Part shown: one piece after another, positions 1 through 64,000 of the stretch
How the letters are laid out: every line of letters begins with the position of its first letter
Position numbering within the stretch: position 1 is the stretch's first letter
Virus record (IMG/VR): IMGVR_UViG_3300033233_000014
Coordinates: 47,630-111,629 of that record
Direction: 5' to 3' (one strand)
DNA length: 64,000 bases
DNA from: a virus
Translations under genes and position numbers: made by a program
Notes under the pieces: model-generated
Told to the model about the DNA's origin: nothing
The model's input: only the letters and a program-made list of their open reading frames with translations
Databases searched by the model: none

Positions 1-1273
1 CGCCGTACTTGGCGAGCTTCTGGGCGTTCGTGAGCACCGTGTCCCGCGGGTTGAGCGTCGCCGTGTGCGGCACGGTGTCGAACGGGATGACCTCGGCCTC
101 GTGGTTCTTCCGCAGGATGGCCGACGCGATGAGCGCCGCCACGTCCACGCACCGCGCCACCGTCGTCGCCCCCACGCCCCGCGCGCCCGTGATCGGCGAG
201 GACATCGAGCCCGACACGTCGACGCAGACGTAGACCTTCCCCTCAAGCGCCGGCACGTTCTCCGTGGCGACCTCGAGCGCATCCTGCAGCGCCTCCGTGA
301 CCGCCTTCGGGATCCGCCCCTCGATGAACTGGCCCTTCGCGTCCCGCACCTGCCCCGTGGTCGCGAGATAGGAGACGAGCAACTGGTACGGGAACACCTT
401 GGCCTTCCGAATCGTCTCCGGGTCGCGGAGCTTCCCCGCGATCTCCGCGGTGAGCCCCTCGACCTCGAAGACGCCCTTGCGGGCGTAGTTGTTGAGGTTG
501 ATCCGGGTCTGGTGGAACCAGCCGCGCCGGGCCACCGCCACCCAATGCTCCCGGGTGAGCGGCAGGCTGGTCAGCATCTGCATCGGCACGTCCGGCGCGT
601 CCTTGCCCGCCGGATCCTTCTTGAACGCCTCGTACTCCCGGATGGCCGCTGGCAGCCGCGGATCGTCGCCCGCGACCTTCCCGATGAGCCAGCCGTAGAG
701 CGCCGTCGCCGCCTCGCCCATCGGCTTCGGCCGGGCCAACTTGATGATGTCCCCGAGCGACGGGTTGGTGCCCACGCTGTCCCGCAGGAGGACGTGGGGC
801 CGCCGGACTGCGAACCAGGCGTGGATGAGCCGCCGGACGACGCCCTTGAGCGCCCGGTGCTTGCCCATCTTGCCGCTTCGCAGGATCTGGACGACGTTGC
901 GGAGCATCTTCCCGTTCGTGACAACGTGCGGCCACGCCCGCTCGAACCACTTCGCGCCCTCCGCCCCCTGGTTGCGGAGCCACGCGAGCAGGACGGCCGG
1001 CATGTCCTTCATGAAGCCGCGCTGCCGGGCGTAGACCGCCACCTTGGCGACGAACTCGGGCGTCACGTCGACGTGCTTGAGCAGGATGAGGACGGTGTCG
1101 AGTTGCGCCTCGCCGCTGGCGTAGAACGCCTCGCCGAGGCAGCCCGTGGCCGCCAACTGGGCGAGCGCGTGCCGCGGGGTGAGCGTGTACGCCAGCCCGC
1201 CGGCCTCGTTGCGATCGGTCGTCTCGGGCGGGGTGGCCCCCCGCCGGGACTGGAACAGGGACTTGTTTGCCAT
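1..1273 (-). CDS. rsr: Ro60/Rsr-like TROVE-domain RNA-binding protein with vWA domain (3' end runs off window)
   Basis: Hand translation from ATG at 1273 (AAGGAGG SD): MANKSLFQS...NEAGGLAY...HALAQLAATGC...FMKDMPAVLLA...KVFPYQLL...YVCVDVSGSM (vWA MIDAS). Absent from the ORF track because it has no stop in the window. Confidence 0.92.
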   Translation of the reverse strand, partial: MANKSLFQSRRGATPPETTDRNEAGGLAYTLTPRHALAQLAATGCLGEAFYASGEAQLDTVLILLKHVDVTPEFVAKVAVYARQRGFMKDMPAVLLAWLRNQGAEGAKWFERAWPHVVTNGKMLRNVVQILRSGKMGKHRALKGVVRRLIHAWFAVRRPHVLLRDSVGTNPSLGDIIKLARPKPMGEAATALYGWLIGKVAGDDPRLPAAIREYEAFKKDPAGKDAPDVPMQMLTSLPLTREHWVAVARRGWFHQTRINLNNYARKGVFEVEGLTAEIAGKLRDPETIRKAKVFPYQLLVSYLATTGQVRDAKGQFIEGRIPKAVTEALQDALEVATENVPALEGKVYVCVDVSGSMSSPITGARGVGATTVARCVDVAALIASAILRKNHEAEVIPFDTVPHTATLNPRDTVLTNAQKLAKYG

Positions 1274-1354
1274 CGGTCTATCCTCCTTCTCTGGGATTTA
1301 CAGAAGTGTACACGAAGGGAAACACTCAATCCACTCGAAAGGTTCATCCGAATC

Positions 1355-1429
1355 TGGGGTGACCGGCGAGAGTCGCACTCGCGCGGCGAGAGTCACAGTC
1401 TCGTGCCCTACTGTTAGGCGACGGTCACC
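1355..1429 (-). tRNA. tRNA-His(GUG)
   Basis: CGAGA-CT GTG AC-TCTCG; 8-bp acceptor with G-1:C73; CCA encoded; T-loop TGCGACT. Confidence 0.9.
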
Positions 1430-1451
1430 ATCGTCGCGTCGATCCGCGGGC

Positions 1452-1526
1452 TGGAGCTGAAGGTGGGATTTGCACCCACATAGCCCGCCTTACGAGAGCG
1501 GTGCATCGCTGTTCTGCCACTTCAGC
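1452..1526 (-). tRNA. tRNA-Thr(CGU)
   Basis: CCGCT-CT CGT AA-GGCGG; CCA; T-loop TGCAAAT. Confidence 0.88.
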
Positions 1527-1529
1527 ATC

Positions 1530-1603
1530 TGGGGCCCAAGGGCGGGATCGCACCGCCGCTGGCGAGGTACAGGCTCGCCGTGCTGCTGCTACACCACTCG
1601 GGC
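1530..1603 (-). tRNA. tRNA-Thr(UGU), C33 variant
   Basis: GCGAG-CC TGT AC-CTCGC; CCA; T-loop TGCGATC. Confidence 0.8.
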
Positions 1604-1679
1604 TGGAGCCACCGGCGGGAATCGGACCCGCGACCTCCTCCTTACCAAGGAGGCGCTCTTCCATCTGAGCTACAGCGGC
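1604..1679 (-). tRNA. tRNA-Thr(GGU)
   Basis: CCTCC-TT GGT AA-GGAGG; CCA. Confidence 0.92.
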
Positions 1680-1753
1680 TGGCTGCCCCGGTACGATTCG
1701 AACGTACACGGCGAGGGTCAAAGCCTCGCGGCCTACCATTAGCCGACAGGGCA
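1680..1753 (-). tRNA. tRNA-Gln(UUG)
   Basis: CGAGG-CT TTG AC-CCTCG; U1:A72; CCA. Confidence 0.92.
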
Positions 1754-1780
1754 GAAGTCGCCGAAGACAGTCGGGCGCGC

Positions 1781-1846
1781 TGGACTGCGGGGTATCCCTC
1801 CCTCGACTCCCGCTTCTCGGCGGAAGCCGAGGTAGGGATCCCGCAG
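1781..1846 (-). ncRNA. CCA-terminated long hairpin RNA (candidate)
   Basis: CTGCGGG...CCCGCAG-T-CCA closing a nearly continuous rod. Confidence 0.5.
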
Positions 1847-1849
1847 ATC

Positions 1850-1924
1850 TGGAGCGGCCAGCGGGTTTCGCACCCGCGACTTCCAGGTTGGGAACCTGGC
1901 GCTCTACTACTGAGCTACGGCCGC
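1850..1924 (-). tRNA. tRNA-Gly(CCC)
   Basis: CCAGG-TT CCC AA-CCTGG; U73-CCA; T-loop TGCGAAA. Confidence 0.9.
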
Positions 1925-2106
1925 ATGCATGCGCCAGAGACAGCTGGCGCCCCCTGGCCCGCGTATCGCCGCAGCGCCAACGAGAGCCCCTCGTGAGCAC
2001 CGCTACGCATCACCGTCGTGCGTTGGCCCCGTGTGAATCTTGGATCGTGAAGTCGACGGCCGTCAGCGAACACTTGGGGGTTCCAAGGTTGCTGACCCCA
2101 CAGAAC

Positions 2107-2180
2107 TGGAGCGGGCCGCGAGAATCGAACTCGCGTCCTCGGGTTGGAGGCCCGACGCCTTGCCACTAGACGAGGCCCGC
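2107..2180 (-). tRNA. tRNA-Gly(UCC), C33 variant
   Basis: TCGGG-CC TCC AA-CCCGA; GCG acceptor start, U73-CCA. Confidence 0.88.
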
Positions 2181-2240
2181 ATCGTGCGCCGGCCTGCCTC
2201 AGCATGCCAGCGCCTCTCGAGACAGCGAGAGCCTGAAGAG

Positions 2241-2331
2241 CCGCCTCTCCCCCGACTGTTCTGCCGTTAAACTACTCGCGCGTCTACTGCACAGGGGAGG
2301 ATTCGAACCTCCATCTTTCTAAGGGGGACGG
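2241..2331 (-). ncRNA. circularly permuted tRNA-like RNA (YrlA-type effector domain)
   Basis: 5'-3' order: T arm GGAGG-TTCGAAT-CCTCC, loop-closed acceptor-like stem, D arm GTTT-AACGGCA-GAAC; ends pair CCGTC/GGCGG. Confidence 0.65.
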
Positions 2332-2335
2332 GATC

Positions 2336-2410
2336 TGGAGCGGGTAGTGGGTTTCGCACCCACGGCCTCCACCTTGGCAAAGTGGCGCTCTACTACTGAG
2401 CTACACCCGC
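2336..2410 (-). tRNA. tRNA-Gly(GCC)
   Basis: CCACT-TT GCC AA-GGTGG; CCA; T-loop TGCGAAA. Confidence 0.9.
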
Positions 2411-2417
2411 GATCTTC

Positions 2418-2503
2418 TGGCGGAGGGGCGGGGACTCGAACCCCGGACGGCGTGAGCCGCGCTCGCCTTCCAAGCGAGTTCCTCGTCCGGCCGGACCCCC
2501 TCC
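2418..2503 (-). tRNA. tRNA-Ser(GGA)
   Basis: CTCGC-TT GGA AG-GCGAG; long variable arm; G73-CCA; atypical D arm. Confidence 0.85.
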
Positions 2504-2645
2504 ACTCGACCAGGGACCGGAGTTCCGATGAAAGGAAGCCTGCCTCGGCTGGTCGAACCCGAGGCTTGCCCAGGCGTCGCGCCTGATCGGATTGTCGGGC
2601 ACTTCCGGCGCACCCGACGGCGGGCCGAAGGGAATGCCCGGCCGC

Positions 2646-2731
2646 TGGCGGAAGAGGAGGGAATCGAACCCCCACGGGAGTTACCCGGACGGTTTTCGGG
2701 ACCGTTGCGCTAGCCGTTACGCCACTCTTCC
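2646..2731 (-). tRNA. tRNA-Ser(CGA), C33 variant
   Basis: ACGGT-CC CGA AA-ACCGT; long variable arm; G73-CCA. Confidence 0.87.
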
Positions 2732-2735
2732 GAGG

Positions 2736-2811
2736 TGGTGGACCCGGCGGGAGTTGAACCCGCGATCTCCGGAATGCCATTCCGGCGTTCTTCCATCTGA
2801 ACTACGAGCCC
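2736..2811 (-). tRNA. tRNA-Ala(GGC)
   Basis: CCGGA-AT GGC AT-TCCGG; G3:U70; ACCA. Confidence 0.92.
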
Positions 2812-2887
2812 TGGTGGACCTGGCCGGACTCGAACCGGCGATCTCCGCGTTGCGAACGCGGCGCTCTTCCAACTGAGCTACAAGCCC
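2812..2887 (-). tRNA. tRNA-Ala(CGC)
   Basis: CCGCG-TT CGC AA-CGCGG; G3:U70; ACCA. Confidence 0.93.
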
Positions 2888-2890
2888 ATC

Positions 2891-2965
2891 TGGTGGACGC
2901 ACCCGGCTTTGCTCCGGGCACCCGACCGTGCAAGGGTCGTGTGATGCTGACTTCACCATGCGCCC
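2891..2965 (-). tRNA. tRNA-Ala(UGC)
   Basis: CGACC-CT TGC AC-GGTCG; G3:U70; divergent T-loop AGCAAAG. Confidence 0.85.
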
Positions 2966-2968
2966 AGC

Positions 2969-3052
2969 GGATGCGTGCTACCGTTACACCACAAGACCCG
3001 TGCTCCCGAAGGAGTCGAACTTCTTGGCGGGAGTCGAACCCGCACTTCATCC
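2969..3052 (-). ncRNA. circularly permuted tRNA-like RNA opened at the anticodon
   Basis: GGATG-AAGT-T arm GCGGG TTCGACT CCCGC-CAAGA...TCTTG-TG-D arm GTGT AACGGTA GCAC-G-CATCC. Confidence 0.7.
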
Positions 3053-3055
3053 TTG

Positions 3056-3130
3056 TGGAGATCCCGGCAGGACTTTCACCTGCGTCGTTCACCCTTTGCA
3101 GGGGTGCGCCTGATTCTCGGCCACGGGATC
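3056..3130 (-). tRNA. tRNA-Cys(GCA)
   Basis: CACCC-CT GCA AA-GGGTG; U73-CCA; T-loop TGAAAGT. Confidence 0.87.
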
Positions 3131-3134
3131 GTGC

Positions 3135-3208
3135 TGGCAGGAGCGCAGGGAGTTGAACCCTGGACCTCAGATTTGGAGGCTGAGATGTTTCCGTTACACC
3201 ACACTCCT
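3135..3208 (-). tRNA. tRNA-Trp(CCA)
   Basis: loop CT CCA AA; A1:U72, G73; one mismatch at 31:39. Confidence 0.85.
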
Positions 3209-3213
3209 TCTGC

Positions 3214-3289
3214 TGGCGACCTCGGCAGGACTCGAACCTGCAGCCTCCGGGGTAGAAACCCGGCGCCGTTCCTGTTCGGCTACGAGGCC
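3214..3289 (-). tRNA. tRNA-Arg(UCU)
   Basis: CCGGG-TT TCT AC-CCCGG; CCA. Confidence 0.88.
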
Positions 3290-3292
3290 ATC

Positions 3293-3377
3293 TGGTCTTC
3301 GGGGGGAGAGTCGAACTCCCACGGGTTTCCCCACTAGGTTCTGAGCCTAGCGCGACTGCCAGTTCCGCCACCCGAAG
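3293..3377 (-). tRNA. tRNA-Leu(CAG)
   Basis: CTAGG-CT CAG AA-CCTAG; long variable arm; ACCA. Confidence 0.9.
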
Positions 3378-3381
3378 ATGC

Positions 3382-3456
3382 TGGTACGGGCACGGGGTAT
3401 CGATCCCCGTTTCTCGCGCTGAAAACGCGATGTCTTAGCCAGTAGACGATGCCCGC
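3382..3456 (-). tRNA. tRNA-Glu(UUC)
   Basis: TCGCG-TT TTC AG-CGCGA; CCA. Confidence 0.87.
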
Positions 3457-3459
3457 ATC

Positions 3460-3542
3460 TGGTCCGCGCGGCAGGAGTCGAACCTGCACGCCGAAGCACC
3501 TGTTCTTGAGACAGGCGGGTCTGCCATTTCCCCCACGCGCGG
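3460..3542 (-). tRNA. tRNA-Leu(CAA)
   Basis: CCTGT-CT CAA GA-ACAGG; variable arm; ACCA. Confidence 0.9.
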
Positions 3543-3546
3543 ATGC

Positions 3547-3640
3547 TGGCGGAGAGGATGGGTGTCGAACCCACCGTCGCCGTTGAGGCGACCCTGGTTT
3601 AGCAAACCAGTCCAGCTAACCAACGATCTGGCTCCTCTCC
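3547..3640 (-). tRNA. tRNA-Ser(GCU)
   Basis: CTGGT-TT GCT AA-ACCAG; long variable arm; GCCA. Confidence 0.9.
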
Positions 3641-3643
3641 ATC

Positions 3644-3729
3644 TGGTGCGCGAGAGAGGACTCGAACCTCCATGCCTTTCGGCACAAGACCCTCAATCTT
3701 GCGTGTCTACCAAATTTCACCACTCGCGC
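3644..3729 (-). tRNA. tRNA-Leu(GAG)
   Basis: CAAGA-TT GAG GG-TCTTG; variable arm; ACCA. Confidence 0.93.
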
Positions 3730-3805
3730 TGGTCGGCCGAGGAGGGTTCGAACCTCCGACCTTCTGCGTGTAAGGCAGACGCGCTTCCGACTGTGCCACC
3801 GGCCG
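3730..3805 (-). tRNA. tRNA-Val(UAC)
   Basis: TCTGC-CT TAC AC-GCAGA; ACCA. Confidence 0.92.
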
Positions 3806-3813
3806 ATCTTCTC

Positions 3814-3887
3814 TGGCGGTGCGTACGGGAGTTGAACCCGTACTAGCAGATCGACAATCTGCCGTGCTGCCGCTACACCAACGCACC
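3814..3887 (-). tRNA. tRNA-Asp(GUC)
   Basis: GCAGA-TT GTC GA-TCTGC; GCCA. Confidence 0.9.
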
Positions 3888-3890
3888 CGC

Positions 3891-3965
3891 TGGTTGCCCC
3901 GCGAGGATTCGAACCTCAGATTTCCTGGTTCAGAGCCAGGCGTCCTACCGTTGGACGACAGGGCA
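3891..3965 (-). tRNA. tRNA-Gln(CUG)
   Basis: CCTGG-CT CTG AA-CCAGG; CCA. Confidence 0.93.
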
Positions 3966-3966
3966 G

Positions 3967-4039
3967 TTGGAGCGGCGGGAGTTGCACCCGCGTCTCGACT
4001 GTATAGGAGTCGCGCCTGAGACTACTCGGCCACGCTCCG
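3967..4039 (-). tRNA. tRNA-Ile(UAU), atypical (C33, C1/A72 mismatch, no encoded CCA)
   Basis: CGACT-CC TAT AC-AGTCG; acceptor GGAGCG/CGCTCC; T-loop TGCAACT. Confidence 0.72.
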
Positions 4040-4115
4040 TGGTCGTTCGGGAAGGAATCGAACCTTCCTGACCTACCTTATCAGGGTAGTGCCTGAACCA
4101 CTAGGCTACCGAACG
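4040..4115 (-). tRNA. tRNA-Ile(GAU)
   Basis: CTACC-CT GAT AA-GGTAG; ACCA. Confidence 0.92.
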
Positions 4116-4288
4116 AGAGCGACTCGGGCCGGCTTTGGCAGGCACTTGGGTAGCGCCGCACAGACCGGCGGGGTGAAACCCGGATCAGCGCCAGCAGAGC
4201 CGTACGGACGTGCCGCCGTTGATGCTGGACCACCACTCTACGATGAGGCTTCGGTCTGATGACCGCGCCTTCCCCTTCTCCGCGTCGC

Positions 4289-4365
4289 TGGTAGATCCGA
4301 TAGGACTTGAACCTATGGCCTCCTGCGTGTGAAGCAGGCGCTCTGCGCAACTGAGCTACGGATCT
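4289..4365 (-). tRNA. tRNA-Val(CAC)
   Basis: CCTGC-TT CAC AC-GCAGG; ACCA. Confidence 0.9.
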
Positions 4366-4368
4366 ATC

Positions 4369-4502
4369 GGTGACGACGCAAAGGATGTCGTTGCCGTCCG
4401 CACCGGATCGATGAAGCCGGCGTGTCGCTAGGCACCGGAGCAGGCGCACTGTCCATCTCCGGCCGAGTCTCTGCCGAGGCATCGTCCTCGTTCGTCGTCA
4501 CC
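4369..4502 (-). ncRNA. Y-RNA-like rod (candidate 4)
   Basis: perfect 10-bp terminal stem GGTGACGACG/CGTCGTCACC; GACGAACG fits the bacterial Y RNA GNCGAAN(0-1)G motif; opposite strand CTTTG. Confidence 0.55.
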
Positions 4503-4580
4503 TGGTCGGACTGGCCGGATTCGAACCGGCGGCCTCCTGAACCCCATTCAGGCGCGCTAGCCAGCCTGCGCTACAGCCCG
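4503..4580 (-). tRNA. tRNA-Pro(GGG)
   Basis: CCTGA-AT GGG GT-TCAGG; C1:G72; ACCA. Confidence 0.93.
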
Positions 4581-4583
4581 AGC

Positions 4584-4653
4584 GAGAACGGCCCGACAAG
4601 GGACGCCGAGAGTTCAGTTTAGATGTACTCCCAGCAGCATCCGGATCGTTCCC
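4584..4653 (-). ncRNA. minimal Y RNA (Ro-binding stem plus short loop)
   Basis: shares CGGATGCTGCTGGGAGTACA / CTCTCGGC..CTTGTCGG with two neighbours; termini pair. Confidence 0.7.
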
Positions 4654-4729
4654 TGGTCGCGCGGGTCGGGTTCGAACCGACACCCTTCGGCTCCCAAAGC
4701 CGACGCTCCACCGCTTGAGCTTCCGCACG
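4654..4729 (-). tRNA. tRNA-Pro(UGG)
   Basis: TCGGC-TT TGG GA-GCCGA; C1:G72; ACCA. Confidence 0.9.
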
Positions 4730-4732
4730 CAC

Positions 4733-4852
4733 ACGAGGCCCCGGACAAGAGAGTCGAGAGGAATGCCTTCCAGAGGTTGCCCTCTCAGGCGAGCCCTTGC
4801 GGGCTTCAAGATTTGAACTTGGTGTACTCCCAACAGCATCCCGATGCCTCGC
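4733..4852 (-). ncRNA. Y RNA with T-arm plus GNRA-hairpin effector domain
   Basis: same stem module (GGGATGCTGTTGGGAGTACA / CTCTCGACTCTCTTGTCCGG); internal CAAG-TTCAAAT-CTTG and two GCAA-capped hairpins. Confidence 0.7.
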
Positions 4853-4930
4853 TGGTCGGGCTAGCAGGATTTGAACCTGCGGTCTCTTGCTCCCGAAGCA
4901 AGCGCGTTGACCAGGCTACGCTACAGCCCG
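4853..4930 (-). tRNA. tRNA-Pro(CGG)
   Basis: CTTGC-TT CGG GA-GCAAG; ACCA. Confidence 0.93.
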
Positions 4931-4933
4931 AAT

Positions 4934-5085
4934 GAAGACGACCGACAAGAGAGCCGAGAGAACCGGGTTGCCCCGGAATCCTGGCGCTCTACCGTTGAGC
5001 TACCGCACGATCTATTCGCGCGAGTGAGGAGTCGAACCTCACGACCTCCAGGGCCATGTACTCCCAGCGGCATCCGGCCGCCTTC
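4934..5085 (-). ncRNA. yrlA: YrlA-type Y RNA (Ro-binding stem plus permuted tRNA-like domain)
   Basis: stem module GCCGGATGCCGCTGGGAG / CTCTCGGCTCTCTTGTCGGTC enclosing T arm GTGAGG TTCGACT CCTCAC, closed acceptor stem and D arm GCTC AACGGTA GAGC; Ro60 gene in the same unit. Confidence 0.85.
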
Positions 5086-5160
5086 TGGTGTTCCGGGCAG
5101 GAGTCGCACCTGCAGCCGTCTCGTTAGGACCGAGTCGCGCTTCTGTTGCGCCACCGGAAC
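5086..5160 (-). tRNA. tRNA-Arg(CCU)
   Basis: CTCG-GT CCT AA-CGAG; ACCA; T-loop TGCGACT. Confidence 0.8.
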
Positions 5161-5165
5161 ATTGC

Positions 5166-5243
5166 TGGTTGCGCGGGCGAGACTTGAACTCGCAGCCTTC
5201 GGCTTCGGAGGCCGACGCTCTATCCAAGTTGAGCTACCGCACA
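5166..5243 (-). tRNA. tRNA-Arg(CCG)
   Basis: TCGGC-CT CCG AA-GCCGA; ACCA. Confidence 0.92.
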
Positions 5244-5247
5244 GCAG

Positions 5248-5862
5248 TTACAGACCCGCGAGCATCGCGGGGGAAAAGACCGACTCAGACTTGACCTTCC
5301 GACGAACCACTCGGAAGCCCGCCTTGCGGGCCGCCCGATCCTTGCGGCAGTCGACTTCCCGCTGCCTCGGATCCTTGTGGTACGACCCGTCGAACTCCAC
5401 GATCACCTTCACGTCGAGAAGCGCGAGGTCGAAGACGAACGCCCCAATCTCGAACTCGAACTCGAACCGCCTTCCGGCCGCAACGAGCGTCTCCCGAAGC
5501 GCCGCGTACTTCCACTCCTCCCGGCGCTTGAGCGTCTCGGCCGGCGAGAAGAGGTTGTGTGCGTTCTCAAGCCCGGAGCGACGCGCAGCCTCGCGCCGCT
5601 CCTCGCTCACGCTCCCCTTGCTGGCACAAGCACGAGAGCAGAACCGCTTAGACCGACGGCGGGTGGACGTGCTGAACACGATTCCGCAGACCGGGCACGT
5701 CATCTCGAATGTCTTCGCCTTCTTCGGCGCGTTGCCCGCGACCGCTGTGCATGAGAGTCCGCAGAAGAACCGGCGGCCAAGCCTTCGGGCACGGTTGACT
5801 TCCCCGATCCGCTTCTCGACTTCCTTCCCACAGCGGGCGCACCGAACAATGGTAGTCGCCAC
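5248..5862 (-). CDS. DUF559/Vsr-like endonuclease with N-terminal zinc-ribbon repeats (putative free-standing homing endonuclease)
   Basis: CxxC...FCxxxC twice, then FDLA...IVEFDGSYH...DCRKD...GFRVVR; GTG start chosen downstream of the tmRNA. Confidence 0.8.
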   Translation of the reverse strand: MATTIVRCARCGKEVEKRIGEVNRARRLGRRFFCGLSCTAVAGNAPKKAKTFEMTCPVCGIVFSTSTRRRSKRFCSRACASKGSVSEERREAARRSGLENAHNLFSPAETLKRREEWKYAALRETLVAAGRRFEFEFEIGAFVFDLALLDVKVIVEFDGSYHKDPRQREVDCRKDRAARKAGFRVVRRKVKSESVFSPAMLAGL

Positions 5863-5914
5863 GCCCCCATCGTAGCCGCGATGTAGGCGTGGCGCAATAC
5901 CCGATGTAGGCGAT

Positions 5915-6287
5915 TGGAGGCGGCGAGATTTGCACTCGCGTCTCAAAGACCTTCGCCCGAAGCCTCTACGCGCGTGTCCCTGCTTCTCGTCTTTCCTCGG
6001 GCGCAGGACAGCCCATCGTCAGGCGTCTCTTGCCAAGCACCCAGTCTTTCCTGGGTGTCAGACCCTGGTGCCTTCCCTGCGCCGGGCCGTGCGCAAGGCG
6101 GGGTTGCTCGAGGTCGGCTAGGCCGCGAGCCGCAGGCCCCGAGCCGCGTGAGCGGCCCGGAAGTCCACGGTGGTCACCTTGAGGTGACTGGCTGATGAAT
6201 TGTGGTCCGCTTGTTGACGGGGCCTGCTGACCAACCCCGGCGCGCATCCCCGGACTCCGATCTCCGATCGAAAACTAGTTCGCCCCC
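5915..6287 (-). ncRNA. ssrA: tmRNA
   Basis: 5' GGGGGCGAA..TTCGA; 3' T arm plus CGCCTCC-A with G3:U70; internal frame ending ...RGLRLAA-TAG (6192-6118); 373 nt. Confidence 0.92.
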
Positions 6288-6291
6288 ATGC

Positions 6292-6367
6292 TGGTACTCC
6301 CGAGGGGATTCGAACCCCACGTTTCCACCGTGAGAGGGTGGCGTCCTGCCGGCTAGACGACGGGAGC
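6292..6367 (-). tRNA. tRNA-Glu(CUC)
   Basis: CCACC-CT CTC AC-GGTGG; CCA. Confidence 0.93.
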
Positions 6368-6466
6368 ATTGCGGCGAGGCGGCGCCGCGCCGGAGAGGGC
6401 CACGAGAGTTGCACCCGCGCGCCAGCAAGCATGGCATGCCTGCTGGCGTCATCTCTGATCCTTCCC

Positions 6467-6502
6467 TGGTGGATCCGGTGGGACTCGAACCCACGCGAAC
6501 CC
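6467..6502 (-). ncRNA. 36-nt tRNA minihelix with alanine identity (candidate)
   Basis: GGGTTCG-C-GTGGG-TTCGAGT-CCCAC-CGGATCC-ACCA: 7-bp acceptor with G3:U70, T arm, A73, CCA. Confidence 0.65.
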
Positions 6503-6508
6503 GTGTTA

Positions 6509-6584
6509 TGGTTGCCCGGGAGGGATTCGCACCCTCAGCCTCGTCCTTAAGAGGGACTTGCTCCGCTAGTTGAGCTACCGAGCA
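6509..6584 (-). tRNA. tRNA-Lys(CUU)
   Basis: GTCC-CT CTT AA-GGAC; ACCA; T-loop TGCGAAT. Confidence 0.87.
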
Positions 6585-6596
6585 TCTGAAAGTCTC

Positions 6597-6672
6597 TGGC
6601 TCCACGGGTAGGGCTCGAACCTACATCATCCTGGGTAACAGCCAGGCGCTCAGCCAGTTGAGCTACCGTGGA
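6597..6672 (-). tRNA. tRNA-Asn(GUU)
   Basis: CCTGG-CT GTT AC-CCAGG; GCCA. Confidence 0.93.
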
Positions 6673-6677
6673 CCGGA

Positions 6678-6752
6678 TGGTCACGCCGAGAGGAGTCGAA
6701 CCTCTTTGGCAGGATCCGTAGTCCTGTGCCTGATCCGATCGGCCACGGCGTG
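6678..6752 (-). tRNA. tRNA-Arg(ACG)
   Basis: CAGGA-CT ACG GA-TCCTG; ACCA. Confidence 0.92.
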
Positions 6753-6798
6753 AATGCAGACGCGGTGTTCGCGCACCGCGCCCACTCGAACGTCTCGT

Positions 6799-6814
6799 CG
6801 AACTGTCAGAGAAC
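6799..6814 (-). promoter_or_regulatory. boxA-like antitermination element
   Basis: GTTCTCTGACAGTTCG after a hairpin, just downstream of a promoter; near-copy at 7356-7371. Confidence 0.55.
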
Positions 6815-6859
6815 CTCGGTCAAGTCGCGCCTCGGCGCTCGACCACGCACGAAACCTGG

Positions 6860-6888
6860 ATTCTACCACATCAGCGAATCTTTGTCAA
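6860..6888 (-). promoter_or_regulatory. sigma70-type promoter of the tRNA array
   Basis: TTGACA-17 bp-TAGAAT with extended -10 TG. Confidence 0.85.
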
Positions 6889-6893
6889 GACGC

Positions 6894-6981
6894 TGGTGGG
6901 CCGTGGTGGAGTTGAACCACTTGCTCGCCGCTCCCCATATCAGAGCGACCGCTTTACAGGCGGCCGGGGAGAACACGTCCC
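6894..6981 (-). tRNA. tRNA-Tyr(GUA) lacking a canonical D arm
   Basis: GCCGC-CT GTA AA-GCGGT; T arm and ACCA normal; only about 10 nt between acceptor and anticodon stems; long variable region. Confidence 0.75.
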
Positions 6982-7054
6982 GGTGGGCCCGGAGGGAGTC
7001 GGACCCTCGCCTTCCGGTTAAAAGCCGGCTGCTCGGCCGCTGAGCTACGGACCC
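6982..7054 (-). tRNA. tRNA-Lys(UUU)
   Basis: CCGG-CT TTT AA-CCGG; ends ACC abutting tRNA-Tyr. Confidence 0.87.
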
Positions 7055-7124
7055 GCGTGGACTACGCGGCCCGTTTCGCCAGCGCGGCGCCGGCCCCGGT
7101 ATAGCCCACCGCCGCGGCGCGCCC

Positions 7125-7199
7125 TGGTTGCCGCGGCTGGGGTCGAACCAGCAGCCCCCCGCATGTCAAACGGGTGCTCTTCCGCTGAGCTACGCGACA
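7125..7199 (-). tRNA. tRNA-Val(GAC)
   Basis: CCCGT-TT GAC AT-GCGGG; ACCA. Confidence 0.9.
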
Positions 7200-7207
7200 C
7201 CCGATGC

Positions 7208-7282
7208 TGGTAGCGGGGGCGAGGATCGAACTCGCGAACTCCAGCTTATGAGGCTGGCATGATACCGCTTCACCACCCCGCG
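7208..7282 (-). tRNA. tRNA-Met(CAU), initiator-like acceptor
   Basis: CCAGC-CT CAT AA-GCTGG; CGCGGGG acceptor with C1/U72 mismatch. Confidence 0.88.
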
Positions 7283-7355
7283 ATAGGGACGTGCTCACGG
7301 CGCCGTGCAGGGGGTCGCCTTGCACGGGCGCCGTGGTCACGCCCACGGATCGACA

Positions 7356-7371
7356 CGAACTGTCAAGGAAC
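7356..7371 (-). promoter_or_regulatory. boxA-like antitermination element
   Basis: GTTCCTTGACAGTTCG after hairpin CGAGAG/CTCTCG, upstream of the first tRNA. Confidence 0.55.
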
Positions 7372-7491
7372 GCCGAGAGACTACCCGGGCTCTCGTCGCC
7401 AGGTTGCTGCGCGGAATCTTCGTCTGGCATCGCAGGGAGTGTAACACCTGCGCCGGCCGGAAGGTTCACGAAACTGGACGAAAGTGCCCGC

Positions 7492-7965
7492 TCACCCACA
7501 CCGGCTGTTCCGCGACTCCCCCAGCATCTCGAGCGCCAGATCCACCTGGGCCTCCGACCAGCGCCCCTCGCGTTCCCAGTTATCAAGCATGTTCCAAGCG
7601 ATCTGGCGGCGCCGGCCCCGCAGCCCCATCGCGGCGACCGTCAGGAGTTCGTAGATCATCACGGTGAAGTCGTCCACGAGCATGCGCTCGACGAGCACGC
7701 CGTCCGTGATCCGCCTCCGGAGTTGGATCTCGACCATCGGCGGCAGCACGAAGCCCCGCGCGATGTGCTCCCGGCAGAGGCGCACGAAGCCATCATCGTC
7801 GCCGATCGGCTCGCCCTGGAGCACCAGCGCACACTCGAGGCCCTGCAGGTGCTCCAGCAGCCCCGCGTGGCGCTCCCGCGCTTGGGCCACCCGCCCTTCG
7901 ACGCGCGCCTCGGCGTGGGCTTCGCGCCGGCGCCGCCGCATCCGAGGATCGGTGCGCGGATCCAT
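7492..7965 (-). CDS. hypothetical protein
   Basis: ORF with start overlapping the upstream stop; MDPRTDP... Confidence 0.65.
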   Translation of the reverse strand: MDPRTDPRMRRRRREAHAEARVEGRVAQARERHAGLLEHLQGLECALVLQGEPIGDDDGFVRLCREHIARGFVLPPMVEIQLRRRITDGVLVERMLVDDFTVMIYELLTVAAMGLRGRRRQIAWNMLDNWEREGRWSEAQVDLALEMLGESRNSRCG

Positions 7966-8174
7966 CAGGCCGCCACCGCGATCTCGGCGATGATCTTGTG
8001 GCACTTGACGCAGGCCACCCGCACGACGCCCTGCCCCACCACGTAGGACGCCTCGACGGCGGCCCGTGGATGGCAGCGCCCGTGGAAGAACATCTCGGGG
8101 TGGGCGTGTCCATCCGCACAGTCCAGGCACCCGCCGCCCATCGCCTTGTCGAGTTGCTTCTTGTTCAGCGCCAT
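7965..8174 (-). CDS. small Cys/His-rich hypothetical protein
   Basis: MALNKKQLD...CLDC...CVKC; coupled start/stop. Confidence 0.65.
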   Translation of the reverse strand: MALNKKQLDKAMGGGCLDCADGHAHPEMFFHGRCHPRAAVEASYVVGQGVVRVACVKCHKIIAEIAVAA

Positions 8175-8833
8175 CAGCGTCCTCCTCGCGCCAGCCTGTT
8201 CGGCACGATGGGCTGGTGCAGCCAATGTTCATCCGTCTGGACATGCTCCGCGCGCACGAACTTCGCCACCGATCGCTCGAAGTCCGCATCGGCGAACTCG
8301 TCGGACACGCGCACGACCACGCCCTCGATCTCGTCGCCGAAGGTCGGCCCCGCGCTCCGGATGAGGCCCGCGGTGAAGCGATCGACGGCTGCGCCGTCCG
8401 GCAGTTTGAACTGCGCCAGCGTCGGGACGACCTGCAAGTCGAGGCCGAGCGCGAGGCCGATGGTATCGGCCACACTCAGCCAGACGTGCCGCACCTCGTC
8501 CCGCGCCCCGAAGATGAGGAAGTAGGACGGGAGATCCCAGTACGCGATCGAGTGCCGCGCGTAGAGCCACTCCCCGAAGAGGGACACGCCGGCCGGGATC
8601 CGATGCCGAACTTCCGCCCACAGCGCCTTCGCCCGATTGAAGGAGGCATGCGTCGGCGGCCCCTCGTGCGACCGCGCGAAGATGCCCTCGCGCGTGAAGC
8701 AGCAGTTCGACCCGTCCATCTTCTCGGAGAAGTGGAGCAGCCGCCCCGCGAGGGCGCCCGCCGACTCGAGCCGGAGATCGTCCCGCGCCTCGGCGGGGCT
8801 CGACGGCAGATGCGCGATCCGCGGATACTTCAC
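8174..8833 (-). CDS. ATP-dependent RNA ligase, Rnl2-like family
   Basis: KYPRIAHLP N-terminus, motif I EKMDGSN, FGEW, EGVVVR, AKFV. Confidence 0.87.
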   Translation of the reverse strand: MKYPRIAHLPSSPAEARDDLRLESAGALAGRLLHFSEKMDGSNCCFTREGIFARSHEGPPTHASFNRAKALWAEVRHRIPAGVSLFGEWLYARHSIAYWDLPSYFLIFGARDEVRHVWLSVADTIGLALGLDLQVVPTLAQFKLPDGAAVDRFTAGLIRSAGPTFGDEIEGVVVRVSDEFADADFERSVAKFVRAEHVQTDEHWLHQPIVPNRLARGGR

Positions 8834-9015
8834 GCCGGCCCCGTCGGTTCCCAGACATCGGTGCGCGTCCCGTCCTGCTCGAGGTAGACCTCCTTCGTCG
8901 CCCCGCACCGGCAGGTGAAGAAGTAGTCACACGCCTGCGCGGCACCCTTCCCGTCCTCGTGCCACGCATGCGCGTGCGCCGGCTTCGGCAGGGGCTTCTT
9001 GGCCTTCGAGTTCAT
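8830..9015 (-). CDS. hypothetical protein
   Basis: short coupled ORF MNSKAKK... Confidence 0.55.
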   Translation of the reverse strand: MNSKAKKPLPKPAHAHAWHEDGKGAAQACDYFFTCRCGATKEVYLEQDGTRTDVWEPTGPA

Positions 9016-9431
9016 GCGCCCTCCTTGGCGAGCCGCACCAAGAGGCCGAAGACCGGCGTCTCGATGGGTAGCGGCTCGCCGGATATGTCGAGCCAGATCG
9101 TCGTCATCCCCGCGAACGGCGGCAACTTCGGCAGGCCGCTGCACAGATCCGACGCCACGATAACCAACCCCGGGCCCGGCGGCGCCCATCGCTGCAGGCG
9201 CTTGAACACGCAGCAGATGTCCGTGCCTCCGCCCCCGATGTTCTCCTTGAAGGGCCACCGGCCGGTGAACTCGGCCTCGATCTCGGCCCGCACCTCGGTA
9301 TCGAAGGCGTAGTAGTGCGCGCGGGTGAACCCGAGCGCCCGCGCGATCTCCTCGGCCTTGCGGATGCCCCGCTCCGCCAAGTCCGGCGGGATCGACCCCG
9401 ACACATCGAACGCGATCACGCACTTGCTCAT
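9012..9431 (-). CDS. stand-alone vWA-domain protein (DUF2201 C-terminal-like)
   Basis: FDVSGS, FDT, GGGGTD, ASD MIDAS-type motifs. Confidence 0.75.
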   Translation of the reverse strand: MSKCVIAFDVSGSIPPDLAERGIRKAEEIARALGFTRAHYYAFDTEVRAEIEAEFTGRWPFKENIGGGGTDICCVFKRLQRWAPPGPGLVIVASDLCSGLPKLPPFAGMTTIWLDISGEPLPIETPVFGLLVRLAKEGA

Positions 9432-9841
9432 GCCGTCCTCCGTGCCTTGCGCTCGCGTGACACCTTCCGCTCGAGGCTCTCCCGCAGCGCCCGCACCACC
9501 GCCCGCTTCTTCGCCGGCTCCTGCCACGTCCCGAACCACGCGGCATCCCGCTCGATCTTCTTGAGCGCCCGGACGGCCCGCGAGTAGAGCCGCTGCTCCT
9601 CGGCCTCGTAGTGCAGGCCGATGACGCCGCGCGTCTCCTGCCGCAGCCGCCTGGTGCCCTCGTACCCCGTCGCCGCATCGAGCACCTCGGCCGCCGCGAT
9701 GACCTCGACGTACTCGTAGTGGTTCAGCCCGGTGCCTGTCCGCAGCGCCTGCCGCACCTTCCTGGCGATCTCGCTCTGGACTCCGCCGAGCCAGTCGAGC
9801 GCCGTGTCGTCTTGGAACGGTTGATCTCCCCATGCACCCAT
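9428..9841 (-). CDS. DUF4259-like protein
   Basis: MGAWGxxxFxDDxALDW N-terminus. Confidence 0.75.
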   Translation of the reverse strand: MGAWGDQPFQDDTALDWLGGVQSEIARKVRQALRTGTGLNHYEYVEVIAAAEVLDAATGYEGTRRLRQETRGVIGLHYEAEEQRLYSRAVRALKKIERDAAWFGTWQEPAKKRAVVRALRESLERKVSRERKARRTA

Positions 9842-9851
9842 CGTCGTCCTC

Positions 9852-10094
9852 CTACTTCCGCCGCCCGCGGCAGCCCTCGCACGCCTCCGTGATGCCGAGA
9901 TCCGCGACCTCGGCCAGGAACGCCGCCACGTCCGCTGCGCTCAACCGCCGCACCTTCCGGCCCGAGATGTCGCGCCCTGTGTAGGTCGCCGACACCCCGG
10001 AGCACCGCCCGTGCAGGATGCGCCCATTGTCGCCCTCGTACAACGCCTCCGGCGCGAGCACCACCTTGTCCTCGGGCAGCACGCGAGGCTTCAC
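9852..10094 (-). CDS. hypothetical protein
   Basis: coupled ORF, GTG start. Confidence 0.55.
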   Translation of the reverse strand: MKPRVLPEDKVVLAPEALYEGDNGRILHGRCSGVSATYTGRDISGRKVRRLSAADVAAFLAEVADLGITEACEGCRGRRK

Positions 10095-10315
10095 GCCGCC
10101 CTCCGCGCCGCGCCCTGGATCTCGGCGACGTACACATCCCCGTACTCGCCATCCGGGCAGATCGGGGTGATGACGATGCAGAACCACCGGGCGTAGGGCT
10201 TGGCGTCGTCCACTTGGTACTTCTTGAGCACCCGCCACTCCCACGTCCCGTCCGCCGAACGCCAGACCTCGTAGGGCTGGTCCTTCGGCCGCGTCTTCCC
10301 GCACAGGTTCTTCAT
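10091..10315 (-). CDS. phage hypothetical protein
   Basis: AAGGAGG SD, directly after a promoter; WEWRVLKKYQ...YARWFC. Confidence 0.75.
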   Translation of the reverse strand: MKNLCGKTRPKDQPYEVWRSADGTWEWRVLKKYQVDDAKPYARWFCIVITPICPDGEYGDVYVAEIQGAARRAA

Positions 10316-10339
10316 TGGCTGTCCTCCTTGACTGCTGAG

Positions 10340-10368
10340 ATTGTACCCGATACACGATTCTTTGTCAA
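10340..10368 (-). promoter_or_regulatory. sigma70-type phage promoter
   Basis: TTGACA-17-TACAAT with ATCGGG before the -10. Confidence 0.85.
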
Positions 10369-10393
10369 GTCTGATTCTGGATTTCCGCCGGCC

Positions 10394-10897
10394 CTACGCC
10401 ACCGCCCGGACGAGTTCCGACCCGCGCTCGTTCCGCACGATCTCCCACCCGACGGGGACGCCGGCCTCCATCGCCAGGGCGAACCCCGGCTGCCACTCGG
10501 CATCGCCCCCGTCTGTCACCACGCAGAGCGCCTCCCCGAGGTGGTACTTGAGCGCCACGAGGCACGCCTGCACCACCACGTCGTAGGGCGCCCGCTCCGT
10601 CTTGCAGAAGGCGAAGCACCGACCGTCGCCGTGTCCCTGTTCCTGGCGGTACAGCGCCCGCGTCCGCAGGATTGCGTCGGCCTCCCGCTCGATCTCGAAG
10701 GGCTCACACCCCTGCTCCCCGTTGAACGCCACCCGCGTACCGTTGGCAACAGGCTTCCGCTGGTGGTCGTACTTCCCCACCAGCCGGATCCCGCGCGCTC
10801 GCGCTGCCGCGAAGACCTTGGCGCAGTCCGCCGCCGCCGCTCGGAACGCCCCCGCGTCGAGATCGGGCGTCCGGTACCAGTAGTTCGTGTAGCCCAT
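10394..10897 (-). CDS. conserved phage hypothetical protein
   Basis: MGYTNYW...FCKT..xPYD..V pattern. Confidence 0.72.
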   Translation of the reverse strand: MGYTNYWYRTPDLDAGAFRAAAADCAKVFAAARARGIRLVGKYDHQRKPVANGTRVAFNGEQGCEPFEIEREADAILRTRALYRQEQGHGDGRCFAFCKTERAPYDVVVQACLVALKYHLGEALCVVTDGGDAEWQPGFALAMEAGVPVGWEIVRNERGSELVRAVA

Positions 10898-11514
10898 TAG
10901 GCCACCTCCCGCGCGATCACGAACGGCCCCTTCGGGCCGACGCCCTGCGCCCCGGCGAACGTCGCCTGCAGCACACGCCAGAGCGCCGGGCGCTGCGCGC
11001 CCGGGATCAGGTTGACCTTCGCCTCGCCGTCCCACCGGCGCCCGGGGACGTTCCGCACCGCCGCCACGAACGCGGGGTTCCACGCCGTCCGCACCGCGAG
11101 CATCCCGTCGGGCCGCTCCTCGATCCGCACCGTGCAGAGCCGCTCCTGCACCACGTCGGCGAGCGCCGTGTACCCGAGGAGGCGAAGCCCGTGCGTCGCC
11201 GCAATCGCAAGCGGCAGCGCTTCCGTGCTGGCGAAGTGAACCAGCAGGTTCGCCGCCTTGCGCGAGTCGTTCGCCAGGATCGCGCACTCGACGCGCGAGG
11301 CGAACTCGACGACCTCGAGCGTGTTCTCGGCATTGATCAGCGCCTCGACCACCGGCCGCATCTGCGCCTCACTACAGGGGTAGGCGTCCTCGTACTGGTA
11401 CTTGCGGCGGCACACGGGGCCGATCCCGAACTCGATGCTCGTCGCATCGACCAGCGGACGCCCGCAGGCGCAGCAGGTTGAGGCCACCTTCGGCTGCCAC
11501 TTCGTCGTGTTCAT
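10897..11514 (-). CDS. DUF6011-like zinc finger plus HARP-like C-terminal domain
   Basis: CCACGRPLVDATSIEFGIGPVC; AWNPAFVAAVRNVPGRRWD. Confidence 0.72.
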   Translation of the reverse strand: MNTTKWQPKVASTCCACGRPLVDATSIEFGIGPVCRRKYQYEDAYPCSEAQMRPVVEALINAENTLEVVEFASRVECAILANDSRKAANLLVHFASTEALPLAIAATHGLRLLGYTALADVVQERLCTVRIEERPDGMLAVRTAWNPAFVAAVRNVPGRRWDGEAKVNLIPGAQRPALWRVLQATFAGAQGVGPKGPFVIAREVA

Positions 11515-11533
11515 GTTGTCCTCCATGTCCCAA

Positions 11534-11562
11534 ATCATACCCGATGCCTGTACTTTTGTCAA
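11534..11562 (-). promoter_or_regulatory. sigma70-type phage promoter
   Basis: TTGACA-17-TATGAT with ATCGGG. Confidence 0.85.
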
Positions 11563-11648
11563 GGTGGAATCCAGAAGAAAAGCCGCTGGCGAGCCGGAAC
11601 GTAAGTCCCGGCCCGTCAACGGCTTCTGTGGACGCTCTGGACGCTGCT

Positions 11649-12215
11649 CTACTCGCGCTTCGCGGGACGCTTCTTGCCGATGCCGTTCTTGCCGAAGCGC
11701 TCGCGGCGCTTGGCCCACGCCCGCTTCGCCGCATCGGCACGCTCCGCCTTCGTCCGCTTCGGCTCGGCCGGGCGCGCCTTCGGCCGCTCGGCCTTGGGCT
11801 TCTCGGCCTTCGCCTTCGCGGGCTTGGCGGGCGTCTTCGTCTTCATCGCCTTCACCTTCGCCTCCTTCACCGCGGCCTCCGCAGGGGCCGGGCTCTCGGG
11901 CGCGGCCGGCGCCGGTGTCTCCACCACCGTCTCGCCCGCCTTCGCCCCACCGTTCGCCTTCGCCACGCTCTCCTCCTTCGGCGCGATTCTCGCGTCGCGC
12001 CACGTCTTGCCGTTGAGTTCACGCACCCAACCCGCGCCGAGCCCGCACGCACAGGCGGGCCCGGTGTTCTTCTCGACCGCCTCCTTGACCGACATCTTCC
12101 ACCGCCGGAAGCCGTCCAGGTCGTAGACGCGATGCTGCCCGAGCGCGAAGCCGTGCATGTCCTGCACATGGAAGGTGCCGTCGGCCCCGCGTCGAACCTC
12201 GTGTGTCACGTTCAT
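11649..12215 (-). CDS. Lys/Ala/Pro-rich histone-H1-like protein
   Basis: PAKPAKAKAEKPK low-complexity tail; C-terminal AAKRAWAKRRE. Confidence 0.7.
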   Translation of the reverse strand: MNVTHEVRRGADGTFHVQDMHGFALGQHRVYDLDGFRRWKMSVKEAVEKNTGPACACGLGAGWVRELNGKTWRDARIAPKEESVAKANGGAKAGETVVETPAPAAPESPAPAEAAVKEAKVKAMKTKTPAKPAKAKAEKPKAERPKARPAEPKRTKAERADAAKRAWAKRRERFGKNGIGKKRPAKRE

Positions 12216-12457
12216 CGCGGCGCTCCTTCCGGCACAATCACCTCGGTGTCATGACGCAGATGGAACCGCGCGAGGGTGACATGCCGTCCCGTCGCGTTCG
12301 CGGCCTCCTGGGCGAAGCGCCGCAGGAGATCGAGGCGCGCCTTGTCCGCCGCCACGAGCGGCATCCAGCCCATGCTGGTGTGCCACGCGACGACGCCCTC
12401 CTCGCCATCGGCCTCGGTCGCCAGGAAGGCGAAGATCTCCTCGATGTGGAACGGCAC
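12212..12457 (-). CDS. hypothetical protein
   Basis: ORF ...IFAFLA...EGV...MPLVAAD; start uncertain. Confidence 0.6.
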   Translation of the reverse strand: MPFHIEEIFAFLATEADGEEGVVAWHTSMGWMPLVAADKARLDLLRRFAQEAANATGRHVTLARFHLRHDTEVIVPEGAPR

Positions 12458-12459
12458 CG

Positions 12460-12858
12460 CTACGACATCCTCGCTTCCGCCCGTGCCTCGGCCAGCGCCT
12501 CCCGACGCGCATCGGCATCGGTGAAGTCCGGCCGTCCCTTCGGACCGTCCCCACTCTTCGTGATCCAGCCTGCCGGCACACGCCAGATGCGGTAGGCGCC
12601 GAAGTCGACGGTGACGCGCTTCTGCCCCAGGTTGGTCACGCGCCCCGGCGTGCCCTTCGGCAGCCGCCGCTGGTCCGCCTGCGCCATCACCACGTTGTCG
12701 CCCTTCTTGAACGCCACCAGCGCGAGCCGGTCCCGCTGCGCGTGCCGCGCCTTCATCTCGTCCCACAGCGCCCGCGCCGCCTGCTCGATCTCCGCCTCGT
12801 CCGGACACTCCTGCGCCAGCCGCAGCACCTTCTCCGCCAACGTCAGTCTCGATCCCAT
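12460..12858 (-). CDS. hypothetical protein (SH3-like barrel likely)
   Basis: GGAGG SD; FKKGDNV...GRVTNLGQKRVTV...WRVP. Confidence 0.7.
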   Translation of the reverse strand: MGSRLTLAEKVLRLAQECPDEAEIEQAARALWDEMKARHAQRDRLALVAFKKGDNVVMAQADQRRLPKGTPGRVTNLGQKRVTVDFGAYRIWRVPAGWITKSGDGPKGRPDFTDADARREALAEARAEARMS

Positions 12859-12898
12859 CGCCGTCCTCCTTCCGTCGTCCCTATTGACGTTGACCCCT

Positions 12899-12927
12899 AT
12901 ATTACTACTTTCGTCAAGAGAAGTCAA
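12899..12927 (-). promoter_or_regulatory. sigma70-type promoter
   Basis: TTGACT-17-TAATAT. Confidence 0.7.
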
Positions 12928-12939
12928 GTCCACAAGCCC

Positions 12940-12960
12940 GACTGCAGACAGTCTGCAGTC
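12940..12960. promoter_or_regulatory. 21-bp palindrome (operator candidate)
   Basis: GACTGCAGAC-A-GTCTGCAGTC; recurs at 42229 and imperfectly at 44157. Confidence 0.6.
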
Positions 12961-15592
12961 ACGCCTCGTGGGCGAAGAGGGGGACGTTGCCGGCCAGACG
13001 GCGCCGCGCGATCTGGGCGTACTCGGGGTTCAACTCGGTGCCGATCGCGTTCCGGCCGAAGCAGTTGGCGACGAGCAACGTGGTGCCGCTGCCCGCGAAG
13101 GGATCGAGGACGGTGCAAGGCACCGGCTCATGCGGCCTCCACGTCGCGATCGGCTGTCCTTCCGGCGTGAACCCGCCGGTGTCGATCTCCTGCCCGCACT
13201 TGCACGTCGGTTCCCATCCCGCGTCCTGTCGACGGTAGGTGCCATCGTGCGACTTCGTAGCGATCGACGCCCCATACTTGAGATTGGCTTCCCGAGTGTT
13301 GGGATGCCGGCTCCAGTCCTTGCCGATCGTTCCGCCCGCCGCCACCACGACACGCCGCCACGGCGCCCCGCACTCCGGGCAGCAGCCATGCTCGCTCGAG
13401 CCCGCCTTCACGCACGGAATGACGAGCGCCTTGGGGAACGTGGCGAAATGGGCCTCGGGACAGGGCTCGGTGGCGATCTCCCAGACGGAGCGGATGTTGC
13501 GCCCTTGGAGCATGCGCTCGAGCGCCTCGGGATCGCCCCACATGCGATTCGGATTGGCGATCGCCTCTCGCCCGACCCGCACGGCGCCCTCGTGTCGGTA
13601 CTGCTTCCGCGGCGCGTCGCTCGAATCGCTGCGCTCGACCGGCGCCGTCTCCGTCACGCCCGGGAACATCTCGACTGTCGGGTTCTTGGGCTGCATCTCC
13701 GCCAGCCGAGCCGCCGCTGCCTCTGCGTCGCCCACCGACCGCTTCTGGCCGATGTGCGTCGCACCGCTCGACTTGAGCAGCGGATCCTCCGTCTCCTTGT
13801 GCTTCCCCCCGATCCGGTTCTTCTTCTCGATTACCTTCCGCAAGTCGCTCATGTTGGAGCGCAGCGGCTCCAACACGGCATGCCGATCGAAGAAGTACCG
13901 CTCGCTCTTGGCGAGTAGGAAGAGGAACTCGTGGCTCCGCGTCGGCCGATCCTCCACGCTCTCCGGCATGGGATTCGGCTTGGAGTTGTGCGTCAGCACG
14001 CCGGACGCAAGCGCGAAGACATGCGGCTCGTCTGCGACACCAAGATCCCACACCTCACGGCACCGCGCCTTCCGAATCTCGATGATCTCCCCCATGTCGC
14101 GATCGTTGTGGTGCCCGCTGCGCTCCGTGCGGATCTCGCCCTTGAAAGTCGAGCGGCGGCCGTTCTGGAACCGTGCCCACCCGGGGTTGAGCGTGAGTGT
14201 GTACCCGAGGCGGGCGCACGCAACACGAAGATCGCGCTCGAGGCTATAGTTCCGGCAGAAGCCAAGACGCCATCGCCGGTTCTTCGCGTCCCAATGCCCA
14301 TCGCCCTCAAGGTAGCCCAGGACGAACGCGGCGAGGAACCGATTCGAGTAGCGCCATACGACCGGCGCGAACGCCTTGTCGTGAGCGGTTCGGCCGGACA
14401 CGAGTTCATCAAGGATCGCGAACAACACGCGGCCGTAGACCCGGATGTTCATACAGTTCCCCGACACCGTCCGAGTAGCCGATCCGCCGTACTTTCGCGA
14501 AACACGCTGCACGCGCTCCCATCTCGCTTCTTCTTTCGCGTGGCCGGCAATCTGAATCGTGCTTCCGGCACGCGATCCCTCGGCGAGATAGAGGCCAGCG
14601 AACCATGCAGCGTCCTCGTCGAGCGCGCAGTCCCTTGGGTTCTCCGGTTCGGGCAGGGCAACACGGGAAAGCACGTCTCCGGGCCGCATTTCCGACGCCG
14701 CGAGAAGCCCACGCGCCGTAGGGAAACGGTGTGTCGTGGTGCAGGAGATCCTCTCGCCGCTCCGGAGGACGATTTCAACTTCGTTACCCGAGCGCGGTGA
14801 CATCGACATGCCGAGCAGCCGAGTCCACCGACTCCCGTTCCAGAGCTGCACCGACTCCGGCGCGAGACGGGCGAGATCCCTGACCATCGTGACCGTCTCG
14901 CCTTTCGCGGTTTTCGCGTAGACCCATGTCCCGCCGGAGAGGCACCACACGATGTCGGAACGCAGCCACCAGCCATCCTCCTGCAGCGCGAAGGCCACGC
15001 GCCAGGGCATGCCAATCAAGTCCTTCGTCTTGATCCCACCCCAGTCCCTCCGCCAGCGCGCATGCTTCTCCGGCGCCACCTGTTCCGGCCGCGGCGGCTC
15101 GTCCCCGCGCTCGGCCCGCAGCCCGGTGTACGTCCGCGCCCCGCCGTTCGAACAGAACGAGTCCCCGAGGTTGAGCCAGCAGGTGCCCTCGGGCCGCAGC
15201 ACGCGCCGGACGGCCCGGAAGACCTCGACGAGATGCTGGACGTAAAGAAATGGCGAAGGCTCGAGGCCGAGATTCCCCAGCCATGCCTCGCACTTCCGGC
15301 AGACGGCATCCTCGCGCCAGCGCGCCTTGCGGATGCGCTCGGCGTTCTCCGGCCCCGGCTCGTGGAACGCCTCGCCCGACGATCCCGCCCCGCCCCCACC
15401 CTCGACGTAGTACCGACTCTCCTGCCACTCATGCGCGCAGGCCGGATCGGAACCACCCCACACCTGGGGCTCCGTGTCGTAGCTTCTCAACCCAAAATAT
15501 GGAGGCGACGTCATCACGGTGTGGATCGAGTCGGCCGGCAACGTAGCGAGTTGCACCCGCACGTCGCCCTCAAGGATGCGCCACGTCGACAT
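12959..15592 (-). CDS. beta-class amino (N4-C/N6-A) DNA methyltransferase containing an intein
   Basis: TSPPY catalytic motif, HFATFP, DPFAGSGTT SAM motif. Confidence 0.92.
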   Translation of the reverse strand: MSTWRILEGDVRVQLATLPADSIHTVMTSPPYFGLRSYDTEPQVWGGSDPACAHEWQESRYYVEGGGGAGSSGEAFHEPGPENAERIRKARWREDAVCRKCEAWLGNLGLEPSPFLYVQHLVEVFRAVRRVLRPEGTCWLNLGDSFCSNGGARTYTGLRAERGDEPPRPEQVAPEKHARWRRDWGGIKTKDLIGMPWRVAFALQEDGWWLRSDIVWCLSGGTWVYAKTAKGETVTMVRDLARLAPESVQLWNGSRWTRLLGMSMSPRSGNEVEIVLRSGERISCTTTHRFPTARGLLAASEMRPGDVLSRVALPEPENPRDCALDEDAAWFAGLYLAEGSRAGSTIQIAGHAKEEARWERVQRVSRKYGGSATRTVSGNCMNIRVYGRVLFAILDELVSGRTAHDKAFAPVVWRYSNRFLAAFVLGYLEGDGHWDAKNRRWRLGFCRNYSLERDLRVACARLGYTLTLNPGWARFQNGRRSTFKGEIRTERSGHHNDRDMGEIIEIRKARCREVWDLGVADEPHVFALASGVLTHNSKPNPMPESVEDRPTRSHEFLFLLAKSERYFFDRHAVLEPLRSNMSDLRKVIEKKNRIGGKHKETEDPLLKSSGATHIGQKRSVGDAEAAAARLAEMQPKNPTVEMFPGVTETAPVERSDSSDAPRKQYRHEGAVRVGREAIANPNRMWGDPEALERMLQGRNIRSVWEIATEPCPEAHFATFPKALVIPCVKAGSSEHGCCPECGAPWRRVVVAAGGTIGKDWSRHPNTREANLKYGASIATKSHDGTYRRQDAGWEPTCKCGQEIDTGGFTPEGQPIATWRPHEPVPCTVLDPFAGSGTTLLVANCFGRNAIGTELNPEYAQIARRRLAGNVPLFAHEA
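13985..14944 (-). mobile_element. intein with LAGLIDADG homing endonuclease (320 aa)
   Basis: DIVW|CLSGGT...VWDLGV...LASGVLTHN|SKPNP; AWFAGLYLAEG and FVLGYLEGDG blocks. Confidence 0.92.
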
Positions 15593-15796
15593 CGCCGGCA
15601 GTCTAACTCGACTCGGCCGGCATTGCCGGCGGCGTCGTCTGCTTCGGTGCCTGCCACCGCTCGGGATCGACCGTCGCGCTGATCTCCCGGAACGCCCCGC
15701 AGTCCGGGCACCAGGCCGCCTCGGACGGCAGCAGCCGCTCGTCGGGACGGAGCACGCCGCCCCGGAGCATCACGGCCCGGCGATGGCGGCAGAGGC

Positions 15797-16207
15797 TCAG
15801 ATCGGCTCCCACCGGCGCGAGGCGAAGTCGTACTCGTAGCGTCGGGCCACCCACAGGGCCTTCGCCCATCGGCCGAGGAGCCGCTGCCACCACGGCATCC
15901 CTTCACGGAAGATCTTGACAGCCACGGCGTGGCCCCGCTCCGCCTGCTCGAGCGTCGGCCAACGCTTGCACCACCGTTCGCGGCCATCGGGGCCGAACAC
16001 CATCGTCTCGAAGAGGAGTGGCGGGCCACCGAAGAAGTTGTGATCCATCCCGAGGAACACCGTCGAGATGGTCACCCGCCAGAGGTGATCGAAGGCGATC
16101 CGGCGCCGCTCGCCGGCGTACTCGAACCACCGCGCCCACTCGAGCGTGTCCTTGACAGGCTGCGGGCGCCCCAGCGCGTCGAGGACGTAGAGATCGTCAC
16201 GCTCCAT
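15797..16207 (-). CDS. conserved phage hypothetical protein
   Basis: STVFLGMDH...PLLFETMVFG motif. Confidence 0.72.
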   Translation of the reverse strand: MERDDLYVLDALGRPQPVKDTLEWARWFEYAGERRRIAFDHLWRVTISTVFLGMDHNFFGGPPLLFETMVFGPDGRERWCKRWPTLEQAERGHAVAVKIFREGMPWWQRLLGRWAKALWVARRYEYDFASRRWEPI

Positions 16208-16517
16208 CGCGCTTCGCCTTCCGTCCCGCCGCCACGCCCGCCAAGAACGCCTCGCGCGGCGTCGGGTTGTTCCCGCGGCCGAAGCCCGCCCCGAAGACGG
16301 GATGGTTGCAGCCATCGAAGAGCGCAGCGAGGCGATCCCGCTCGGCCGCGCTGCAGTAGCCGAGGCCGTAGCCGATGTTCGCCTTCGCGTGCGGCGTGAT
16401 CTCCTCGTAGGCCATGAGGAACGCCCGCGCCTCTTCAGGAGTGCGGACATCTTGGATGGCCTGCATGGTCTCTCCCATCGTCTTGAGGATCCTCCCCTTC
16501 CAGATGAAGTCGCTCAT
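16197..16517 (-). CDS. hypothetical protein
   Basis: coupled ORF MSDFIWKG...ANIGY...HPVFG. Confidence 0.65.
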   Translation of the reverse strand: MSDFIWKGRILKTMGETMQAIQDVRTPEEARAFLMAYEEITPHAKANIGYGLGYCSAAERDRLAALFDGCNHPVFGAGFGRGNNPTPREAFLAGVAAGRKAKRDGA

Positions 16518-16780
16518 CGTCGTTCCTCTCCAATCGCCTGGAGGATTCCCTCCGCGATGGCCCTGAAGACCTGTCGGATGACCGTCGGCGTGTCCAACGT
16601 CGGCCCCACCGGCTCCGCCTTCACCCGCGGCCCGGTGCCCTTGCCCTTCCGGCCCGCGCTCAGCCTGGCCTTCCAGCACTCCCGGCAGACGCGCATGAGG
16701 CCCCACTTGTTCCGTGAGAAGTCCCCTGCCACCAGCGAGCGCTGGCAGCGCTTACAGCGGAACTTCTTGATGCGCCCCAC
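16514..16780 (-). CDS. small zinc-finger protein
   Basis: CKRC...CREC. Confidence 0.62.
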   Translation of the reverse strand: MGRIKKFRCKRCQRSLVAGDFSRNKWGLMRVCRECWKARLSAGRKGKGTGPRVKAEPVGPTLDTPTVIRQVFRAIAEGILQAIGEERR

Positions 16781-17679
16781 TACGCGCTCTCCCTCCGGAG
16801 CATCTTCCGCAGATCCTTCTGGTCATTCGGGTAGTTGTCGAGGTAGGGGAACGGCTCCGCCGGGTGCTCCTCCGTCCCCTGCCGACGCCAGGAGAGCCGC
16901 CGGGCCTCGACGCCCGCCTCGACGTAGAGCCACGTTCGGAAGAAGAGGAAGGCGACGTGGTCCATCGACCGCCGCTCGCCGCTCGTCCGGTAGGCGATGA
17001 GCTTCTCCCGCAGCGCGAGCGCCGGATCCCCGACGGACAGATCGGCGCCCGACGAGAGCCGGGCGAAGAGGCTGTCCGCGAGTTCGCGGTTCCGCTGCAC
17101 GAAGATGTAGTGGCAGAAGGACGCGAGGCTGATCGACGGCACGAGCCCCTTGAGGCTCTCCCCCATCGTGATGCTGTCGACGAGCCCCGGATTCTTACCG
17201 AGCAACTCGAGCAGGGTGCGCGCCGACGTCTTCGGGTTTCCCATGAAGAGTTGCTGGTTCCGGTACCTGTGGAACCACCGGATCGCCGCCTGCGCCGCCT
17301 TCGGATTCGAGATCGGCTGGCCGGTAGGCGACTTGATCTCGATTGCGTCGGCGACGCTCCGCGACAGCCGGTCCAGGTCGATGACCGGCAGCGCCTGATC
17401 GCGATTGGCGCCCTCGATCACGACCATCTGGATGGTCTTCTTGCACTCGATGACCGCCCACAGCCGGTGCTGGCCGTCGATCAGGAAGCCGTCCTCGTCG
17501 AGGATGATGGCGCACGCGGCCGTCACCCACTTCCCCTCGGCCATGCTCTTGGCGAGGAGGTGGACGTGCGCGTCCGACGTGTGTCGGTTCAGCACCTCCG
17601 GCTTCGCCTCGTTGAGCTTCTTCTCCGCCCAATGCGGACTGACTTCCTGAATCCACATCTTCAACCCGCTCTTGCCCAC
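16780..17679 (-). CDS. ParB/sulfiredoxin-like DGQHR-domain protein
   Basis: IILDEDGFLIDGQHRLWAV. Confidence 0.8.
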   Translation of the reverse strand: MGKSGLKMWIQEVSPHWAEKKLNEAKPEVLNRHTSDAHVHLLAKSMAEGKWVTAACAIILDEDGFLIDGQHRLWAVIECKKTIQMVVIEGANRDQALPVIDLDRLSRSVADAIEIKSPTGQPISNPKAAQAAIRWFHRYRNQQLFMGNPKTSARTLLELLGKNPGLVDSITMGESLKGLVPSISLASFCHYIFVQRNRELADSLFARLSSGADLSVGDPALALREKLIAYRTSGERRSMDHVAFLFFRTWLYVEAGVEARRLSWRRQGTEEHPAEPFPYLDNYPNDQKDLRKMLRRESA

Positions 17680-17680
17680 G

Positions 17681-18394
17681 CTAGCCCTCCTTCTTGGGCG
17701 GCAACAGGGCCGCCCCTTCTGCCGACAGTTCCCACACCTTGATCGTCATGCGCCCGCCCTTATCCAAAGCGCGAGCCGTCTCGATCTCCTGAACCAGCCC
17801 GGCCTTGCTCAAGTCCGTCACGAACGTGTCGATGGTGGTCAGCCGGTGATACGCCCCGCGCCGCTTCGTCTCCTCCACCAGTTCGTTCGTGCTCATGCGG
17901 CCCCCGCGCAGCGCGTCGAGCATGGCGCGATGCCAGACCGTCAACTTGAGCGGCCTTCCGCCCCGCCCCGTTCGATCCTTCTCCAAAGGCTTCCTGGCGG
18001 GCTTCTCCGCCGACGTCTTCTCCAGCACCGCCTTGATCGCCGCCTCGGCCTTGCGCTGCACCGTGAGCGCCCGCGCGATGGCCTCGTCCGCTCGGCGATG
18101 GATCTCGAGGATCGCCTGCGCGCAGGCTTCCATCCGCTCGCCGCCGAACGTGCCCGCGTGCTTGCCCGTGCGCGCGATCTCGAGGAGTTGCTCGGCTGCG
18201 ACATCCGCCCCGACGTTGATCGCGTCGTCCTCCGTCTTCATCTCGTGCGCCACGAGCCGCATGCGGAGTGCCTCGATGAGCCGCCAGCGCGCCTCGGCGT
18301 CGGCGTACTTCTGGGCCACCTCCGACGCGTGGTCGAAGATCAGCCGGTCGATGTCCTGCTCGATTTCCGACTTCGGGGATGCTTCGTCGGTCAC
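17681..18394 (-). CDS. hypothetical protein with C-terminal winged-HTH-like region
   Basis: MLDALRGGRMSTNEL...VTDLSKAGLV...WELS. Confidence 0.6.
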   Translation of the reverse strand: MTDEASPKSEIEQDIDRLIFDHASEVAQKYADAEARWRLIEALRMRLVAHEMKTEDDAINVGADVAAEQLLEIARTGKHAGTFGGERMEACAQAILEIHRRADEAIARALTVQRKAEAAIKAVLEKTSAEKPARKPLEKDRTGRGGRPLKLTVWHRAMLDALRGGRMSTNELVEETKRRGAYHRLTTIDTFVTDLSKAGLVQEIETARALDKGGRMTIKVWELSAEGAALLPPKKEG

Positions 18395-18996
18395 TTGCCT
18401 GCCTCCCCGACCGCCATCGCCGGCTCCCGCCACGGCAGCGTTCGGCTCTTGAGCAGCGGCCAGCCACCCTCGGGATCCTCGATCACCGGGCAGTACCGCC
18501 TGTTGCGCGCGAGGTGCGCCCACCGCGCCCCGTGCGGCACCGTGTAGCCCCAATAGGCGCGCTCCTGCAGGTTGCGCTCGACGCGCGCCAGCATCCGCTT
18601 CGCGCTGCGCGCATTGCCTTCCTCGATCGGGCGCAGCGTGACGTCGATGGGCTTGCCGTGGAGCGACGCCCAGGCGTGGTCAATCGGGATGAACGCCAGG
18701 CACTTGCCCTCGGCGTACTCGATCGGCAGCCCGCGCCCCTGCGCCACGTCGACCAGCCGGGTCGCGTTGAAGAAGCACTGCTTCACCTTGGGCATGAAGG
18801 GCAGCCGCCAGAACAGGGCGCACAGGATCTCCCGCTCTTCGTCCGTGAACGGATCAGCGGGGCACGGCGCACCGTGATGGAAGATCGCCTCGTCGTGGGT
18901 CGGAAAGATGAAGCCCTCGGGCCGGTGCAGGCGCTGGCCGAGCGTGACCATGCCCTCGAAGTACTGCCGCAGGAAGGCGAACCCGTCGGTGCTCAC
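18391..18996 (-). CDS. transglutaminase/papain-like fold protein (putative Cys-His-Asp triad)
   Basis: QCFFNA...YAEG...HAW...IDVT. Confidence 0.6.
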   Translation of the reverse strand: MSTDGFAFLRQYFEGMVTLGQRLHRPEGFIFPTHDEAIFHHGAPCPADPFTDEEREILCALFWRLPFMPKVKQCFFNATRLVDVAQGRGLPIEYAEGKCLAFIPIDHAWASLHGKPIDVTLRPIEEGNARSAKRMLARVERNLQERAYWGYTVPHGARWAHLARNRRYCPVIEDPEGGWPLLKSRTLPWREPAMAVGEAGK

Positions 18997-19406
18997 TTGC
19001 TCTCTCCGATGCACTTCCGGCAGGGGATCACTTCCATGTTGAAGACCTCGAAGCCCGTGTCCTGGCAGCGCTCGCACTTCGGCCGCTCGGCCTCCTTCTT
19101 CGCGCCCGGCTTCAGCGCCCCCGAGAGCCGCTGCGCCCGCTCCCGTTCGCTCCGGAGTTCCGTCTCGAGTTCCCCCACGCGCTGCCGAAGCCCGTGGATC
19201 TCCTCCTGCAGCGCGCTGCGAACGGTGCCCGTGGCCTCGTCGTGCTGCTGCGCCGCGCTGGTGAGGGCGCCCTCGATCATCTCGACCAGTTCCGCCGCCG
19301 TCGCACCGGAGACGGCGTCGGCCACCGTCTTCGGACGGTTGCGTCGCCACCGCGCGAGGATCTCGCGCGCCGTGCGCTGGTGCGGGGGAATCGGGGTCTC
19401 GTTCAC
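18993..19406 (-). CDS. coiled-coil plus zinc-finger hypothetical protein
   Basis: follows a promoter; CERC...CRKC. Confidence 0.65.
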   Translation of the reverse strand: MNETPIPPHQRTAREILARWRRNRPKTVADAVSGATAAELVEMIEGALTSAAQQHDEATGTVRSALQEEIHGLRQRVGELETELRSERERAQRLSGALKPGAKKEAERPKCERCQDTGFEVFNMEVIPCRKCIGESK

Positions 19407-19435
19407 CGGCCTCTACCTTCCTTCAGTCGCGCCGG

Positions 19436-19463
19436 AGTATACCGTAATGCTTATCTTTGTCAA
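19436..19463 (-). promoter_or_regulatory. sigma70-type promoter
   Basis: TTGACA-16-TATACT. Confidence 0.75.
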
Positions 19464-19771
19464 GTCTCAAATCGTCGGCACGAGATCGATCTCGACCTCG
19501 CGGCCGTCGATCTGAACGACCACCACCGTGCGTGCCACGTCGCCATCCCACCGCACGCGGAGCAGCCCGCGCACCCGGAGGGCCACGCCCTTCTGCACCG
19601 GCAAGTCCATCACCACCGCGTAACGCAGCGGCGGCACCCGCTGATCCTCCGGCTGCCGCCCCGGGATGTGCCGCCCGGACGGCGCCTCGGCGACGAGCGT
19701 GCCGTCCCGGCGCCGGCTCACCGAGAGCCGGAGCTGGATTGGCCCTCCGCGCTGACGCCCGTCGACCACCG

Positions 19772-20026
19772 CTATGCCTCCGCCGGAGTCATCCCCGGCT
19801 GTTCCATCTCCCGCACTTGCCGCTCGATTTCCTCGATCTGCTGCCGCGTCCCGTTCACCGCCGCCACGCCCGTGTTCACCGCCTGCTCGGCCGCCTCGGG
19901 CGTGGCGTACCCGCCGATGGCCCGCAGGCGCAGCACCGTGGCGAGGCACTCCCGATGCGCCGGGAGGTACTCGGCCACGCGCCGGGCCTGTTGCCGCAGT
20001 TCGATGATGAGTTCGTTCTGTGTCAT
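19772..20026 (-). CDS. hypothetical protein
   Basis: MTQNELIIEL...; GAGG SD. Confidence 0.6.
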   Translation of the reverse strand: MTQNELIIELRQQARRVAEYLPAHRECLATVLRLRAIGGYATPEAAEQAVNTGVAAVNGTRQQIEEIERQVREMEQPGMTPAEA

Positions 20027-20412
20027 GGTTGCCTCTGGTAAACCGCCACGTCCCGTCGTGGTTCGCTTTCTCTGCACCAACCCCATACTCTCCGCCCTCG
20101 CGGGCTTGTCGGCGTGGTTGGATTTGCGGCTCCTGCCGCTCTGACGCCGCGTTCTTCGGCCTTGCGGCCTACGGTATGTGCTGATCGGTCCCCGAGTCGA
20201 ACGGGTGTCCCCCATGCGGTGTTCCACGCGCCGCGTGCCTTCGGGTTGTCATCCCTCCGGCCCGCTGCGGGCGTTCGCCCGGCGTGACTGCGCCGGTGCC
20301 CGGCGGCTCCTGGCGGAACCGTTCTCCCCGGGCGTCCTCATGGTCGGGCTCAGCGGTGACGAACCGCCTGCCCCAGGGCGGGGTGCCAGCCCCCGACCGA
20401 CCCTGGTGGCCG

Positions 20413-20631
20413 CTACTCCTCGTTCGAGTCGAAGCAGCCGTAGTCCTCATCGGTGCCGAAGCCCGCGCTGGCGAGCGCCGAGGCCGCATCCCCGTCGAGG
20501 CTGTCGTCCATCTCGACCTCGACCTCGGCCGCCTCACGCGGATCGACATCCGCCTCGGCCAGCCGCTCGGCGTCCTCCAGCCAGGCCTGCCGCCGCACGT
20601 TCATCTCGCTCGGGCTCTTCGGGTCGTTCAT
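20413..20631 (-). CDS. small acidic phage protein
   Basis: DGDAASALASAGFGTDEDYG C-terminal motif; first gene after a promoter. Confidence 0.72.
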   Translation of the reverse strand: MNDPKSPSEMNVRRQAWLEDAERLAEADVDPREAAEVEVEMDDSLDGDAASALASAGFGTDEDYGCFDSNEE

Positions 20632-20669
20632 CGCCGTCCTCCTGCTTTCCGGTCTTCTTGACCTACCAA

Positions 20670-20698
20670 ATGATACCCGATGCACGTATCTTTGTCAA
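20670..20698 (-). promoter_or_regulatory. sigma70-type phage promoter
   Basis: TTGACA-17-TATCAT with ATCGGG. Confidence 0.82.
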
Positions 20699-20747
20699 GA
20701 GTGATTCCGCGGAAATCCTCGGATTCTCGAAACCCGGTTTCTGCGCG

Positions 20748-21110
20748 CTAGACGCGCTTCCTGGGCGGAATCGGGAACTTGGCGTTGACGTCCTTCTCGA
20801 CGTAGTCGCCCATCCGGTTCCGCACGAACTCGCGGGCGCCGTACCGCTCGGCCACCCAGGCGGTGACCTGAACCAGCACCAGCGGCTTGTTCTTCGGCAC
20901 CGGGTAGGTGACCGGGAACCACTTCATGAAGTTGTGGTGGTAGTGCGCGTCGGGATCGGTCTTGTATTCCACGCCGTCCTTGAAGCGCCCGACGAGGAAG
21001 CCCGCGCCGTGTCCGCCCCGCCCGCGATCCACACCGCGGTAGTAGATCGCGATGCGCTCGCCGCTTGCGGCCTTGCATTGATCGTAGGTGTTGATGATGT
21101 CCCGAGGCAC
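20748..21110 (-). CDS. hypothetical protein
   Basis: ORF with normal composition and SD. Confidence 0.65.
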   Translation of the reverse strand: MPRDIINTYDQCKAASGERIAIYYRGVDRGRGGHGAGFLVGRFKDGVEYKTDPDAHYHHNFMKWFPVTYPVPKNKPLVLVQVTAWVAERYGAREFVRNRMGDYVEKDVNAKFPIPPRKRV

Positions 21111-21112
21111 GA

Positions 21113-21373
21113 CTACGTCCTCCCCTCAATCCGGGCGAGCACGGCGCGAGCCTCGGCGATCGCCATGTCAGCCGAGTTGCAGTTCGTGGCGTCCGCCATC
21201 GCGTCGGTAGTGGACACCAGCCCCCGCAGCGCCGCGAGCAACTCCGGCGCCGCCGCGAACAGCCGTCCCGTCTCCGGCGCGAACCGCTCCTTGAAGGCGA
21301 GCGGGGGCGCACCCTCCATGTGCTGCACGATCTGCAGCGTGATCTCGTCGTAGGTGTAGGTGATCTCGGGCAT
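21113..21373 (-). CDS. phage hypothetical protein
   Basis: RLFAAAPELLAAL...ARAVLA motif. Confidence 0.68.
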   Translation of the reverse strand: MPEITYTYDEITLQIVQHMEGAPPLAFKERFAPETGRLFAAAPELLAALRGLVSTTDAMADATNCNSADMAIAEARAVLARIEGRT

Positions 21374-21375
21374 GG

Positions 21376-22563
21376 CTACTTCCCCTCCTCGAACACGCAC
21401 TCCCGAGCCCGCTTGTCGTCGCGCACGTCGTCGAGCATCGCCGGGTGCCGCAGGCTCCCGCCCGCCATCCGCCCGAAGTGGGCGATCTTCATCACCTTGC
21501 CCTTGTAGGTGGCGAAGTCCTGCGCGAACCGGCGGCTCCACTCGGCCGTCATCGCGCCGACCTGCACCAGCGGCTTCAGCACCCCGCCGACGTACTGCCC
21601 GCAGAGCACCGACTTCGCCATCGGCTCGGCGACCTTGTTCACGGCCCGGGAGATCGTGACCTCGAGGATCACCATGTCCTCCTCGAACCACTTCTTCGCC
21701 TTCATCCAATGGCCCGGCTTCGCACCGCCGCCGCCGTAGGCCCCGCCGTCCCGCCGCTTGAGCACCAGCCCCTCGTGCTCCGCCTTGAACCGGCGGACGA
21801 ACCCGTCCTCCCACCGCGGCACGAGGCGGAAGCGCGCCTGCGTCTTCGTGTCGAGCCCCGCGTGCCACCGCTCGAGTCGCGCCCGCCGCTCCGCATCGGC
21901 GAGGTGCGCGATGGGCTCGTGGTCGACTACCAGGAGGTCGAACACGTCGACCCACCCGTGCCCGAGTGCCGCCCGGCGCGCGATGGCGTGCTGCGTGCCG
22001 ATGCCCAGTTCCCCGACGATCAGGCAGCCCGCTGGCATCGGCCACGCCGCCAGTTCGTACTCCTTCTCCATCTGCGAGCGCGACCAGAAGCGGTTCTGCG
22101 GGCCGGTGAACACGGCGACCCACCAGCCGTCGAGTTTCGGCTCGGCGACGTGCTCGCCCTTCGCGTCGATCTCCGCGAGCGCCTCGAGGGCGCGCCCCGG
22201 CTCCTCGGCCGCCGCCTTGCCCCCGCAGCCCTGGTACCAGGCCTGCGCCTGGAAGGTGTCGGCCTGGAACCGCGTGGCCGCCACCCGGGCCGTCCCGAGG
22301 GCCGGCTTCCCGCCCGCCGGTTCGGGCTCGGGCGCCGGAGCCGGGGACGCCTTCGGCCGCTTGTTCGCGCCGTTCGTGGACGCAACCGGCGCCGGGGCCC
22401 CGTTGGCCCCGCGCCACTCCTTCAGGTGCTTGCACGTCTTCGGCGTCTCGTGGCTGTTCCGCCAGCCGGGGCAGGTGCAGTAGACCACCCCGTCGCCGCC
22501 CTGCACGATGTTGTAGGTCACGTCCGGATTCGACTTCGACCGCATTGTCGCGAGCACCGTCAT
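21376..22563 (-). CDS. ATP-dependent DNA ligase with N-terminal SWIM zinc finger
   Basis: CTCPGW...CKH; EPKLDG, VFDLL, EGLVLK, WMKAK, LRHP. Confidence 0.85.
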
Positions 22564-23093
22564 GCCACACCGACCTTTCCTGGTCCGTAGGACCACTCGA
22601 CGCCGCAGTCAAGGCAATAGTCGCCCCACCCGGGCTCGGCCGGATCGCCGCACTCGCGGCACGTCTCGATCAGCAGCGCCTCGACCTTGGCCTGTTTGTT
22701 CTTCTTGGCCTTCCGCTTCTCCCGCTTCTCCCACCGCTTCGCCGTCCGTGCCTGCTTCGCCTCGGCCGCGAGCCAGGCCTGGATCTCGGCATCGAGCGCC
22801 TGCAGATCGGCCTTCGTCGGCCCGCGCACCTTCCGCTCCCGCGCCGGCATCAGCGTCTTCTGATCCGACGGGCTGAGTTTGAGGCACCGGAAGCACATGA
22901 CCCGATTCTTGTCGACGATCAGGCGACACCGCTCGCAGCACGCCTTCTCGCACTCCCGGCAGCGCCGGAGCGTCTGGAACTCGAGGCTCGTCTTGCAAAG
23001 CCGGCAGCGATCCGGGCACTCCATTGCGCAGATCTCGGCCGCGTTCTGCTGCGCTTGGTAGAGCCGCGACGGCTGCTTGAGGCCGAAGGACAT
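22560..23093 (-). CDS. Cys-rich zinc-binding hypothetical protein
   Basis: multiple CxxC pairs. Confidence 0.62.
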
Positions 23094-23353
23094 TACCGCA
23101 CTCCCATCTCAGCGAGGCAGCAGTCGCAGCCCCCGCACCCGACCGGCCCCGCGCACATCTCCCGCTCCTCGGCGAGCAGCGCCTGCGCCTCGGCCTCCGC
23201 CTCACGCTCGGCCGCCCGCGCCTCATCGGCCGCGATCTCGGCCGCGAGACGCTCCGCTCGATCCGCGTCGATGGCGGCCTGCGCCGCCCGCGCCCCGAGC
23301 ATCTGCTCCCGCAGCATCCGCGTGATGAACTCGTCCACCACGCTCATCCCCAT
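23093..23353 (-). CDS. hypothetical protein
   Basis: first ORF after a promoter, GGAGG SD. Confidence 0.62.
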   Translation of the reverse strand: MGMSVVDEFITRMLREQMLGARAAQAAIDADRAERLAAEIAADEARAAEREAEAEAQALLAEEREMCAGPVGCGGCDCCLAEMGVR

Positions 23354-23383
23354 CGCCGTCCTCCCTTCATTCCTCATGCCCAG

Positions 23384-23412
23384 ATTGTACCCGATGCTTG
23401 TACTTTTGTCAA
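23384..23412 (-). promoter_or_regulatory. sigma70-type phage promoter
   Basis: TTGACA-17-TACAAT with ATCGGG. Confidence 0.85.
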
Positions 23413-23531
23413 GGGCCGCAACGAGATTCCATGCGCCACGGAATCCGTAGGGTGTCAATGGGTTACGAAAAGAGAGCGGCCCAGGGCCAGGCGGGAGGAG
23501 GACGGCCTGCCCGCGCTGGCCCCGGAACCGC

Positions 23532-23891
23532 TCAAAGTCCGCCCAGTCCCTCCTCGTCGGGGTTGAGCCCCAAATCGATCATCAACCGCCGCAGCGCCGT
23601 GCGCAGACTTGCCACTCCTGCGCCGAGTCCGTCGAGTCGCTGCTCCGTCTTCTCGCGGAACTCGCGCGCCGTTCGCTCCGCACCAGTCTCGCGCTCGCTC
23701 GCCGTCGCCGTCCGATCGCCACCCGACGGTGGTGCCGCGTGCGCTTCGGTGGCGTCCGGCCCGCATGCCACATGCGTCGCCGGCCGCCCCGGCGCCCAGA
23801 GAATCGGATCCCCCACTTCGATCGGATCGCTGCAGACGTCGCAGCGCCCCTCGAACTGCGCCGGGATCTCGCGGTACTCGCGGTCGCTCAC
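23532..23891 (-). CDS. hypothetical protein with zinc-ribbon N-terminus
   Basis: AQFEGRCDVC...IEVGD...HVAC. Confidence 0.65.
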   Translation of the reverse strand: MSDREYREIPAQFEGRCDVCSDPIEVGDPILWAPGRPATHVACGPDATEAHAAPPSGGDRTATASERETGAERTAREFREKTEQRLDGLGAGVASLRTALRRLMIDLGLNPDEEGLGGL

Positions 23892-24136
23892 GCGCGTGCC
23901 TCCTCGTCATCCCAGATACCCCGCACCCAGTCCAACGCCTCTTCGAAGGCGTGGCCGGGTTGTGTCTCCGACGCCTGCATCGCCTCGGCGCTCGCCCACA
24001 CGACTCGCCGGCCGCGGCAACGCGCACATTCGAAGTACGTCCGGCCCCAGCCTTCGCGCACAACACGCCAGCGGTGCCAGAGCCGGCACAGGAACGGCAG
24101 GGGGCCGCGGCAGATGGTGATTGTCGGGTTCTTCAT
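23888..24136 (-). CDS. hypothetical protein
   Basis: LCRLWHRW...CARC. Confidence 0.55.
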   Translation of the reverse strand: MKNPTITICRGPLPFLCRLWHRWRVVREGWGRTYFECARCRGRRVVWASAEAMQASETQPGHAFEEALDWVRGIWDDEEARA

Positions 24137-24285
24137 CGTGTTCCTCCGATCCATCGCGGCAGGCTGGACCTGAACCAGGCCCACCCCCCGGCCAGCGCCG
24201 TCGACCCGCCGATCGCCCAGAGGATCAGCACGTCGAACAGCCCGCCATCGAGCATTCAGCCCATCGGCAACGTCATCGTGTCCTC

Positions 24286-24813
24286 CTACCGCACCCGGAA
24301 CCCGCCGTACTCGGCCGCCTTGGCGAGCCAGTCGAGCCACTCGCCCCAGAATACGTTCGCCTCGGCCTCGGGCCAGTCCTGCTCCTTGACGATCCGCTCA
24401 CGCTTCGCCTTCGCCAGCGCCGCCCGGATCTCCTCGGGATGGACGAGCCAGTCGTCGTTGCTGCAGAACTTCCGAATCGGCATCCCCGTCACGGGCTCCG
24501 CCGCCCGGAAGTCGATCGGCGGGATGCCCTTCCCTGGCGTCGGCTCGACCTCGCGCAGATCGAGCATGCCCTGCACCTCCATCTCGGCCCGGAGTGACCG
24601 CATGCCCCAGACGTTCGCGCGGAAGTAGGCGCCGCACTTCTCGGCGCCCTTGATGTAGCGCCCGTAGAGTTCGCCCCCCCGCCCCACGAGTGCCTTCGCC
24701 TGTTCCGGCTCCGTCTTGTGCAGCCGATCCGCCTCCTCCCACAGCCGATCCGCCTCGGTGCTCAACTCCGCGAGGTTGCCCGGCGGCTGCTCCCAGTACA
24801 TGTCGTAGCCCAT
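24286..24813 (-). CDS. hypothetical protein
   Basis: MGYDMY...YFRANVWGM...KFCSND. Confidence 0.7.
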   Translation of the reverse strand: MGYDMYWEQPPGNLAELSTEADRLWEEADRLHKTEPEQAKALVGRGGELYGRYIKGAEKCGAYFRANVWGMRSLRAEMEVQGMLDLREVEPTPGKGIPPIDFRAAEPVTGMPIRKFCSNDDWLVHPEEIRAALAKAKRERIVKEQDWPEAEANVFWGEWLDWLAKAAEYGGFRVR

Positions 24814-25179
24814 CTACGCGATCTCCCTCTCCGAGAGCCGCTCCGACACCTTCGGCTGCGCCGTCTCCCCAAGGATGTGCTCGACGTCGATCACGGCGCC
24901 GCTCGGCAGCGCGTCCCAGTTGTCGTGGATGAAGCGATGCGCCGTCGGCATCGTGCGCCCGCCCCAGACCGCCGGATCGTGCTGCGCCTCGCACGTCACC
25001 AGCCGCATCAGGACGACGTACTCCCGCTGCTCGTCCCCGGAGAGCCCAAATCCGGCCCGCGCCAGGAGGTAGCGGTCGAGATCGCGCCCCGGGTCGAGAT
25101 CGTGCCCCGGCTCGAGCCGGACAGCGAGTGCCGGGATGAACGTCGCACGGTCGCGGATCTCGAAGGTCTTTGTCTCCAT
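24814..25179 (-). CDS. hypothetical protein
   Basis: FEIRDRATFIP...VIDVEHILGE. Confidence 0.7.
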   Translation of the reverse strand: METKTFEIRDRATFIPALAVRLEPGHDLDPGRDLDRYLLARAGFGLSGDEQREYVVLMRLVTCEAQHDPAVWGGRTMPTAHRFIHDNWDALPSGAVIDVEHILGETAQPKVSERLSEREIA

Positions 25180-25181
25180 GC

Positions 25182-25691
25182 CTACTGCCCCGGGAGCCCG
25201 GACTCCCCGCGCTCGTCCTTGTCCTCGATCACCTTCGGCCCCTCGGGCGTCAGCCCGAGCACCATGACGCCGCTGCGCCGCCCGAACGTCACGCGCTTCT
25301 GGGCCTTCATGTTCGGGAAGACGACTTCCTTGCCCTCGTCCGAGTACTCATCGCGCCGCACCTCGTCCCACGCGAGGTACTCGGCGACCGGCACCCACTT
25401 CCGGCCGAAATTCGACAGCCACGCCTTCCCCTCGTCGAAGGTGTAGGCGAAGTCCGTCGTCCGCGAGTCATCCCACGGCCACGGCCACCCGTGCTCGGGG
25501 AGCGTGGCATCCTCGCGCTTCGCCAGCATCTCGCCGACCGCGGTGCGGAACGCCCGCTCGTCGGTAGCCTGCATCACCGCCGGATGACTCTTGGTGAGTC
25601 CCCCGCCATCCGGGTAGCCGTCCCACGCCGTCGAGCCGAGCCACTCGATCTTCTTGCCCTTCCCGATGTAGTAGTCCGACCGCGTCCCCAT
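25182..25691 (-). CDS. conserved phage hypothetical protein
   Basis: MGTRSD...WDGYP. Confidence 0.72.
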   Translation of the reverse strand: MGTRSDYYIGKGKKIEWLGSTAWDGYPDGGGLTKSHPAVMQATDERAFRTAVGEMLAKREDATLPEHGWPWPWDDSRTTDFAYTFDEGKAWLSNFGRKWVPVAEYLAWDEVRRDEYSDEGKEVVFPNMKAQKRVTFGRRSGVMVLGLTPEGPKVIEDKDERGESGLPGQ

Positions 25692-25703
25692 GCCGTCCTC
25701 CTT

Positions 25704-25973
25704 CTACGCGCCTCGAAGCGCGTGGGTTGCCCACTTCACGATCTTCTCCCCGAACCGCTGGCAGATCTCCCGATAGCACGGATGGTTCAGCAGCCGCTGC
25801 GTCACCGTCCAGCGATCCGCAATCGGCATCCCCGACACTCGCTCGAGGTGCTGGCGCAGCGGGCGCAGCGCTAGCCGCATCGCCTTGTCGTCGCCCTTCG
25901 CCCGCTCCAGCGCCGTGACGGCCGTGCGGAGCATCGCGTCGAGCCCGCCCTTGGGTTCCGCCGGGCTAGTCAT
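25704..25973 (-). CDS. hypothetical protein
   Basis: coupled ORF. Confidence 0.55.
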   Translation of the reverse strand: MTSPAEPKGGLDAMLRTAVTALERAKGDDKAMRLALRPLRQHLERVSGMPIADRWTVTQRLLNHPCYREICQRFGEKIVKWATHALRGA

Positions 25974-26505
25974 AGACGATGCGCCCCGCCTTCGTCGTGA
26001 CGACGTTCTTCTTCACGACGATCTTCCCGACATCGCCCTGCTCCTCCCCCTCCCACGTCACCTCGCCGCTCAGGACGTAGTCCCACGGCTTGAGGAAGTG
26101 CGTGATCAGGTACTGGAGCCATTCGACGTAGGCGTAGAACTTCTCGCCCTCGTCCCAGACGATCGCGGTGCCCTCGGCGTTCGGCACCCATTGGCACCAG
26201 AGGCCGGGCTGCCCCTTCGGGGGCTCGTTGTGATCGCGGACAGAGGGATCCTCTCCCTGCCCGAAGTCCGGCGCCTCGACACGGCCCGTCTTCCGGTCGA
26301 GTCGCGCGCTCCCGACGTAGTAGCCGCCCTCGGTTCCGATCAGGAGTCCAGCATCCAGCCGGATCGGATCTTCAATGCGTGCCGCCTTCGCCGCGTCACG
26401 CTTCATGCGGCGCGTCTCGGCGAACGCCTGGAGGTAGCGCCGGTGCTTGGCTGCCAGCGGCTTGTTCAGCGCGAACTCGCCCGTGAAGTTGGTGGTGTAG
26501 CCCAT
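25966..26505 (-). CDS. conserved phage hypothetical protein
   Basis: MGYTTNFTG...PGLWCQW...EKFY..VEWLQYLI. Confidence 0.75.
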   Translation of the reverse strand: MGYTTNFTGEFALNKPLAAKHRRYLQAFAETRRMKRDAAKAARIEDPIRLDAGLLIGTEGGYYVGSARLDRKTGRVEAPDFGQGEDPSVRDHNEPPKGQPGLWCQWVPNAEGTAIVWDEGEKFYAYVEWLQYLITHFLKPWDYVLSGEVTWEGEEQGDVGKIVVKKNVVTTKAGRIVYD

Positions 26506-26533
26506 CGCTTCTCCTCCGCGCGCTCCGCGCGAG

Positions 26534-26755
26534 TTAGACCTCGAACTCGCGATCCGAGAGCATGATGATCGGGCCCGCGCCACGCGGCTCGGCGTCCGTC
26601 TGCCCCTGGACCGCCACGAGCGGACGATCCGTCACCTCGTCCCCATCGATCTCGGCCGTGAGCATGATCTGGGCCTGCTCGGGATCCGTGCAGCCCATCT
26701 CGCGCAGGTCGAGTTCGGCCCCCGCCAGCAGCACCCTGAGTCGTGCAAGAGTCAT
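26534..26755 (-). CDS. hypothetical protein
   Basis: TAATG-coupled ORF. Confidence 0.55.
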   Translation of the reverse strand: MTLARLRVLLAGAELDLREMGCTDPEQAQIMLTAEIDGDEVTDRPLVAVQGQTDAEPRGAGPIIMLSDREFEV

Positions 26756-27003
26756 TAGTTCGTTCCTCCCTTGAGGGCGCGGCGCATCACGCGCGCCCGC
26801 GCCTGGGCCTCGTGTCCCACCGAAAGCAGCGTGAGCAGGAGGCGCTTGAGCGCCCCACGCACCCGCTGCGGCTCCCCGCCATCGAGCGACAGGAACGTGA
26901 GCCCCTCGGGCGTCTCGGGGAAGTGGAGCACCGCCCCGTAGGGCGTCTCGATCCCGATCATCGGCCCCGCCGTCCGCGCCTGAGATTCGCTCGCCGTCTT
27001 CAT
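26755..27003 (-). CDS. hypothetical protein
   Basis: ATGA-coupled ORF. Confidence 0.55.
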   Translation of the reverse strand: MKTASESQARTAGPMIGIETPYGAVLHFPETPEGLTFLSLDGGEPQRVRGALKRLLLTLLSVGHEAQARARVMRRALKGGTN

Positions 27004-27206
27004 CGTCCGCCCTCCCATCCGATGTTCTTGCTGGCGCGAACATGCCCGCCCGGCCCGACCTCTTCGCGCTTCTTCATGACTTCGGCGTAGTAGGCACCAA
27101 CATCTCCCTGGAACCACGGCGAACCCGACGGCTCGTTGCGCCACCTCTCCAGCAGCGATTCGTAGTCGGCCTCGTCGATCCACGCCTTCATTTCAATCGG
27201 GATCAT
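27000..27206 (-). CDS. phage hypothetical protein
   Basis: WID.ADYESLL.RWR...FQG...SKNIGW; follows a promoter. Confidence 0.68.
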   Translation of the reverse strand: MIPIEMKAWIDEADYESLLERWRNEPSGSPWFQGDVGAYYAEVMKKREEVGPGGHVRASKNIGWEGGR

Positions 27207-27228
27207 GCCGTCCTCCTTCACGCCCAAG

Positions 27229-27257
27229 ATTGTACCCGATGCGTTGGCTTTTGTCAA
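27229..27257 (-). promoter_or_regulatory. sigma70-type phage promoter
   Basis: TTGACA-17-TACAAT with ATCGGG. Confidence 0.85.
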
Positions 27258-27652
27258 GCCGTCTTCTGCTCCTCGCGCTCCCGATCTGCCTGGGCGGCGA
27301 CGCACGCGCGCAGCCGCTGCGCGATGTACTTGGCCGCCTGTTGGGGCGTGCGGAAGAACTTCCGCGCGGCGTAGACCTCTTCCGAGGGCGCCCCGCCGTT
27401 CCCCCGGCACGAAGACCACCGCGGATCCTCGTAGACCACGATGTCGTCCGAGTTGCGATTCTCGGCGAAGGTGAAGGCCGGCACGCCGTCCCCGAAGACC
27501 GACAGCGTCAGCCCCTGCTCCCGCCCGTTCAAGTACGGGTAGATGTACCCATTGTTCATGCAGCCCGGCGATTGCCAGTCGCGCAGTTCGCGCCGCAGCG
27601 CCGTCGCCACCTGATCCGCCCGCCGCATTGACGTCGTCCGTTGGATTTGCAT
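27254..27652 (-). CDS. hypothetical protein
   Basis: NGREQG...FAENRNSDDIVVY; follows a promoter. Confidence 0.7.
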   Translation of the reverse strand: MQIQRTTSMRRADQVATALRRELRDWQSPGCMNNGYIYPYLNGREQGLTLSVFGDGVPAFTFAENRNSDDIVVYEDPRWSSCRGNGGAPSEEVYAARKFFRTPQQAAKYIAQRLRACVAAQADREREEQKTA

Positions 27653-27671
27653 GTCCGTCCTCCTACTTCAT

Positions 27672-27700
27672 ATCATACCCGATGTGGCTACTTTTGTCAA
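27672..27700 (-). promoter_or_regulatory. sigma70-type phage promoter
   Basis: TTGACA-17-TATGAT with ATCGGG. Confidence 0.85.
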
Positions 27701-27814
27701 GAATGAATCCGGAATGAATCTGGAGGCCAAGAATGGCGACAGGTGGGGGTGCGTGCATGGCCGCTTATGGCCCAGGCGTACCAAAGCGCCCCGGATCAGC
27801 GTCCCGGCGTCTCC

Positions 27815-28078
27815 CTACGCGCCCGGCTTCTTGTCCTGGGGATGCACCGCCCCAGGCTCCGGCACGTTGGTCTTGTCGAGCACCGGCGCTGCCTGCGCGT
27901 CCTTGAGCATGTTCTGCAGGCACTCCACCACCTCGTCCCGCGTGTCGCCCACCGCGCCGACGGGATCCTCGGTGATAGCCCACACCCGCCCCTGCGCGTC
28001 GAAGAACGCCTCGTGGATGCCGAACGCCTCGGTACCGTCCTGCTCCACCTGCCGCACGATTCGGTAGTTCCAGCCCAT
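27815..28078 (-). CDS. phage hypothetical protein
   Basis: WNYRIV...IHEAFFD. Confidence 0.7.
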   Translation of the reverse strand: MGWNYRIVRQVEQDGTEAFGIHEAFFDAQGRVWAITEDPVGAVGDTRDEVVECLQNMLKDAQAAPVLDKTNVPEPGAVHPQDKKPGA

Positions 28079-28087
28079 GCGAGCCTC

Positions 28088-28366
28088 CTAGACGAAGTCG
28101 ATCTCGATGCCTTCGGGAATCGGAAACTCGTGACCGCAGAAGCGGCCCGTCTGGTCGTTGTTGCGGCACTCGAGCCGCGGGTTCGTCCCGTCGTCGTAGC
28201 CCTCGCCCGTCTCGTAGCGGCCCGAGACGCGCAGCACGCCGTGCTCGTTGAAGCCCTCGACGTTCCGGTGGTTCACGATGTCCTCGATGTACCGGAACGC
28301 CTCGATGCCCCCGCACTCCGGGCACCGGATCTCGATCTTCGTGCCGCTCTGGGTGGTTCCCGTCAT
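28088..28366 (-). CDS. zinc-ribbon hypothetical protein
   Basis: CPECG...CGHEF. Confidence 0.65.
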   Translation of the reverse strand: MTGTTQSGTKIEIRCPECGGIEAFRYIEDIVNHRNVEGFNEHGVLRVSGRYETGEGYDDGTNPRLECRNNDQTGRFCGHEFPIPEGIEIDFV

Positions 28367-28656
28367 GGCGTCCCCTTCCGGCGCAGATGCGACACGCGCG
28401 GCCAGTAGAGCGTCGGCCGCCCGCGCGGGCTCTTCGGCGGCACCGCCACGAGGTAGCTCTCGTGCCTGCGGCTCATCCCGAACGCGGTCGTCCGAAGCGC
28501 GAAGTCCTCAAGATTCTTCCCCACGACGAGGAGCGCCCCCTCGACCGTCTGCTCGGGCGGCACCACCGCGAGCACCTGCCCCGTCTTTCGCGTGGAGTGG
28601 CTCGCCGACTGGCTCTCCCAGGCCACCCGCGCCCCGATCTCGAACGTCTCGCTCAT
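28363..28656 (-). CDS. phage hypothetical protein
   Basis: VAWESQS...RRHESYLV...LYWPRV. Confidence 0.68.
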   Translation of the reverse strand: MSETFEIGARVAWESQSASHSTRKTGQVLAVVPPEQTVEGALLVVGKNLEDFALRTTAFGMSRRHESYLVAVPPKSPRGRPTLYWPRVSHLRRKGTP

Positions 28657-29471
28657 CTACGGTCCCCTTTTTCAGCGACGATCACGTTCTTGTCGGCCAA
28701 GAACTCCGCGCCGCACGAACATACCCACTTGACGTCGACCCGCACTTTTCCGATTTGCTTCACCTCGATGCCCCCGCTCACATACTCGATTGCCACAACG
28801 CGCTCTTCCATGACCTGGAACGGCCCCGAGGTGTTCCCGCACTTGGGGCAGCACACCATCTCCTCAAACGCGGCGACGACGGGCGCCGGCGCCTTCTCCC
28901 TCACCTTCAGCGGCATCTGCGTCTCCGCGGTGAGGGCCTCAATCACCTCGTCCGACACCAGCCCCTTCTTCGAACTCCGATCGAGTTCGTCGAGGACGCT
29001 TCCGATGCTGTGCTGGGCCGCATCAAGACGCTGGAGCAGAACTGAAAACTCATCCCGAACTTCGGCCCCATACCTGGCGAGGAAATCCGGGAGGCCCACC
29101 AACCTCTTGTTGAGCGCGCCCGACGACTGCACCAGCGTGAACCCGTCCGTCGCCGCCGTCCAGGCCACCTTGAACAGCCGGAGCATGGTCCGGGCCTTCG
29201 CGCGCTCCAGATCCCCCGCCTCCCGGAGTTGCGTGATCTGCCGCCCCGCCTCCATCTTCTCCTTCTCCCAGACGGCTTCCCCGTTCTCGGCGCGTCGCCC
29301 GAGCCGCTCGATCTCCTGCCGCTGCGTCCGGATCTCCTGCACCAGGCCGAGAATGCCCGGCTTTGCCTCCTGCGCGAACTGCAGCACCGCGGGCGTGATG
29401 TCCGCGCGGGTCTTCACGGGCTCGGTGCGCCGCGCCAGTTCCGCGAGTTTGGCGATCTCCTTCTCGGTCAC
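28653..29471 (-). CDS. coiled-coil hypothetical protein with C-terminal zinc ribbon
   Basis: GTGA-coupled; CPKCG...CSCG. Confidence 0.62.
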   Translation of the reverse strand: MTEKEIAKLAELARRTEPVKTRADITPAVLQFAQEAKPGILGLVQEIRTQRQEIERLGRRAENGEAVWEKEKMEAGRQITQLREAGDLERAKARTMLRLFKVAWTAATDGFTLVQSSGALNKRLVGLPDFLARYGAEVRDEFSVLLQRLDAAQHSIGSVLDELDRSSKKGLVSDEVIEALTAETQMPLKVREKAPAPVVAAFEEMVCCPKCGNTSGPFQVMEERVVAIEYVSGGIEVKQIGKVRVDVKWVCSCGAEFLADKNVIVAEKGDRR

Positions 29472-29938
29472 GCGCCGCCCTCCGCCTCCGAGAAGTGATC
29501 CCCACACACCCGTTCGTAGCCGCCGTTCGCCGTCGGCCGCCCGCACGTCTCCATCCCATCACAGCCCTCGCGCTGGCACTTCCGCTCTGGAACCGGCTTC
29601 GGATCCGGCCATCCGAGTACGTCGAACGCGTGCTCGAGCGCCGAGAGGCCGCCGGTGAAGATGCGCGGCACGCCGTCGGCGGGCCCGGCCTCGTAGGCGA
29701 ACTGGTTCGTCATGTCCTCGAGGGCGTCCCGCATGTCGGCCAGCGCCGGGCCCACCGGCCCGAGGCTTCGGACGTAGGCCGCCAGTGACTCCAGTTCCAG
29801 CGCCGCGAACGCCTGCTCGCCCCCCGTCAGCTTCCCGGGCACCACCGGCGCGCGGCGCCATCCCTCGGCCCTCCGGTCGCACTCGGCCGCAATCTGCGCC
29901 CGCGCCGCCTCGATCACGGCCGTGATCTGGTCAGACAC
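29468..29938 (-). CDS. hypothetical protein
   Basis: TGGLSALEHAFDVLGW. Confidence 0.62.
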   Translation of the reverse strand: MSDQITAVIEAARAQIAAECDRRAEGWRRAPVVPGKLTGGEQAFAALELESLAAYVRSLGPVGPALADMRDALEDMTNQFAYEAGPADGVPRIFTGGLSALEHAFDVLGWPDPKPVPERKCQREGCDGMETCGRPTANGGYERVCGDHFSEAEGGA

Positions 29939-30179
29939 CGGCGGCTCCCTGCTGGCGCCGCGCGCTGCACTCGGCCATGTACGTGCCGATCCGCTTGCCC
30001 GCCCGCATCGTCTTCCGCAGCAGGTTGTCGTACTCGCGCCGCTCCGGCGTCCGCAGGCACGCCCGCGTGTAGGCGCGGAAGGCGCGCTGCGATTCCCGTC
30101 CGAGCGCCGCGAAACGCGCCTGCAGGCGCCGGATCGTGGCCCGCTCCCGCTTCGTGGACCCCAGGTTATCGGCCTCCAT
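29931..30179 (-). CDS. basic hypothetical protein
   Basis: ORF with GGAGG SD. Confidence 0.5.
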   Translation of the reverse strand: MEADNLGSTKRERATIRRLQARFAALGRESQRAFRAYTRACLRTPERREYDNLLRKTMRAGKRIGTYMAECSARRQQGAAGV

Positions 30180-30705
30180 GCGCCTCCCCCTCAACATGCG
30201 GGTACGACGCCGCCACCTTCCCGAACAGCGCGAGCGCGTCGATCACCGAGATCGTGTTCCGCAGCAGGCGCACGATGGCCGGCGGCATGGCGAAGCGCGT
30301 CTCGTTGATCCGCAGGCTCGCCTCGAGGCTCCCGTCCCGGTGGCGCAGCGTCGCCGCCTTCCAGTCGCAGAGCATCTCGAGGAGATCGAACAGGTTCATC
30401 CCCGCGATGCCGTCGGGGTGGTATTCAGGATGGTGGGAGTTGTGCGCGTAGTGGTGCGCGAGGGCCGGGCCCATCTCGCGCAGGCAGGCCCGGTACTCCT
30501 CGGAGCCGTAGGTGAGGGTCGCGAGCCGGGCGGTGAAGACCGCGTACATGGCGTCCTCGGGCGCCTCCAACTTCGACCGATCGTGCCCGTCCGCCCGCGC
30601 CGCGAGTTCGAGGATGCACCCGAGCAGGAGCGACCGGACGGTGAGGATGTGGCGCATCGTCTCGGCCGCGACGGTAGCGATCTCGGCCTGCGTCGGTTCA
30701 GACAT
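30166..30705 (-). CDS. DUF5662-like HD-superfamily protein
   Basis: H...HDRSK...HHYAHNSHHPE...EMLCDW. Confidence 0.8.
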   Translation of the reverse strand: MSEPTQAEIATVAAETMRHILTVRSLLLGCILELAARADGHDRSKLEAPEDAMYAVFTARLATLTYGSEEYRACLREMGPALAHHYAHNSHHPEYHPDGIAGMNLFDLLEMLCDWKAATLRHRDGSLEASLRINETRFAMPPAIVRLLRNTISVIDALALFGKVAASYPHVEGEAHGGR

Positions 30706-30729
30706 GGACGTTCTCCCGATGCGCGGGCA

Positions 30730-31062
30730 TCAGTTGGCCGAGGGCTTGGGCACCGGCTTCGGCGCCGGCCCGATCGGCTCCCACCAGCATTGACACCCGT
30801 AGATGATCGTCCGCCCGTTCTTCATCGGCGTGTCGAGCACGATCTTCGGATTCCCTCGGGACTCCTCGATCTCGGCACCCGGCGGGAACTTGCTGTGATC
30901 GGTGAGATCGGGCCAGTCTTCGGCGTCGTGTTCCGAGAGGAGCGTCCCCTCGGCGTCCACGACGTAGTAGACCGTGGCCTCACCGACGTAGGTGCCTTCG
31001 CCGAGCGGCGTCTTGCCGTCCCCCGCAAAGACCCGAACCCGCGTGCCTGATGCTCTCCGCAT
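30730..31062 (-). CDS. hypothetical protein (probably leaderless)
   Basis: NPKIVLD...IYGCQCWW; ATG about 8 nt after the -10. Confidence 0.65.
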   Translation of the reverse strand: MRRASGTRVRVFAGDGKTPLGEGTYVGEATVYYVVDAEGTLLSEHDAEDWPDLTDHSKFPPGAEIEESRGNPKIVLDTPMKNGRTIIYGCQCWWEPIGPAPKPVPKPSAN

Positions 31063-31070
31063 ATGCCCGT

Positions 31071-31098
31071 ATTGTACCTGAACGGCTACTTTTGTCAA
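31071..31098 (-). promoter_or_regulatory. sigma70-type promoter
   Basis: TTGACA-16-TACAAT. Confidence 0.78.
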
Positions 31099-31103
31099 CC
31101 GCT

Positions 31104-31730
31104 TTATCCCTGCAGCAGCCGATCCGGCAGCGCCAGGATCACGCCAGCGATGCGCCGGCCGATGACCGCCGAATCCATGTGACTCTGCGCCGCCGCCGGG
31201 GCATCCGGCTCCTTCTCGAGCGCGATCCGATCCTGGCTGTCGGCCCACGTCTCGGCGACCTTCGCGCACGCCTCACGCTCGTCGCGCACCGCCTGCTGCC
31301 TCTCCCGGGCCGCCACGCCTTTCGCCTTGGACAACTTCTCCTGGTGCTTCAGGAAGTCCTGCCGCAGCGTCTCGGTGTCCGCCCGGTACCGTTCCAACTC
31401 AGCCCGCGCGTCGGCCGACTCGACAGCGTGGTGCTTCGCCATCATGCCGCGCTCCTCGGCGATCCGCAGCGTGCTGTCCCGCGCGGACTCGGCTGCCAGG
31501 GCACGGGCGCGCCAGTCCACCGCCAACATGCAGCAGATCGACCCGGCCGTGGACCAGCAGATCCCGTCGTACCACTTCTGGACGCCCTGCCATTGATGGA
31601 GTTGCCCTGCCCCAGGTTCGGGGACGCCGTTCGGACACTCGGCGGCGAACCGCTCGCTGTCCCGCGCCGTGCTCTTCGGCCGATCGCAGATCGGGCACCG
31701 CTCTACCAGCTCCAGTTCACCCACGCGCAC
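31104..31730 (-). CDS. hypothetical protein (Cys module plus coiled coil)
   Basis: RCPICDR...AVDWRARA shared with 32001-32681. Confidence 0.62.
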   Translation of the reverse strand: MRVGELELVERCPICDRPKSTARDSERFAAECPNGVPEPGAGQLHQWQGVQKWYDGICWSTAGSICCMLAVDWRARALAAESARDSTLRIAEERGMMAKHHAVESADARAELERYRADTETLRQDFLKHQEKLSKAKGVAARERQQAVRDEREACAKVAETWADSQDRIALEKEPDAPAAAQSHMDSAVIGRRIAGVILALPDRLLQG

Positions 31731-32004
31731 CTCGTCGAGGAGTCAGCAGCGGCCCGAACAAGTCGAGCACCCGATCCGTCGCCGCCTGAAGGAGTGCCTC
31801 GTCCACCGTCTCCCCAAACAGCCCCGTCGCCACCAACGCCTGCAGATATTTCCACAGGGCGGGCGGGACGTACACGATCATCTTGCGCGCGAGTCCCGCG
31901 CCGCGCGCTTGGTGCGCCCAACAAGTCGTGGAACCCGGATGCGGCGCGTGCCGGCACCGCCGGCCGTCGAACTGCCGATGCGCGGTGCAGTAGACGCGAT
32001 TCAT
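31717..32004 (-). CDS. hypothetical protein
   Basis: ATGA-coupled ORF. Confidence 0.55.
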   Translation of the reverse strand: MNRVYCTAHRQFDGRRCRHAPHPGSTTCWAHQARGAGLARKMIVYVPPALWKYLQALVATGLFGETVDEALLQAATDRVLDLFGPLLTPRRGARG

Positions 32005-32681
32005 GGCTTCGCGGCGAGCGCCAAACGCAAGACTTCGATACGATTCGTCTCGATCATGGTGAAGTTGCCGCGGCTCCGGCTGTCCGCGTTGCCTTCGAGG
32101 TCGGCGAGGACGCACTCGATGGCCGTTCGGAAGCAGTCCCGCTCGCCGAGCATCGGCGCCACGTCGCGGTGCAGCAGGCGCGCGTACCGCTCGGGCAGCC
32201 CGAAGTAGTCCGGGTTCGCGAGCATCTCCTCAAGCGCCTTCGCGCCCCGCAGGTACTCCAACTCGTCAGAGTCGTCCGCGATCTTCCAGAGTGCTTGATC
32301 CTTGGCAACCTGCGTGGCGAGTCGGTCCCGCTCCGCCTCCGCGGTGGCGAGGCGGTCGAGGACAGCACAGATCGCCAACCGAGTGCGAACCAACAGTTCT
32401 TCTGGCGCCATGAACGCATTGGCTTTCACGTTGAGCACGATGCTGATGTCAACCGTGAAGTTTGTGAGGCGCGTCAGTTCCTTCTCGGCCTGCCGCGCCC
32501 GTGCCTGCCAGTCCACGGCGCGCTTGTCGCACTCGGCCGCCCAACGAGGCACGAACTCGCCAGTCCCTTCATGGGCGCTGTACCGATGGCACTCCGCCGC
32601 GATGTGCTCGTCGCTGATGTGCCACGGCGGGCGCGAGCAGATCAGCCGATCACAGATCTGACAGCGGGCGGGCTCACTCAC
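32001..32681 (-). CDS. hypothetical protein (Cys module plus coiled coil)
   Basis: RCQICDR...AVDWQARA. Confidence 0.62.
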   Translation of the reverse strand: MSEPARCQICDRLICSRPPWHISDEHIAAECHRYSAHEGTGEFVPRWAAECDKRAVDWQARARQAEKELTRLTNFTVDISIVLNVKANAFMAPEELLVRTRLAICAVLDRLATAEAERDRLATQVAKDQALWKIADDSDELEYLRGAKALEEMLANPDYFGLPERYARLLHRDVAPMLGERDCFRTAIECVLADLEGNADSRSRGNFTMIETNRIEVLRLALAAKP

Positions 32682-33114
32682 GCTGGGCCTCCTTCGGCGG
32701 CGCCGCCAGGAAGCCCGTCCCGCCGCAGACGTCGCATCGCACGGGCCTCTGGTTCTCGTAGCGGACGACGCCATCGCCGCACGCCTCGCAGTTCCACAGG
32801 CGCTTGCCGTTCCACCCGATCGGCACGCCGGGGATGTCGTTCAGCGGGCGCTGCTGGACGTAGTAGGGCACCTTGACGGAACCCGTCGCCACCTCGAGGC
32901 CGCCCGCGAACCCGCCGCACGCCTGCGCCGGCTTCCGCAGCGCCGGATCGAGCCCCTCCTTCACCCGGAGGCGCTCGTTGCCGTCCCCATCGAAGCACAT
33001 GCCGAACATCGCGGAGTGGCCCGCGTTGAAGTGCATGAGGGCGAGGAAGCCCTCGAGGCGCCGCATGATCCCCGCCGGCGCGGTGATGGTGAATGTCTTG
33101 ATCTCGTCGGCCAT
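32674..33114 (-). CDS. hypothetical protein with DnaJ-like zinc motif
   Basis: CEACGDG...CDVCGGTG. Confidence 0.65.
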   Translation of the reverse strand: MADEIKTFTITAPAGIMRRLEGFLALMHFNAGHSAMFGMCFDGDGNERLRVKEGLDPALRKPAQACGGFAGGLEVATGSVKVPYYVQQRPLNDIPGVPIGWNGKRLWNCEACGDGVVRYENQRPVRCDVCGGTGFLAAPPKEAQRE

Positions 33115-33117
33115 GTG

Positions 33118-33732
33118 CTACTCCTCTTCCTTCTCGAGTTCAGGCAGGCTTGCAAGGGTCGGGCGCGTCTTCCCTGCCTCCCACGACTTCGGCGCGTGCT
33201 TCTCGATCCAGTCGTTCACGATCTTCTCGATCTCCTGCGGGGGCGCATCGAAATCGCTGACATCGGCATCCTCGTACAAGCAACCCGCCAGGAAGTCCCA
33301 CACGTCGAACGCCGGCAGGCCAACCCGCTGGCAGATCACGAGGCGCAGATCCGCGACCGCGACTTCCTCGTCGGCGCAGTAGTCGAGCAACTCGTCCTCG
33401 TCCATGAAGTAGCGGTCGTCGTCGAACAGGACGAGCGGTGTCTCGCCGTCCCACTCGGCCTCGGGGATCGCCGCGTACCTGGTGGCTTCCTTCTTCTCGA
33501 GGCAGGGCGCGCAACAGGTGTAGGGCTTCAGGCGGCGTCCGGTGCAGCCCTCCTCCCCACACGGAAGATCCGTCGCGCAGCAGTAGCGCGCCACCTCCTC
33601 GTCGGTCACGCTGCCGACGAACACGCGGTTGCACGCCAGGCACGCCCAGCCCTGCATGGTGCCCTTCGGCGTGATGAGCGTCGCGGGCCCCGCGTTGTCC
33701 TCGTAGCGCACCACGGGCGGACTCGTGTTCAT
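33118..33732 (-). CDS. acidic Cys-rich hypothetical protein
   Basis: ARYCCAT...DRYF.DEDEL. Confidence 0.68.
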   Translation of the reverse strand: MNTSPPVVRYEDNAGPATLITPKGTMQGWACLACNRVFVGSVTDEEVARYCCATDLPCGEEGCTGRRLKPYTCCAPCLEKKEATRYAAIPEAEWDGETPLVLFDDDRYFMDEDELLDYCADEEVAVADLRLVICQRVGLPAFDVWDFLAGCLYEDADVSDFDAPPQEIEKIVNDWIEKHAPKSWEAGKTRPTLASLPELEKEEE

Positions 33733-34265
33733 GCTCGCTCCTTCACGTCGCCCCACCCGAACAGCCCCGACGGCAACACGCCCTCGGGGACGACGAACAG
33801 GTGGCGCGTGTTCTCCTCGTTCACCAGTTCCGCGGACGGCGGGAAGACCTCGACCATGCGGACATCTGGCCCCACCACCAGGTTCTTGATCGCGTAGAGC
33901 AGATCCCACCCGCACTCGATGGGCCGCCGATCGCGAGCCCGGATCTTCAAGTGGACGCCGTCGAACTCGGTGTCGTACTGCCGGATCATCCCGCATTTCC
34001 GGCAGCGCTCTTCGGGGAAACTCCCCACAAGATGCGGCGGGGACATCGCCACCACGAACTCATGCGCGCACGGGGGATCCTGGTCCAGTTGGGACAGGAG
34101 CCACGAGATGACGTGCTGCTGTTCCTGATCCATCACCGCCCACGGCAGATCCAACCTCAACCGAACTGCCTTCGCTTCCAGCGAGTTCTCGTGCAGTAGC
34201 CGCCCGCTCGTTCGGAGCTTTCGATAGTCCCGGAGGAAGTCCAGGAACGCCTCGGCCTCGATCAT
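33729..34265 (-). CDS. conserved phage hypothetical protein
   Basis: WDLLYAIKN...VEVFPP..ELVN...RHLF. Confidence 0.68.
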   Translation of the reverse strand: MIEAEAFLDFLRDYRKLRTSGRLLHENSLEAKAVRLRLDLPWAVMDQEQQHVISWLLSQLDQDPPCAHEFVVAMSPPHLVGSFPEERCRKCGMIRQYDTEFDGVHLKIRARDRRPIECGWDLLYAIKNLVVGPDVRMVEVFPPSAELVNEENTRHLFVVPEGVLPSGLFGWGDVKERA

Positions 34266-34705
34266 GCCTGCTCCGAATCCTGGCAGTCGTGCGCCGTCGC
34301 CTTCCAGCACCCGTGCCGGCAGAACTTCGGGAGATCGTGCTCCGCGCACACGTCCCCGGTGAGGCGGCAGCCGACGCGGTTCAAGCCGCGCTTGCGCTTT
34401 CCGTCCGTTGGGGCGAGCGCGACATTGACGATGCCGACGATGATCCGCTGCGCCTCGGTGACCGTGAGCACACCAACCTCGCCGAGCACGCCGCGCACCT
34501 TGCGCAGCGCCTTCCGCAGCGTCCGCGCCTCCGCCACCGACCCAGCGCCCTCGGCCTCGAGCAACTGGACGTAGGCGGCCACGCAGTTCTGGCCGTCTCC
34601 GCAGGCCAGGCTGTGCTGCCGGCTGCCGTGTAGGCACGGCACGTCGCCCTTCCGCGCCCACGCGCGGTCTTTGTCCGTCAGCGGCCCGAACTTCGGATCA
34701 CTCAC
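34262..34705 (-). CDS. hypothetical protein with C-terminal Cys/His module
   Basis: GCRLTGDVCAEHD..CRHGC. Confidence 0.62.
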   Translation of the reverse strand: MSDPKFGPLTDKDRAWARKGDVPCLHGSRQHSLACGDGQNCVAAYVQLLEAEGAGSVAEARTLRKALRKVRGVLGEVGVLTVTEAQRIIVGIVNVALAPTDGKRKRGLNRVGCRLTGDVCAEHDLPKFCRHGCWKATAHDCQDSEQA

Positions 34706-35577
34706 GCCCCGCCCCCGTCACCCTTGGGATCTTTCGATCCGAGAATATCTAGAACGCGATCCGCCGCCAGGCGAATCTTCTCTTGATCGGCAAACGCCGC
34801 CTGCTGAAGGCGTATTTCCGCTGACTCCATCTCCTCCCGTGCCCCATCGCCGTGAAGGAATCGCAGGGCCGCCACCGCTAGCCCATTAGTCGCGTCCCAT
34901 GTCCGCTCGGAGACGGACACCATTCCGCCGTTGATCCACGCCAACAGCGCACGTCGGTCGCAGATCAACTTTCCGCACACCTCGCGGTGGGGCAACTCCC
35001 TCATGATCCGCTCCGCCTCGATCAAGTTGACTTTGATCGCTACGGCCACGTCTTCCGAGTCGCAGATGTCCGGAATCACGATTCCCCGCATCGAATGACC
35101 CGCGCTGGGCCCTTGAAGTCCCTTCGGCAGTTCGGACTCGATGTCCTTCAACGCCATTCGCACATCGTTCAGAACTATCATCGTCGGGGCGAGAGACAGA
35201 CGAAGCCGAACCGCCCGCAAGAGGTACCGTACAATCCGGTCAGGCTGGAGGTTCTCTTTCACATGCTCCAGCACAGCCAAAATGTCTCGCGGAACCGGCC
35301 CAGGAATGCGGTACTGATCACGCTGCTCAAACTCCTCCACGGCCACCCGCAGTTCGTTCTCGTAGTGCTCCTTCGCCGATTCCTCACTCTGCTCGTTGTC
35401 GCTCTCGGAAGCGAAGCCAGGTTCCCCATCCAGGAAGGCAAGAAAGTCGGTTGCCGCCTGCGCGATCTGCGCGAGAGCAGGGATCTCCGAGATCAGCGCC
35501 GCCACCATGTCGGGAGGCACCGAATCGCCAGCCGCGTACCGCGCTGCATCCTTACGGATGTCTTCAACGTCGCTCAC
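34702..35577 (-). CDS. hypothetical protein, possible excisionase-type HTH; lower GC
   Basis: EDVAVAIKV...ELPHREVCGK...RRALLAWI. Confidence 0.62.
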   Translation of the reverse strand: MSDVEDIRKDAARYAAGDSVPPDMVAALISEIPALAQIAQAATDFLAFLDGEPGFASESDNEQSEESAKEHYENELRVAVEEFEQRDQYRIPGPVPRDILAVLEHVKENLQPDRIVRYLLRAVRLRLSLAPTMIVLNDVRMALKDIESELPKGLQGPSAGHSMRGIVIPDICDSEDVAVAIKVNLIEAERIMRELPHREVCGKLICDRRALLAWINGGMVSVSERTWDATNGLAVAALRFLHGDGAREEMESAEIRLQQAAFADQEKIRLAADRVLDILGSKDPKGDGGGA

Positions 35578-35927
35578 GCGCCCTCCTGATTCCGCCGAAG
35601 GCGGACGAAGTAGGCAACACTTATTTCGTGCGCTGCCGCCGCCAGACGGGACGGGTGGGCGGAAGCCAGCGCCGCCTCGGCCTCGACTCGCGCGGCCTCC
35701 TCGGCACCCGGCGACACCGGGCCATACTTCGCCACCACGGCGCGGAGAGAGTCCATGCCATCTCGAAGCCGATCCTCGGCCGCCTCCCGCCGTTCGGCCA
35801 TCTTCTCATGATTGTGGATGCTGCACCGGCCACCAGGGATTGCCGGCCGGAGACACCGGCGCTCAGGCCCGGCCGGGGTGAGTATCTTCTCTACGCATCT
35901 CCCAGGGATCTGCCACCGCTCGCTCAT
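35574..35927 (-). CDS. hypothetical protein
   Basis: ATGA-coupled ORF. Confidence 0.55.
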   Translation of the reverse strand: MSERWQIPGRCVEKILTPAGPERRCLRPAIPGGRCSIHNHEKMAERREAAEDRLRDGMDSLRAVVAKYGPVSPGAEEAARVEAEAALASAHPSRLAAAAHEISVAYFVRLRRNQEGA

Positions 35928-36154
35928 CGCACCACGCCCCGACGCTCCTGGCGTCGCGGCTTCGGCGGCCGTCCCTTCGGCTTGTGCGCCGGGATCTTGT
36001 GCCCCAGTACCTGCGTCGGCCCGCCGCAGCACTCGGTGATGGTTCGGCCCGTGAGCCGCCGCCCGCACACCGGGCAGCGCACCTTCCGGGCGCGGCCATC
36101 GACATGATCGGCCCACGTGCCGCCGCCCGCACAGTAGCCGGCCTGCAGGCTCAC
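35924..36154 (-). CDS. small zinc-finger protein
   Basis: CPVCGR...IPAHK. Confidence 0.5.
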   Translation of the reverse strand: MSLQAGYCAGGGTWADHVDGRARKVRCPVCGRRLTGRTITECCGGPTQVLGHKIPAHKPKGRPPKPRRQERRGVVR

Positions 36155-36462
36155 GGCGTCTCTCCGACGCACCCGTGGGGCTTCGCCTCGTCGCACCCGT
36201 GGCGGCACACCAGGGGGGAGTCGTGCTCCATGCACACGTCGCCCGTCGGGCGGCACCCCTTGAGATTCGGCCCGCGCCGACGCTTCGGCTTCTCTACGCA
36301 CCGCGCGTGTGCCTCGATGAACCCGCCGAGAATCTTCACCAGCCCCCGCCCGTCGACGGGCACCTCGACGCGCAGCTTCTTCCCGCAGCGCCGGCACACC
36401 GCGCCGACGTTCGGCTCGGCCGCGGGATCCACCATCACCCAGTCAACGTGCGCGGTGTTCAT
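36151..36462 (-). CDS. hypothetical protein with C-terminal Cys/His module
   Basis: GCRPTGDVCMEHD..CRHGC. Confidence 0.65.
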   Translation of the reverse strand: MNTAHVDWVMVDPAAEPNVGAVCRRCGKKLRVEVPVDGRGLVKILGGFIEAHARCVEKPKRRRGPNLKGCRPTGDVCMEHDSPLVCRHGCDEAKPHGCVGETP

Positions 36463-36796
36463 GCGATCCTACTGGCCGCCGCAGGAATGCCTGAAGCCGC
36501 CGTCGCACGTCTGGCGGCAAGACATACTTCGGCCGCTGCGCGATCAGGATCAGCGTCCCGAGGAGGAAGTTCCAGTCCTGCTCGCGGAACGTGATCGTGA
36601 CGACGGTCTGTCGCTTCGCCCGAGACGTGGGGGCGGGCCGGGAGTCGACCCACAGGCGCAGGCTCAGGAGTGCGTTCACCTGGGCTGCGACCCGGAGCGC
36701 GGACTTCCCCTCATCGCGCGCCGCGTAGGCGTCCCGGTCCGCCCCGAAGGCGGCGATCCGCCGGTCGATCTCGGCGAGCAGGGTGGCGAGGGTCAT
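36443..36796 (-). CDS. hypothetical protein
   Basis: ATGA-coupled ORF. Confidence 0.5.
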   Translation of the reverse strand: MTLATLLAEIDRRIAAFGADRDAYAARDEGKSALRVAAQVNALLSLRLWVDSRPAPTSRAKRQTVVTITFREQDWNFLLGTLILIAQRPKYVLPPDVRRRLQAFLRRPVGSHEHRAR

Positions 36797-37122
36797 GGCT
36801 TGGTCCCCCCGAAGAAGTACCGCCGGAGGCGCATCGTCCACGGCAGCGGCAGCCGACGGATCGAGAGCATGACGAAGCCCTCGGGGACGCCGTGCTTCGG
36901 CGCCCGAAGGATATGCGTCACGCGGACTGACAGGTGGCGGCCGGTGAAGCGTCCGTCGGGCGGGCCGCCCTTCGGGCCCAGTTCCGGCGGGATGAACTCG
37001 TCCAGACACAGTTCGTCCCCGACCTCGAAACCGCGGTCGTCCCGCCGCCACTCGGCGGTCTTCGTCCCGGCGCACACCGCCTCGAAGGCGTCGGGCCAGC
37101 ACTTCAGCAGATGGAGGCTCAC
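36793..37122 (-). CDS. ASCH/PUA-like DUF3850 protein
   Basis: HLLKCWP..FEAV..GTKTAEWRRDDRGFEVGD. Confidence 0.8.
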   Translation of the reverse strand: MSLHLLKCWPDAFEAVCAGTKTAEWRRDDRGFEVGDELCLDEFIPPELGPKGGPPDGRFTGRHLSVRVTHILRAPKHGVPEGFVMLSIRRLPLPWTMRLRRYFFGGTKP

Positions 37123-37457
37123 GCGCCACCCCCGAGGTGACCGCCGCGCTGCACCGTCAGCAACTCTGGAGTCCGCACCGTCCACATGCGGATCGCCTTC
37201 CCCGCCCGCACCAGCGCCCGCAGCCGGTGCTGCCCGTCGAGCACGTATCCCTCCGGCGTCAACTGGATGGTGCCGACGCCCGCCACCCAGCGCCCGGCCC
37301 GCATCGCGGCGGCGAAGTGCGACACGAGGTGCGGCGCTGGATTCCGCATCATCCCTCGCGGCGTGCGCTCCAGCGCCTTCCGGGCATTCGTCGGCGTCCA
37401 GCGCACGATCCTGCGCTGGATCGGGGACTTCCGCGGCACCGCGCGCGACCCCGTCAT
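37119..37457 (-). CDS. short ParB-like DGQHR protein
   Basis: EGYVLDGQHRLRALV; paralog of the N-terminus of 16780-17679. Confidence 0.7.
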   Translation of the reverse strand: MTGSRAVPRKSPIQRRIVRWTPTNARKALERTPRGMMRNPAPHLVSHFAAAMRAGRWVAGVGTIQLTPEGYVLDGQHRLRALVRAGKAIRMWTVRTPELLTVQRGGHLGGGA

Positions 37458-37684
37458 CGGCCCACTCCCGTCTCTTCGCGCCGCGGCGTCTTCCCCTCCT
37501 TCGCGCAGAGCCGCAGGAGTTCCACCCGCACGTCCGCCCCCGCCCGATCGAGATCCACCAGGACGATCTCGTCGGCCGCCGCGATCAGGCTCGCGAAGCG
37601 CGAAGGGCACGGCCTGCCAATGACGTTCGTCGGAGGGCAGACGGCCCGCGGATCGAGGAACTCGGCGTACAGAATGGCCTTCAT
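37454..37684 (-). CDS. hypothetical protein
   Basis: ATGA-coupled ORF. Confidence 0.5.
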   Translation of the reverse strand: MKAILYAEFLDPRAVCPPTNVIGRPCPSRFASLIAAADEIVLVDLDRAGADVRVELLRLCAKEGKTPRREETGVGR

Positions 37685-38034
37685 GCCGACCCGCCCGTCA
37701 GCGCCGCGATGTCCTCGTCGGTGAGCCCTGCCGCCGTCGCCTTCCGAAGCGCCGCCCGGCGCTGGCCGATCCGGAGTTCCGCCGCCTCGTCCTCCCGCGT
37801 CGGCTCGATGATGACCACCGGCCCGACCCAGCCCCCATCCTTCGCCCTGATCACCCACTCCAGCGTCACCCGCGCGTCGGTGCCCTGCACCCCGGCGCCA
37901 CGCGCCAACCGGCGTGCCGTCCCTTCGCTGCGGCAGACGAACCGCGGCTGCTCCGTGCCCCGGCCCTCGGTCAGGTCGGTGTTGACCCACACGACCCAGG
38001 CTTCCTGCTGCACTCCCGTCCGCGGCGTCTCCAT
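37681..38034 (-). CDS. conserved phage hypothetical protein
   Basis: NTDLTEGRG...ARRLARGAGVQG...GLTDEDI. Confidence 0.72.
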   Translation of the reverse strand: METPRTGVQQEAWVVWVNTDLTEGRGTEQPRFVCRSEGTARRLARGAGVQGTDARVTLEWVIRAKDGGWVGPVVIIEPTREDEAAELRIGQRRAALRKATAAGLTDEDIAALTGGSA

Positions 38035-38055
38035 TGTCCGTCCTCCTGCGCGCCA

Positions 38056-38084
38056 ATCATACCCCGGCCGATGATATTTGTCAA
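38056..38084 (-). promoter_or_regulatory. sigma70-type promoter
   Basis: TTGACA-17-TATGAT. Confidence 0.8.
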
Positions 38085-38127
38085 GTCGTCTTCGGCCGGA
38101 TTCCGTCACCCGCAGACGGTCTGCGGA

Positions 38128-38727
38128 TCACGCCTTCGGAGGTTTTTCCTGCTTCGCCTCAATCTCACGCCACCCCAGCGAGATCGACACCCGATGACGC
38201 GGCGTCGTGAGGCCGTGGCTCACATTCACCAGGAACTCCTCGAGCATCTTCCGCGCCGCCTCCGGCCCGCCGACCTCCAAGAGTCCGTGGAGCACAGCCC
38301 CCAGCATGTGGAACGCGACCCGACTGAATGCCCCCGCCCGCTTCTCTCCAGTCGGCAATACCTGCTCGATGATATCGATCGCCTGCGCTGACGCCTTCCG
38401 CGCCACCCCATCTACCGACAGTCGCGCCCGCGGACTCCGCTCTCGTCCCTTCGGTGAAATCTTCGCCGGCTTCTCTTGCTGCTTCTTCCACATTCGGTGC
38501 CCCGCGATCACCGCGCGAAGCAGCATGCTCTTTGGGTACTGCGGCACGATTCCGTTCTCATGAAGAGAATCCCATTCGCACAGCAGCCGCCCAACGCCGC
38601 GCCGCGCTTCCGCATGCTCCATCTGCGCCGCGAGCGACACCGCCACCGCCGCCAATACCGCCTTCGGAATCTCATGGTAGAGCGGCCCGAGTTCCTCGAC
38701 ATAGTCGTTGTGGTAGAGCGTGCTCAT
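38128..38727 (-). CDS. hypothetical protein
   Basis: AGGAGG SD; PKAVLAAVA...EWDSLHENGIVPQ. Confidence 0.68.
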   Translation of the reverse strand: MSTLYHNDYVEELGPLYHEIPKAVLAAVAVSLAAQMEHAEARRGVGRLLCEWDSLHENGIVPQYPKSMLLRAVIAGHRMWKKQQEKPAKISPKGRERSPRARLSVDGVARKASAQAIDIIEQVLPTGEKRAGAFSRVAFHMLGAVLHGLLEVGGPEAARKMLEEFLVNVSHGLTTPRHRVSISLGWREIEAKQEKPPKA

Positions 38728-38743
38728 TCAGTCCTCCTACGCT

Positions 38744-39178
38744 TTACGATTTCGTCTCGTTTTTCTCAAGATCTGACTTCAGCGCTTGCACGACCGCCGC
38801 CCGGAACTCGTTTCCGAAGTGCTCCACCAATGGCAGCGCCAGCGGATTTTTCTCGGTCCCCAGCGCCCGCTCCATGTTCGCGGCGAGCGCCTTGGCATAC
38901 TGCATAGCGCTGTTGAAGTAGCCCATCCAGAACAGGATGCGCTGCTGCTTCGTCATGCGCTCCCACAGCCCCGCAGCCTGCCGCCGGAGTTGTCCGAGAG
39001 GCGCCTGCATCCGGACTTCATTTCGCTCACGCAGCGCCACAAGATCGAGGCCGAAGTCGTCGCCGTCCCGCGGCTGAAAGAATCTCGGATCATCGAGCAA
39101 CGCCGTCCGGTACATCTGCTCGATCTGGTACTTCCCGGGGTTCGGTTCCGTGGGGTACACCTGTGACCAGATCGGCAT
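38744..39178 (-). CDS. hypothetical protein
   Basis: first ORF after a promoter. Confidence 0.65.
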   Translation of the reverse strand: MPIWSQVYPTEPNPGKYQIEQMYRTALLDDPRFFQPRDGDDFGLDLVALRERNEVRMQAPLGQLRRQAAGLWERMTKQQRILFWMGYFNSAMQYAKALAANMERALGTEKNPLALPLVEHFGNEFRAAVVQALKSDLEKNETKS

Positions 39179-39199
39179 CGTTCTCCTCGTTCGCGAGAA

Positions 39200-39228
39200 A
39201 TCTTACCCGATTTGAGATTTTCTGTCAA
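39200..39228 (-). promoter_or_regulatory. sigma70-type phage promoter
   Basis: TTGACA-17-TAAGAT with ATCGGG. Confidence 0.8.
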
Positions 39229-39722
39229 GCCACCGGAGGATCGTTCACAAGCAGTTCCCGCTCGATCGCCACCCGCACATGCTCGACGTGCGCCCCGATG
39301 AGATGGCCCTGCGTGATGCCGCGCAGGATGTTTCGACCCAACCGCTGCCAGCGCTGCAGTTGCTCGACTGGGCTCCGCCGCGTCCGCATGTGCGCCGGCC
39401 CCGATCCCATCACATGGATCCACGCCCACCGCCCCGCCCGCGTCCGCCGCCGCTGCTCCTTCGGCAGCCGATGGATGCGGTCATCCCGCAGCAGTTCCGT
39501 GACGCGCGCCCCGATGCTCTGGTGTTTCCCCTCAAGCGCATCCTCGATCTCCTCGACGGTCACCCCGCGCGATCCCGCCGCCAGGATCTCCCCGAACACC
39601 GCCTCTTTCTGCGCCTGCCGGATCTCTGGAGATAGGCTCTGAAACGCCTCCCGGCTGTTCAGATCTCCGCCGTGGTAGCGCCGCGTCGGATCCCGCGCAT
39701 CCTCTTCCGGCGGCCGGCTCAT
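39225..39722 (-). CDS. winged-HTH DNA-binding protein
   Basis: GVTVEEIE..L...HQSIGARVTEL...RRTRAGR. Confidence 0.7.
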   Translation of the reverse strand: MSRPPEEDARDPTRRYHGGDLNSREAFQSLSPEIRQAQKEAVFGEILAAGSRGVTVEEIEDALEGKHQSIGARVTELLRDDRIHRLPKEQRRRTRAGRWAWIHVMGSGPAHMRTRRSPVEQLQRWQRLGRNILRGITQGHLIGAHVEHVRVAIERELLVNDPPVA

Positions 39723-40066
39723 GCCCCACTCCCGTTTTCCGCCACAGCGAAGCCGGCATCGAGCAGCACCTGCCGCACCTCGGCGACGCACCGCTGGCCC
39801 GCGTCCCCGTGACAGGCATACACGCTCAGGGCCACGCCCCGCACCTCAAAGTCGTACGGCGCGGGCACGCTGCTCCCCTTCGGGAGTCCGACGACGTACA
39901 GCCACCCCGGCCCTGCCTGGGGCCGCACGATCAGGATATCGACCTCGTCGTCGAGATCCCCGGCCGCGTCGTCCTCGTCGACCGGGCCGACCCGGCGAAC
40001 TGTCCGCACCGCCGCGCAGCGCTTCAGCAGCGCCTTCACGTCGGCCGTGCGCCAGCGCGCCGTCAT
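39719..40066 (-). CDS. hypothetical protein
   Basis: coupled ORF. Confidence 0.5.
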   Translation of the reverse strand: MTARWRTADVKALLKRCAAVRTVRRVGPVDEDDAAGDLDDEVDILIVRPQAGPGWLYVVGLPKGSSVPAPYDFEVRGVALSVYACHGDAGQRCVAEVRQVLLDAGFAVAENGSGA

Positions 40067-40347
40067 CGCCGTTCCTTTCCCCGCCGCAGGACGCACTCGC
40101 CGTGCTCCTCAAGATCCCGGTGGATCACCGAGAGCAGGTTCGCCGCACCCTCGAGCCGCGCCGCCGTCTCCCGCGCCGACGCCACCGAGTGCCGGAAGTC
40201 CGCACTCACCTTCGGCCGCCGTCCGGGCCGCAGGCTACGCCGCAGCGACCGCCACAACTCCCGGTACCCGTCCTCCACCGCGTCGATCAGCGTGATCTGC
40301 TGGAGCAACACCGCCGGGTCGACCGGATGCGCCTTAGCCTTCCCCAT
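40063..40347 (-). CDS. hypothetical protein
   Basis: GGAGG SD. Confidence 0.55.
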   Translation of the reverse strand: MGKAKAHPVDPAVLLQQITLIDAVEDGYRELWRSLRRSLRPGRRPKVSADFRHSVASARETAARLEGAANLLSVIHRDLEEHGECVLRRGKERR

Positions 40348-40627
40348 AGATCCTCCGCACGACCGTCTCGGTCGGTTCGTTGAGTCGCGCGAGCAGCACC
40401 TCAAGGACCGCCGCGCCTCCTGACGTCATCCGCCCCGCCGCCACGTCCGCAGCCATCGCCGCCCGCTGCGCCGCCACGAAGGCCCGCGCTTGGCTGTCGA
40501 TGCGCCGCGCGGCAGCGATGGCGCGCTCTCGCAGGCGGCGCTCGACCCACCGGAGCGTCCCCCACATGGCGAGGCAGGCGACGGCGAAGCCGGCCCACCA
40601 CATCAGGCGCGCCTCATAGGAGTCCAT
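40334..40627 (-). CDS. membrane-anchored hypothetical protein
   Basis: N-terminal hydrophobic helix. Confidence 0.55.
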   Translation of the reverse strand: MDSYEARLMWWAGFAVACLAMWGTLRWVERRLRERAIAAARRIDSQARAFVAAQRAAMAADVAAGRMTSGGAAVLEVLLARLNEPTETVVRRIYGEG

Positions 40628-40833
40628 CGTCCGCCAGATAGATCACGGGCATGCCTGCAATCCCCGCACTCACACGGCGGGATCCCGAACCCGAACCGCT
40701 CGTAGAGGCCGCCGGTTTCCAGCCACGCCGTATGGACCGCGTCTCTCTCCACCCGCCGCGCCCACCGTTGGGTTCCCGGGCCGATGGCCCAGCACATCCC
40801 GATCACCCCCACGACGATCAGCACGTAGATCAC
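40603..40833 (-). CDS. membrane-anchored hypothetical protein
   Basis: N-terminal hydrophobic helix. Confidence 0.5.
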   Translation of the reverse strand: MIYVLIVVGVIGMCWAIGPGTQRWARRVERDAVHTAWLETGGLYERFGFGIPPCECGDCRHARDLSGGRWTPMRRA

Positions 40834-41444
40834 TTGCCGCCCTCCTTTGGCTCAGCCGGCGCGAGGGCGGCATCCAGGTCCGTCAGCGTGACTGCGAGCA
40901 TCGGCCACTTCGGGCTCTTGGCGCCGCGGAGACGAGTCGTCACCCGCCGCACCTTCTCCACAAGCCGCTCGACGGTCCCGGCGAGGCGGCCGACCTCGGC
41001 CTCGGCCTGCTGCAGGCGCGGCACGATCTGCCGCACGCAGTCCACGGTGCCCTTATGCACCATCGGGTCGAACACGGGGCGCAGCGCCTTGTCGATATCG
41101 CACAGCGAAAGTCCGTAGCCGGCGGACAGCGTCCCCGTGAACTCCGCGCGGGTCTGCGCCGCGTCCCGCGCACCCTCGGCCGTGATGAGGACGCGCTCGC
41201 TATCGCGCATCAGGCGGTAGACGCACTCCGGGCACATCCACGCCGGGGACGCGCTCGTCCGGCTGCTCCAGACCATCCGCCGCCCGCAGTCCGTGCAGCA
41301 GGCGTAGGGGCCGGCGTGCTCGGGTGTGGCGCCGATCAGGCCGTCCCGCTCGGCCGTCACCGCCGCCAGCGCCTCTCGCGCCGCCGCGAGTTCGTGGGCG
41401 AGCCGGCGCTCGACGGATCTCCCTCCTGGGGCCGGCGGCTTCAT
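40830..41444 (-). CDS. hypothetical protein (coiled coil, zinc finger)
   Basis: CTDCG...CPEC. Confidence 0.55.
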   Translation of the reverse strand: MKPPAPGGRSVERRLAHELAAAREALAAVTAERDGLIGATPEHAGPYACCTDCGRRMVWSSRTSASPAWMCPECVYRLMRDSERVLITAEGARDAAQTRAEFTGTLSAGYGLSLCDIDKALRPVFDPMVHKGTVDCVRQIVPRLQQAEAEVGRLAGTVERLVEKVRRVTTRLRGAKSPKWPMLAVTLTDLDAALAPAEPKEGGK

Positions 41445-41824
41445 CGCGGCCCCGCGTCCAGCGGCGGATGCGCCTGCACATCCTCGGCGTGGGCGGCCAC
41501 GACATGCTGCCGCAGCGCGGCCTGCAGCGGCGCGAAGAGGGCGTGCTCGATGGCCGCGCACTCCGTGCTGCTCACGTCGATGCTGACCGCCTCGTCCTCG
41601 GCCGCGTTCTGGAGCGCCTCGTCGAGGTGCAGCCAGTTGAGCACGGCCTGCGTCAGGTCCACCGGCACCAGCCGGCAGGTGACGACGGTGCGCTCGGGGT
41701 ACGCGCGGCGCGCCACGGCCAACGCCGCCTCGCGGCTGGGGTAGCCGCCGTCGAACAGCCCGCCGTCGTAGCCGTCCTCTTCCCCGGCCGCCCGGCTCTC
41801 CGCCCAGCCGTAGGTGTCGCTCAT
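41441..41824 (-). CDS. hypothetical protein
   Basis: ATGA-coupled ORF. Confidence 0.58.
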   Translation of the reverse strand: MSDTYGWAESRAAGEEDGYDGGLFDGGYPSREAALAVARRAYPERTVVTCRLVPVDLTQAVLNWLHLDEALQNAAEDEAVSIDVSSTECAAIEHALFAPLQAALRQHVVAAHAEDVQAHPPLDAGPR

Positions 41825-42150
41825 CGCGTTCTCCGCCCGATCTGCGTCGCCACGATGAACCGCTGGATCCGCCCCGTCCGATCGTCGATGACGGCGACGA
41901 CCGGGCCCCCGCCGCGCACATCGATCCCGAAGATCCCGTTCAGGAGGCCCAGCCACGAAAGCCGATAAGGGCCGTCCGGCCCGCGCCCCCACACTTGGAT
42001 CGTCGGGTGCCGCGCCAGCGTCTTGTTGCAGGCCACGCGGCGCGCCCAGAGCCGCTGGATCGCCGCGCGATCAGCCCGGAGCGCCTGGTTCAACACCCAC
42101 ACCGCGTCCCGCGGCGTCACCGTCCAGCCCTTCGCCTCGCGCTGGGTCAT
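41821..42150 (-). CDS. phage hypothetical protein
   Basis: RVACNKTLARHPTIQV...LGLLNGIFG. Confidence 0.68.
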   Translation of the reverse strand: MTQREAKGWTVTPRDAVWVLNQALRADRAAIQRLWARRVACNKTLARHPTIQVWGRGPDGPYRLSWLGLLNGIFGIDVRGGGPVVAVIDDRTGRIQRFIVATQIGRRTR

Positions 42151-42158
42151 CGGGCCGC

Positions 42159-42187
42159 ATTGTCCCCTGCGCATTTACTTTTGTCAA
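42159..42187 (-). promoter_or_regulatory. sigma70-type promoter (weaker -10)
   Basis: TTGACA-17-GACAAT. Confidence 0.6.
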
Positions 42188-42228
42188 GTCGGATTCCCGA
42201 GGGATAACAATGCCATTGATATGCCCCT

Positions 42229-42249
42229 GACTGCAGACCGTCTGCAGTC
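42229..42249. promoter_or_regulatory. 21-bp palindrome (operator candidate)
   Basis: GACTGCAGAC-C-GTCTGCAGTC. Confidence 0.6.
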
Positions 42250-42253
42250 CGCC

Positions 42254-42520
42254 CTACGCCCCATCCCGCGCCTCGGCACAGAACGCCAAGAACTCCCGCG
42301 TCGGCAGCGCCGCGATCTCGGGGAAGCCCCGCGCCGCGATCCCCCGCCGCAGGATCCCAAGGCCCCGGAGAAACTCCGCCTGCACCGCCGCCGGCGTCTC
42401 CTCGATCCCGTGCGCCCGCAGCCATCCTGCCGTCCGCTGCGCCCATGCCTCGGTGACGAACGCCTGATCGTCGTCCCGGTCCATCTCGTGGTCCATCCCG
42501 CGGTCCATCTCACGGCCCAT
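42254..42520 (-). CDS. hypothetical protein
   Basis: GGAGGTG SD. Confidence 0.55.
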   Translation of the reverse strand: MGREMDRGMDHEMDRDDDQAFVTEAWAQRTAGWLRAHGIEETPAAVQAEFLRGLGILRRGIAARGFPEIAALPTREFLAFCAEARDGA

Positions 42521-42599
42521 CAGGCACCTCCCCTACCCTAAGACGTCCCAGCCGTGACACCCGAGACACCATGACCGACCCATCCCCTCGGCGGCGCTG

Positions 42600-43080
42600 G
42601 GTATTTTTTCCGGCGTCGTGAACCCATGCCCTGCCCATGTGCCCGGGCACGCGCCGGGTGTATTTTTTTCCGGCGCCACGAGCCCATGACGGTCGTGTTC
42701 CCCCCAGGAATTCCTTCGGTGGATTCCCTCGGGATTGTTCGTGGAAAACTGCCCACTCGTGCGACCCTCTCGCGCCTGGCACCTCTGCACGCACCCCCCA
42801 CAGAAGGGTTATTCATCTCCGGCACGGGCCGTCCCAGACTCGGCGTCTCTCTCCCAACCAAGCCCACCCCCAGGCTAGACATCCACATCCAGGGACTAGA
42901 CATCCCCCATCCGAGAACGCTTCCAGACTAGACCCACCCCCCCCTCGACCAAGCGCACTCCCAGACTAGGCACCCCCCATCCGAGAACGCCCTTCCAAGA
43001 GAGTAGGGCTTTTGGGCTCGGCCAGGCTCGACCCCGGGGTTCTTTTGCGGTCCCCCCCACTCCCCCCTACCCCCTACCCC
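42600..43080. repeat. noncoding direct-repeat cluster with G-tract motif
   Basis: GTATTTTTT(T)CCGGCG x2, CCCCCATCCGAGAACGC x2 (42904, 42974), four CTAG units, C-run tract 43052-43080. Confidence 0.7.
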
Positions 43081-43765
43081 GCCTCGGCAGGCACGGCTTG
43101 TTGCAGGCGAGGCCGGCGCTGGGATGCCCCAGGCGCCGGCTACCCGGGCCGTGGTGCCGCGCCAGGCCGTGGCCGGGGCCGGAAGTGCCTGCGCCTGTCC
43201 GATGGCCCGTAGCGAGGCGCTAGCGCGTCACGATAACCCTCCCAGGCCCGTCCCTCACCCGCGCACCCGTGTCGCGCACCCATCACGAGCCCATGACCCA
43301 TGCGGGCCCATCACGGCGCTCGAGCCGTGCTCGCGGCGCCCATGCCGACCCACGATCGCCGTGCTGAACTTCTTCCGCCGCGGCGCGCCCGGGGGCTGAA
43401 GTTGTTCAGCGGCGGGTGCCGCAGGCCACCATCGCCTGGGCCATACGCCAGGCGCACGCACCCCGGCCTGTACGGCAACTGCCGTATTGGGCCAGGCAAG
43501 TGCCAGGCGCTAGCGCCGTCGGCACTCGTCGAACTCTCGCACGCACCCCGGGCTGTGTCGGCGAAGAGTGTCTCGCCGAGTTGCAGGACTCTCGACGAGT
43601 GCTGCCGCCGTAACTCTCGGAACTCTCGGCCCCCGCTGATCCCGCCGAGTTCGGCCTGGTGCGCCTCTCGGCATCCACACTGGGCGCATGCACCCCGTAG
43701 TGTGCGAGTATTCGGCTGGGTTCCCGCCTGGCCTGTGCTCCACGACGCCAGGCGCGTCACCCGCC

Positions 43766-44026
43766 CTATGCATCCGGCGGCGCGCCGATGAAATCGGCCT
43801 GGCCGAACGTGTCGCTCGCGCGCTTGCGTGCCCGCTGCACCGCCTCCATCACCGCGCGGCGCAACTCCGCCGTCTGCCCCTTCGCCACCGCGTCCCGCAC
43901 CGCCTCCTGCGTCACCGAGAGATCAAGCGCCCGGTGCTCGTAGCGATCCCGCGCCCCGCACCACACGAACCCGCCCTCGCCCGTAAGCCAGGCGTGCCAC
44001 TCGAGCCGCCGATCCGCGTCGGTCAT
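43766..44026 (-). CDS. hypothetical protein
   Basis: ORF with GAGG SD. Confidence 0.5.
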   Translation of the reverse strand: MTDADRRLEWHAWLTGEGGFVWCGARDRYEHRALDLSVTQEAVRDAVAKGQTAELRRAVMEAVQRARKRASDTFGQADFIGAPPDA

Positions 44027-44454
44027 GCGCGCCGCCTCTCCATCGCCTCAGCCATCACGCCGTGCTCGCGATTGTTCCCCGTGAAACGTTTTCCGTAACT
44101 GGGCATGGCCCTTGGTGATACCTCGCATAAGAGAGACGGCCCGAGGATGGGAGGGTGACTGCAGACACTTGCAGTCGATCGCGTAGGGCTCGGTGGCGCG
44201 CCGAAGGCGTGTGGCTGCTGGGCCTTGCGTCGAAGCATGCGTGCCTAGCCTTCGTCGACTCCCGTGTGCGGCGTGTCGGTGCGGAGGCGTGCGGGCCTCT
44301 CGCCGACCCCCATTCCATGTCGCCCCGGTGCGCCCGAGGCCGGGAACGACCCCGTTCTGAACCCTGCTGGGCCTCTGCTGCGTCTCTACACAGGCCGGAA
44401 GGGGGACGTTTTTCACGCGCCTGAGTCCGAACGGAACGAGAACACTTGCGCCGA

Positions 44455-44724
44455 TCATGCGCCACGCCTCGGGGGGTGTGGGCCGTAGTGCTCGCCGTGG
44501 ATCCGCACGGAGACGACGTGCGTCTCGCCCGGCGTGCCGCGCCAATGCACCGCCCAGTAGGGTGTCCCGCCTGCCTCGATGCGCTCGACGTGGCGGCGCA
44601 CGGCCAGGGCTGCCGCGCCGGGCGTCTCATGCCACTCGGCGGGCGTGCCATCGGGAAGCCTGTCGCCCGGGGCACAGGTGCAGGGGACGCAGATGAGATC
44701 GGCGGCGGACAAGCGCCGGGACAC
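44455..44724 (-). CDS. hypothetical protein
   Basis: ORF after the upstream stop. Confidence 0.45.
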   Translation of the reverse strand: MSRRLSAADLICVPCTCAPGDRLPDGTPAEWHETPGAAALAVRRHVERIEAGGTPYWAVHWRGTPGETHVVSVRIHGEHYGPHPPRRGA

Positions 44725-44725
44725 C

Positions 44726-45184
44726 TCATGCCCGCAGGAACGAGAGATCGACGGTGTCGTGCCCCGCCGGCTCCCGCGCCGGCGACGCCATGAGCCGCTC
44801 GGCCATATGGAGGTTGGCCGGGCAGATGCGCAGTTCGGCGAAGTGGACGGTGGCGGGGAATGTCTCCGTGAGGAACTCGCCCAGCGGTTCGCCGAAGCGA
44901 TTCGTCCACGAGAGGTTGTGCTTGAACACGCAGGGCGAGCAGACTTGGTGCCACCCGCTGCAGCAGGTGCAGCGCCGCAGGCCGTAGGGCCAGCGCTGGC
45001 CGTAGGGCCAGCGCTCGCCCCGGTGGTAGCGGAGATCGGCCTGGCAGCACTCGCAGCGGCGCACCACGTCGGCGGCGTAGGCGTAGCCTGGCGGCCGGGC
45101 GGGTGGAGGAGGCAGCGGCCGGGTGTTCCAGACCCGGCGCGCCACGATCAGCGCCTCCCGTTGCAGATCGTCGAGGGACGGCAT
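44726..45184 (-). CDS. Cys-rich hypothetical protein
   Basis: CECC...CTCC...CSPC. Confidence 0.5.
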   Translation of the reverse strand: MPSLDDLQREALIVARRVWNTRPLPPPPARPPGYAYAADVVRRCECCQADLRYHRGERWPYGQRWPYGLRRCTCCSGWHQVCSPCVFKHNLSWTNRFGEPLGEFLTETFPATVHFAELRICPANLHMAERLMASPAREPAGHDTVDLSFLRA

Positions 45185-45189
45185 CGACG

Positions 45190-45528
45190 TCAGTTCGCCT
45201 CGGCCTCGTCGGCCCAGGCCCCGGCCAGGGCGGCGGCAAGCGTCTCCTGCGCCGCCGCCCGGATCTCGTCTGGCGGCGCGTCGAGGATCTGGAGGCTGAT
45301 CGTGGCGTCCCAATCCCGGGGCTCCCAGCCGGGGAAGTGCAGGCGGGCGCTCACCAGGAGGTTGCCGTCCCGCGCTGCGAAGCCGACGGCCTGGACGGCG
45401 CCCCGCGCCTCTGTCATCGCCGCCTCGAGGCCCGCGCAGGCGCCCGCCACGAAGGCGTCGAGCCGCGCCTTGTCCTGCGGGAGCATGATCCAGGAGTCGA
45501 GAATCGTGACGATCATCGGCCGCGTCAC
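45190..45528 (-). CDS. hypothetical protein
   Basis: GTGA-coupled ORF. Confidence 0.55.
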   Translation of the reverse strand: MTRPMIVTILDSWIMLPQDKARLDAFVAGACAGLEAAMTEARGAVQAVGFAARDGNLLVSARLHFPGWEPRDWDATISLQILDAPPDEIRAAAQETLAAALAGAWADEAEAN

Positions 45529-45893
45529 GCCCCCGCCTTCGCCTTCGCCTTCGCCTCCCACTCCGCGACCTCCTCCCGAGTCTTCTCCATGACGCCGACG
45601 AGCCCCTCCTCCTCGATGATGTAGTCGTCCCCGAAGATCATGGCCCATTGCGCCCTGCGGTGCACCGACGGCAGGTCGAGTGTGACCATGAACTTCCGCC
45701 GCCCCGCCTTGCCGATATCGTCGACGCCGTTGTCGTAGAACCGGATGACTGGGAGATCCAGCCCGCCGCGCTGCCGTTCAACGGCCGCCGCCACCTTGGC
45801 GAGCATGCCCGCCTGCTCAGGCGTCAGCGAGGCAAACCACGCCGCGTCCATGTCTACTCGCATCGTGCCACTCCTGCCCTGATGGGCGATCAT
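45525..45893 (-). CDS. hypothetical protein
   Basis: ATGA-coupled ORF. Confidence 0.58.
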   Translation of the reverse strand: MIAHQGRSGTMRVDMDAAWFASLTPEQAGMLAKVAAAVERQRGGLDLPVIRFYDNGVDDIGKAGRRKFMVTLDLPSVHRRAQWAMIFGDDYIIEEEGLVGVMEKTREEVAEWEAKAKAKAGA

Positions 45894-46210
45894 TCGTCCC
45901 GAAAGTCCTCGAGCGTCTCGGCGGCGAAGTCGTCCATCGCCTGCTCGCAGCCCCCGCAGCGCCCGCCTTTCGACAGCGGGCCGTTCACCAGGCTGCAGTT
46001 CACGCACACGCCGTCCCGATCCGCTCGCTGCCACGCCGTGAGGAACTCCTCGATGTCGGCGAGGACCATCCGCCCCTCCTCGGCCGCCTGCGCGTTGACG
46101 CTGAACTGGAACGTCTTGCCCTGCCAGCACCACGACCGCCCGCCGAACGCGTCGGGGGCGACGAGGGTGAAGCCGTGCGCGAGGAACCAGGCGGCGTCGA
46201 GGGCGCTCAC
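45890..46210 (-). CDS. hypothetical protein
   Basis: GTGA-coupled; CVNC...CGGC. Confidence 0.55.
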   Translation of the reverse strand: MSALDAAWFLAHGFTLVAPDAFGGRSWCWQGKTFQFSVNAQAAEEGRMVLADIEEFLTAWQRADRDGVCVNCSLVNGPLSKGGRCGGCEQAMDDFAAETLEDFRDE

Positions 46211-46449
46211 TCGGCCCCCATCAGGACGCTGGCGACGCGCTCCTCGTCCGACTTGGTCATCGGTGGCTGGGGGCGACGGGGGAACACCGGATCGACCGAG
46301 ACGGCGGTGTCGGAGCGGCACGGGCCGGCGTATGGCGGGGCGTCGACGGCCTCCACACGGACGTGCAGTCGCACGGTTCGCCCGCACAAGATCCGCAGCC
46401 GGTCGCGCCAGGCGAAGTGGATCTCGACCTTGGTGAAGAACGTCTCCAT
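46207..46449 (-). CDS. hypothetical protein
   Basis: AGGAGG SD; WRDRLRIL. Confidence 0.6.
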   Translation of the reverse strand: METFFTKVEIHFAWRDRLRILCGRTVRLHVRVEAVDAPPYAGPCRSDTAVSVDPVFPRRPQPPMTKSDEERVASVLMGAE

Positions 46450-46485
46450 TAGGAACTTCCTCCTACACGACGAGGTCGAGGGCGC

Positions 46486-46716
46486 TCATGTTCTCTTCGC
46501 GCGCCGATCTGCGAGTTTCTTCTTGGCGAGAGCGATGCGCTGGCATCTCGCGCAGGAGATCTTTCCTGCTTCCACAAGCAATCGGTGGGTCGCGTTGTGT
46601 GGGTCAAGGAGCCAGAAAAACGTCCTCTCGAACGCCGTAAGTTTGGCGCCCTTCCTCGCCGGCCTGACCGTCGTTCCCCAGTCCCTGACGATCTCCTCAC
46701 GCCGCGCCTTCGGCAT
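46486..46716 (-). CDS. basic hypothetical protein
   Basis: ORF. Confidence 0.45.
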   Translation of the reverse strand: MPKARREEIVRDWGTTVRPARKGAKLTAFERTFFWLLDPHNATHRLLVEAGKISCARCQRIALAKKKLADRRAKRT

Positions 46717-46909
46717 GCCAGGTATGTTACCGCATGCTCACTTCTTTGTCATGCCTCATCCGCGCGGCCACCCCAGACAGGCGAGCGCGACCGCGGCGAT
46801 CCCGAGGCCGATGACGATCAGGCACCGCAGTCCCCGGCGCCTGGCCCGCCGGCGCTCTCCGGCCCGGATCTCGGCGATCCACGTGGGATCCCAGATCGCA
46901 CACCCCCAC

Positions 46910-47263
46910 TCAGGCGAGTGCCCACCAGGCGATCTTGCACGCCCCGTGCAGCGCCTGGTCGACGTGGATGCCGAACCAGCCCTCACACTTCGAGAAGTCA
47001 ATCACCCAGTGCGCCGCCGTCTCGGCGAGCCCCAGCCAGACGTTGCCGGTGATGGCAGCAACGGCCGCGCCGTGGATCACCGCGTGGGCGGTGAGGAAGT
47101 ACGGCCACACGCGCTGCAGCGTCTGGCCGGGCGGGAGCGAGGCCGGATCGATCACCCGGTGCCGGTTCTTGCCCTTCGCCATGTCGGGCGACTGCGCCCA
47201 GAAGTCGGCGATGCAGTGGCCGACGATCAACCACCAGAGCCGCTCGAGGCTGGTCAGGATCAT
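46910..47263 (-). CDS. DUF3307 family membrane protein
   Basis: GHCIADFWAQ...AHAVIH...HWVID..K...DQALH. Confidence 0.8.
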   Translation of the reverse strand: MILTSLERLWWLIVGHCIADFWAQSPDMAKGKNRHRVIDPASLPPGQTLQRVWPYFLTAHAVIHGAAVAAITGNVWLGLAETAAHWVIDFSKCEGWFGIHVDQALHGACKIAWWALA

Positions 47264-47628
47264 GCGGGCGGTGCCTCCGGCGCCGGAACGATCGGCGTCT
47301 CCTCCGGCATCTTGGGCACGAAGCCCTTCGGCCGCAAGAACGACACCGAGATCGGCGCACCGTCCTCGGCCAACGTCACGTAGATGAACTCGTGCGGGTG
47401 CGGCTTCACGACCTTGTTCGCCACCAGCCCTCGCCGCAGATGCACCCAGACTTGCTCCACGCCGTCGACGCTGTCCGTGACCTCGACCGTGGGCGGCGAG
47501 AACTCGACGTAGACGGGCGCGACGTTCGGCCCGCCGTTCGTCCCGTTGGGCGTCATCCCGGGAGAGGCTGGGGAGATGCCCGAGGGAGGCTCGGGAGATG
47601 CGCCCGGGATGTCGGGAGACTCGCTCAC
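47260..47628 (-). CDS. hypothetical protein
   Basis: GTGA-coupled ORF. Confidence 0.5.
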   Translation of the reverse strand: MSESPDIPGASPEPPSGISPASPGMTPNGTNGGPNVAPVYVEFSPPTVEVTDSVDGVEQVWVHLRRGLVANKVVKPHPHEFIYVTLAEDGAPISVSFLRPKGFVPKMPEETPIVPAPEAPPA

Positions 47629-47850
47629 GGGAAGTCGATCTCCTGCCCGTCGGCCGTGTGGACGCGGATGAAGTACATGGCCGCGTCCTCGCGCAGCAGG
47701 ATCTCGACGTGCGCCTCGATGCCGATGCCCCGCAGCCTGGCGCGGATCGCCGGGACCAGGTCCGGCCCCGGCGATTCGCACACGAACACCTGCAGCGCCG
47801 CGGCCACCCGCTCTTCCGTGTCCTGCCAGTCGGGCTCCTCGCCGATGGGA

Positions 47851-48099
47851 CTACCCGCCTCCGGCCGGCGGGCGCGTCCACACGACGCCGAACGGGTTCT
47901 GGTCGAAGTCGATGGACTGACGGAACCCGACCGCCGACGCCGTGGCCGCGAGGTCCACTGGGCACAGGCAGTCGCCATCGCCGAGCGCCGGCATCCCGGT
48001 GGCGAACACGAGGCGCTCGCGCCCGCCGACGAGCGCGGCCAGTTCGCCGACCGTCTCGGCGATCTCGCCCGTCGGGTTCACGAGTACCTCGACGCACAC
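47851..48099 (-). CDS. hypothetical protein
   Basis: CLCPVDLAATA. Confidence 0.55.
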   Translation of the reverse strand: MCVEVLVNPTGEIAETVGELAALVGGRERLVFATGMPALGDGDCLCPVDLAATASAVGFRQSIDFDQNPFGVVWTRPPAGGG

Positions 48100-48100
48100 G

Positions 48101-48322
48101 TCAGGCTTCCCCCACGACGCCCATCTCGCCGAGCGCCCAAGTGATCTGGTGCGTCAGGAGATGGTCAAGGCCGAGCGCGTTCGCGATCTCCTCGCCGTCC
48201 ACGCCGGGGTGATCGTGGATGCGGCGGAACACCTGCGCTGCGTCCTCGAGCGTGCCCGCCCGCAGCGTGGTCGCGCGCTCCCACGCTGGAGCAGACGGCG
48301 CCAGGTTTGTCGTCTCGGTCAC
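48101..48322 (-). CDS. small HTH-like protein
   Basis: IHDHPGVDGEEIANALGL. Confidence 0.5.
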   Translation of the reverse strand: MTETTNLAPSAPAWERATTLRAGTLEDAAQVFRRIHDHPGVDGEEIANALGLDHLLTHQITWALGEMGVVGEA

Positions 48323-48570
48323 TTGCTCTCCTTGCACTCGGCGACCCGCAGGGCTTCCGCGACGAAGTTCCGGGCTGCCACCGGCCCGTCGAGCGCGAAC
48401 ATCTGGATGGCCTCGGCACTCACGCACACGCCGGTACGCGCGTGACGGTAGACCATCGCCTCCGTCTCCCACGCGAAGCCCGCCTCTCCGACGAGCCAGT
48501 CGTGGATCGCGCGAATCGCCGGAAGCGCTTCGGACGAATCGGGGTAGAACATAGGGATGTCGTCGGTCAC
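48319..48570 (-). CDS. hypothetical protein
   Basis: GTGA-coupled ORF. Confidence 0.5.
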   Translation of the reverse strand: MTDDIPMFYPDSSEALPAIRAIHDWLVGEAGFAWETEAMVYRHARTGVCVSAEAIQMFALDGPVAARNFVAEALRVAECKESK

Positions 48571-48842
48571 TTGCCCCCCTTGATCTTGATGGCGTCGTGC
48601 CACGCCTCGCCGCCGCCGAGCATGAGGAAGGGCGTCATCGCCATCGTCACGAGCGCCGTGGGCACGAGCATCTCCGTCCAGATGTAGACGAGGGCCGCCG
48701 CGATCGGGAAGGCCGACGCGATCCACGCGCACCGCACCTTGTTGGAGCGGTACCAGACCTTGCGCCCGAGGATCTGGCCGCACGTCGGGCACGAGCCTGT
48801 CGCCTCGACTGCCTGCCGCAGCGCCGTGCCCCCGTCACTCAT
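48567..48842 (-). CDS. membrane protein, 2 TM
   Basis: two hydrophobic segments. Confidence 0.55.
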   Translation of the reverse strand: MSDGGTALRQAVEATGSCPTCGQILGRKVWYRSNKVRCAWIASAFPIAAALVYIWTEMLVPTALVTMAMTPFLMLGGGEAWHDAIKIKGGK

Positions 48843-49041
48843 CGTCGTTCGTCTCCTGGCGCTCGTCCTCGGGCCACGTCACCTGGGCCTCGCCGTTGTT
48901 GGGCCGGTGTGCCGCGTGCGGGCCGTCGTGCCCCGCCGGCTTCTCGCACTCGATGGTACACGTCTCGCCGTCGGATCCTTCAAGATAGAGGTGCGCGCCG
49001 CAGAGGATCGGGCTCACGTCCGCCCCCTTCAGCACGGTCAC
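48835..49041 (-). CDS. hypothetical protein
   Basis: CEKPAGHDGPH motif. Confidence 0.55.
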   Translation of the reverse strand: MTVLKGADVSPILCGAHLYLEGSDGETCTIECEKPAGHDGPHAAHRPNNGEAQVTWPEDERQETNDDE

Positions 49042-49289
49042 CCCTTGGCCTGCACCCCGTGCCGCGCCAGCACGTCGCGGAACTGGTCACGGATCTCTTG
49101 GAAGCAGCGCGGCGGCTTGACCTGCACGCGACTGGCAAGATCCTGCACCAGCGCCGACGCGAGGGCGTGGCCGTCCGCCGTGCCGCCGTCCACGCGGAAG
49201 CCCGGGCCCTGGGTGATCCGGGTGTGGCCGTCCCCGCAGAGGACGATGCCCTGCACGAACGGCCCGACGGCAGACCGTCTGCCTTTCAC
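49038..49289 (-). CDS. hypothetical protein
   Basis: GTGA-coupled ORF. Confidence 0.45.
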   Translation of the reverse strand: MKGRRSAVGPFVQGIVLCGDGHTRITQGPGFRVDGGTADGHALASALVQDLASRVQVKPPRCFQEIRDQFRDVLARHGVQAKG

Positions 49290-49819
49290 GCCGGGTTGTC
49301 CGCCTCGAGGCGCTCGATCAGCGCGTCCTTCGTGCCGTACTTCGCCAGCCCGCGCTTTACACACGCCGCCTGCAGTTCGGCCTTGCTCATCGCCCCGTAG
49401 TCCGGCTTCGCCGTCTTGGCCTTCTTGCCCGCACGATCATCGAGGAACTTCTCGGCCTTCTCCACCGACTTCGGCGTCAGTTGCCCGCCCGAGGCGACGA
49501 ACACGGCGGGCGTCGGCGCCACCGACACGGACATCGGCAGCGGCTTCGCCGTCTCGCGCAGCGCCTCGGCCGGGTCGAACTCGGCCTTCGTCGTCACGCT
49601 GAACCGTCCGCCGACGGAGGCGAGCGTGGCCGCAAACAGCGCGGCCTGCGCATTCGTGAGGCCCTCGATGGTGATGCTGCTCACCTGCGACAGGCTCTGG
49701 TTCTGGATCATGACCTTCGCCCGCTCGAACGTCGCCTTGTCGGCGACGCGCAGCGCGCCCAGCACAACCCGATCGGCATCCACGGTGGGCGGCGAGATTG
49801 TGACCGTCAGGCGCGACAT
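49286..49819 (-). CDS. SAP-domain DNA-binding protein
   Basis: C-terminal YGAMSKAELQAACVKRGLAKYGTKDALIERL. Confidence 0.78.
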   Translation of the reverse strand: MSRLTVTISPPTVDADRVVLGALRVADKATFERAKVMIQNQSLSQVSSITIEGLTNAQAALFAATLASVGGRFSVTTKAEFDPAEALRETAKPLPMSVSVAPTPAVFVASGGQLTPKSVEKAEKFLDDRAGKKAKTAKPDYGAMSKAELQAACVKRGLAKYGTKDALIERLEADNPA

Positions 49820-52497
49820 GCGGCCTCCTTGTCGTCGAGCGACACCACCAGCGGCGTGTGATCCCGGTGCCGCGCGTCGCCCGGCGCGGAGATCTTCGTG
49901 CCCTGCTTCCCCCACCACGGGAGGATCACCAGGCTCTTCTCGGGCGGGGTGGACGGCTCGTCGGGCGTCTTCGGCCACGCCGGCTCGCCCCGCTCGGGCA
50001 CGAATCCGATGCCGAATCCCGCGCCAGGCGATGCCTCGGGCTTCTCGGACGACGGCTCGGGCAGGCGCTCCGTCGTCTCCCCCATGCGCTTCATCTGCGC
50101 TGCCGCGTCTCGCACCTGGCGCGTGGCGTTTGCCAGGTGCTCCATCGCGGTGCCGGCCGCCGCGACCGCCCCGGCGAGGTTCTTCTCCCCGATCTGCCGA
50201 CGCGCTCGCGCCAGGAGCAGCGCCGACTCGGACATCTGCGCCTGCGCCTGGCGGTGTCCATCCTCGTCGAGCACGCCCTCGGCCGCGGCCGTCGCCACTG
50301 CACTCGCCGTCGCCGCGTGCGCCTGCACGCCCTCGTGCAGATGCCGCGCGAGATCGATGGCCGCCAGGCGCTGGGCGAAGCCACCCTTCGCCGCCTGGAG
50401 CGCCCGCTCGGCCGACGTGAGTTCATCCGCGACGTCGCTGATCTTCCACTTGGCGTTCTCCGCCAGGTCGTCCGCCCGCCCGGCGCGCTCCTGCATATCC
50501 TCGACGAGTTTGGCGGCGGCCTCGGCCCGATCCCGGGCGGCCTCGGCGACCATCGCCGCGGCGCGGGCCAACTTCACTTCGCCATGCTCGGCCGCCTGCT
50601 TGGCCTGCGCCGCCGCCATCTTGGCCGCCTCGGCGTGCTGCCGCGCGCCCGGCGCCTTCAGCGCCGCTTGCGCTGCATCCTCCGCCCACTCCTGGGCTAC
50701 CTGCGCCTCGCGCTGCGCCCATTCGGCCGGCGTCAACGGAGTCTTCGGCGCCTTGGGCTTCGCGCGCTCGCGCGTCTCCCATGCCTTCTTCGCGCGCTCG
50801 CTGGCCTCCTCGGGCGTGAGCGCCTTCTCGGCGAGCCAGCGCTCGATGGCCGGCTCGCGCACGCCCGGCGCCTTCACGCCTGGCGCCGCCGCTCCAGGCG
50901 CCGCCACGGCCGGCGGTGGGGCGCGCCGCTTCTGGATTTCGCCCCAGACGCCAGGCAGGGCCTTCTGCTGCTCGGCCGACCGCTCGAGTTTGTCGAGGAA
51001 GCGATCCCACATGCCCTGCACCGTGCGCAGTGCCTGGGTGAGCCCGGCGCCGGCTGCGCCGACGCGTCCCGTGTCCATGCGCCCGCTCTTGTCCCGCGCC
51101 TTCGCGGCCTCGGCGAGATCCTTGCGGCGCTTCTTGATGTCGCGCTGCACGCTGTTGAGTTGCTTCTGGAAGTCCTGGTAGTGCTGGCGCGAGGCGAGCG
51201 TCCCCAGCAGCGAGCCCGCGGGCTTGATCAGCCCCAACTCCAGGATGCGCCGCTCGATCTGGGCCGAGGTCACGAGCGCCTGGTCCTCGGCGATGCTCTG
51301 GAGTTGCTGCTCGAGCGCGGGCACCGCCTTCGCCTGCTTCGGATCCTTCTGCGCCGCCGCCACCGCCTGCGCCTGCGTCGTCACCCGTTCGCTGCTCTGG
51401 ATGGCCGGCGCCACGCCCCGCACCGGCGCCGTGGTGAACGGCCGCCCCGTGGCCTTGGCCGCGTGCGACCGTGCCGCCGCTGCCGCGGCGTAGGCGTAGG
51501 CGCGGTCGTTCTGGGCGCCCGCGTAGTCGCCGTCCTTCGCCCGCTGTTCCGCCCGATCCGCCACCCGCGCCGATTCCTCCGCCCACTCGGTCGCCTGGGG
51601 CGACTTCGCCGCCCCGGCCGCCGCCGCGGCTTCCCGGGCGGCCTGCTGCGCGTCGGTGACGAACTGGGCCATGTCCGCCTGCCGCTGCTTGGGGGCGAGC
51701 GCCTCGACGCGCGCCGCCTCTTCCTGTTCCCCGTCCACCTCAGCCTCCGGCGGCTCGGTGGCGATCTCCTCTTCCCCTTCCGGCGGCTCCTGCGCCCGTG
51801 CGCCCCGCTGACGCGACTCCCACGCCTTCTTGCTGCGCTCGGAGAGTTCCGCGGTCGTCAGCGCGTCCTTCTCCATCGCGGCGGCGACGATGGCCTTCGC
51901 GCGCTCGGCGGCCGACTCGACGGCCGCCTTCGGGTACGGCACTTCGGGCACCTGCTGCAGGATCGTCTGCATCGCCCCGACGAAGGTATCCCGCGCCTCG
52001 GGTGTGGCTCCCGCATCCAGGGCATCGGCCGCCTGCCGAGCGGCAATCCCCTCGGCCGCGTGCCCTGCGCGCGTCAACCGATCCGCCGCCCGTCGCGCCA
52101 GCACGACGGCATCCCGCACCGGGCCGGCTCGCGCCAACCGCCTGGCGTTCTCCACCATGAAGAGCGCCAGGTTCGCCTGGCGCCCGCGCTTCTCCCACGC
52201 CAGCCGGGCCGCCTCCTGCCGCTTCGGATCCTTCGGCTCGCTGGCCTTGTGGAGGCACGCCTCGCACGTCGGGTGCGAGCCATCCGCCGGCTGGTGGGCC
52301 AGCGTCGGCCCGTGCGTCGCGCACTTCACCCAGTCGTGGCCGTTCGCACAGCGCTGGTGCTGGGTGCCGCACCGGCACGACACCGTCGCATCCCCGCCAC
52401 AGGACGGGCACGTCGCGTTCTTCGCCGCTTCCGGCGGCTTCGCACCCCCTGCGGCCCTGCCGAATCGCCGGAGGTCGTCGTAGGTGATGAACGGCAC
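49807..52497 (-). CDS. large Ala-rich helical protein, putative internal virion polyprotein (3 AW-motif copies)
   Basis: 896-aa ORF; N-terminal Cys/His finger; RLAWEKR, KKAWESR, KKAWETR. Confidence 0.75.
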   Translation of the reverse strand: MPFITYDDLRRFGRAAGGAKPPEAAKNATCPSCGGDATVSCRCGTQHQRCANGHDWVKCATHGPTLAHQPADGSHPTCEACLHKASEPKDPKRQEAARLAWEKRGRQANLALFMVENARRLARAGPVRDAVVLARRAADRLTRAGHAAEGIAARQAADALDAGATPEARDTFVGAMQTILQQVPEVPYPKAAVESAAERAKAIVAAAMEKDALTTAELSERSKKAWESRQRGARAQEPPEGEEEIATEPPEAEVDGEQEEAARVEALAPKQRQADMAQFVTDAQQAAREAAAAAGAAKSPQATEWAEESARVADRAEQRAKDGDYAGAQNDRAYAYAAAAAARSHAAKATGRPFTTAPVRGVAPAIQSSERVTTQAQAVAAAQKDPKQAKAVPALEQQLQSIAEDQALVTSAQIERRILELGLIKPAGSLLGTLASRQHYQDFQKQLNSVQRDIKKRRKDLAEAAKARDKSGRMDTGRVGAAGAGLTQALRTVQGMWDRFLDKLERSAEQQKALPGVWGEIQKRRAPPPAVAAPGAAAPGVKAPGVREPAIERWLAEKALTPEEASERAKKAWETRERAKPKAPKTPLTPAEWAQREAQVAQEWAEDAAQAALKAPGARQHAEAAKMAAAQAKQAAEHGEVKLARAAAMVAEAARDRAEAAAKLVEDMQERAGRADDLAENAKWKISDVADELTSAERALQAAKGGFAQRLAAIDLARHLHEGVQAHAATASAVATAAAEGVLDEDGHRQAQAQMSESALLLARARRQIGEKNLAGAVAAAGTAMEHLANATRQVRDAAAQMKRMGETTERLPEPSSEKPEASPGAGFGIGFVPERGEPAWPKTPDEPSTPPEKSLVILPWWGKQGTKISAPGDARHRDHTPLVVSLDDKEAACRA

Positions 52498-52512
52498 CGG
52501 GCGCCTCCCGCG

Positions 52513-52716
52513 CTACTTCTTCTCGTCAGCCGGTGCCGCCGGCGGCGTGGCCGTCGCGGGCGTAGCCGGCGCCTCAGCCGTGGTGGGCGTCGCCGGCTTC
52601 GCCGGGGTGCCGCCCCCGAACACGCCGGTGGCGTAGGCCACGACCGCCGCGATCACCGCGGCCAGCAGCCCGAGCCAGGTCTTCTTGTCCTTCAGCAGCG
52701 CGACGATCTTGTCCAT
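52513..52716 (-). CDS. small membrane protein (holin-like)
   Basis: KKTW plus one TM helix, Pro/Ala tail; AAGGAG SD. Confidence 0.6.
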   Translation of the reverse strand: MDKIVALLKDKKTWLGLLAAVIAAVVAYATGVFGGGTPAKPATPTTAEAPATPATATPPAAPADEKK

Positions 52717-52734
52717 CGGGAATCTCCTTGGCCG

Positions 52735-53949
52735 CTAGAACGGCCGATGTGTGGGCGGACTCGGCGCGGCGAGCACCGAGTGCGGCCGGGCCCAGCGCGG
52801 CGAGAGGATGTCGCTGAGTTCGATGGGCTCCTCGCTCTTGCCGACCTGGGCCTTGCCCTCGGAATTCAGCAGCGCCCCGCGATGCCAGAACAGCCGGGCC
52901 GCGTCCAGCATGCCATACGCGTTGAACGTCGTGCCACGCGTGAACGCCTTCTCCCAGTCGGTGATCGCGTTCGCCATGTTGATCATGCGGCGCAGGTGCT
53001 GGCGATGGCCTTCGTCCTGCCCGCGGGCATCGATGTCGGCATTCCGCTTGCCCCGTTCGTCCTCGGCGCGTTCTTCGTTCTTGACTCGGCGATTCCGATC
53101 AAGGTAGGCCACATTCTTCGTCAGGTTGATCTCCGCATCGGTCGCCACCACGCGCCCGGCGACGGTCTTGAGCGGCGTGTCCCGCGACGCGCCGACGAGC
53201 GCCGCGAGGCCGTCATCGTGCCACGCGAATTCCCCGCCCGCCTTCGCCTTCTCCCGCAACTGGTCGCGCGGGGACAACTTGGCGTAGGCCGCGGCGTCGT
53301 CAATCTTCACTTCGGGCTTGGGCTTCTCGGCCGGCTTCTTCTCGGGCTCCTCTCCGAGATCGGGCCGCATGTAGACGCCTGGCGCACCATGCCGCCGCGA
53401 CTCCCACGCCAACTTCGACCGCCGATGCGCCGCGCTCGGCGAGATGGCCTTGTCGAGCGACCGCTCGAAGTGGCCGACTACCGCATCGGCGAGATTGTCT
53501 TGGATGGACACGAGTTCATCCGCACCATAGAGATCGGTAATGTCGCGCCCATCGGCATCGGTGATGCTCAACACGGAGGCGGACGGGTTCGATCCCGGTT
53601 CGTCCCGCGTCTGTCGCTCGCCGGGCTCGAACTCGTACTCGATGCGCACGAGCGGCTCGCCCTCGTCGACGCTCTCGGGCGTCTCGGCGTAATACACGCC
53701 CTCTCCGCCGCGCCGCGACGGCCACTTGTCCTTCGCGTCCTTCAAATCGAAGCCCTTGATCGGCGGGCGCTTCTCGGTCGGAGTACGCGGCTCGTCCGGC
53801 ATCCTCCTCGACCCACGCGCCTCGGCTTCCCGCCGCTCGGCGCCAGAGCGTTCGCGCTTCTGCCACGCCCGCTTCGCGCCCCCAGACGTGCCGATCTTCG
53901 TCAGCACGTCACCAACGAGCGTCGCCGCCAGTTCGCGCATCGTGCTCAC
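52735..53949 (-). CDS. putative internal virion protein (2 AW-motif copies)
   Basis: KRAWQKR, KLAWESR. Confidence 0.72.
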   Translation of the reverse strand: MSTMRELAATLVGDVLTKIGTSGGAKRAWQKRERSGAERREAEARGSRRMPDEPRTPTEKRPPIKGFDLKDAKDKWPSRRGGEGVYYAETPESVDEGEPLVRIEYEFEPGERQTRDEPGSNPSASVLSITDADGRDITDLYGADELVSIQDNLADAVVGHFERSLDKAISPSAAHRRSKLAWESRRHGAPGVYMRPDLGEEPEKKPAEKPKPEVKIDDAAAYAKLSPRDQLREKAKAGGEFAWHDDGLAALVGASRDTPLKTVAGRVVATDAEINLTKNVAYLDRNRRVKNEERAEDERGKRNADIDARGQDEGHRQHLRRMINMANAITDWEKAFTRGTTFNAYGMLDAARLFWHRGALLNSEGKAQVGKSEEPIELSDILSPRWARPHSVLAAPSPPTHRPF

Positions 53950-55232
53950 GCCGCCGCTCCCGCCGGCACCATGCCCGGCATCGCCGCGCCCTCTTCCTCC
54001 TCGTGGATCGCCGCGAGGATCTTCCCGAAGTCCTCGGCCGGCATGCGCTGCATCCGCACCTTGGCCTGCTGGAACGCCTGCGGCGTCGGGTAGTTCTGCG
54101 GGTTCATGTTGGTGAGGAAGTCGCGCTTGAGTTGGTCGATGGTCCGGCCCTTGCCCCGCTGGCCCAGCGTCGTCTTGAAGCCCGCCATCTCCTCCACGTC
54201 CTCCGACTGATTCGTGAGGCCGTGGCGCGCCATGATGCTCTGGACCTTCCGGGTGGACGCCTGATCGACCGTCGCCCGGACGTGCGGCGTCGTCGGGGCT
54301 CCCGCCGGTGCGCCTGCCGGCGCCGCCTCCGGCTGTTCCTCTGGGGCGGCCGGCATCGCCGGCGGGGCTGCCGCGGCCGGCGGAGCCATCGGCGCCTCGG
54401 CCGGCATCTCCGGCATCTCGGCGCCCGGGGCCTCAGCCGGTGCCGCGCCCGACGGTGCGCCCGGCACGGCCCGTTCTCCGGCCCGACGCCGCGTCTCCCA
54501 CGCCTGCTGCGCCCGCGCGGACGCCGCGCTCGGGTCGATCTTGGACATCACATCGCCGACGATGGCCGCCACGAGCGCCGCCGCCGCGGTCCGAATGCCG
54601 CCCATCGGGACGATGTTCACCTTCCCTACGGGCGCCGCCGGCATCGCCGGCTTGGCCGCCGGTGGCGCCTGGTGGGGCTGCTTCCACGGCGGCGGCTTCG
54701 GGGCCGGAGGCGCCTGCTCGGCCTCGGGCTGCGCGTACTCGCCCGGCGGGCGCGAATCGAAACCTTCGGGCCCGCCCAGATGGCCCGGCACCGTCATGTC
54801 GTAGGCGGCCTTCTCCGATGCCTTCTTGAGATGCGCCCGCGCGTTCTTGCGGCACATCGAGAAGGCGATCGCTACGGCCTGCTTCTGTTCCTTGCCCTCG
54901 CGGATCAGGAGCGGGATCTTCGCCGACACACAGCGCCGGATGGCCGCCGAGTCCTGCGCCTTCTCGAGTTCGGTGGTGCAGGCGCGCAGGATCGTGGTGA
55001 GTTCGGGACAGGTGTCGCACTCCACGCGGTCGCCAAAGACGATCGCCCGCTCGAGCACCTGTTGGAACTCGGCGAGCAGCGCCGTCTCCTCGGCCGGGCT
55101 CAGCTCGGCATCCAGCGGCTCGAGCGCCTTCTCGACCCGCGCCGACGGCAGCACCGGCGGCACGTAGCCCGACGGCGCGGTCAACGTCTTGGCGAACAGG
55201 CCGCTGGTCGTCTCGCTGGCGAAGTTGCGCAT
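53946..55232 (-). CDS. putative head-associated protein (AW motif)
   Basis: CVSAKIPLLIREGKEQKQAVAIAFSMC, a motif type seen in phage head-module proteins; QQAWETR; several xEKA sites. Confidence 0.72.
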   Translation of the reverse strand: MRNFASETTSGLFAKTLTAPSGYVPPVLPSARVEKALEPLDAELSPAEETALLAEFQQVLERAIVFGDRVECDTCPELTTILRACTTELEKAQDSAAIRRCVSAKIPLLIREGKEQKQAVAIAFSMCRKNARAHLKKASEKAAYDMTVPGHLGGPEGFDSRPPGEYAQPEAEQAPPAPKPPPWKQPHQAPPAAKPAMPAAPVGKVNIVPMGGIRTAAAALVAAIVGDVMSKIDPSAASARAQQAWETRRRAGERAVPGAPSGAAPAEAPGAEMPEMPAEAPMAPPAAAAPPAMPAAPEEQPEAAPAGAPAGAPTTPHVRATVDQASTRKVQSIMARHGLTNQSEDVEEMAGFKTTLGQRGKGRTIDQLKRDFLTNMNPQNYPTPQAFQQAKVRMQRMPAEDFGKILAAIHEEEEGAAMPGMVPAGAAA

Positions 55233-55278
55233 GCCGCCTCCCCGTGGCCCGGCATCCTATCCATTCCCCGGGATGTTG

Positions 55279-56007
55279 TCAGCGCTTTGTCGGCTCGGTG
55301 CCTGGCTCCGTGCGCTCATGAACGGCCTGGGAGTAGTTCCCCAGGGCATCGTCGAGCGCAGTGCGCGCTTCGTGCAGCGTCTCGACGGCCGCCTCGATCT
55401 TCTCGCCGGCGTTCTGCACGTCCTCCCAATTCGGATTCCCGCCCGGGGAGGAATCGAGTCGCGCCGGGCCCGGCTTGAGCAGATCCCGCACCTGGGGCAA
55501 CTTCATCGTCACGGCATTCAGCCGTTCCAGCGCCTGCTTCGTGGCGTCCGTCCGGAACTGCTCCGGCAGCGCCTCTCCGAGTTGCCGGTACGCCTTGGCC
55601 GCGTCCTCCACCTTCTCGGATGCCTCGCGGAAGTTCTCGATCGCGCTGGCGTACTGGCGCTCGTCGACGACGTAGGTGCCCTCGAGGCGATCCGTCCGCA
55701 GGGCATCTCCCAGATCGCTCTCGCCCGCCGTGCGCGCCGCATCGGCGTCCTCCGCCTGCTCATCCCCGAGATCCAGGCGATTGCTCAACTCGGTGAGATG
55801 CGCCCGCGTCATCGGCGCCGACGGCGTCTCGGGCTTCGCCCGTTCCCGCTTCTGCCACGCCTTCTTCGCCCGTTCCGAGGCCGACTCGGGGGAGATGGTC
55901 TTCTCCACGACCGCCGCGAGGATCTCCTCGGGGTCGACCGGCGTCACCGGCCCGCGCAGCGCCTTCTCGAGCACGCCGCCAAACTGCACGCTCGCGGGAA
56001 TGCGCAT
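55279..56007 (-). CDS. putative internal virion protein (AW motif)
   Basis: GGAGG SD; VEKTISPESASERAKKAWQKR. Confidence 0.72.
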   Translation of the reverse strand: MRIPASVQFGGVLEKALRGPVTPVDPEEILAAVVEKTISPESASERAKKAWQKRERAKPETPSAPMTRAHLTELSNRLDLGDEQAEDADAARTAGESDLGDALRTDRLEGTYVVDERQYASAIENFREASEKVEDAAKAYRQLGEALPEQFRTDATKQALERLNAVTMKLPQVRDLLKPGPARLDSSPGGNPNWEDVQNAGEKIEAAVETLHEARTALDDALGNYSQAVHERTEPGTEPTKR

Positions 56008-56009
56008 GG

Positions 56010-56342
56010 CTAGTCCTCCACGGGTTCGGCCCGCGTATAGGTGCCGCGCGCATGTTGCGCCAGCAGCATCACGAGGAACCGCTTGCCGTCTTCCGGCATC
56101 ACCGGCGAAAGCCGATCGGTCTTGTTCTCCGGCGTCTGGAAATCGACGTCGTACTCCGCCCCGATGTCGTTGAGCAACGGCAGATCGTTGCGGTGCGGGC
56201 GGAGGCCGTGCTGCTTCCACTCGTGGAACTTCTCCCGATCACCGCTGATCATCTTGGCCGCGCCGTCCTGCAGGCGGATCTCGGTGACCGTCCGCTCCTT
56301 CTCACCATCCGTCGTCACAATTCGCACGCCGCGGAGTGCCAT
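56010..56342 (-). CDS. hypothetical protein
   Basis: ORF directly downstream of the kinase gene. Confidence 0.65.
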   Translation of the reverse strand: MALRGVRIVTTDGEKERTVTEIRLQDGAAKMISGDREKFHEWKQHGLRPHRNDLPLLNDIGAEYDVDFQTPENKTDRLSPVMPEDGKRFLVMLLAQHARGTYTRAEPVED

Positions 56343-56345
56343 CGC

Positions 56346-57731
56346 TTACCTCTTCGCCTCGAGATCGGCCGCCCGGCCGAGGACGCGGTAGTATCCGCCA
56401 TCCGGCCAGGCGCCCGCCCTGGCGTAGTGCTGGAGTGCGCGGAGACGATATCCCGCGCTCCGCGCGTCCCGTTTCTCGAATCCCTGCTCGGTCATGATGG
56501 CCTCGACCCGTTCGGGGGTGAGCGAGAGGATCTCTTCCTGCACCGGCTCCGGGATCTTGCGCCCCCGGAGGTAGTCGAGCGGATCGTTCCGAAACTCATC
56601 GACCTCCATGTCCCGCGGGAACGCGAGGCCATTATCGATGGCGTACCACCGGCCATCGTCCCCTCGCCGGAGGTTATGCCCATGCCGATCGGTGTTGGCG
56701 GTGATGAGGTCGAGCGCCACGATGCGATGCTTGTCCTCGTGGTGCCGCTCTGCCTCAAGGACGTTGGAGGGGATCTCGTCAGGATCGCGGCCCTTCACGA
56801 ATGCCATGACGTGCCCTTCGCCGGAACTCACCTTCTCGCTGAGTTTGAACCGCCCGGCCAGCCCTCCGGCGCCTTGGAGCTGCTCGCGGCGCGCCTGGAG
56901 AAGACGCTCGTCTTTGCCGTAGTCGACAACCTCGACCGGCGGCACCACGTCGAACCCGGCCGTCGCGCTGATCTGGAAGGCCGCCATCTCGCGCCGCGCC
57001 TCGGGCGGATCCTTGGATAGCGTGGGGCGGAGGGGTCTCCCACCGCGGTCTTCGTAGAACGCGAGTCCCGTCTCCTGCGTCGGCTTGAAGATCCCCCGCG
57101 TTCCGTCGGCGAATTTGACGATGTACACCTGGCCGACGTTCTGCTTCCCGCTGAGGCGCTTCAGGCTGCTGATCTTGCTGTTGTCCGCATGCGCGCTCCG
57201 AATCGTGTCCCGGTTCTGCTCTACGGCCTTCTGCGGGTTGCGCAGCGGCTTCTCCGCCAACGGCTTCGAAGGTTCTCGCTTGGGTTCCGGCTTGGGTTCC
57301 GGCTTCGGTTCCGCCTTGGGGGGCTCGGGCGGCGCCGGCTTCGCCGACGGGGGCTTGGGCGGAGGCGCCGGCGCAGCTTTCGGCGCGGGGGCCGCCTTCG
57401 GAGCCGCCAGCGCCGGCTTCGGGGGCGGGACGGGATGCCCGGCCTCCAGCGCCTGGCGCCGCAGGCTTGCCTCTTCGAAGACCTGATCGGCCTGGTGCTG
57501 GCGGTTCCCGGCCTCCACGAAGCGCTTCTTCCGTCGTAGCGCCACCGCCTCCTGCGCCAGCCCCTCGGCGAACACCCGCTGCCGCTTCTCCCACGCCTTG
57601 AAGCCGGCCGCGACCCGCACCGGATCCTTGCCGGCCGTGGTCTTCTCCACGATATCCGGTGCTCGCACCGGCGCTCGCTCGAGCGCGGCGAGGAACCCGC
57701 CCCGGAAGCCCTCGCTCAACGTGGTGCGCAT
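56346..57731 (-). CDS. PI3K/PI4K/HipA-like kinase domain protein with AW-motif leader
   Basis: GIFKP, REMAAF, VVPP, LDLITANTDRHGHN (catalytic loop), AIDNGLAFP. Confidence 0.85.
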   Translation of the reverse strand: MRTTLSEGFRGGFLAALERAPVRAPDIVEKTTAGKDPVRVAAGFKAWEKRQRVFAEGLAQEAVALRRKKRFVEAGNRQHQADQVFEEASLRRQALEAGHPVPPPKPALAAPKAAPAPKAAPAPPPKPPSAKPAPPEPPKAEPKPEPKPEPKREPSKPLAEKPLRNPQKAVEQNRDTIRSAHADNSKISSLKRLSGKQNVGQVYIVKFADGTRGIFKPTQETGLAFYEDRGGRPLRPTLSKDPPEARREMAAFQISATAGFDVVPPVEVVDYGKDERLLQARREQLQGAGGLAGRFKLSEKVSSGEGHVMAFVKGRDPDEIPSNVLEAERHHEDKHRIVALDLITANTDRHGHNLRRGDDGRWYAIDNGLAFPRDMEVDEFRNDPLDYLRGRKIPEPVQEEILSLTPERVEAIMTEQGFEKRDARSAGYRLRALQHYARAGAWPDGGYYRVLGRAADLEAKR

Positions 57732-58030
57732 CAGCCTCCGACGATCTCGGACATCTGGCCCGGCATCTCGGTCACGATCTCCGGGCCGTCTCCCGCGCGC
57801 CGCGCCTGGATCAGCTTCCAGAGATCGCCCTTGCTGCCGTCCTTGCGGAAGCGGAGCCGGATGATCGTGTTGCACGCCTCGTTCGGGCAGCCGTAGTAGA
57901 CGTGGACGACCTCGATGACGGCGCCTTCCATCGACAACTCGTGGAAGGGCCCGGTGTCGGTGAACGCCTTCACCATCTTGCGCCCGCACATCGGGCAGAG
58001 CATGCGCTTCTTGGCGATGTGGATGGCCAC
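57731..58030 (-). CDS. zinc-ribbon protein
   Basis: CPMCG...CPNEAC. Confidence 0.65.
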   Translation of the reverse strand: MAIHIAKKRMLCPMCGRKMVKAFTDTGPFHELSMEGAVIEVVHVYYGCPNEACNTIIRLRFRKDGSKGDLWKLIQARRAGDGPEIVTEMPGQMSEIVGG

Positions 58031-58092
58031 GACGTTCCGAGTCTACCCCGCCACTCCGGACGAGGACAACTTTTCCTGTGCCTCCGGCGTCT

Positions 58093-58446
58093 TCACGGCT
58101 GGACCGAGGACTCGTGGATCTCGGAATCGCCTTCGGGGCGCACGGTGATGTCGAAGTTGATCCTGGAGGGGAGGCTCCGCAGGCGCAAGTGCAGGTTGCC
58201 GTCGATGAACTCCGGTCCCCACATCATGATGTGTATCGCCTTGTGCTCGATGAGTTCTTTCGTCAGCCGACATACCGTCCCTGCCGGATCCACCGACGTC
58301 TCGAACATCGCGTCCGGCGCGAAGGCCGTCTCCAAGACGGCGATGAAGTCCTGCGGCGCGGTGAGCACACGCGGCAGGTTGCCCCAGCGCTGCTGCGGCT
58401 GTTTCAGCCTCGGAACGATTCCCGGGCTGCTCGCGGGATGTCTCAT
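58093..58446 (-). CDS. hypothetical protein
   Basis: ATGA-coupled ORF. Confidence 0.55.
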   Translation of the reverse strand: MRHPASSPGIVPRLKQPQQRWGNLPRVLTAPQDFIAVLETAFAPDAMFETSVDPAGTVCRLTKELIEHKAIHIMMWGPEFIDGNLHLRLRSLPSRINFDITVRPEGDSEIHESSVQP

Positions 58447-59186
58447 GCCCGAGGAGCGGCCTCGTCCGCCAGCCTCCGAGACTCCCGGAACCCGCCCTCG
58501 GCCTCGAACTGCTCGGCCAGTTGCACGAGGAACGTGAGGAACGGCTCTTGCCGCAGCGCCCCCCACTCAGGCGTCCGGGGCAACAGGCGCAGCACGCGCT
58601 CCCGAATGTCGCCCTTTCGCTGGGCCTCCAAGCACGCCTGGTGGGCGTACTCCTCGCCGCAGTTGAACACGAAGGGCATGCCCGGCCCGTCCCCGGGCTT
58701 CTCGCCACAGAGTCGGCACACGCCTTCCTTCCGGGCGGCCTGCACCTTGGGCGTCGGATTCGCCGGATCCGGCGTGATCCAGGTGCCTGGCGTGGCGAGC
58801 AGCGCGAGGACGCCGTGGATCGAGACGCCGACGACCCCGCCGGTGCTCCCATCCTCACACGCCTCCCAGTACAGGGTGATGAGGTGGTTCTTCCACTCGG
58901 CGATCCGCGAGGTGTTCTTCCAGAACACCTCGAGCATGTCGCCTTCCTCGTTGAAGAACACGCCGGGGCTGAACGGCTCGCGCGGCAACTTGTCGAGTTC
59001 GGCCAGGAGCACGTCGAGCGAGGCGTTGGCGGGCAACTTCCGCCGGAGCATCTCCCGCTCGAAGCCCTCCACCAACTGGCTCGCCGCGATGGCCTCGCGC
59101 GTCTTGCGCTGCGCCACTTCCCGGGCCAGCGCGAGCGTCGTCTCGAGTGCCTTCGCCGGGATCGTCTCTAGATCCTGGACACTCAT
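58443..59186 (-). CDS. hypothetical protein
   Basis: ATGA-coupled; CRLCG...AHQAC. Confidence 0.65.
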   Translation of the reverse strand: MSVQDLETIPAKALETTLALAREVAQRKTREAIAASQLVEGFEREMLRRKLPANASLDVLLAELDKLPREPFSPGVFFNEEGDMLEVFWKNTSRIAEWKNHLITLYWEACEDGSTGGVVGVSIHGVLALLATPGTWITPDPANPTPKVQAARKEGVCRLCGEKPGDGPGMPFVFNCGEEYAHQACLEAQRKGDIRERVLRLLPRTPEWGALRQEPFLTFLVQLAEQFEAEGGFRESRRLADEAAPRA

Positions 59187-59680
59187 GCCGGCGCGCCCTC
59201 CACCGGCGGCGTGCTCGCCACCACCGGCGGCGGGGATGTTACCTCTGCGGCCGGGGCCGGCGCCGCTGCTTTCGCCGCCGCCTCCTTCGCCGCTTCCTGC
59301 TTCTTCAACTCGTTCGACGACGCCTGGAGTTCCTCCATGATCTGCTTCGCCCGCTCCGTGACTTCCGCCCGGTTGATGAGCCCCTTGCGCTCCAGCACGT
59401 CGAGCAGCGCCGCGAACATGACGTGGACGGAGTTGATCTCGTGCTGGTGCGCTGCGAGGTGCCGGCTCACGCTCTGGGTGAGCCCCGCGGCGACTGCCTG
59501 CTGGACCTGGGTGGCCAGGGCCTGCGCCACCGCGTTGATCTCGGTCCGCGCCACGGATGTCGCCAACCTTCCGTAGTCGTCCCGCGTCATGATCGTCGGC
59601 CGCCGTCCCCCGAGGACGTCGATCGGCTCGAACAGCGGCGGCCGAGACTGCGGCCTCACACTAGGCTTCGGCGGTTCCAT
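59183..59680 (-). CDS. hypothetical protein
   Basis: ALLDVLERKGLINRAEV. Confidence 0.62.
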   Translation of the reverse strand: MEPPKPSVRPQSRPPLFEPIDVLGGRRPTIMTRDDYGRLATSVARTEINAVAQALATQVQQAVAAGLTQSVSRHLAAHQHEINSVHVMFAALLDVLERKGLINRAEVTERAKQIMEELQASSNELKKQEAAKEAAAKAAAPAPAAEVTSPPPVVASTPPVEGAPA

Positions 59681-61058
59681 AGCGTTGCTCCTCTGCCCAC
59701 CCGCCCCACTTGTAAAGCCCCTCGACCTGGGCCAGCGTCTTCGCCATCGCCGAGTCGAACCCGAGGCTGGCGATCGTGCGCGTGACCGCATCCGTGATGT
59801 CCACCGGCTCGAGGATGAGCTGCCGGCCCTTGCCGCGCCCGCGCTCGACAGCCAGCGCCATCGCGTAGTTGACCGCCTCGACGACGTGCGCCCCGCTCGC
59901 CCGCGCCTTCGCCAACTCGTGCGCCGCCCGTTGCAACTGCTGCGGATCGCCGGCGTAGGACACGTTGCGCTTCGCCAGCGTCCGGCGGAGCAGGTCGAAC
60001 GCCTGCTGGGGCGCCGGCGGGCCCAGGAGCAACTTCACGTCGAAGCGTCCGGGGCGCTGGGTGAGGGCGCTGTCCAGCACTTCGGCGTAGTTCGATGAGA
60101 GGATCGTGATCACACCCTTGTTGCTCTCGACCCCGTCGAGCAGGTTGAGCAGATCGCCCAGCAGGGGATGGAACTGGCCGAGCCGCCGATCCAGGCCGAA
60201 CACGTCGGCGTCCTCGAGCAGCACGACGGTGGGGGCGATCTCGCGGGCGAAGTCGTAGATGTGCTGGAAGCCCATCTCGATCACCTGCGCCGGCGAGCAC
60301 CAGATGAAGGCGCAGTCGAGCTTCTTCGCCAGCACCTTCATCGACATCGACTTCCCGGTGCCCGGCGGGCCCGCCAGGATGATGCCGCGCTTGTTCGGGA
60401 TGCCGAAGCGCTCGTACTCCGCCGCGTGCTCGACCATCTGCGCGACGTTGCGGAACAGTTCCCGCTTGAGATCGTCCGGGAGAATCAAGTCCTCCTCGGT
60501 CACGTCGTCGAGTTTCAAGAACCGGCCGGTGATGTCGATCTTGGCCTTCTTGAAGAAGTTGTGGGTGGCGATCCAGTCGTCGACCGCCTTGAAGAACGCC
60601 TCGACCGCGGGCTGCTGATCAACCCGCGCGGTGACGTTCACCACCATGTGCCGCATCGCCGGGGACACCGAGAGCAGGAAGCGCTGGGGCTCGCCCTTCT
60701 CGGTGTAGCGCAGGACCGCGGAGGCATCGAAGAGCACCGAGCGCTCCTGCGTGGGGCTCACCGGGACGACGCTGAACTTGGGCGGGATCTCGTGGTGGTG
60801 GTAGTCGTCGCTGAAGACCCGCTCCCGGACGTACGACGGGGGCTTCCCGCCTCCCGCGGGCAGCGTCAACTCCTCGAAGGCCACGCCCCACAGCGGCCAG
60901 CGCCAGAACGGGACGTGCTTCTCGAACGTGCGGTGCTGGTCCAGTTTGTCGCCCAGGATCTCGCGGGCGATCGCGAAGTTCAGCCGGAGGGGACTGAAGG
61001 CGTCCCGCAGACCGGCGAAGTACTTCTCGGGGGCGAGAGGCGGAACCGGATCGCTCAC
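59661..61058 (-). CDS. classical-clade AAA+ ATPase (CDC48/FtsH/BCS1-like, single domain)
   Basis: RGIILAGPPGTGKS, LLEDAD, LLNLLDG, LDSAL.QRPGRFD. Confidence 0.92.
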   Translation of the reverse strand: MSDPVPPLAPEKYFAGLRDAFSPLRLNFAIAREILGDKLDQHRTFEKHVPFWRWPLWGVAFEELTLPAGGGKPPSYVRERVFSDDYHHHEIPPKFSVVPVSPTQERSVLFDASAVLRYTEKGEPQRFLLSVSPAMRHMVVNVTARVDQQPAVEAFFKAVDDWIATHNFFKKAKIDITGRFLKLDDVTEEDLILPDDLKRELFRNVAQMVEHAAEYERFGIPNKRGIILAGPPGTGKSMSMKVLAKKLDCAFIWCSPAQVIEMGFQHIYDFAREIAPTVVLLEDADVFGLDRRLGQFHPLLGDLLNLLDGVESNKGVITILSSNYAEVLDSALTQRPGRFDVKLLLGPPAPQQAFDLLRRTLAKRNVSYAGDPQQLQRAAHELAKARASGAHVVEAVNYAMALAVERGRGKGRQLILEPVDITDAVTRTIASLGFDSAMAKTLAQVEGLYKWGGWAEEQRYGTAEA

Positions 61059-62245
61059 GCGGATCTCCGGCTCTTCGCCGCCTGCATCGCCACCTCAGAG
61101 GGCATCTGGCGTGAGCCCAACTCCGGGAACTCCTCCTCCAGCGACTGCGAGAAGATCTGCAGCGCCCGGGAGATGGCGCCCGAGAGCGCGATGCGCTCGT
61201 CCTGCACCATGTAGCCCGCCCCGAAGATCCGATCGGCGGCGAGCGTGAATCCCATGTGGATGGTGCTCACCAGGAACTGGCCGACGGTGGTCTGCCCTGG
61301 CGTGAGTGCCGGCGCGCCACCCGTCATGCCGCCCGGCTGTCCCGGCTGCGCCTGCTGCCCAGGCTGCGCCGGCTGGCCCGGCATCCCCGGCCGCGCCCCG
61401 GGTTGCACCGGCGGACGCATCGGCGCGCCTCCCGTCGGCGGCTGCGCCTCCACCGCGGCGCGCGGCGGCGTCGCCACCGTGCCCATCATCGGCTCCTCGG
61501 GCGCCACTTCCCCCTGCCGCGGCGTCAGGCGGCGCATCGGCGGCCCGTTCTTCGGCATGCCCGACTTCGGCAGGGGCCGACGGGGCGGCATTGGTGCCGC
61601 CGGTGCCTCTTCCCCTGGCGGGGCCTCTTCGTCCGGCGCCTCTTCCGCCGGCGGCTCCTCGGCCGGCTTCTGCTCGATCTCCGCCGACTCCACCGGCGGC
61701 ATCGGGGGCGCCACGCCCTCCTCCGGCGGCGCTTCGGGCGCTTCCTCGGGCGGCGCCTCTTCCGGCGGGGCCTCTTCGGGCGCCTCCGCCTCGTCCGGCA
61801 TGGCCGCCACTTCCTCCTCGACCTCGGCGAGCGTCCGCGACCCGTAGTCGCTCCCCTCGGGTTCGGCGGCCGGCGCGCCCGGCTTGGCGGCGCCCGGCTT
61901 CGGCGGGAACGGCGAGGCTCCGGCCTTCGGCGGTCCCCCGGGCTTCGGCGGCCCACTCGGCTTCGGCGGTCCGCCGAACGGCGCGCCGGGCTTCGCCGTG
62001 CCCGGCTTCGCCGCCGCGGGCTTCGGCGGGAACGGCGACGGCTTCTTCTTACCCGCGTCGCCGTTGTCGTCCTCCCCGTTGTCGTCGCCGTTCTCCTCGG
62101 CCTCGGCCTTCGGCTTGGGCTTCGGCGGGGACGGCGGCCATGCCTTCTCGATCAGGCCAAGCGCCTGCTCCTGATCGGTCGGATGCGAGCCCTGGCGCAG
62201 ATGCCCGAAGAGACTCTTGGAGAGCAGCGAGAGATCTTCGCTCAT
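61055..62245 (-). CDS. Pro/Glu-rich low-complexity protein with folded C-terminus
   Basis: LLSKS, LIEKA; PEEAP and GQP repeats; IHMGFTLAADRIFGAGY. Confidence 0.72.
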   Translation of the reverse strand: MSEDLSLLSKSLFGHLRQGSHPTDQEQALGLIEKAWPPSPPKPKPKAEAEENGDDNGEDDNGDAGKKKPSPFPPKPAAAKPGTAKPGAPFGGPPKPSGPPKPGGPPKAGASPFPPKPGAAKPGAPAAEPEGSDYGSRTLAEVEEEVAAMPDEAEAPEEAPPEEAPPEEAPEAPPEEGVAPPMPPVESAEIEQKPAEEPPAEEAPDEEAPPGEEAPAAPMPPRRPLPKSGMPKNGPPMRRLTPRQGEVAPEEPMMGTVATPPRAAVEAQPPTGGAPMRPPVQPGARPGMPGQPAQPGQQAQPGQPGGMTGGAPALTPGQTTVGQFLVSTIHMGFTLAADRIFGAGYMVQDERIALSGAISRALQIFSQSLEEEFPELGSRQMPSEVAMQAAKSRRSA

Positions 62246-62254
62246 GATGTCCTC

Positions 62255-62806
62255 CTACGGTTGATGCGCCGCACACCCGGCGAGGCCTTCCCAGTCATCC
62301 CCGAGCCGCATGAGCGCCGCAGGATCGATGTGCATCGATCCAGCAGCCCACGTCGGCGTGTTGAGCGTGTTTCCCACGGCGCGCATCTCGTCGATCTCGA
62401 TCCGCCCGCTCGTCTGCGCCGGCGGCGACACCCAGACTGGCTGATGCGGCTGCCAGGAATGGCGGAGTGGCATCTTCTTCTCGATGATTTCCCCCTGCCC
62501 ACTCGGCAGGACGAACGCCGGGCGCGCCGCCAGTTCCCGGTTCCGGCGCTCCATCTCGAAAAGCAGGCCGCAGATCGTCTCGAACATCTCGACGACCGTC
62601 GCCTTGTCCTTGCTGTCCAGGATCCCGAGCCAGCAGGCCCGGCAGACGATCTGCAGGACCGAGTCGCCGACCTTGCGCTCGGCTTCCACGTCCGGCGCCT
62701 TGTCGGCCTCGCTGAGTTGGTTGCCCAGCGCCAACTCCTTGACGTTGACGAGCGGACGCATCTCGAACTCCGCCCGCTGGTTGCCGCACAGCACACATCG
62801 CTTCAT
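62255..62806 (-). CDS. zinc-finger hypothetical protein
   Basis: CVLC...CRAC. Confidence 0.6.
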   Translation of the reverse strand: MKRCVLCGNQRAEFEMRPLVNVKELALGNQLSEADKAPDVEAERKVGDSVLQIVCRACWLGILDSKDKATVVEMFETICGLLFEMERRNRELAARPAFVLPSGQGEIIEKKMPLRHSWQPHQPVWVSPPAQTSGRIEIDEMRAVGNTLNTPTWAAGSMHIDPAALMRLGDDWEGLAGCAAHQP

Positions 62807-62865
62807 GGAGCGCACATCCTACCCGGCACAGCCAGGTTCGCCACTACTTGCCCGACTCCTGCCGT

Positions 62866-63237
62866 TCACGCGCACGGCTGACCGGGAGACACCTTCATCG
62901 CCCGCGACCGCAGCACCTGCACATGCTCGATCAGGCCCGATGCCGAGGCGTGTTGCAGCAGCTCCCGCGCGAGCCCACGGAGACTCCTGAGTTCCCAGAG
63001 CGCTCGGGTCATCTGATCATGGGTGGCCGGCGCGAGCATGTCCTTCGCCCGCCTCACCGCCAGATCCAGACGGCTGAGTTCCTCGTCGCTCAGGAAGCCC
63101 TTCTCCTCGTAATTCTCCTCGCCCATGTGCATCTCCTTCTGGGTCGGAATGAACCGACACCGCGGATCTACCGAATGCTCTGCCGAGATCGCGGAAATCG
63201 AGTGGAACTCGAGATCGTCGATCACTCTGACGAACAT
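62866..63237 (-). CDS. hypothetical protein
   Basis: ORF; start uncertain. Confidence 0.5.
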   Translation of the reverse strand: MFVRVIDDLEFHSISAISAEHSVDPRCRFIPTQKEMHMGEENYEEKGFLSDEELSRLDLAVRRAKDMLAPATHDQMTRALWELRSLRGLARELLQHASASGLIEHVQVLRSRAMKVSPGQPCA

Positions 63238-63238
63238 G

Positions 63239-63514
63239 CTACCCCCACTTCGTGCCCGAGATCCGCTCGCCAAGCAGCGCCGCCCGCACGACCTCGAGCG
63301 CCGCCTCGAGCTTCTCGCGCACGGCCGTCCGCGTCACCGTGTGGTAGGTATCCCACGTCGCCTTGCGCTTGCTCTCGGGGATGACCACCGCCTCTTTCCA
63401 CGAGACGATGAAGCCGCCGTCGACCTTCGTGATCTCGACGGACTTCCCGCCCGTCCGGCCGCCGAGATCCTCGGCGGCATCCATGCGAGTCACATCAGGT
63501 TCTTCGCCGCTCAT
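63239..63514 (-). CDS. hypothetical protein
   Basis: SVEITKVDGGFIVSW. Confidence 0.6.
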   Translation of the reverse strand: MSGEEPDVTRMDAAEDLGGRTGGKSVEITKVDGGFIVSWKEAVVIPESKRKATWDTYHTVTRTAVREKLEAALEVVRAALLGERISGTKWG

Positions 63515-63516
63515 GT

Positions 63517-64000
63517 TCAGGCTCCTGCCGGCTGTCGCACAGCCTTCTTGCCCACGTACTTTTCCCACCTCGCCACAGCCACATCCACCCACTTCGGTTC
63601 GATCTCGATGCCGAAGCAGCGCCGTCCCTGCCGCTCGGCAGCGAGCAGCGTCGTGCCCGAGCCCAGGAACGGGTCGTAGACCGCGTCCGCCTTGCCCCCG
63701 TGATTCCGAATCGGCCGCTCCATGCACTCGATGGGCTTCTGGGTGGCGTGCGGCGTGGCATCCTCGCCCGAGCGCCCGTAGGCATCCTTCGGCGGCGTGA
63801 TTTCCCACGTCGTGCTCTGCCGCCGATCCCCACCCCACCGGGACGGCTTGCCCTTCCGCACCGCGTACCACGCCGGCTCGTGCTGCCAATGGTAGGCACC
63901 GCGCGAGAACGTCGGCGAGGGCTTGCACCACACGATCTGCGCCCGGATCTCGAACTCGACCTCGTGCAGGCCCGCCGCCACGATCCACGAGCACAGGCTC
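63517..64000 (-). CDS. beta-class amino DNA methyltransferase (5' part outside window)
   Basis: QIVWCK, HEP, HATQKP, DPFLGSGTT, GIEIEP. Confidence 0.88.
   Translation of the reverse strand, partial: SLCSWIVAAGLHEVEFEIRAQIVWCKPSPTFSRGAYHWQHEPAWYAVRKGKPSRWGGDRRQSTTWEITPPKDAYGRSGEDATPHATQKPIECMERPIRNHGGKADAVYDPFLGSGTTLLAAERQGRRCFGIEIEPKWVDVAVARWEKYVGKKAVRQPAGA

Follow-up and report, generated by a model that had tools for sequence, protein, structure and literature searches.

Can a phage gene that has the ends and the anticodon of a tyrosine tRNA, with no D hairpin between them, encode a working tRNA, and what would then form its core? The question is raised by the sole tyrosine tRNA gene of a phage, which is 88 nt long, lies on the minus strand (6981 to 6894) and encodes its CCA. 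It belongs to a stretch of 64,000 nt, the whole of the DNA analysed here and hereafter called the window. The source record is an IMG/VR virus of 111.6 kb, estimated to be 73% complete, with 68% G+C. On the minus strand, the first 7.3 kb of the window are densely filled with tRNA genes (41 ARAGORN calls); this array is bordered on one side by a Ro/TROVE-like ORF (2-1273) and on the other by the gene of an Rnl2-type RNA ligase (8174-8908). Rfam recognises 35 tRNAs in the window (45-69 bits) and a tmRNA at 5914-6287 (66 bits). In the whole record, ARAGORN makes 42 tRNA calls, with one call only for tyrosine. A contig from a different study (run X2) matches 6650-6979 without a difference and covers the tyrosine gene minus its first two bases; the gene is therefore not an assembly artefact.

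Read from 6981 to 6894, the RNA begins GGGACGUG UUC UCCCC G GCCGC-CUGUAAA-GCGGU C GCUC UGAUAU GGGGA and, after GGGGA, continues GCGGC GAGC AA GUGG-UUCAACU-CCAC CACGGCCC A CCA. Its parts, and the tRNA gene that adjoins it, are as follows.

6894-6981, minus strand: whole non-canonical tRNA-Tyr(GUA), 79.1 bits (E about 1e-18) against the covariance model R1 described below, the single R1 match in the window
6974-6981, minus strand: acceptor 5' strand, nt 1-8, GGGACGUG, pairing with 6898-6905
6971-6973, minus strand: linker UUC, nt 9-11, found as UUC in 74 of 77 members although the search set no constraint there
6966-6970, minus strand: 5' strand of helix H, nt 12-16, UCCCC, pairing with 6932-6936
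6948-6964, minus strand: anticodon arm, nt 18-34, GCCGC CUGUAAA GCGGU, with GUA at 6955-6957 and a 5-bp stem
6943-6946, minus strand: 5' strand of helix H2, nt 36-39, GCUC, pairing with 6923-6926
6937-6942, minus strand: loop UGAUAU, nt 40-45, between H2 and the 3' strand of H, in all members rich in A and U and of differing length
6932-6936, minus strand: 3' strand of helix H, nt 46-50, GGGGA, complement of 6966-6970, standing for the 5' strand of a D stem
6927-6931, minus strand: motif GCGGC, nt 51-55, resembling a D loop; all listed members have G-Y-G-G behind helix H, as the scans required
6923-6926, minus strand: 3' strand of helix H2, nt 56-59, GAGC, pairing with 6943-6946
6906-6920, minus strand: T arm, nt 62-76, GUGG UUCAACU CCAC, with a 4-bp stem and a canonical T loop
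6898-6905, minus strand: acceptor 3' strand, nt 77-84, CACGGCCC, complement of 6974-6981
6894-6897, minus strand: discriminator A73 and encoded CCA, read from the sequence
6982-7054, minus strand: tRNA-Lys(UUU), Rfam tRNA match of 60.5 bits at 6984-7054

The linker between the acceptor and anticodon stems measures 9-10 nt (9 nt, UUCUCCCCG, with an acceptor stem of 8 bp), which is too short for any D hairpin, and the same short linker without a D hairpin is found in all 78 relatives described below, among the matches listed. The first-pass annotation of this DNA, made from its letters, had reported a tRNA-Tyr without a D arm and with intact T arm, anticodon loop, A73 and CCA, and the sequence bears this out. 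Besides the acceptor stem, discriminator and CCA, the gene has the 5-bp anticodon arm of a canonical tRNA, a 7-nt anticodon loop with U33 and R37, and a UUCRANY T loop; the D stem-loop that would separate the acceptor and anticodon stems is missing. The copy in the window has one A4.G81 mismatch within the acceptor stem.

The surroundings of the gene have peculiarities of their own. The tRNA-Lys(UUU) gene directly adjoins G1 of the tyrosine gene with zero spacer; it ends ...A-C-C against G1, so that its A76 would need adding after RNase P cleavage. Its T loop is UCCGACU, with a C at position 55. On the other side, 5 nt past the tyrosine CCA, a near-consensus sigma-70-type promoter sequence (6860-6888, minus strand) is aimed at tRNA-Arg(ACG); it combines TTGACA, a 17-nt spacer and TG-TAGAAT, with 11 of 12 matches (expected number in shuffles 0.0), and might serve the array as an internal promoter. 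In two sediment-run contigs (X1 record 2, X2 record 8), tRNA-Asn is joined to tRNA-Lys via 94 different letters, which replace the 309 nt (6672-6982) that carry tRNA-Arg(ACG), a spacer and the tyrosine gene; these contigs represent a related phage with other content in the Arg-Tyr slot. Elsewhere in the window, an ARAGORN 'tmRNA*' call at 2108-2828 (minus strand) extends over several tRNA genes; it is probably false, the Rfam tmRNA being that at 5914-6287 (minus strand). An 877-aa ORF (12959-15592, minus strand) encodes an N6/N4 DNA methylase split by an intein-like insert, which gives Pfam Intein_splicing and LAGLIDADG_3 matches, both sub-threshold.

Close relatives of the phage were sought without success: megablast of 6600-7300 gave no match in cultured phages. 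A scan with the exact anticodon arm returned only ordinary D-armed tRNA-Tyr genes. A search by way of the adjacent RNA ligase gave 46% identity at best, and the tRNA-Tyr genes at the loci reached in this way were canonical. As close relatives were not found, the scan was aimed at the odd feature itself, namely a D-loop-like GAGCGG between the tyrosine anticodon loop and the T loop. This first scan retrieved the identical layout in low-GC viral contigs. Wider scans covered viral contigs, one genome per species (6 matches, five of them within MAG contigs) and metagenome contigs, the last with the 5' linker left unconstrained. A covariance model, R1, was then built from 25 sequences, the window's gene among them; it recovers at least 79 genes, at least 78 of them distinct, at 63-109 bits, while ordinary tRNAs score at most 33 bits. 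The gene thus belongs to a family of at least 78 distinct homologues from viral, metagenome and a few genome contigs of 43-65% GC, in which the window's copy is a high-GC member (65% GC). Since the scans demanded G-Y-G-G, the T loop and CUGUAAA, the invariance of these three elements is partly built in.

Among cultured phages, blastn with a typical family member gave no match, R1 found no member in five whole phage records (CcrColossus, CcrSC, Phosso, Atu_ph07 and LR745208), and no member was found in this non-exhaustive search. An element shared by the Caulobacter phages CcrColossus and CcrPW was considered as a member and rejected: in blastn with the window's gene, only its T arm and acceptor 3' half match, it scores 29 bits with R1 and it has a D hairpin. 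The CcrColossus copy (L305:1453-1533; JX100810.1 61932-62012) is an unannotated 8/4 tRNA-like sequence with annotated tRNAs on either side. Its acceptor stem has 8 bp, its hairpin UCCGG-GUGG-CCGGG resembles the D arm of allo-tRNAs, and its T arm and acceptor 3' half are 88% identical to those of the window's gene; a clear anticodon stem was sought in it and not found. Separately, two metagenome copies (L394:343-430 and L395:557-645, both minus strand) show nothing unusual as far as the T loop, beyond which their 3' end is unrelated (...CCCGU...GCCA), as if each were a chimera with an adjacent tRNA.

Standard tools respond poorly to the gene. At 6894-6981, the general tRNA model RF00005 gives no match reaching its gathering threshold of 29 bits; under relaxed Rfam thresholds the best model is tRNA-Sec, which reaches 20.9 bits where its gathering score is 47. 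ARAGORN does make a call, at 6894-6990, by taking the last 9 nt of tRNA-Lys as acceptor strand and linker and GGGA/UCCC as D stem. Taken at face value, this call describes a 97-nt cloverleaf tRNA-Tyr whose acceptor 5' strand is the last 7 nt of tRNA-Lys, and the folding energy of the 97-nt stretch is slightly better than that of shuffles (z = -1.07). However, only five of its seven acceptor pairs form, tRNA-Lys is destroyed, the D loop lacks GG and the Rfam tRNA model rejects the region. Moreover, G1-A4 would have to serve in the proposed D stem, whereas across 78 homologues these bases covary with those of the 3' end, as one strand of the acceptor stem. ARAGORN detects one of the 79 family members and calls none of the other 78 genes, and no upstream tRNA 3' end is present in the members whose upstream bases were read. 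We consider it very improbable that the gene is a cloverleaf overlapping tRNA-Lys.

The fold of the family was examined by counting pairs on an alignment of 78 sequences (A4) in which a pseudoknotted structure was allowed. The 8-bp acceptor stem (GGGACGUG/CACGGCCC) has 99.4% of cells paired, and all eight pairs have changed on both sides; the eighth pair, G8-C77 here, has done so in 20 sequences. The anticodon stem GCCGC/GCGGU has 99.5% of cells paired and five of five pairs covarying. Helix H, formed between the linker and the variable region (UCCCC/GGGGA), has 97.4% of cells paired and changes on both sides in all five pairs, its middle pairs accounting for 28 and 33 sequences with such changes. 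Helix H2 (GCUC/GAGC) has 91.2% of cells paired, with four of four pairs covarying. For the T stem (GUGG/CCAC), 83.3% of cells are paired over the four positions and two of the four pairs have changed on both sides; the two G-C pairs adjoining the loop are invariant, and the outermost pair is G-C here and often U.U elsewhere. With partners slid by 1-3 columns, 43-57% of cells are paired, and none of 500 shuffles reached the observed values. Many members are close relatives from one freshwater group, so that the paired-cell counts overstate the number of independent events.

Helix H occurs in at least 15 complementary versions, for example UCUAC/GUAGA, UCUGC/GCAGA, UCCAC/GUGGA, UCGUC/GACGA and UCGGC/GCCGA. 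In one member (L339) it reads CACUC/GAGUG, and thus the two near-invariant pairs of H also covary. As H was absent from the structure given to R1, the alignment had not been fitted to it, and RNAalifold, run with no input structure, predicts H together with an invariant C11-G pair. In this model, C11 may pair with G51, which would give H a length of 5-6 bp. H2 was part of the R1 structure, so the alignment leans towards it; in an alignment-free test, the true partners of H2 form 4.27 bp, as compared with 3.49 bp (maximum 3.73) when partners are swapped between sequences.

These results revise the first-pass proposal of an alternative tRNA architecture. It had the linker complementary to the variable region through UCCCC/GGGGA and UGUUC/GAGCA, in effect a single 10-bp helix from which GCGGC bulges out. 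Both complementary segments are indeed present in the sequence. The pairing of linker and variable region is upheld by covariation across 78 homologues, in the first of these segments; the single bulged helix is not. The UGUUC/GAGCA segment is 68.6% paired as compared with 66.6% in shuffles, its C11-G pair forms in 2.6% of sequences, G8 belongs to the acceptor pair G8-C77 and the GAGC strand pairs with GCUC. In the corrected picture, the acceptor stem has 8 bp, helix H has 5-6 bp (C11/U12-C16 with G46-A50/G51), and a separate 4-bp helix H2 (G36-C39 with G56-C59) crosses H. The family comparison that the first-pass annotation had called for shows compensatory changes in H, not a simple deletion.

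The nature of this evidence matters for another reading, in which the gene is a decayed tRNA-Tyr pseudogene whose D arm was deleted and whose complementary segments arose by chance. Failure against the Rfam tRNA model and the A.G acceptor mismatch would suit such decay, as would the folding energy of the single gene, which is no better than that of shuffles (RNAfold z = -0.07); its nested minimum-energy structure is specific to the window's copy. The evidence for the fold comes from the family. There, the same architecture recurs with compensatory changes in every helix, in contigs of 43-65% GC and in many samples; the anticodon, A73 and G1-C72 are conserved, and the gene fills the vacant tyrosine slot of large clusters. 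Decay is already contradicted by the covariation, and we regard it as scarcely credible.

How, then, would the helices be assembled? The window's gene has an 8/4 branch, helix H followed by G-Y-G-G, and H2 crossing H, and it scores 79.1 bits with R1. The 8-bp acceptor stem would stack on the 4-bp T stem and give the usual 12-bp acceptor branch. The strand C11/U12-C16 is continuous with G17 and the anticodon stem, and so sits at the position of the 3' strand of a D stem; U12-C16 and then G17 would correspond to positions 22-25 and 26. Its partner strand, G46-A50/G51, comes from within the variable region. A single base (C35) separates the anticodon stem from the start of H2, and two bases separate the end of H2 from the T stem; H2 would occupy the position of the variable-arm stem of class II tRNAs. 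Because H2 encloses the partner strand of H, the two helices (12-16/46-50 and 36-39/56-59) cross, and the core is pseudoknotted. In a normal tRNA, the D loop follows the order A14-R15-Y16-G18-G19. Here, A50 and the following GCGG read A-G-Y-G-G in the same order, and so the GG could still dock on the T loop and form an elbow; only 1-3 nt connect the GG with the distal end of H2, which might constrain a true L-shape. The first-pass annotation had suggested that the bulged motif supplies the GG for the T loop, and motif order makes this likely for GCGG. Overall, the helices that match those of bacterial class II tRNA-Tyr would be kept, with three chain connections exchanged, and the molecule may adopt an L-shape.

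Several features point to a tyrosine tRNA that works. The anticodon is GUA in all listed members, including those from a scan with the anticodon left free, in which no member with another anticodon was found among the matches listed. Of 77 members, 74 have G1-C72 and 76 have A73. The tyrosine identity elements of bacteria are G1-C72, A73 and the anticodon (PMC9976931); G1-C72, A73 and G34-U35-A36 are present in the window's gene and conserved in the family. As to genomic location, other tRNA genes are present at 72 of the 79 loci, and for 59 members such a gene is no more than 300 nt away. A canonical tRNA-Tyr co-occurs at three loci only (L422, L385 and L402). At 20 other member loci, all with at least 13 tRNAs, canonical tyrosine never occurs, while every other amino acid has a tRNA at 12-18 of these loci; at one locus (L325) 19 amino acids are covered, tyrosine being the missing one. 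The simplest reading of these gene sets is that the pseudoknotted RNA is their tyrosine tRNA. At two of the exceptional loci (L422:1881-2059 and L385:2654-2842), the canonical gene follows the pseudoknotted one by 3-10 nt; the pseudoknotted copies there are the lowest-scoring members, and that of L385 has C73. The pseudoknotted genes of L422 and L385 may be undergoing replacement.

Judging from these sequence features, we think it probable that the gene encodes a working tyrosine tRNA with a non-cloverleaf, re-threaded core, for which charging and decoding are predicted. RNase P, together with 3' processing, would release the RNA from the transcript of the array. The record, estimated to be 73% complete, has no TyrRS gene; host TyrRS would therefore do the charging, recognising G1-C72, A73 and GUA, and the charged RNA would read UAC and UAU.

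The same conserved parts allow a different role, outside translation. The RNA could be a decoy for a nuclease directed at tRNA-Tyr, or a binder of TyrRS or of another tRNA-handling enzyme, in which case the anticodon loop and acceptor end would be kept only as features recognised by the target. It is known that phages use tRNAs of their own against defences that cut tRNAs, tRNA-Tyr against PtuAB of retron Eco7/Ec78 being one case (PMC11555353). The RNA-repair setting of the gene, with an Rnl2-type RNA ligase, a Ro/TROVE-like ORF and a tmRNA, is in line with a decoy, as would be a fold that ribosomes or EF-Tu might not accept. However, the clusters that lack a canonical tRNA-Tyr yet carry tRNAs for other amino acids show the pattern of a decoding tRNA. 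Rescue from the retron came from large amounts of tRNA-Tyr (PMC11555353), and the family keeps the 12-bp acceptor/T branch, which is recognised by EF-Tu (Mukai et al. 2017, PMC5389517), and an encoded ACCA in 60 of 77 members. A role outside translation thus appears unlikely.

For the preferred reading, a working tyrosine tRNA, the benefit of the fold to the phage has also to be considered. A tentative possibility is that this natural, active tRNA, re-threaded with its elbow kept, is retained by phages of several bacterial phyla because it would escape host enzymes that recognise the D-arm region, for example defence nucleases, while RNase P, TyrRS, EF-Tu and the ribosome would accept it. Such a selective advantage would fit with phage tRNAs countering defences (PMC11555353) and with the nearby RNA-repair genes; the fit is one of analogy and not of direct support. 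The first-pass annotation had pointed to tRNA-Tyr as a target of some antiphage nucleases, a link that the present results neither strengthen nor weaken.

If the gene works as predicted, it would represent a second evolved route to the tRNA core, with a pseudoknot in place of the D hairpin. Since standard tools miss the family, phage tRNA sets that apparently lack tyrosine may be complete. The family also raises the questions of what RNase P, TyrRS, EF-Tu, modification enzymes and the ribosome need of a D arm, and of whether phages reshape tRNAs to escape tRNA-directed immunity. In addition, a pseudoknotted tyrosine tRNA could serve as a scaffold for orthogonal tRNAs.

To our knowledge, the cloverleaf is regarded as universal in bacterial-type translation. 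A 2024 paper describes all known bacterial tRNAs as cloverleaves, and its engineered mini HisT without a D arm was accepted by E. coli HisS, EF-Tu and the ribosome (PMC11551756). Searches of the full-text literature yielded no account of a pseudoknotted tRNA without a D hairpin in phages or bacteria. A close counterpart is the canonical bacterial and phage class II tRNA-Tyr(GUA) (RF00005), with which the family shares the CUGUAAA loop, G1-C72, A73, CCA, a canonical T loop, A-G-Y-G-G and a helix in the variable region. Ordinary viral tRNA-Tyr genes at three other loci (L006, L011 and L002) have the same GCCGC-CUGUAAA-GCGGU arm. In contrast to the canonical class, the family has no D hairpin, a pseudoknotted D-stem-like helix and an 8/4 instead of a 7/5 branch, and it remains below threshold with RF00005.

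The 8/4 branch itself has precedents in allo-tRNAs, bacterial and phage tRNA-Ser and tRNA-His, and tRNA-Sec (PMC5389517). With the (8/4) allo-tRNAs, the family has in common the 8-bp acceptor stem, the 4-bp T stem and the occurrence in phage tRNA clusters. However, (8/4) allo-tRNAs fold as nested cloverleaves with a long-stemmed D hairpin closed by a tetraloop, and they are reported for Ser, His, Cys and Sec, not Tyr (PMC5389517). Such a hairpin is absent from the window's gene, and most allo-tRNAs have G73 or U73, whereas the pseudoknotted tyrosine family has A73.

The absence of a D hairpin is shared with the D-armless mitochondrial tRNA-Ser(AGY/UCU) of mammals and nematodes (PMC7609411). 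In these organellar molecules, the arm is simply absent and the tRNA is shortened and flexible (PMC7609411), whereas the pseudoknotted family occurs naturally in viruses of bacteria and its connector is paired with the variable region. As the D-stem helix and the GG are supplied from the variable region, the tyrosine RNA is longer, at 88 nt above standard tRNA size, and probably rigid.

Finally, the tRNA-like structures (TLS) of plant RNA viruses, such as TLS-Val of TYMV and TLS-Tyr of BMV, also mimic tRNAs by means of viral pseudoknots, and some are tyrosylated (PMC9976931). They form the 3' ends of RNA genomes and have no decoding role, and the TYMV pseudoknot builds the acceptor arm (PMC9976931). 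By comparison, the pseudoknotted tyrosine RNA is encoded by a free-standing gene of a tRNA cluster and has a normal acceptor stem and anticodon arm.

Follow-up and report, generated by a model that had tools for sequence, protein, structure and literature searches.

A lysine junction followed by a tryptophan-containing helix recurs in five clustered phage proteins: a candidate tag for head-loaded cargo

Results

Eight copies of a short module lie in five adjacent genes

The window analysed here is a 64,000-nt stretch of IMGVR_UViG_3300033233_000014, an uncultured phage whose record runs to 111,629 nt and is estimated to be 73% complete. In a six-frame search the motif AW[EQ].R matches exactly eight times in the window and also eight times in the whole 111,629-nt record. 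All eight copies are on the minus strand, at window positions 50770 to 57596, in five adjacent genes whose proteins we call A (three copies), C (two copies), D, E and F (one copy each). Amino-acid composition predicts 0.45 copies for the entire proteome and 0.06 for the five proteins, and the Poisson probability of at least eight copies by chance is about 4e-15. The first-pass annotation had described eight copies of an AW(E/Q)xR module in five clustered, otherwise unrelated proteins, several of them preceded by a similar helix; the count holds, and the peptides that it quoted are correct, each with its upstream Lys. This Lys lies 9-15 residues N-terminal of AW in 8/8 copies, with a hydrophobic residue two places upstream of it, and the junction tripeptides read LHK, MEK, AEK, LTK, LDK, MSK, VEK and VEK. 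Nearly the same helix, L(A/V)A(T/A)(L/I)VGDV(L/M)(T/S)K, precedes the first copy in C and the copy in D. Once the modules are masked, BLASTP detects no similarity among the five proteins at E < 0.1, as the description 'otherwise unrelated' implies. The copies are just 46-77% identical as DNA and use differing synonymous codons, so that the module is conserved at the protein level; no conservation among the copies was found at the DNA level, which argues against reading them as recombination sites or as products of gene conversion.

Protein A (49807..52497, minus strand, 896 aa) has tags at residues 100, 225 and 572. It begins with a Cys-rich, zinc-ribbon-like part, has Ala/Glu/Arg-rich helical segments between the tags and carries a C-terminal motif, ILPWWGKQGTKISAPGD, at residue 860. 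Its first module, A1 (52159..52290, minus strand), is diverged and reads CEACLHK then ASEPKDPKRQEAARLAWEKRGR; A2 (51784..51915, minus strand) reads RAKAIVAAAMEK then DALTTAELSERSKKAWESRQR, and A3 (50743..50874, minus strand) reads AIERWLAEK then ALTPEEASERAKKAWETRERAKP. Next to A lies an untagged 67-aa protein (52513..52716, minus strand), whose translation reads as having a single membrane-like hydrophobic stretch and a tail rich in Pro, Thr and Ala. Protein C (52735..53949, minus strand, 404 aa) is tagged at residues 28 and 181: the N-terminal module C1 (53827..53949, minus strand) reads MSTMRELAATLVGDVLTK then IGTSGGAKRAWQKRER, and C2 (53368..53499, minus strand) reads VVGHFERSLDK then AISPSAAHRRSKLAWESRRH. 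Protein C ends in a motif of the form LSPRWARP...THRPF and has a 62% identical relative, P0008. No Pfam or PHROG family was matched by protein A or by the modules of protein C.

Protein D (53946..55232, minus strand, 428 aa) has a single internal tag at residue 244 (54462..54593, minus strand; GIRTAAAALVAAIVGDVMSK then IDPSAASARAQQAWETRRR) that is preceded by a complete leader-like helix; at its N-terminus there is a weak leader, MRNFASETTSGLFAK, and residues 102-134 match phrog_2423, a small domain. In protein E (55279..56007, minus strand, 242 aa), whose start codon is confirmed by the relatives P0004, P0006 and P0025, a leader, MRIPASVQFGGVLEK, is followed by a second, VVEK junction, the tag at residue 50 (55819..55950, minus strand; EEILAAVVEK then TISPESASERAKKAWQKRERAKP) and a helical, TPR-like domain. 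An untagged 110-aa protein (56010..56342, minus strand) separates E from protein F (56346..57731, minus strand, 461 aa). In F a leader, MRTTLSEGFRGGFLAALER...DIVEK, leads into the most diverged tag, at residue 46 (57555..57686, minus strand; RAPDIVEK then TTAGKDPVRVAAGFKAWEKRQR), a Pro/Ala/Lys-rich linker and a putative PI3/PI4-kinase-like catalytic domain. The earlier label 'kinase' for F draws on a DRHGHN ... IDNG catalytic-loop pattern read by eye and on a match to Pfam PI3_PI4_kinase (PF00454) that, at 25.0 bits and E about 2e-5, falls under the curated cut-off of 27.1; a comparison of F with PDB sequences gave nothing meaningful. This single-module protein is the only one of the five tagged proteins with a recognisable enzyme-like domain.

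The surroundings of the cluster are non-structural. Upstream lies a gene for an AAA+ ATPase (59661..61058, minus strand, 465 aa; Pfam AAA, E 2.6e-17), some 6 kb further upstream there is a DNA methylase gene, and a SAP-domain protein is also among the neighbours. The genes for portal, large terminase, capsid, sheath and baseplate lie between 2 and 43 kb in the record, some 55 kb away from the cluster.

The module belongs to a widespread tag family

We searched a profile of the eight copies exhaustively against 1.84 billion (1.84e9) protein representatives at E <= 1e-3 and obtained a family of 49 protein clusters, many with 2-9 copies; a word-indexed search with the module profile returned close relatives only. 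An alignment of 125 distinct copies, anchored at the Trp, yields the core G-T-S-E-G-A-K-K-A/G-W-E/D-T/S-R-R/G-R/G-G, and a second core variant, L-T/S-P-E-x-A/R-S-E-R-A-K-K-A-W, resembles the copies in the window. The two variants interchange at orthologous sites, namely A3 versus P0005 (VDKAGTPEGAKRAWERRER) and the E tag versus P0025 (VVEKAGTPEGAKRAWEKRER). Against an HMM of the 125 copies, which include the window's own, 7/8 window copies score 21-34 bits (A3 reaches 34 bits) and the F copy only 6 bits; the nearest of the eight to the general GTSEGAKKAW core is C1. The window copies share with the family the W-x-x-R, a small residue just ahead of the Trp with two basic ones in front of it, the S/T-E N-cap and the Arg/Gly-rich end. 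Judged from its sequence, then, the window module is a diverged local form of a widespread GTSEGAKKAW-type tag. No curated model for this GTSEGAKKAW-ETRRRG family was found, and a literature text search found neither the core strings nor a name for the tag in any paper of the library searched; the tag is apparently undescribed. A Tat-signal reading of its T-R-R was rejected, as no hydrophobic stretch comes after it.

Across 54 proteins with 137 tags, 32 have their first tag starting no more than 60 aa from the N-terminus, only six have their last tag ending no more than 40 aa from the C-terminus, and the median spacing between tags is 156 aa. In the cluster, tags in C, E and F lie near the N-terminus, and those in A, C and D sit at internal module starts. 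The earlier view that the module is reused on unrelated proteins gains from its distribution elsewhere, where it stands at the start of modules in polyvalent effector proteins fused to MuF, a class with predicted head packaging and injection: P0010 combines it with MuF, HNH, GNAT, ART and DUF3626, and P0015 with MuF, a 2H phosphoesterase and five ART stretches, while P0041 is an ART-PolyVal protein, P0030 carries a zeta toxin and P0033 GNAT, 2H and pterin dehydratase domains. The segments of protein A recur permuted in the relative P0009, each retaining its own tag, and for this reason the suggestion that the set includes polyproteins stands for some of the proteins. There are also tag-only mini-proteins with 2-3 tandem copies (P0029, P0045 and P0052), as well as proteins with three tandem tags (P0048) or one tag (P0047) at the C-terminus. 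A pure model of a cut site followed by an N-terminal header does not explain the C-terminal tags and mini-proteins P0029, P0045, P0048 and P0052.

The phages that carry the tag span 49-70% G+C. The isolated tag is predicted to fold as helix-break-helix with moderate confidence (pLDDT 63), and the conserved A(-4), A/G(-1), W(0) and R(+3) share one helix face; a protein atlas search with the E tag returned generic helices only. Using D, the E tag, the tag-only P0052 and the three-tag P0016 as queries, tblastn against 50,697 cultured-phage records gave no match and thus no studied phage with the tag, a search in which the low-complexity filter may hide the tag. Related-locus scans of IMG/VR with D, P0009 and P0012 yielded one marginal locus or none, and the tag-bearing IMG/VR relatives were retrieved with a degenerate DNA pattern for the tag core.

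One of these relatives, G001, is a related phage (portal 66% identical) in which the AAA ATPase, the kinase, a D-like protein (g1_47016) and tagged proteins are kept as a cluster. Its ATPase, g1_38269, is 49% identical to that of the window and holds the same relative place. Its kinase, g1_45475, is 39% identical to protein F over 299 aa and bears a different, HPR-type header after the leader Lys. The HPR-type and GRPG-type headers, both present in G001, are absent from the record analysed here. An unrelated phage, G002, has 11-12 tags, with an InPase domain in one tag gene.

The residue at the junction is constant within proteins and differs between lineages

Position -11, two places before the core, is identical in 55% of within-protein pairs of copies, versus 17% after shuffling (z = 12); positions -3, -2, +1 and +2 show no within-protein coherence. 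The residue at -11 (K, N, D or A) is constant across the junctions of a protein and varies by lineage, a coherence that could partly reflect recent duplication. Since Lys occupies this position in only 40/125 copies, with N, D or A in other lineages, the hydrophobic-x-Lys element that had been proposed for the module does not hold as a general feature. In G002 the junction is hydrophobic-x-A-[YFH], a pattern for which neither the candidate scaffold nor the capsid protein of G002 shows enrichment, and of which one HAAAY then E, and AADF then M near the capsid N-terminus, were seen.

Upstream of the junction, a leader of the form M-[RK]-T-x-x-S-x-x-F-[GA]-x-x-L..L-x-K opens both E and F and ends in the junction Lys. 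Among the N-termini of the phage's own proteome this pattern is found only in E and F, with a weaker version in D; it is also present on three G001 proteins and on the metagenome proteins P0037, P0038, P0040 and P0050. Minimal N-terminal forms have just 6-8 residues ahead of the Lys, as in MIGYFAK then AGTSEG or MVALDK then AG.

A gp21-like protease is encoded, and similar sites occur in scaffold and capsid protein

Between the portal and capsid genes a 609-aa protein is encoded that consists of a protease domain (the first 215 aa) and a scaffold part. The predicted fold of the first 215 aa (pLDDT 80) resembles T4 gp21 (5jbl_B) with a VIA-align Z of 11.6 and an rmsd of 2.9 A over 132 aligned residues, and herpesvirus proteases with Z 7-9; H89, S147 and H180 are invariant in the domain. 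A comparison with PDB sequences gave no match, and Pfam Peptidase_S78 was found in 0/5 records tried, so that it is by its predicted fold that we assign the protein as a gp21/assemblin-fold prohead protease fused to scaffold. The N-terminal phrog_760 domain of P0047 and P0034 was considered as a relative of the protease and rejected, as hhalign shows no relation to the protease profile.

The first-pass annotation had suggested looking for the same x-x-K site in the capsid and protease genes, and the site is there, as LIEK in the capsid protein and at eight sites in the protease-scaffold protein. In the scaffold part there are eight [AVILM]-E-K sites versus 1.16 expected, and its 64 homologues hold 228 hydrophobic-E-K sites versus 72 expected, counts that may be inflated, since coiled-coil scaffolds are expected to be rich in hydrophobic-E-K for structural reasons. 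In the same 64 homologues R(V/I)EK followed by (A/S)GG(V/I)S is conserved. The capsid protein has a single hydrophobic-E-K site, LIEK then TIA, at residues 19-22, and its 75 homologues show a leader of variable length and then a near-invariant NEE-h-h-EK followed by (T/S)I, where h is hydrophobic. The protease and capsid homologues are metagenomic, on contigs as long as 270 kb. ELIEK is also kept in the Streptomyces phage Coruscant, in which the putative cut position has only eight residues in front of it, and because it is conserved in spite of so short a leader it may be a structural feature of the N-arm and not a cut site. A matching hydrophobic-x-K site, which is a candidate cut site, thus occurs once in the capsid leader, repeatedly in the scaffold part and also where the leaders of the putative cargo proteins end. 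Among ten other tag-bearing virus records searched, only G001 has the same type of protease; the nine without it include four complete genomes, and in the three of them for which the junction residue was read it is not K. This correspondence of protease type and junction residue is based on two phages, which are related to each other.

Discussion

In this study we have described a short module that heads segments of five clustered proteins of an uncultured phage and belongs to a widespread tag family that is also carried by polyvalent phage effector proteins. We propose that the eight modules are two-part address units on proteins that are probably loaded into the head and delivered with the DNA, a reading to which we assign a probability of roughly one half. 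The first part would be a short amphipathic leader-like helix with a lineage-specific end, in this phage hydrophobic-x-Lys, at which the phage's own head protease, of the gp21/assemblin type, would bind and probably cut. The second part would be a basic Trp-containing helix, here (T/I)(S/T)PExASERAKKAWExRxR and in general GTSEGAKKAWETRRRG. Because it is near-identical across unrelated phages, this helix most likely binds a partner common to the lineages; we guess that this is either the DNA in the head or some conserved element inside the head. A and C would then be polyproteins of such units, D a two-unit fusion, and E and the kinase-like F single units, and the five together may correspond to one of the giant polyvalent effectors seen in other phages, 'split' over separate genes. 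Virion presence, cutting, the cut position and the partner of the tag are what we infer here. Given the gp21-like protease, the sites in scaffold and capsid protein and the shared leader, head loading and cutting of the tagged proteins is plausible and partly supported. The first-pass annotation had proposed a capsid-loading and cleavage tag; the link to effector proteins, the capsid and scaffold sites and the leader of E and F speak for it, while the roughly 55 kb between the cluster and the structural genes and the restricted occurrence of Lys speak against it.

The closest parallel is found in T4, where capsid targeting sequences on IPI, IPII, IPIII and Alt are removed by the prohead protease gp21 (Mullaney & Black 1996; PMC9026906) and capsid protein, scaffold and internal proteins share a site pattern (PMC9026906). 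As in T4, a short leader stands on unrelated proteins, its end motif recurs once more in the capsid protein and several times in the scaffold, a gp21-fold protease is encoded, the genes lie away from the head block and the cargo set differs between relatives. The two systems differ in that the T4 leader of 10-19 residues ends in L/I-x-E and not in hydrophobic-x-K, and that T4 has no conserved post-cut header, whereas here a 16-residue basic Trp helix is found across unrelated lineages and units are also chained within polyproteins. Moreover, packaging and cutting are proven in T4 and are predicted here. Many head-internal proteins are also cut at a short shared motif among the inner-body and ejection proteins of phiKZ, 201phi2-1 and SPN3US, where a diverged gp21-like protease (gp175/gp245) cuts propeptides at several sites (PMC10052503, PMC7411985). 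Unlike the proteins studied here, however, these form paralogue families with long propeptides, are cut after Glu in S/A/G-x-E-type motifs and have no reported conserved post-cut header. In the Dar system of P1 (DarA, DarB, Hdf, DdrA/B and Ulx), in which DarA is proteolytically processed (PMC12810830, PMC9024508), unrelated anti-defence proteins are likewise built into the head and then injected, but incorporation follows a hierarchy of protein-protein contacts and not a shared peptide tag, and there is no sequence similarity to the proteins of the cluster.

Phage-type polyvalent proteins, as described by Iyer et al. 2017 (PMC5512222), are made of swappable modules, with MuF as a head component, and are predicted to be delivered with DNA. 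The tag punctuates just such proteins, with MuF, ART, ART-PolyVal, GNAT, HNH, 2H phosphoesterase, zeta toxin and InPase domains, and the phage studied here packages through a portal and terminase, as phages with polyvalent proteins do. Its own set differs from them in being split over five genes, without MuF and with one enzyme-like domain: no match to MuF (PF04233) was found in this ~73%-complete record at E <= 1, and the polyvalent signature domains (MuF, ART, zincin MPTase, LPD) occur in none of A-F and only in tag-sharing proteins elsewhere. For processing, that work proposes embedded zincin peptidases and not a head protease, and a text search of it found no description of an inter-module tag.

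The most serious alternative, which we consider rather doubtful, is that the tag is a cytoplasmic binding peptide without any head role or cut, docking early or middle phage proteins on a common partner such as a nucleic acid or a conserved host machine, with the upstream helix and Lys as part of a helix-turn-helix unit. Lying ~55 kb from the head and tail genes and near the AAA ATPase, the methylase and the SAP-domain protein, the cluster could indeed be an early, cytoplasmic gene set. A core that is near-invariant across unrelated phages points to a universal partner, and the single conserved face of the predicted helix-break-helix, the tag-only mini-proteins (P0029, P0045 and P0052) and the C-terminal tags of P0048 and P0047 all sit well with docking. 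What such docking leaves unexplained is the tag at every module boundary of the MuF-fused giant proteins, the lineage-linked change of the -11 residue, and the hydrophobic-E-K of the capsid leader together with its enrichment in the scaffold; furthermore, the 6-8 residues before the Lys in minimal forms are too short for a structural helix.

It is improbable that the module is chiefly an evolutionary joint, i.e. a recombination linker or a flexible folding spacer with no specific partner. It is precisely at the tags that modules have been shuffled and permuted (A versus P0009), orthologous kinases have different headers and tags lie a domain length apart, all of which a joint would account for; however, copies this diverged in DNA and codon usage would be poor substrates for homologous recombination, and a spacer would not retain an invariant Trp and Arg within a 16-residue consensus over 49-70% G+C. 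It is very improbable that the neighbouring AAA+ ATPase is a motor for unfolding, remodelling or loading that recognises its substrates by the tag, for although the ATPase lies 2 kb upstream and keeps its position in G001, it was seen in these two related phages only while the tag occurs in many lineages, and G002, with its many tags, has no homologue at BLASTP E < 1e-5.

Returning to the address unit, we tentatively extend it to a universal cargo header across tailed-phage lineages, made up of the GTSEGAKKAW-ETRRRG helix and the HPRD-GKF and GHxGRPG headers of G001, which would keep proteins inside the head among the DNA and direct them into the host along with it, the head-protease site of each lineage being placed just ahead of the header. 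Such a header, if real, would be a portable two-part code, a lineage-specific cut site and then the header, for loading and releasing injected proteins.

Phage proteins that are injected with the DNA are known for only a handful of model phages, and among the weapons of a phage they are the first that host defences encounter. Provided that the tag does mark head cargo, sequence would suffice to list the injected effectors of thousands of uncultured phages, and candidates for anti-defence or take-over factors would then include the modules of A, C, D and E. The predicted cutting of polyvalent proteins into domains would likewise gain a concrete site and a candidate enzyme, the head protease and not a zincin peptidase. 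The unit of leader, cut site and header also offers a testable, portable route for loading chosen proteins into phage heads. Should the partner instead be a cytoplasmic one, either a host factor or a nucleic acid, the tag would still be an undescribed and widely shared short motif of phage proteins.

Results

The source is an IMG/VR record of 111,629 bases (window, bases 47630-111629) from a phage with a contractile tail; its G+C content is ~68%, its completeness is estimated at 73% and the minus strand encodes nearly all of the genes. In a six-frame translation search of the window we found AW[EQ].R, the core of a basic Trp helix (the tag, or header), eight times; the count for the whole record is also eight, and the copies are confined to five adjacent minus-strand ORFs (proteins A, C, D, E and the kinase-like F) whose composition predicts 0.06 copies (Poisson P ~4e-15). 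Every window copy has a Lys 9-15 residues ahead of AW and a hydrophobic residue two places ahead of that Lys. The first-pass annotation had reported eight module copies in otherwise unrelated proteins: all eight were recovered, the peptides it quoted match the translation exactly, and with the modules masked the five proteins show no mutual similarity at BLASTP E < 0.1. Since the copies are only 46-77% identical at the DNA level and use differing synonymous codons, selection acts on the peptide of the module.

Searching 1.84 billion protein representatives with a profile of the eight copies returned 49 proteins at E <= 1e-3, many of them holding 2-9 tags. When 125 distinct copies are aligned on the Trp (position 0), their core is G-T-S-E-G-A-K-K-(A/G)-W-(E/D)-(T/S)-R-(R/G)-(R/G)-G; the window form corresponds to a second variant, (L/I)-(T/S)-P-E-x-(A/R)-S-E-R-A-K-K-A-W-E-T-R. 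The two swap at orthologous positions: copy 3 of A, KALTPEEASERAKKAWETRER, is KAGTPEGAKRAWERRER in P0005 (a 72% identical protein), and the E copy is EKAGTPEGAKRAWEKR in P0025. This interchange shows that the window modules, though they have diverged somewhat, genuinely belong to a widespread tag family. Neither Pfam nor PHROGs gave a match, no curated family for the tag was found, and its characteristic strings occur in no paper within the searchable literature library.

One face of the helix carries the conserved A(-4), A/G(-1), W(0) and R(+3), with an S/T-x-x-E cap and a terminating Gly, and AlphaFold models the 44-residue unit, with moderate confidence (pLDDT 63), as a helix, a break at G-T and a second helix. 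Five metagenome proteins (P0029, P0045, P0052 and P0054 with 82-182 aa, P0048 with 305 aa) consist largely of two or three tandem tags, e.g. S-E-A-A-K-K-A-W-E-T-R-R-K-K-G, which suggests that the header is active in its own right.

Among the tagged proteins, the large ones are textbook cases of 'polyvalent' proteins. In P0010, six tags lie between its MuF, HNH, GNAT, ADP-ribosyltransferase and DUF3626 domains, P0015 (3397 aa) combines nine tags with MuF, 2H phosphoesterase and five ADP-ribosyltransferase stretches, and further tagged proteins have ART-PolyVal, zeta toxin, GNAT or pterin dehydratase domains. Across 54 proteins with 137 tags the median spacing is 156 residues; in 32 of the 54 no more than 60 residues precede the first tag, and in just 6 do 40 residues or fewer follow the last. 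First tags near N-termini, last tags rarely near C-termini and an approximately domain-sized spacing argue that the tag heads modules. In the relative P0009 (1386 aa), segments of A recur in changed order, each with its own tag (P0009 67-389 matches A 185-517; P0009 738-900 matches A 64-240).

A (residues 855-896, window 49810-49935) and C (residues 380-404, window 52738-52812) also share a C-terminal motif, h-h-x-P-[WRG]-W-[AG]-[KR]...(V/I)(A/S)(A/P)P, 20-40 residues from the end, which is likewise present in P0005, P0008, P0027 (1113 aa, tag-bearing) and the D-like protein of G001, a related phage. T4 Alt has a propeptide or anchor at both ends; by analogy, the motif may be a C-terminal propeptide or anchor. 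Within D (window 53946-55232), residues 102-134 form a small Cys...QAVAIAFSMCRK motif that matches phrog_2423 (E 6e-7); it is the sole part of D kept in an otherwise unrelated IMG/VR contig (L010), and is kept in the D-like protein of G001 as well.

Ahead of the core, 76 of 125 copies have a hydrophobic residue at position -13 and only 40 have Lys at position -11, where other proteins have N, D or A. Position -11 is the most lineage-coherent upstream position (within-protein pairs alike in 55% versus 17% after shuffling, z = 12), to which recent within-protein duplication could contribute; positions -3, -2, +1 and +2 show no within-protein coherence in the same comparison. The junction of the tag-bearing phage G002 is hydrophobic-x-A-(Y/F/H). 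If a factor of the phage's own, e.g. its head protease, were to read the junction, one would expect it to be lineage-specific and the core behind it universal.

A common leader, M-[RK]-T-x-x-S-x-x-F-[GA]-x-x-L..L-x-K, begins both E (MRIPASVQFGGVLEK) and F (MRTTLSEGFRGGFLAALER...VEK); D (MRNFASETTSGLFAK) and C fit it more poorly. Three G001 proteins and the metagenome proteins P0037, P0038, P0040 and P0050 have the same opening, with a header immediately after the Lys. An internal copy in D (GIRTAAAALVAAIVGDVMSK) resembles a complete leader in which another residue takes the place of Met, as a fusion of two units at the origin of D would predict. The 'pro-helix' of the first-pass annotation is thus supported, and the x-x-K site that it had suggested looking for in the capsid and protease genes is present in both.

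Between the portal and capsid genes, before the window start, lies a 609-aa protein (record 25158-26987; locus L008, 6158-7987). A model of its first 215 residues, built with 22 homologues (pLDDT 80, over 90 in the core), matches T4 prohead protease gp21 (Z 11.6, rmsd 2.9 A, 132 aligned residues) and herpesvirus proteases (Z 7-9), and His89, Ser147 and His180 are invariant; on this predicted structure, the protein is a head protease fused to a scaffold-like region. The scaffold-like remainder holds eight [AVILM]-E-K sites where 1.16 are expected, an excess unmatched by any other protein of the phage, and the scaffold part of 64 homologues holds 228 against 72 expected, with a conserved R(V/I)EK|(A/S)GG(V/I)S close to the end ('|', candidate cut), a hydrophobic-E-K pattern being structurally favoured in coiled coils. 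The capsid protein (record 23730-25127; L008, 4730-6127; also before the window) has one such site only, LIEK|TIA at residues 19-22. In 75 homologues, 2 to ~22 variable leader residues precede a near-invariant NEE-h-h-EK|(T/S)I (h, hydrophobic), which looks like a likely maturation site, with the caveat that even the capsid protein of Streptomyces phage Coruscant, which begins MSDELIEK, keeps ELIEK. In the corresponding comparison for G002, hydrophobic-x-A-[YFH] showed no enrichment in the candidate scaffold or the capsid protein, where a single HAAAY|E site and, close to the capsid N-terminus, AADF|M were seen. Lys is the sole residue common to all eight window junctions, and a cut after it or after the preceding Glu would look the same in these sequences. 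Among the ten other tag-bearing virus records searched, this protease type was found in G001 only, the other phage with a Lys-type junction; it was not found in the remaining nine, four of which are complete genomes.

A degenerate DNA pattern for the core located 14 stretches on 9 IMG/VR contigs. G002 (120.7 kb, 56% G+C) shares no genes with the window phage apart from DNA methylases; its 11-12 tags all lie in one gene cluster, with a polyvalent-type InPase domain on one tagged gene. G001 (109 kb, 63% G+C), a distant relative (portal 66% identical, terminase 49%, AAA ATPase 49%, kinase 39%), has the same cluster in the same gene order. Its kinase orthologue opens with a leader of this kind, but another header comes after the Lys, ILAK|ATWDPDLHPRSEGGKF; headers thus look interchangeable, since orthologous kinases bear different ones behind like leaders. 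The window record has the AW-type header only. Besides the AW type, two header types, the kinase one included, follow the junction Lys in G001 (locus L032, 38001-58000; g1_41256, g1_43077, the kinase g1_45475, g1_49104): (F/W)-(D/E)-E-x-x-HPRD-x-x-G-(K/R)-F, to which RPRDGNGRF in P0038 is related, and G-S-G-H-F-G-H-A-G-R-P-G-x-x-G-G-S.

The tag cluster lies ~55 kb from the head and tail block (large terminase, portal, HK97-fold capsid protein, sheath, tape measure and baseplate; record 2-43 kb, outside the window). Upstream of it are an AAA+ ATPase (window 59661-61058) with a 190-residue uncharacterised N-terminal domain, which adjoins the cluster in G001 too, and then a DNA methylase fragment at the far end of the window. 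Directly downstream of A is a protein (window 49286-49978) with a C-terminal SAP domain (Pfam E 1.5e-8), a DNA-binding helix-extended-helix motif. Elsewhere, an 877-aa DNA methylase (N6_N4_Mtase; window 12959-15592) may contain an intein, because weak matches below the cut-off interrupt it, one to an intein-splicing domain (24.1 bits, cut-off 35.8) and one to a LAGLIDADG homing endonuclease domain (20.2, cut-off 22.5).

Discussion

In T4, the short L/I-x-E site of gp21 is common to the capsid protein, the scaffold, which is cut many times, and the internal proteins, which have an N-terminal capsid-targeting leader (PMC9026906). The window phage has a matching triad of capsid protein, scaffold and cargo leaders, with hydrophobic-E-K in the capsid protein and scaffold, and hydrophobic-x-K at the end of the cargo leaders, in place of the T4 site. 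In our reading, to which we assign a probability of about one half, its unit would consist of a leader, a candidate head-protease site at the Lys and then the header, on proteins loaded into the head.

Iyer et al. proposed that polyvalent phage proteins are packaged in the head and then injected, and they drew the link through MuF, which is a known component of the head (PMC5512222); text searches of that paper turned up no inter-module tag. The main rival explanation makes the tag a cytoplasmic binding peptide on non-virion proteins; we consider it less likely than the leader-site-header reading. Since the header is near-universal across lineages, we favour DNA or a generic head feature as its partner.

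Very probably, the window modules are a local version of a tag that is widespread and apparently undescribed, and that stands at the head of modules in polyvalent and cargo-type proteins of phages.
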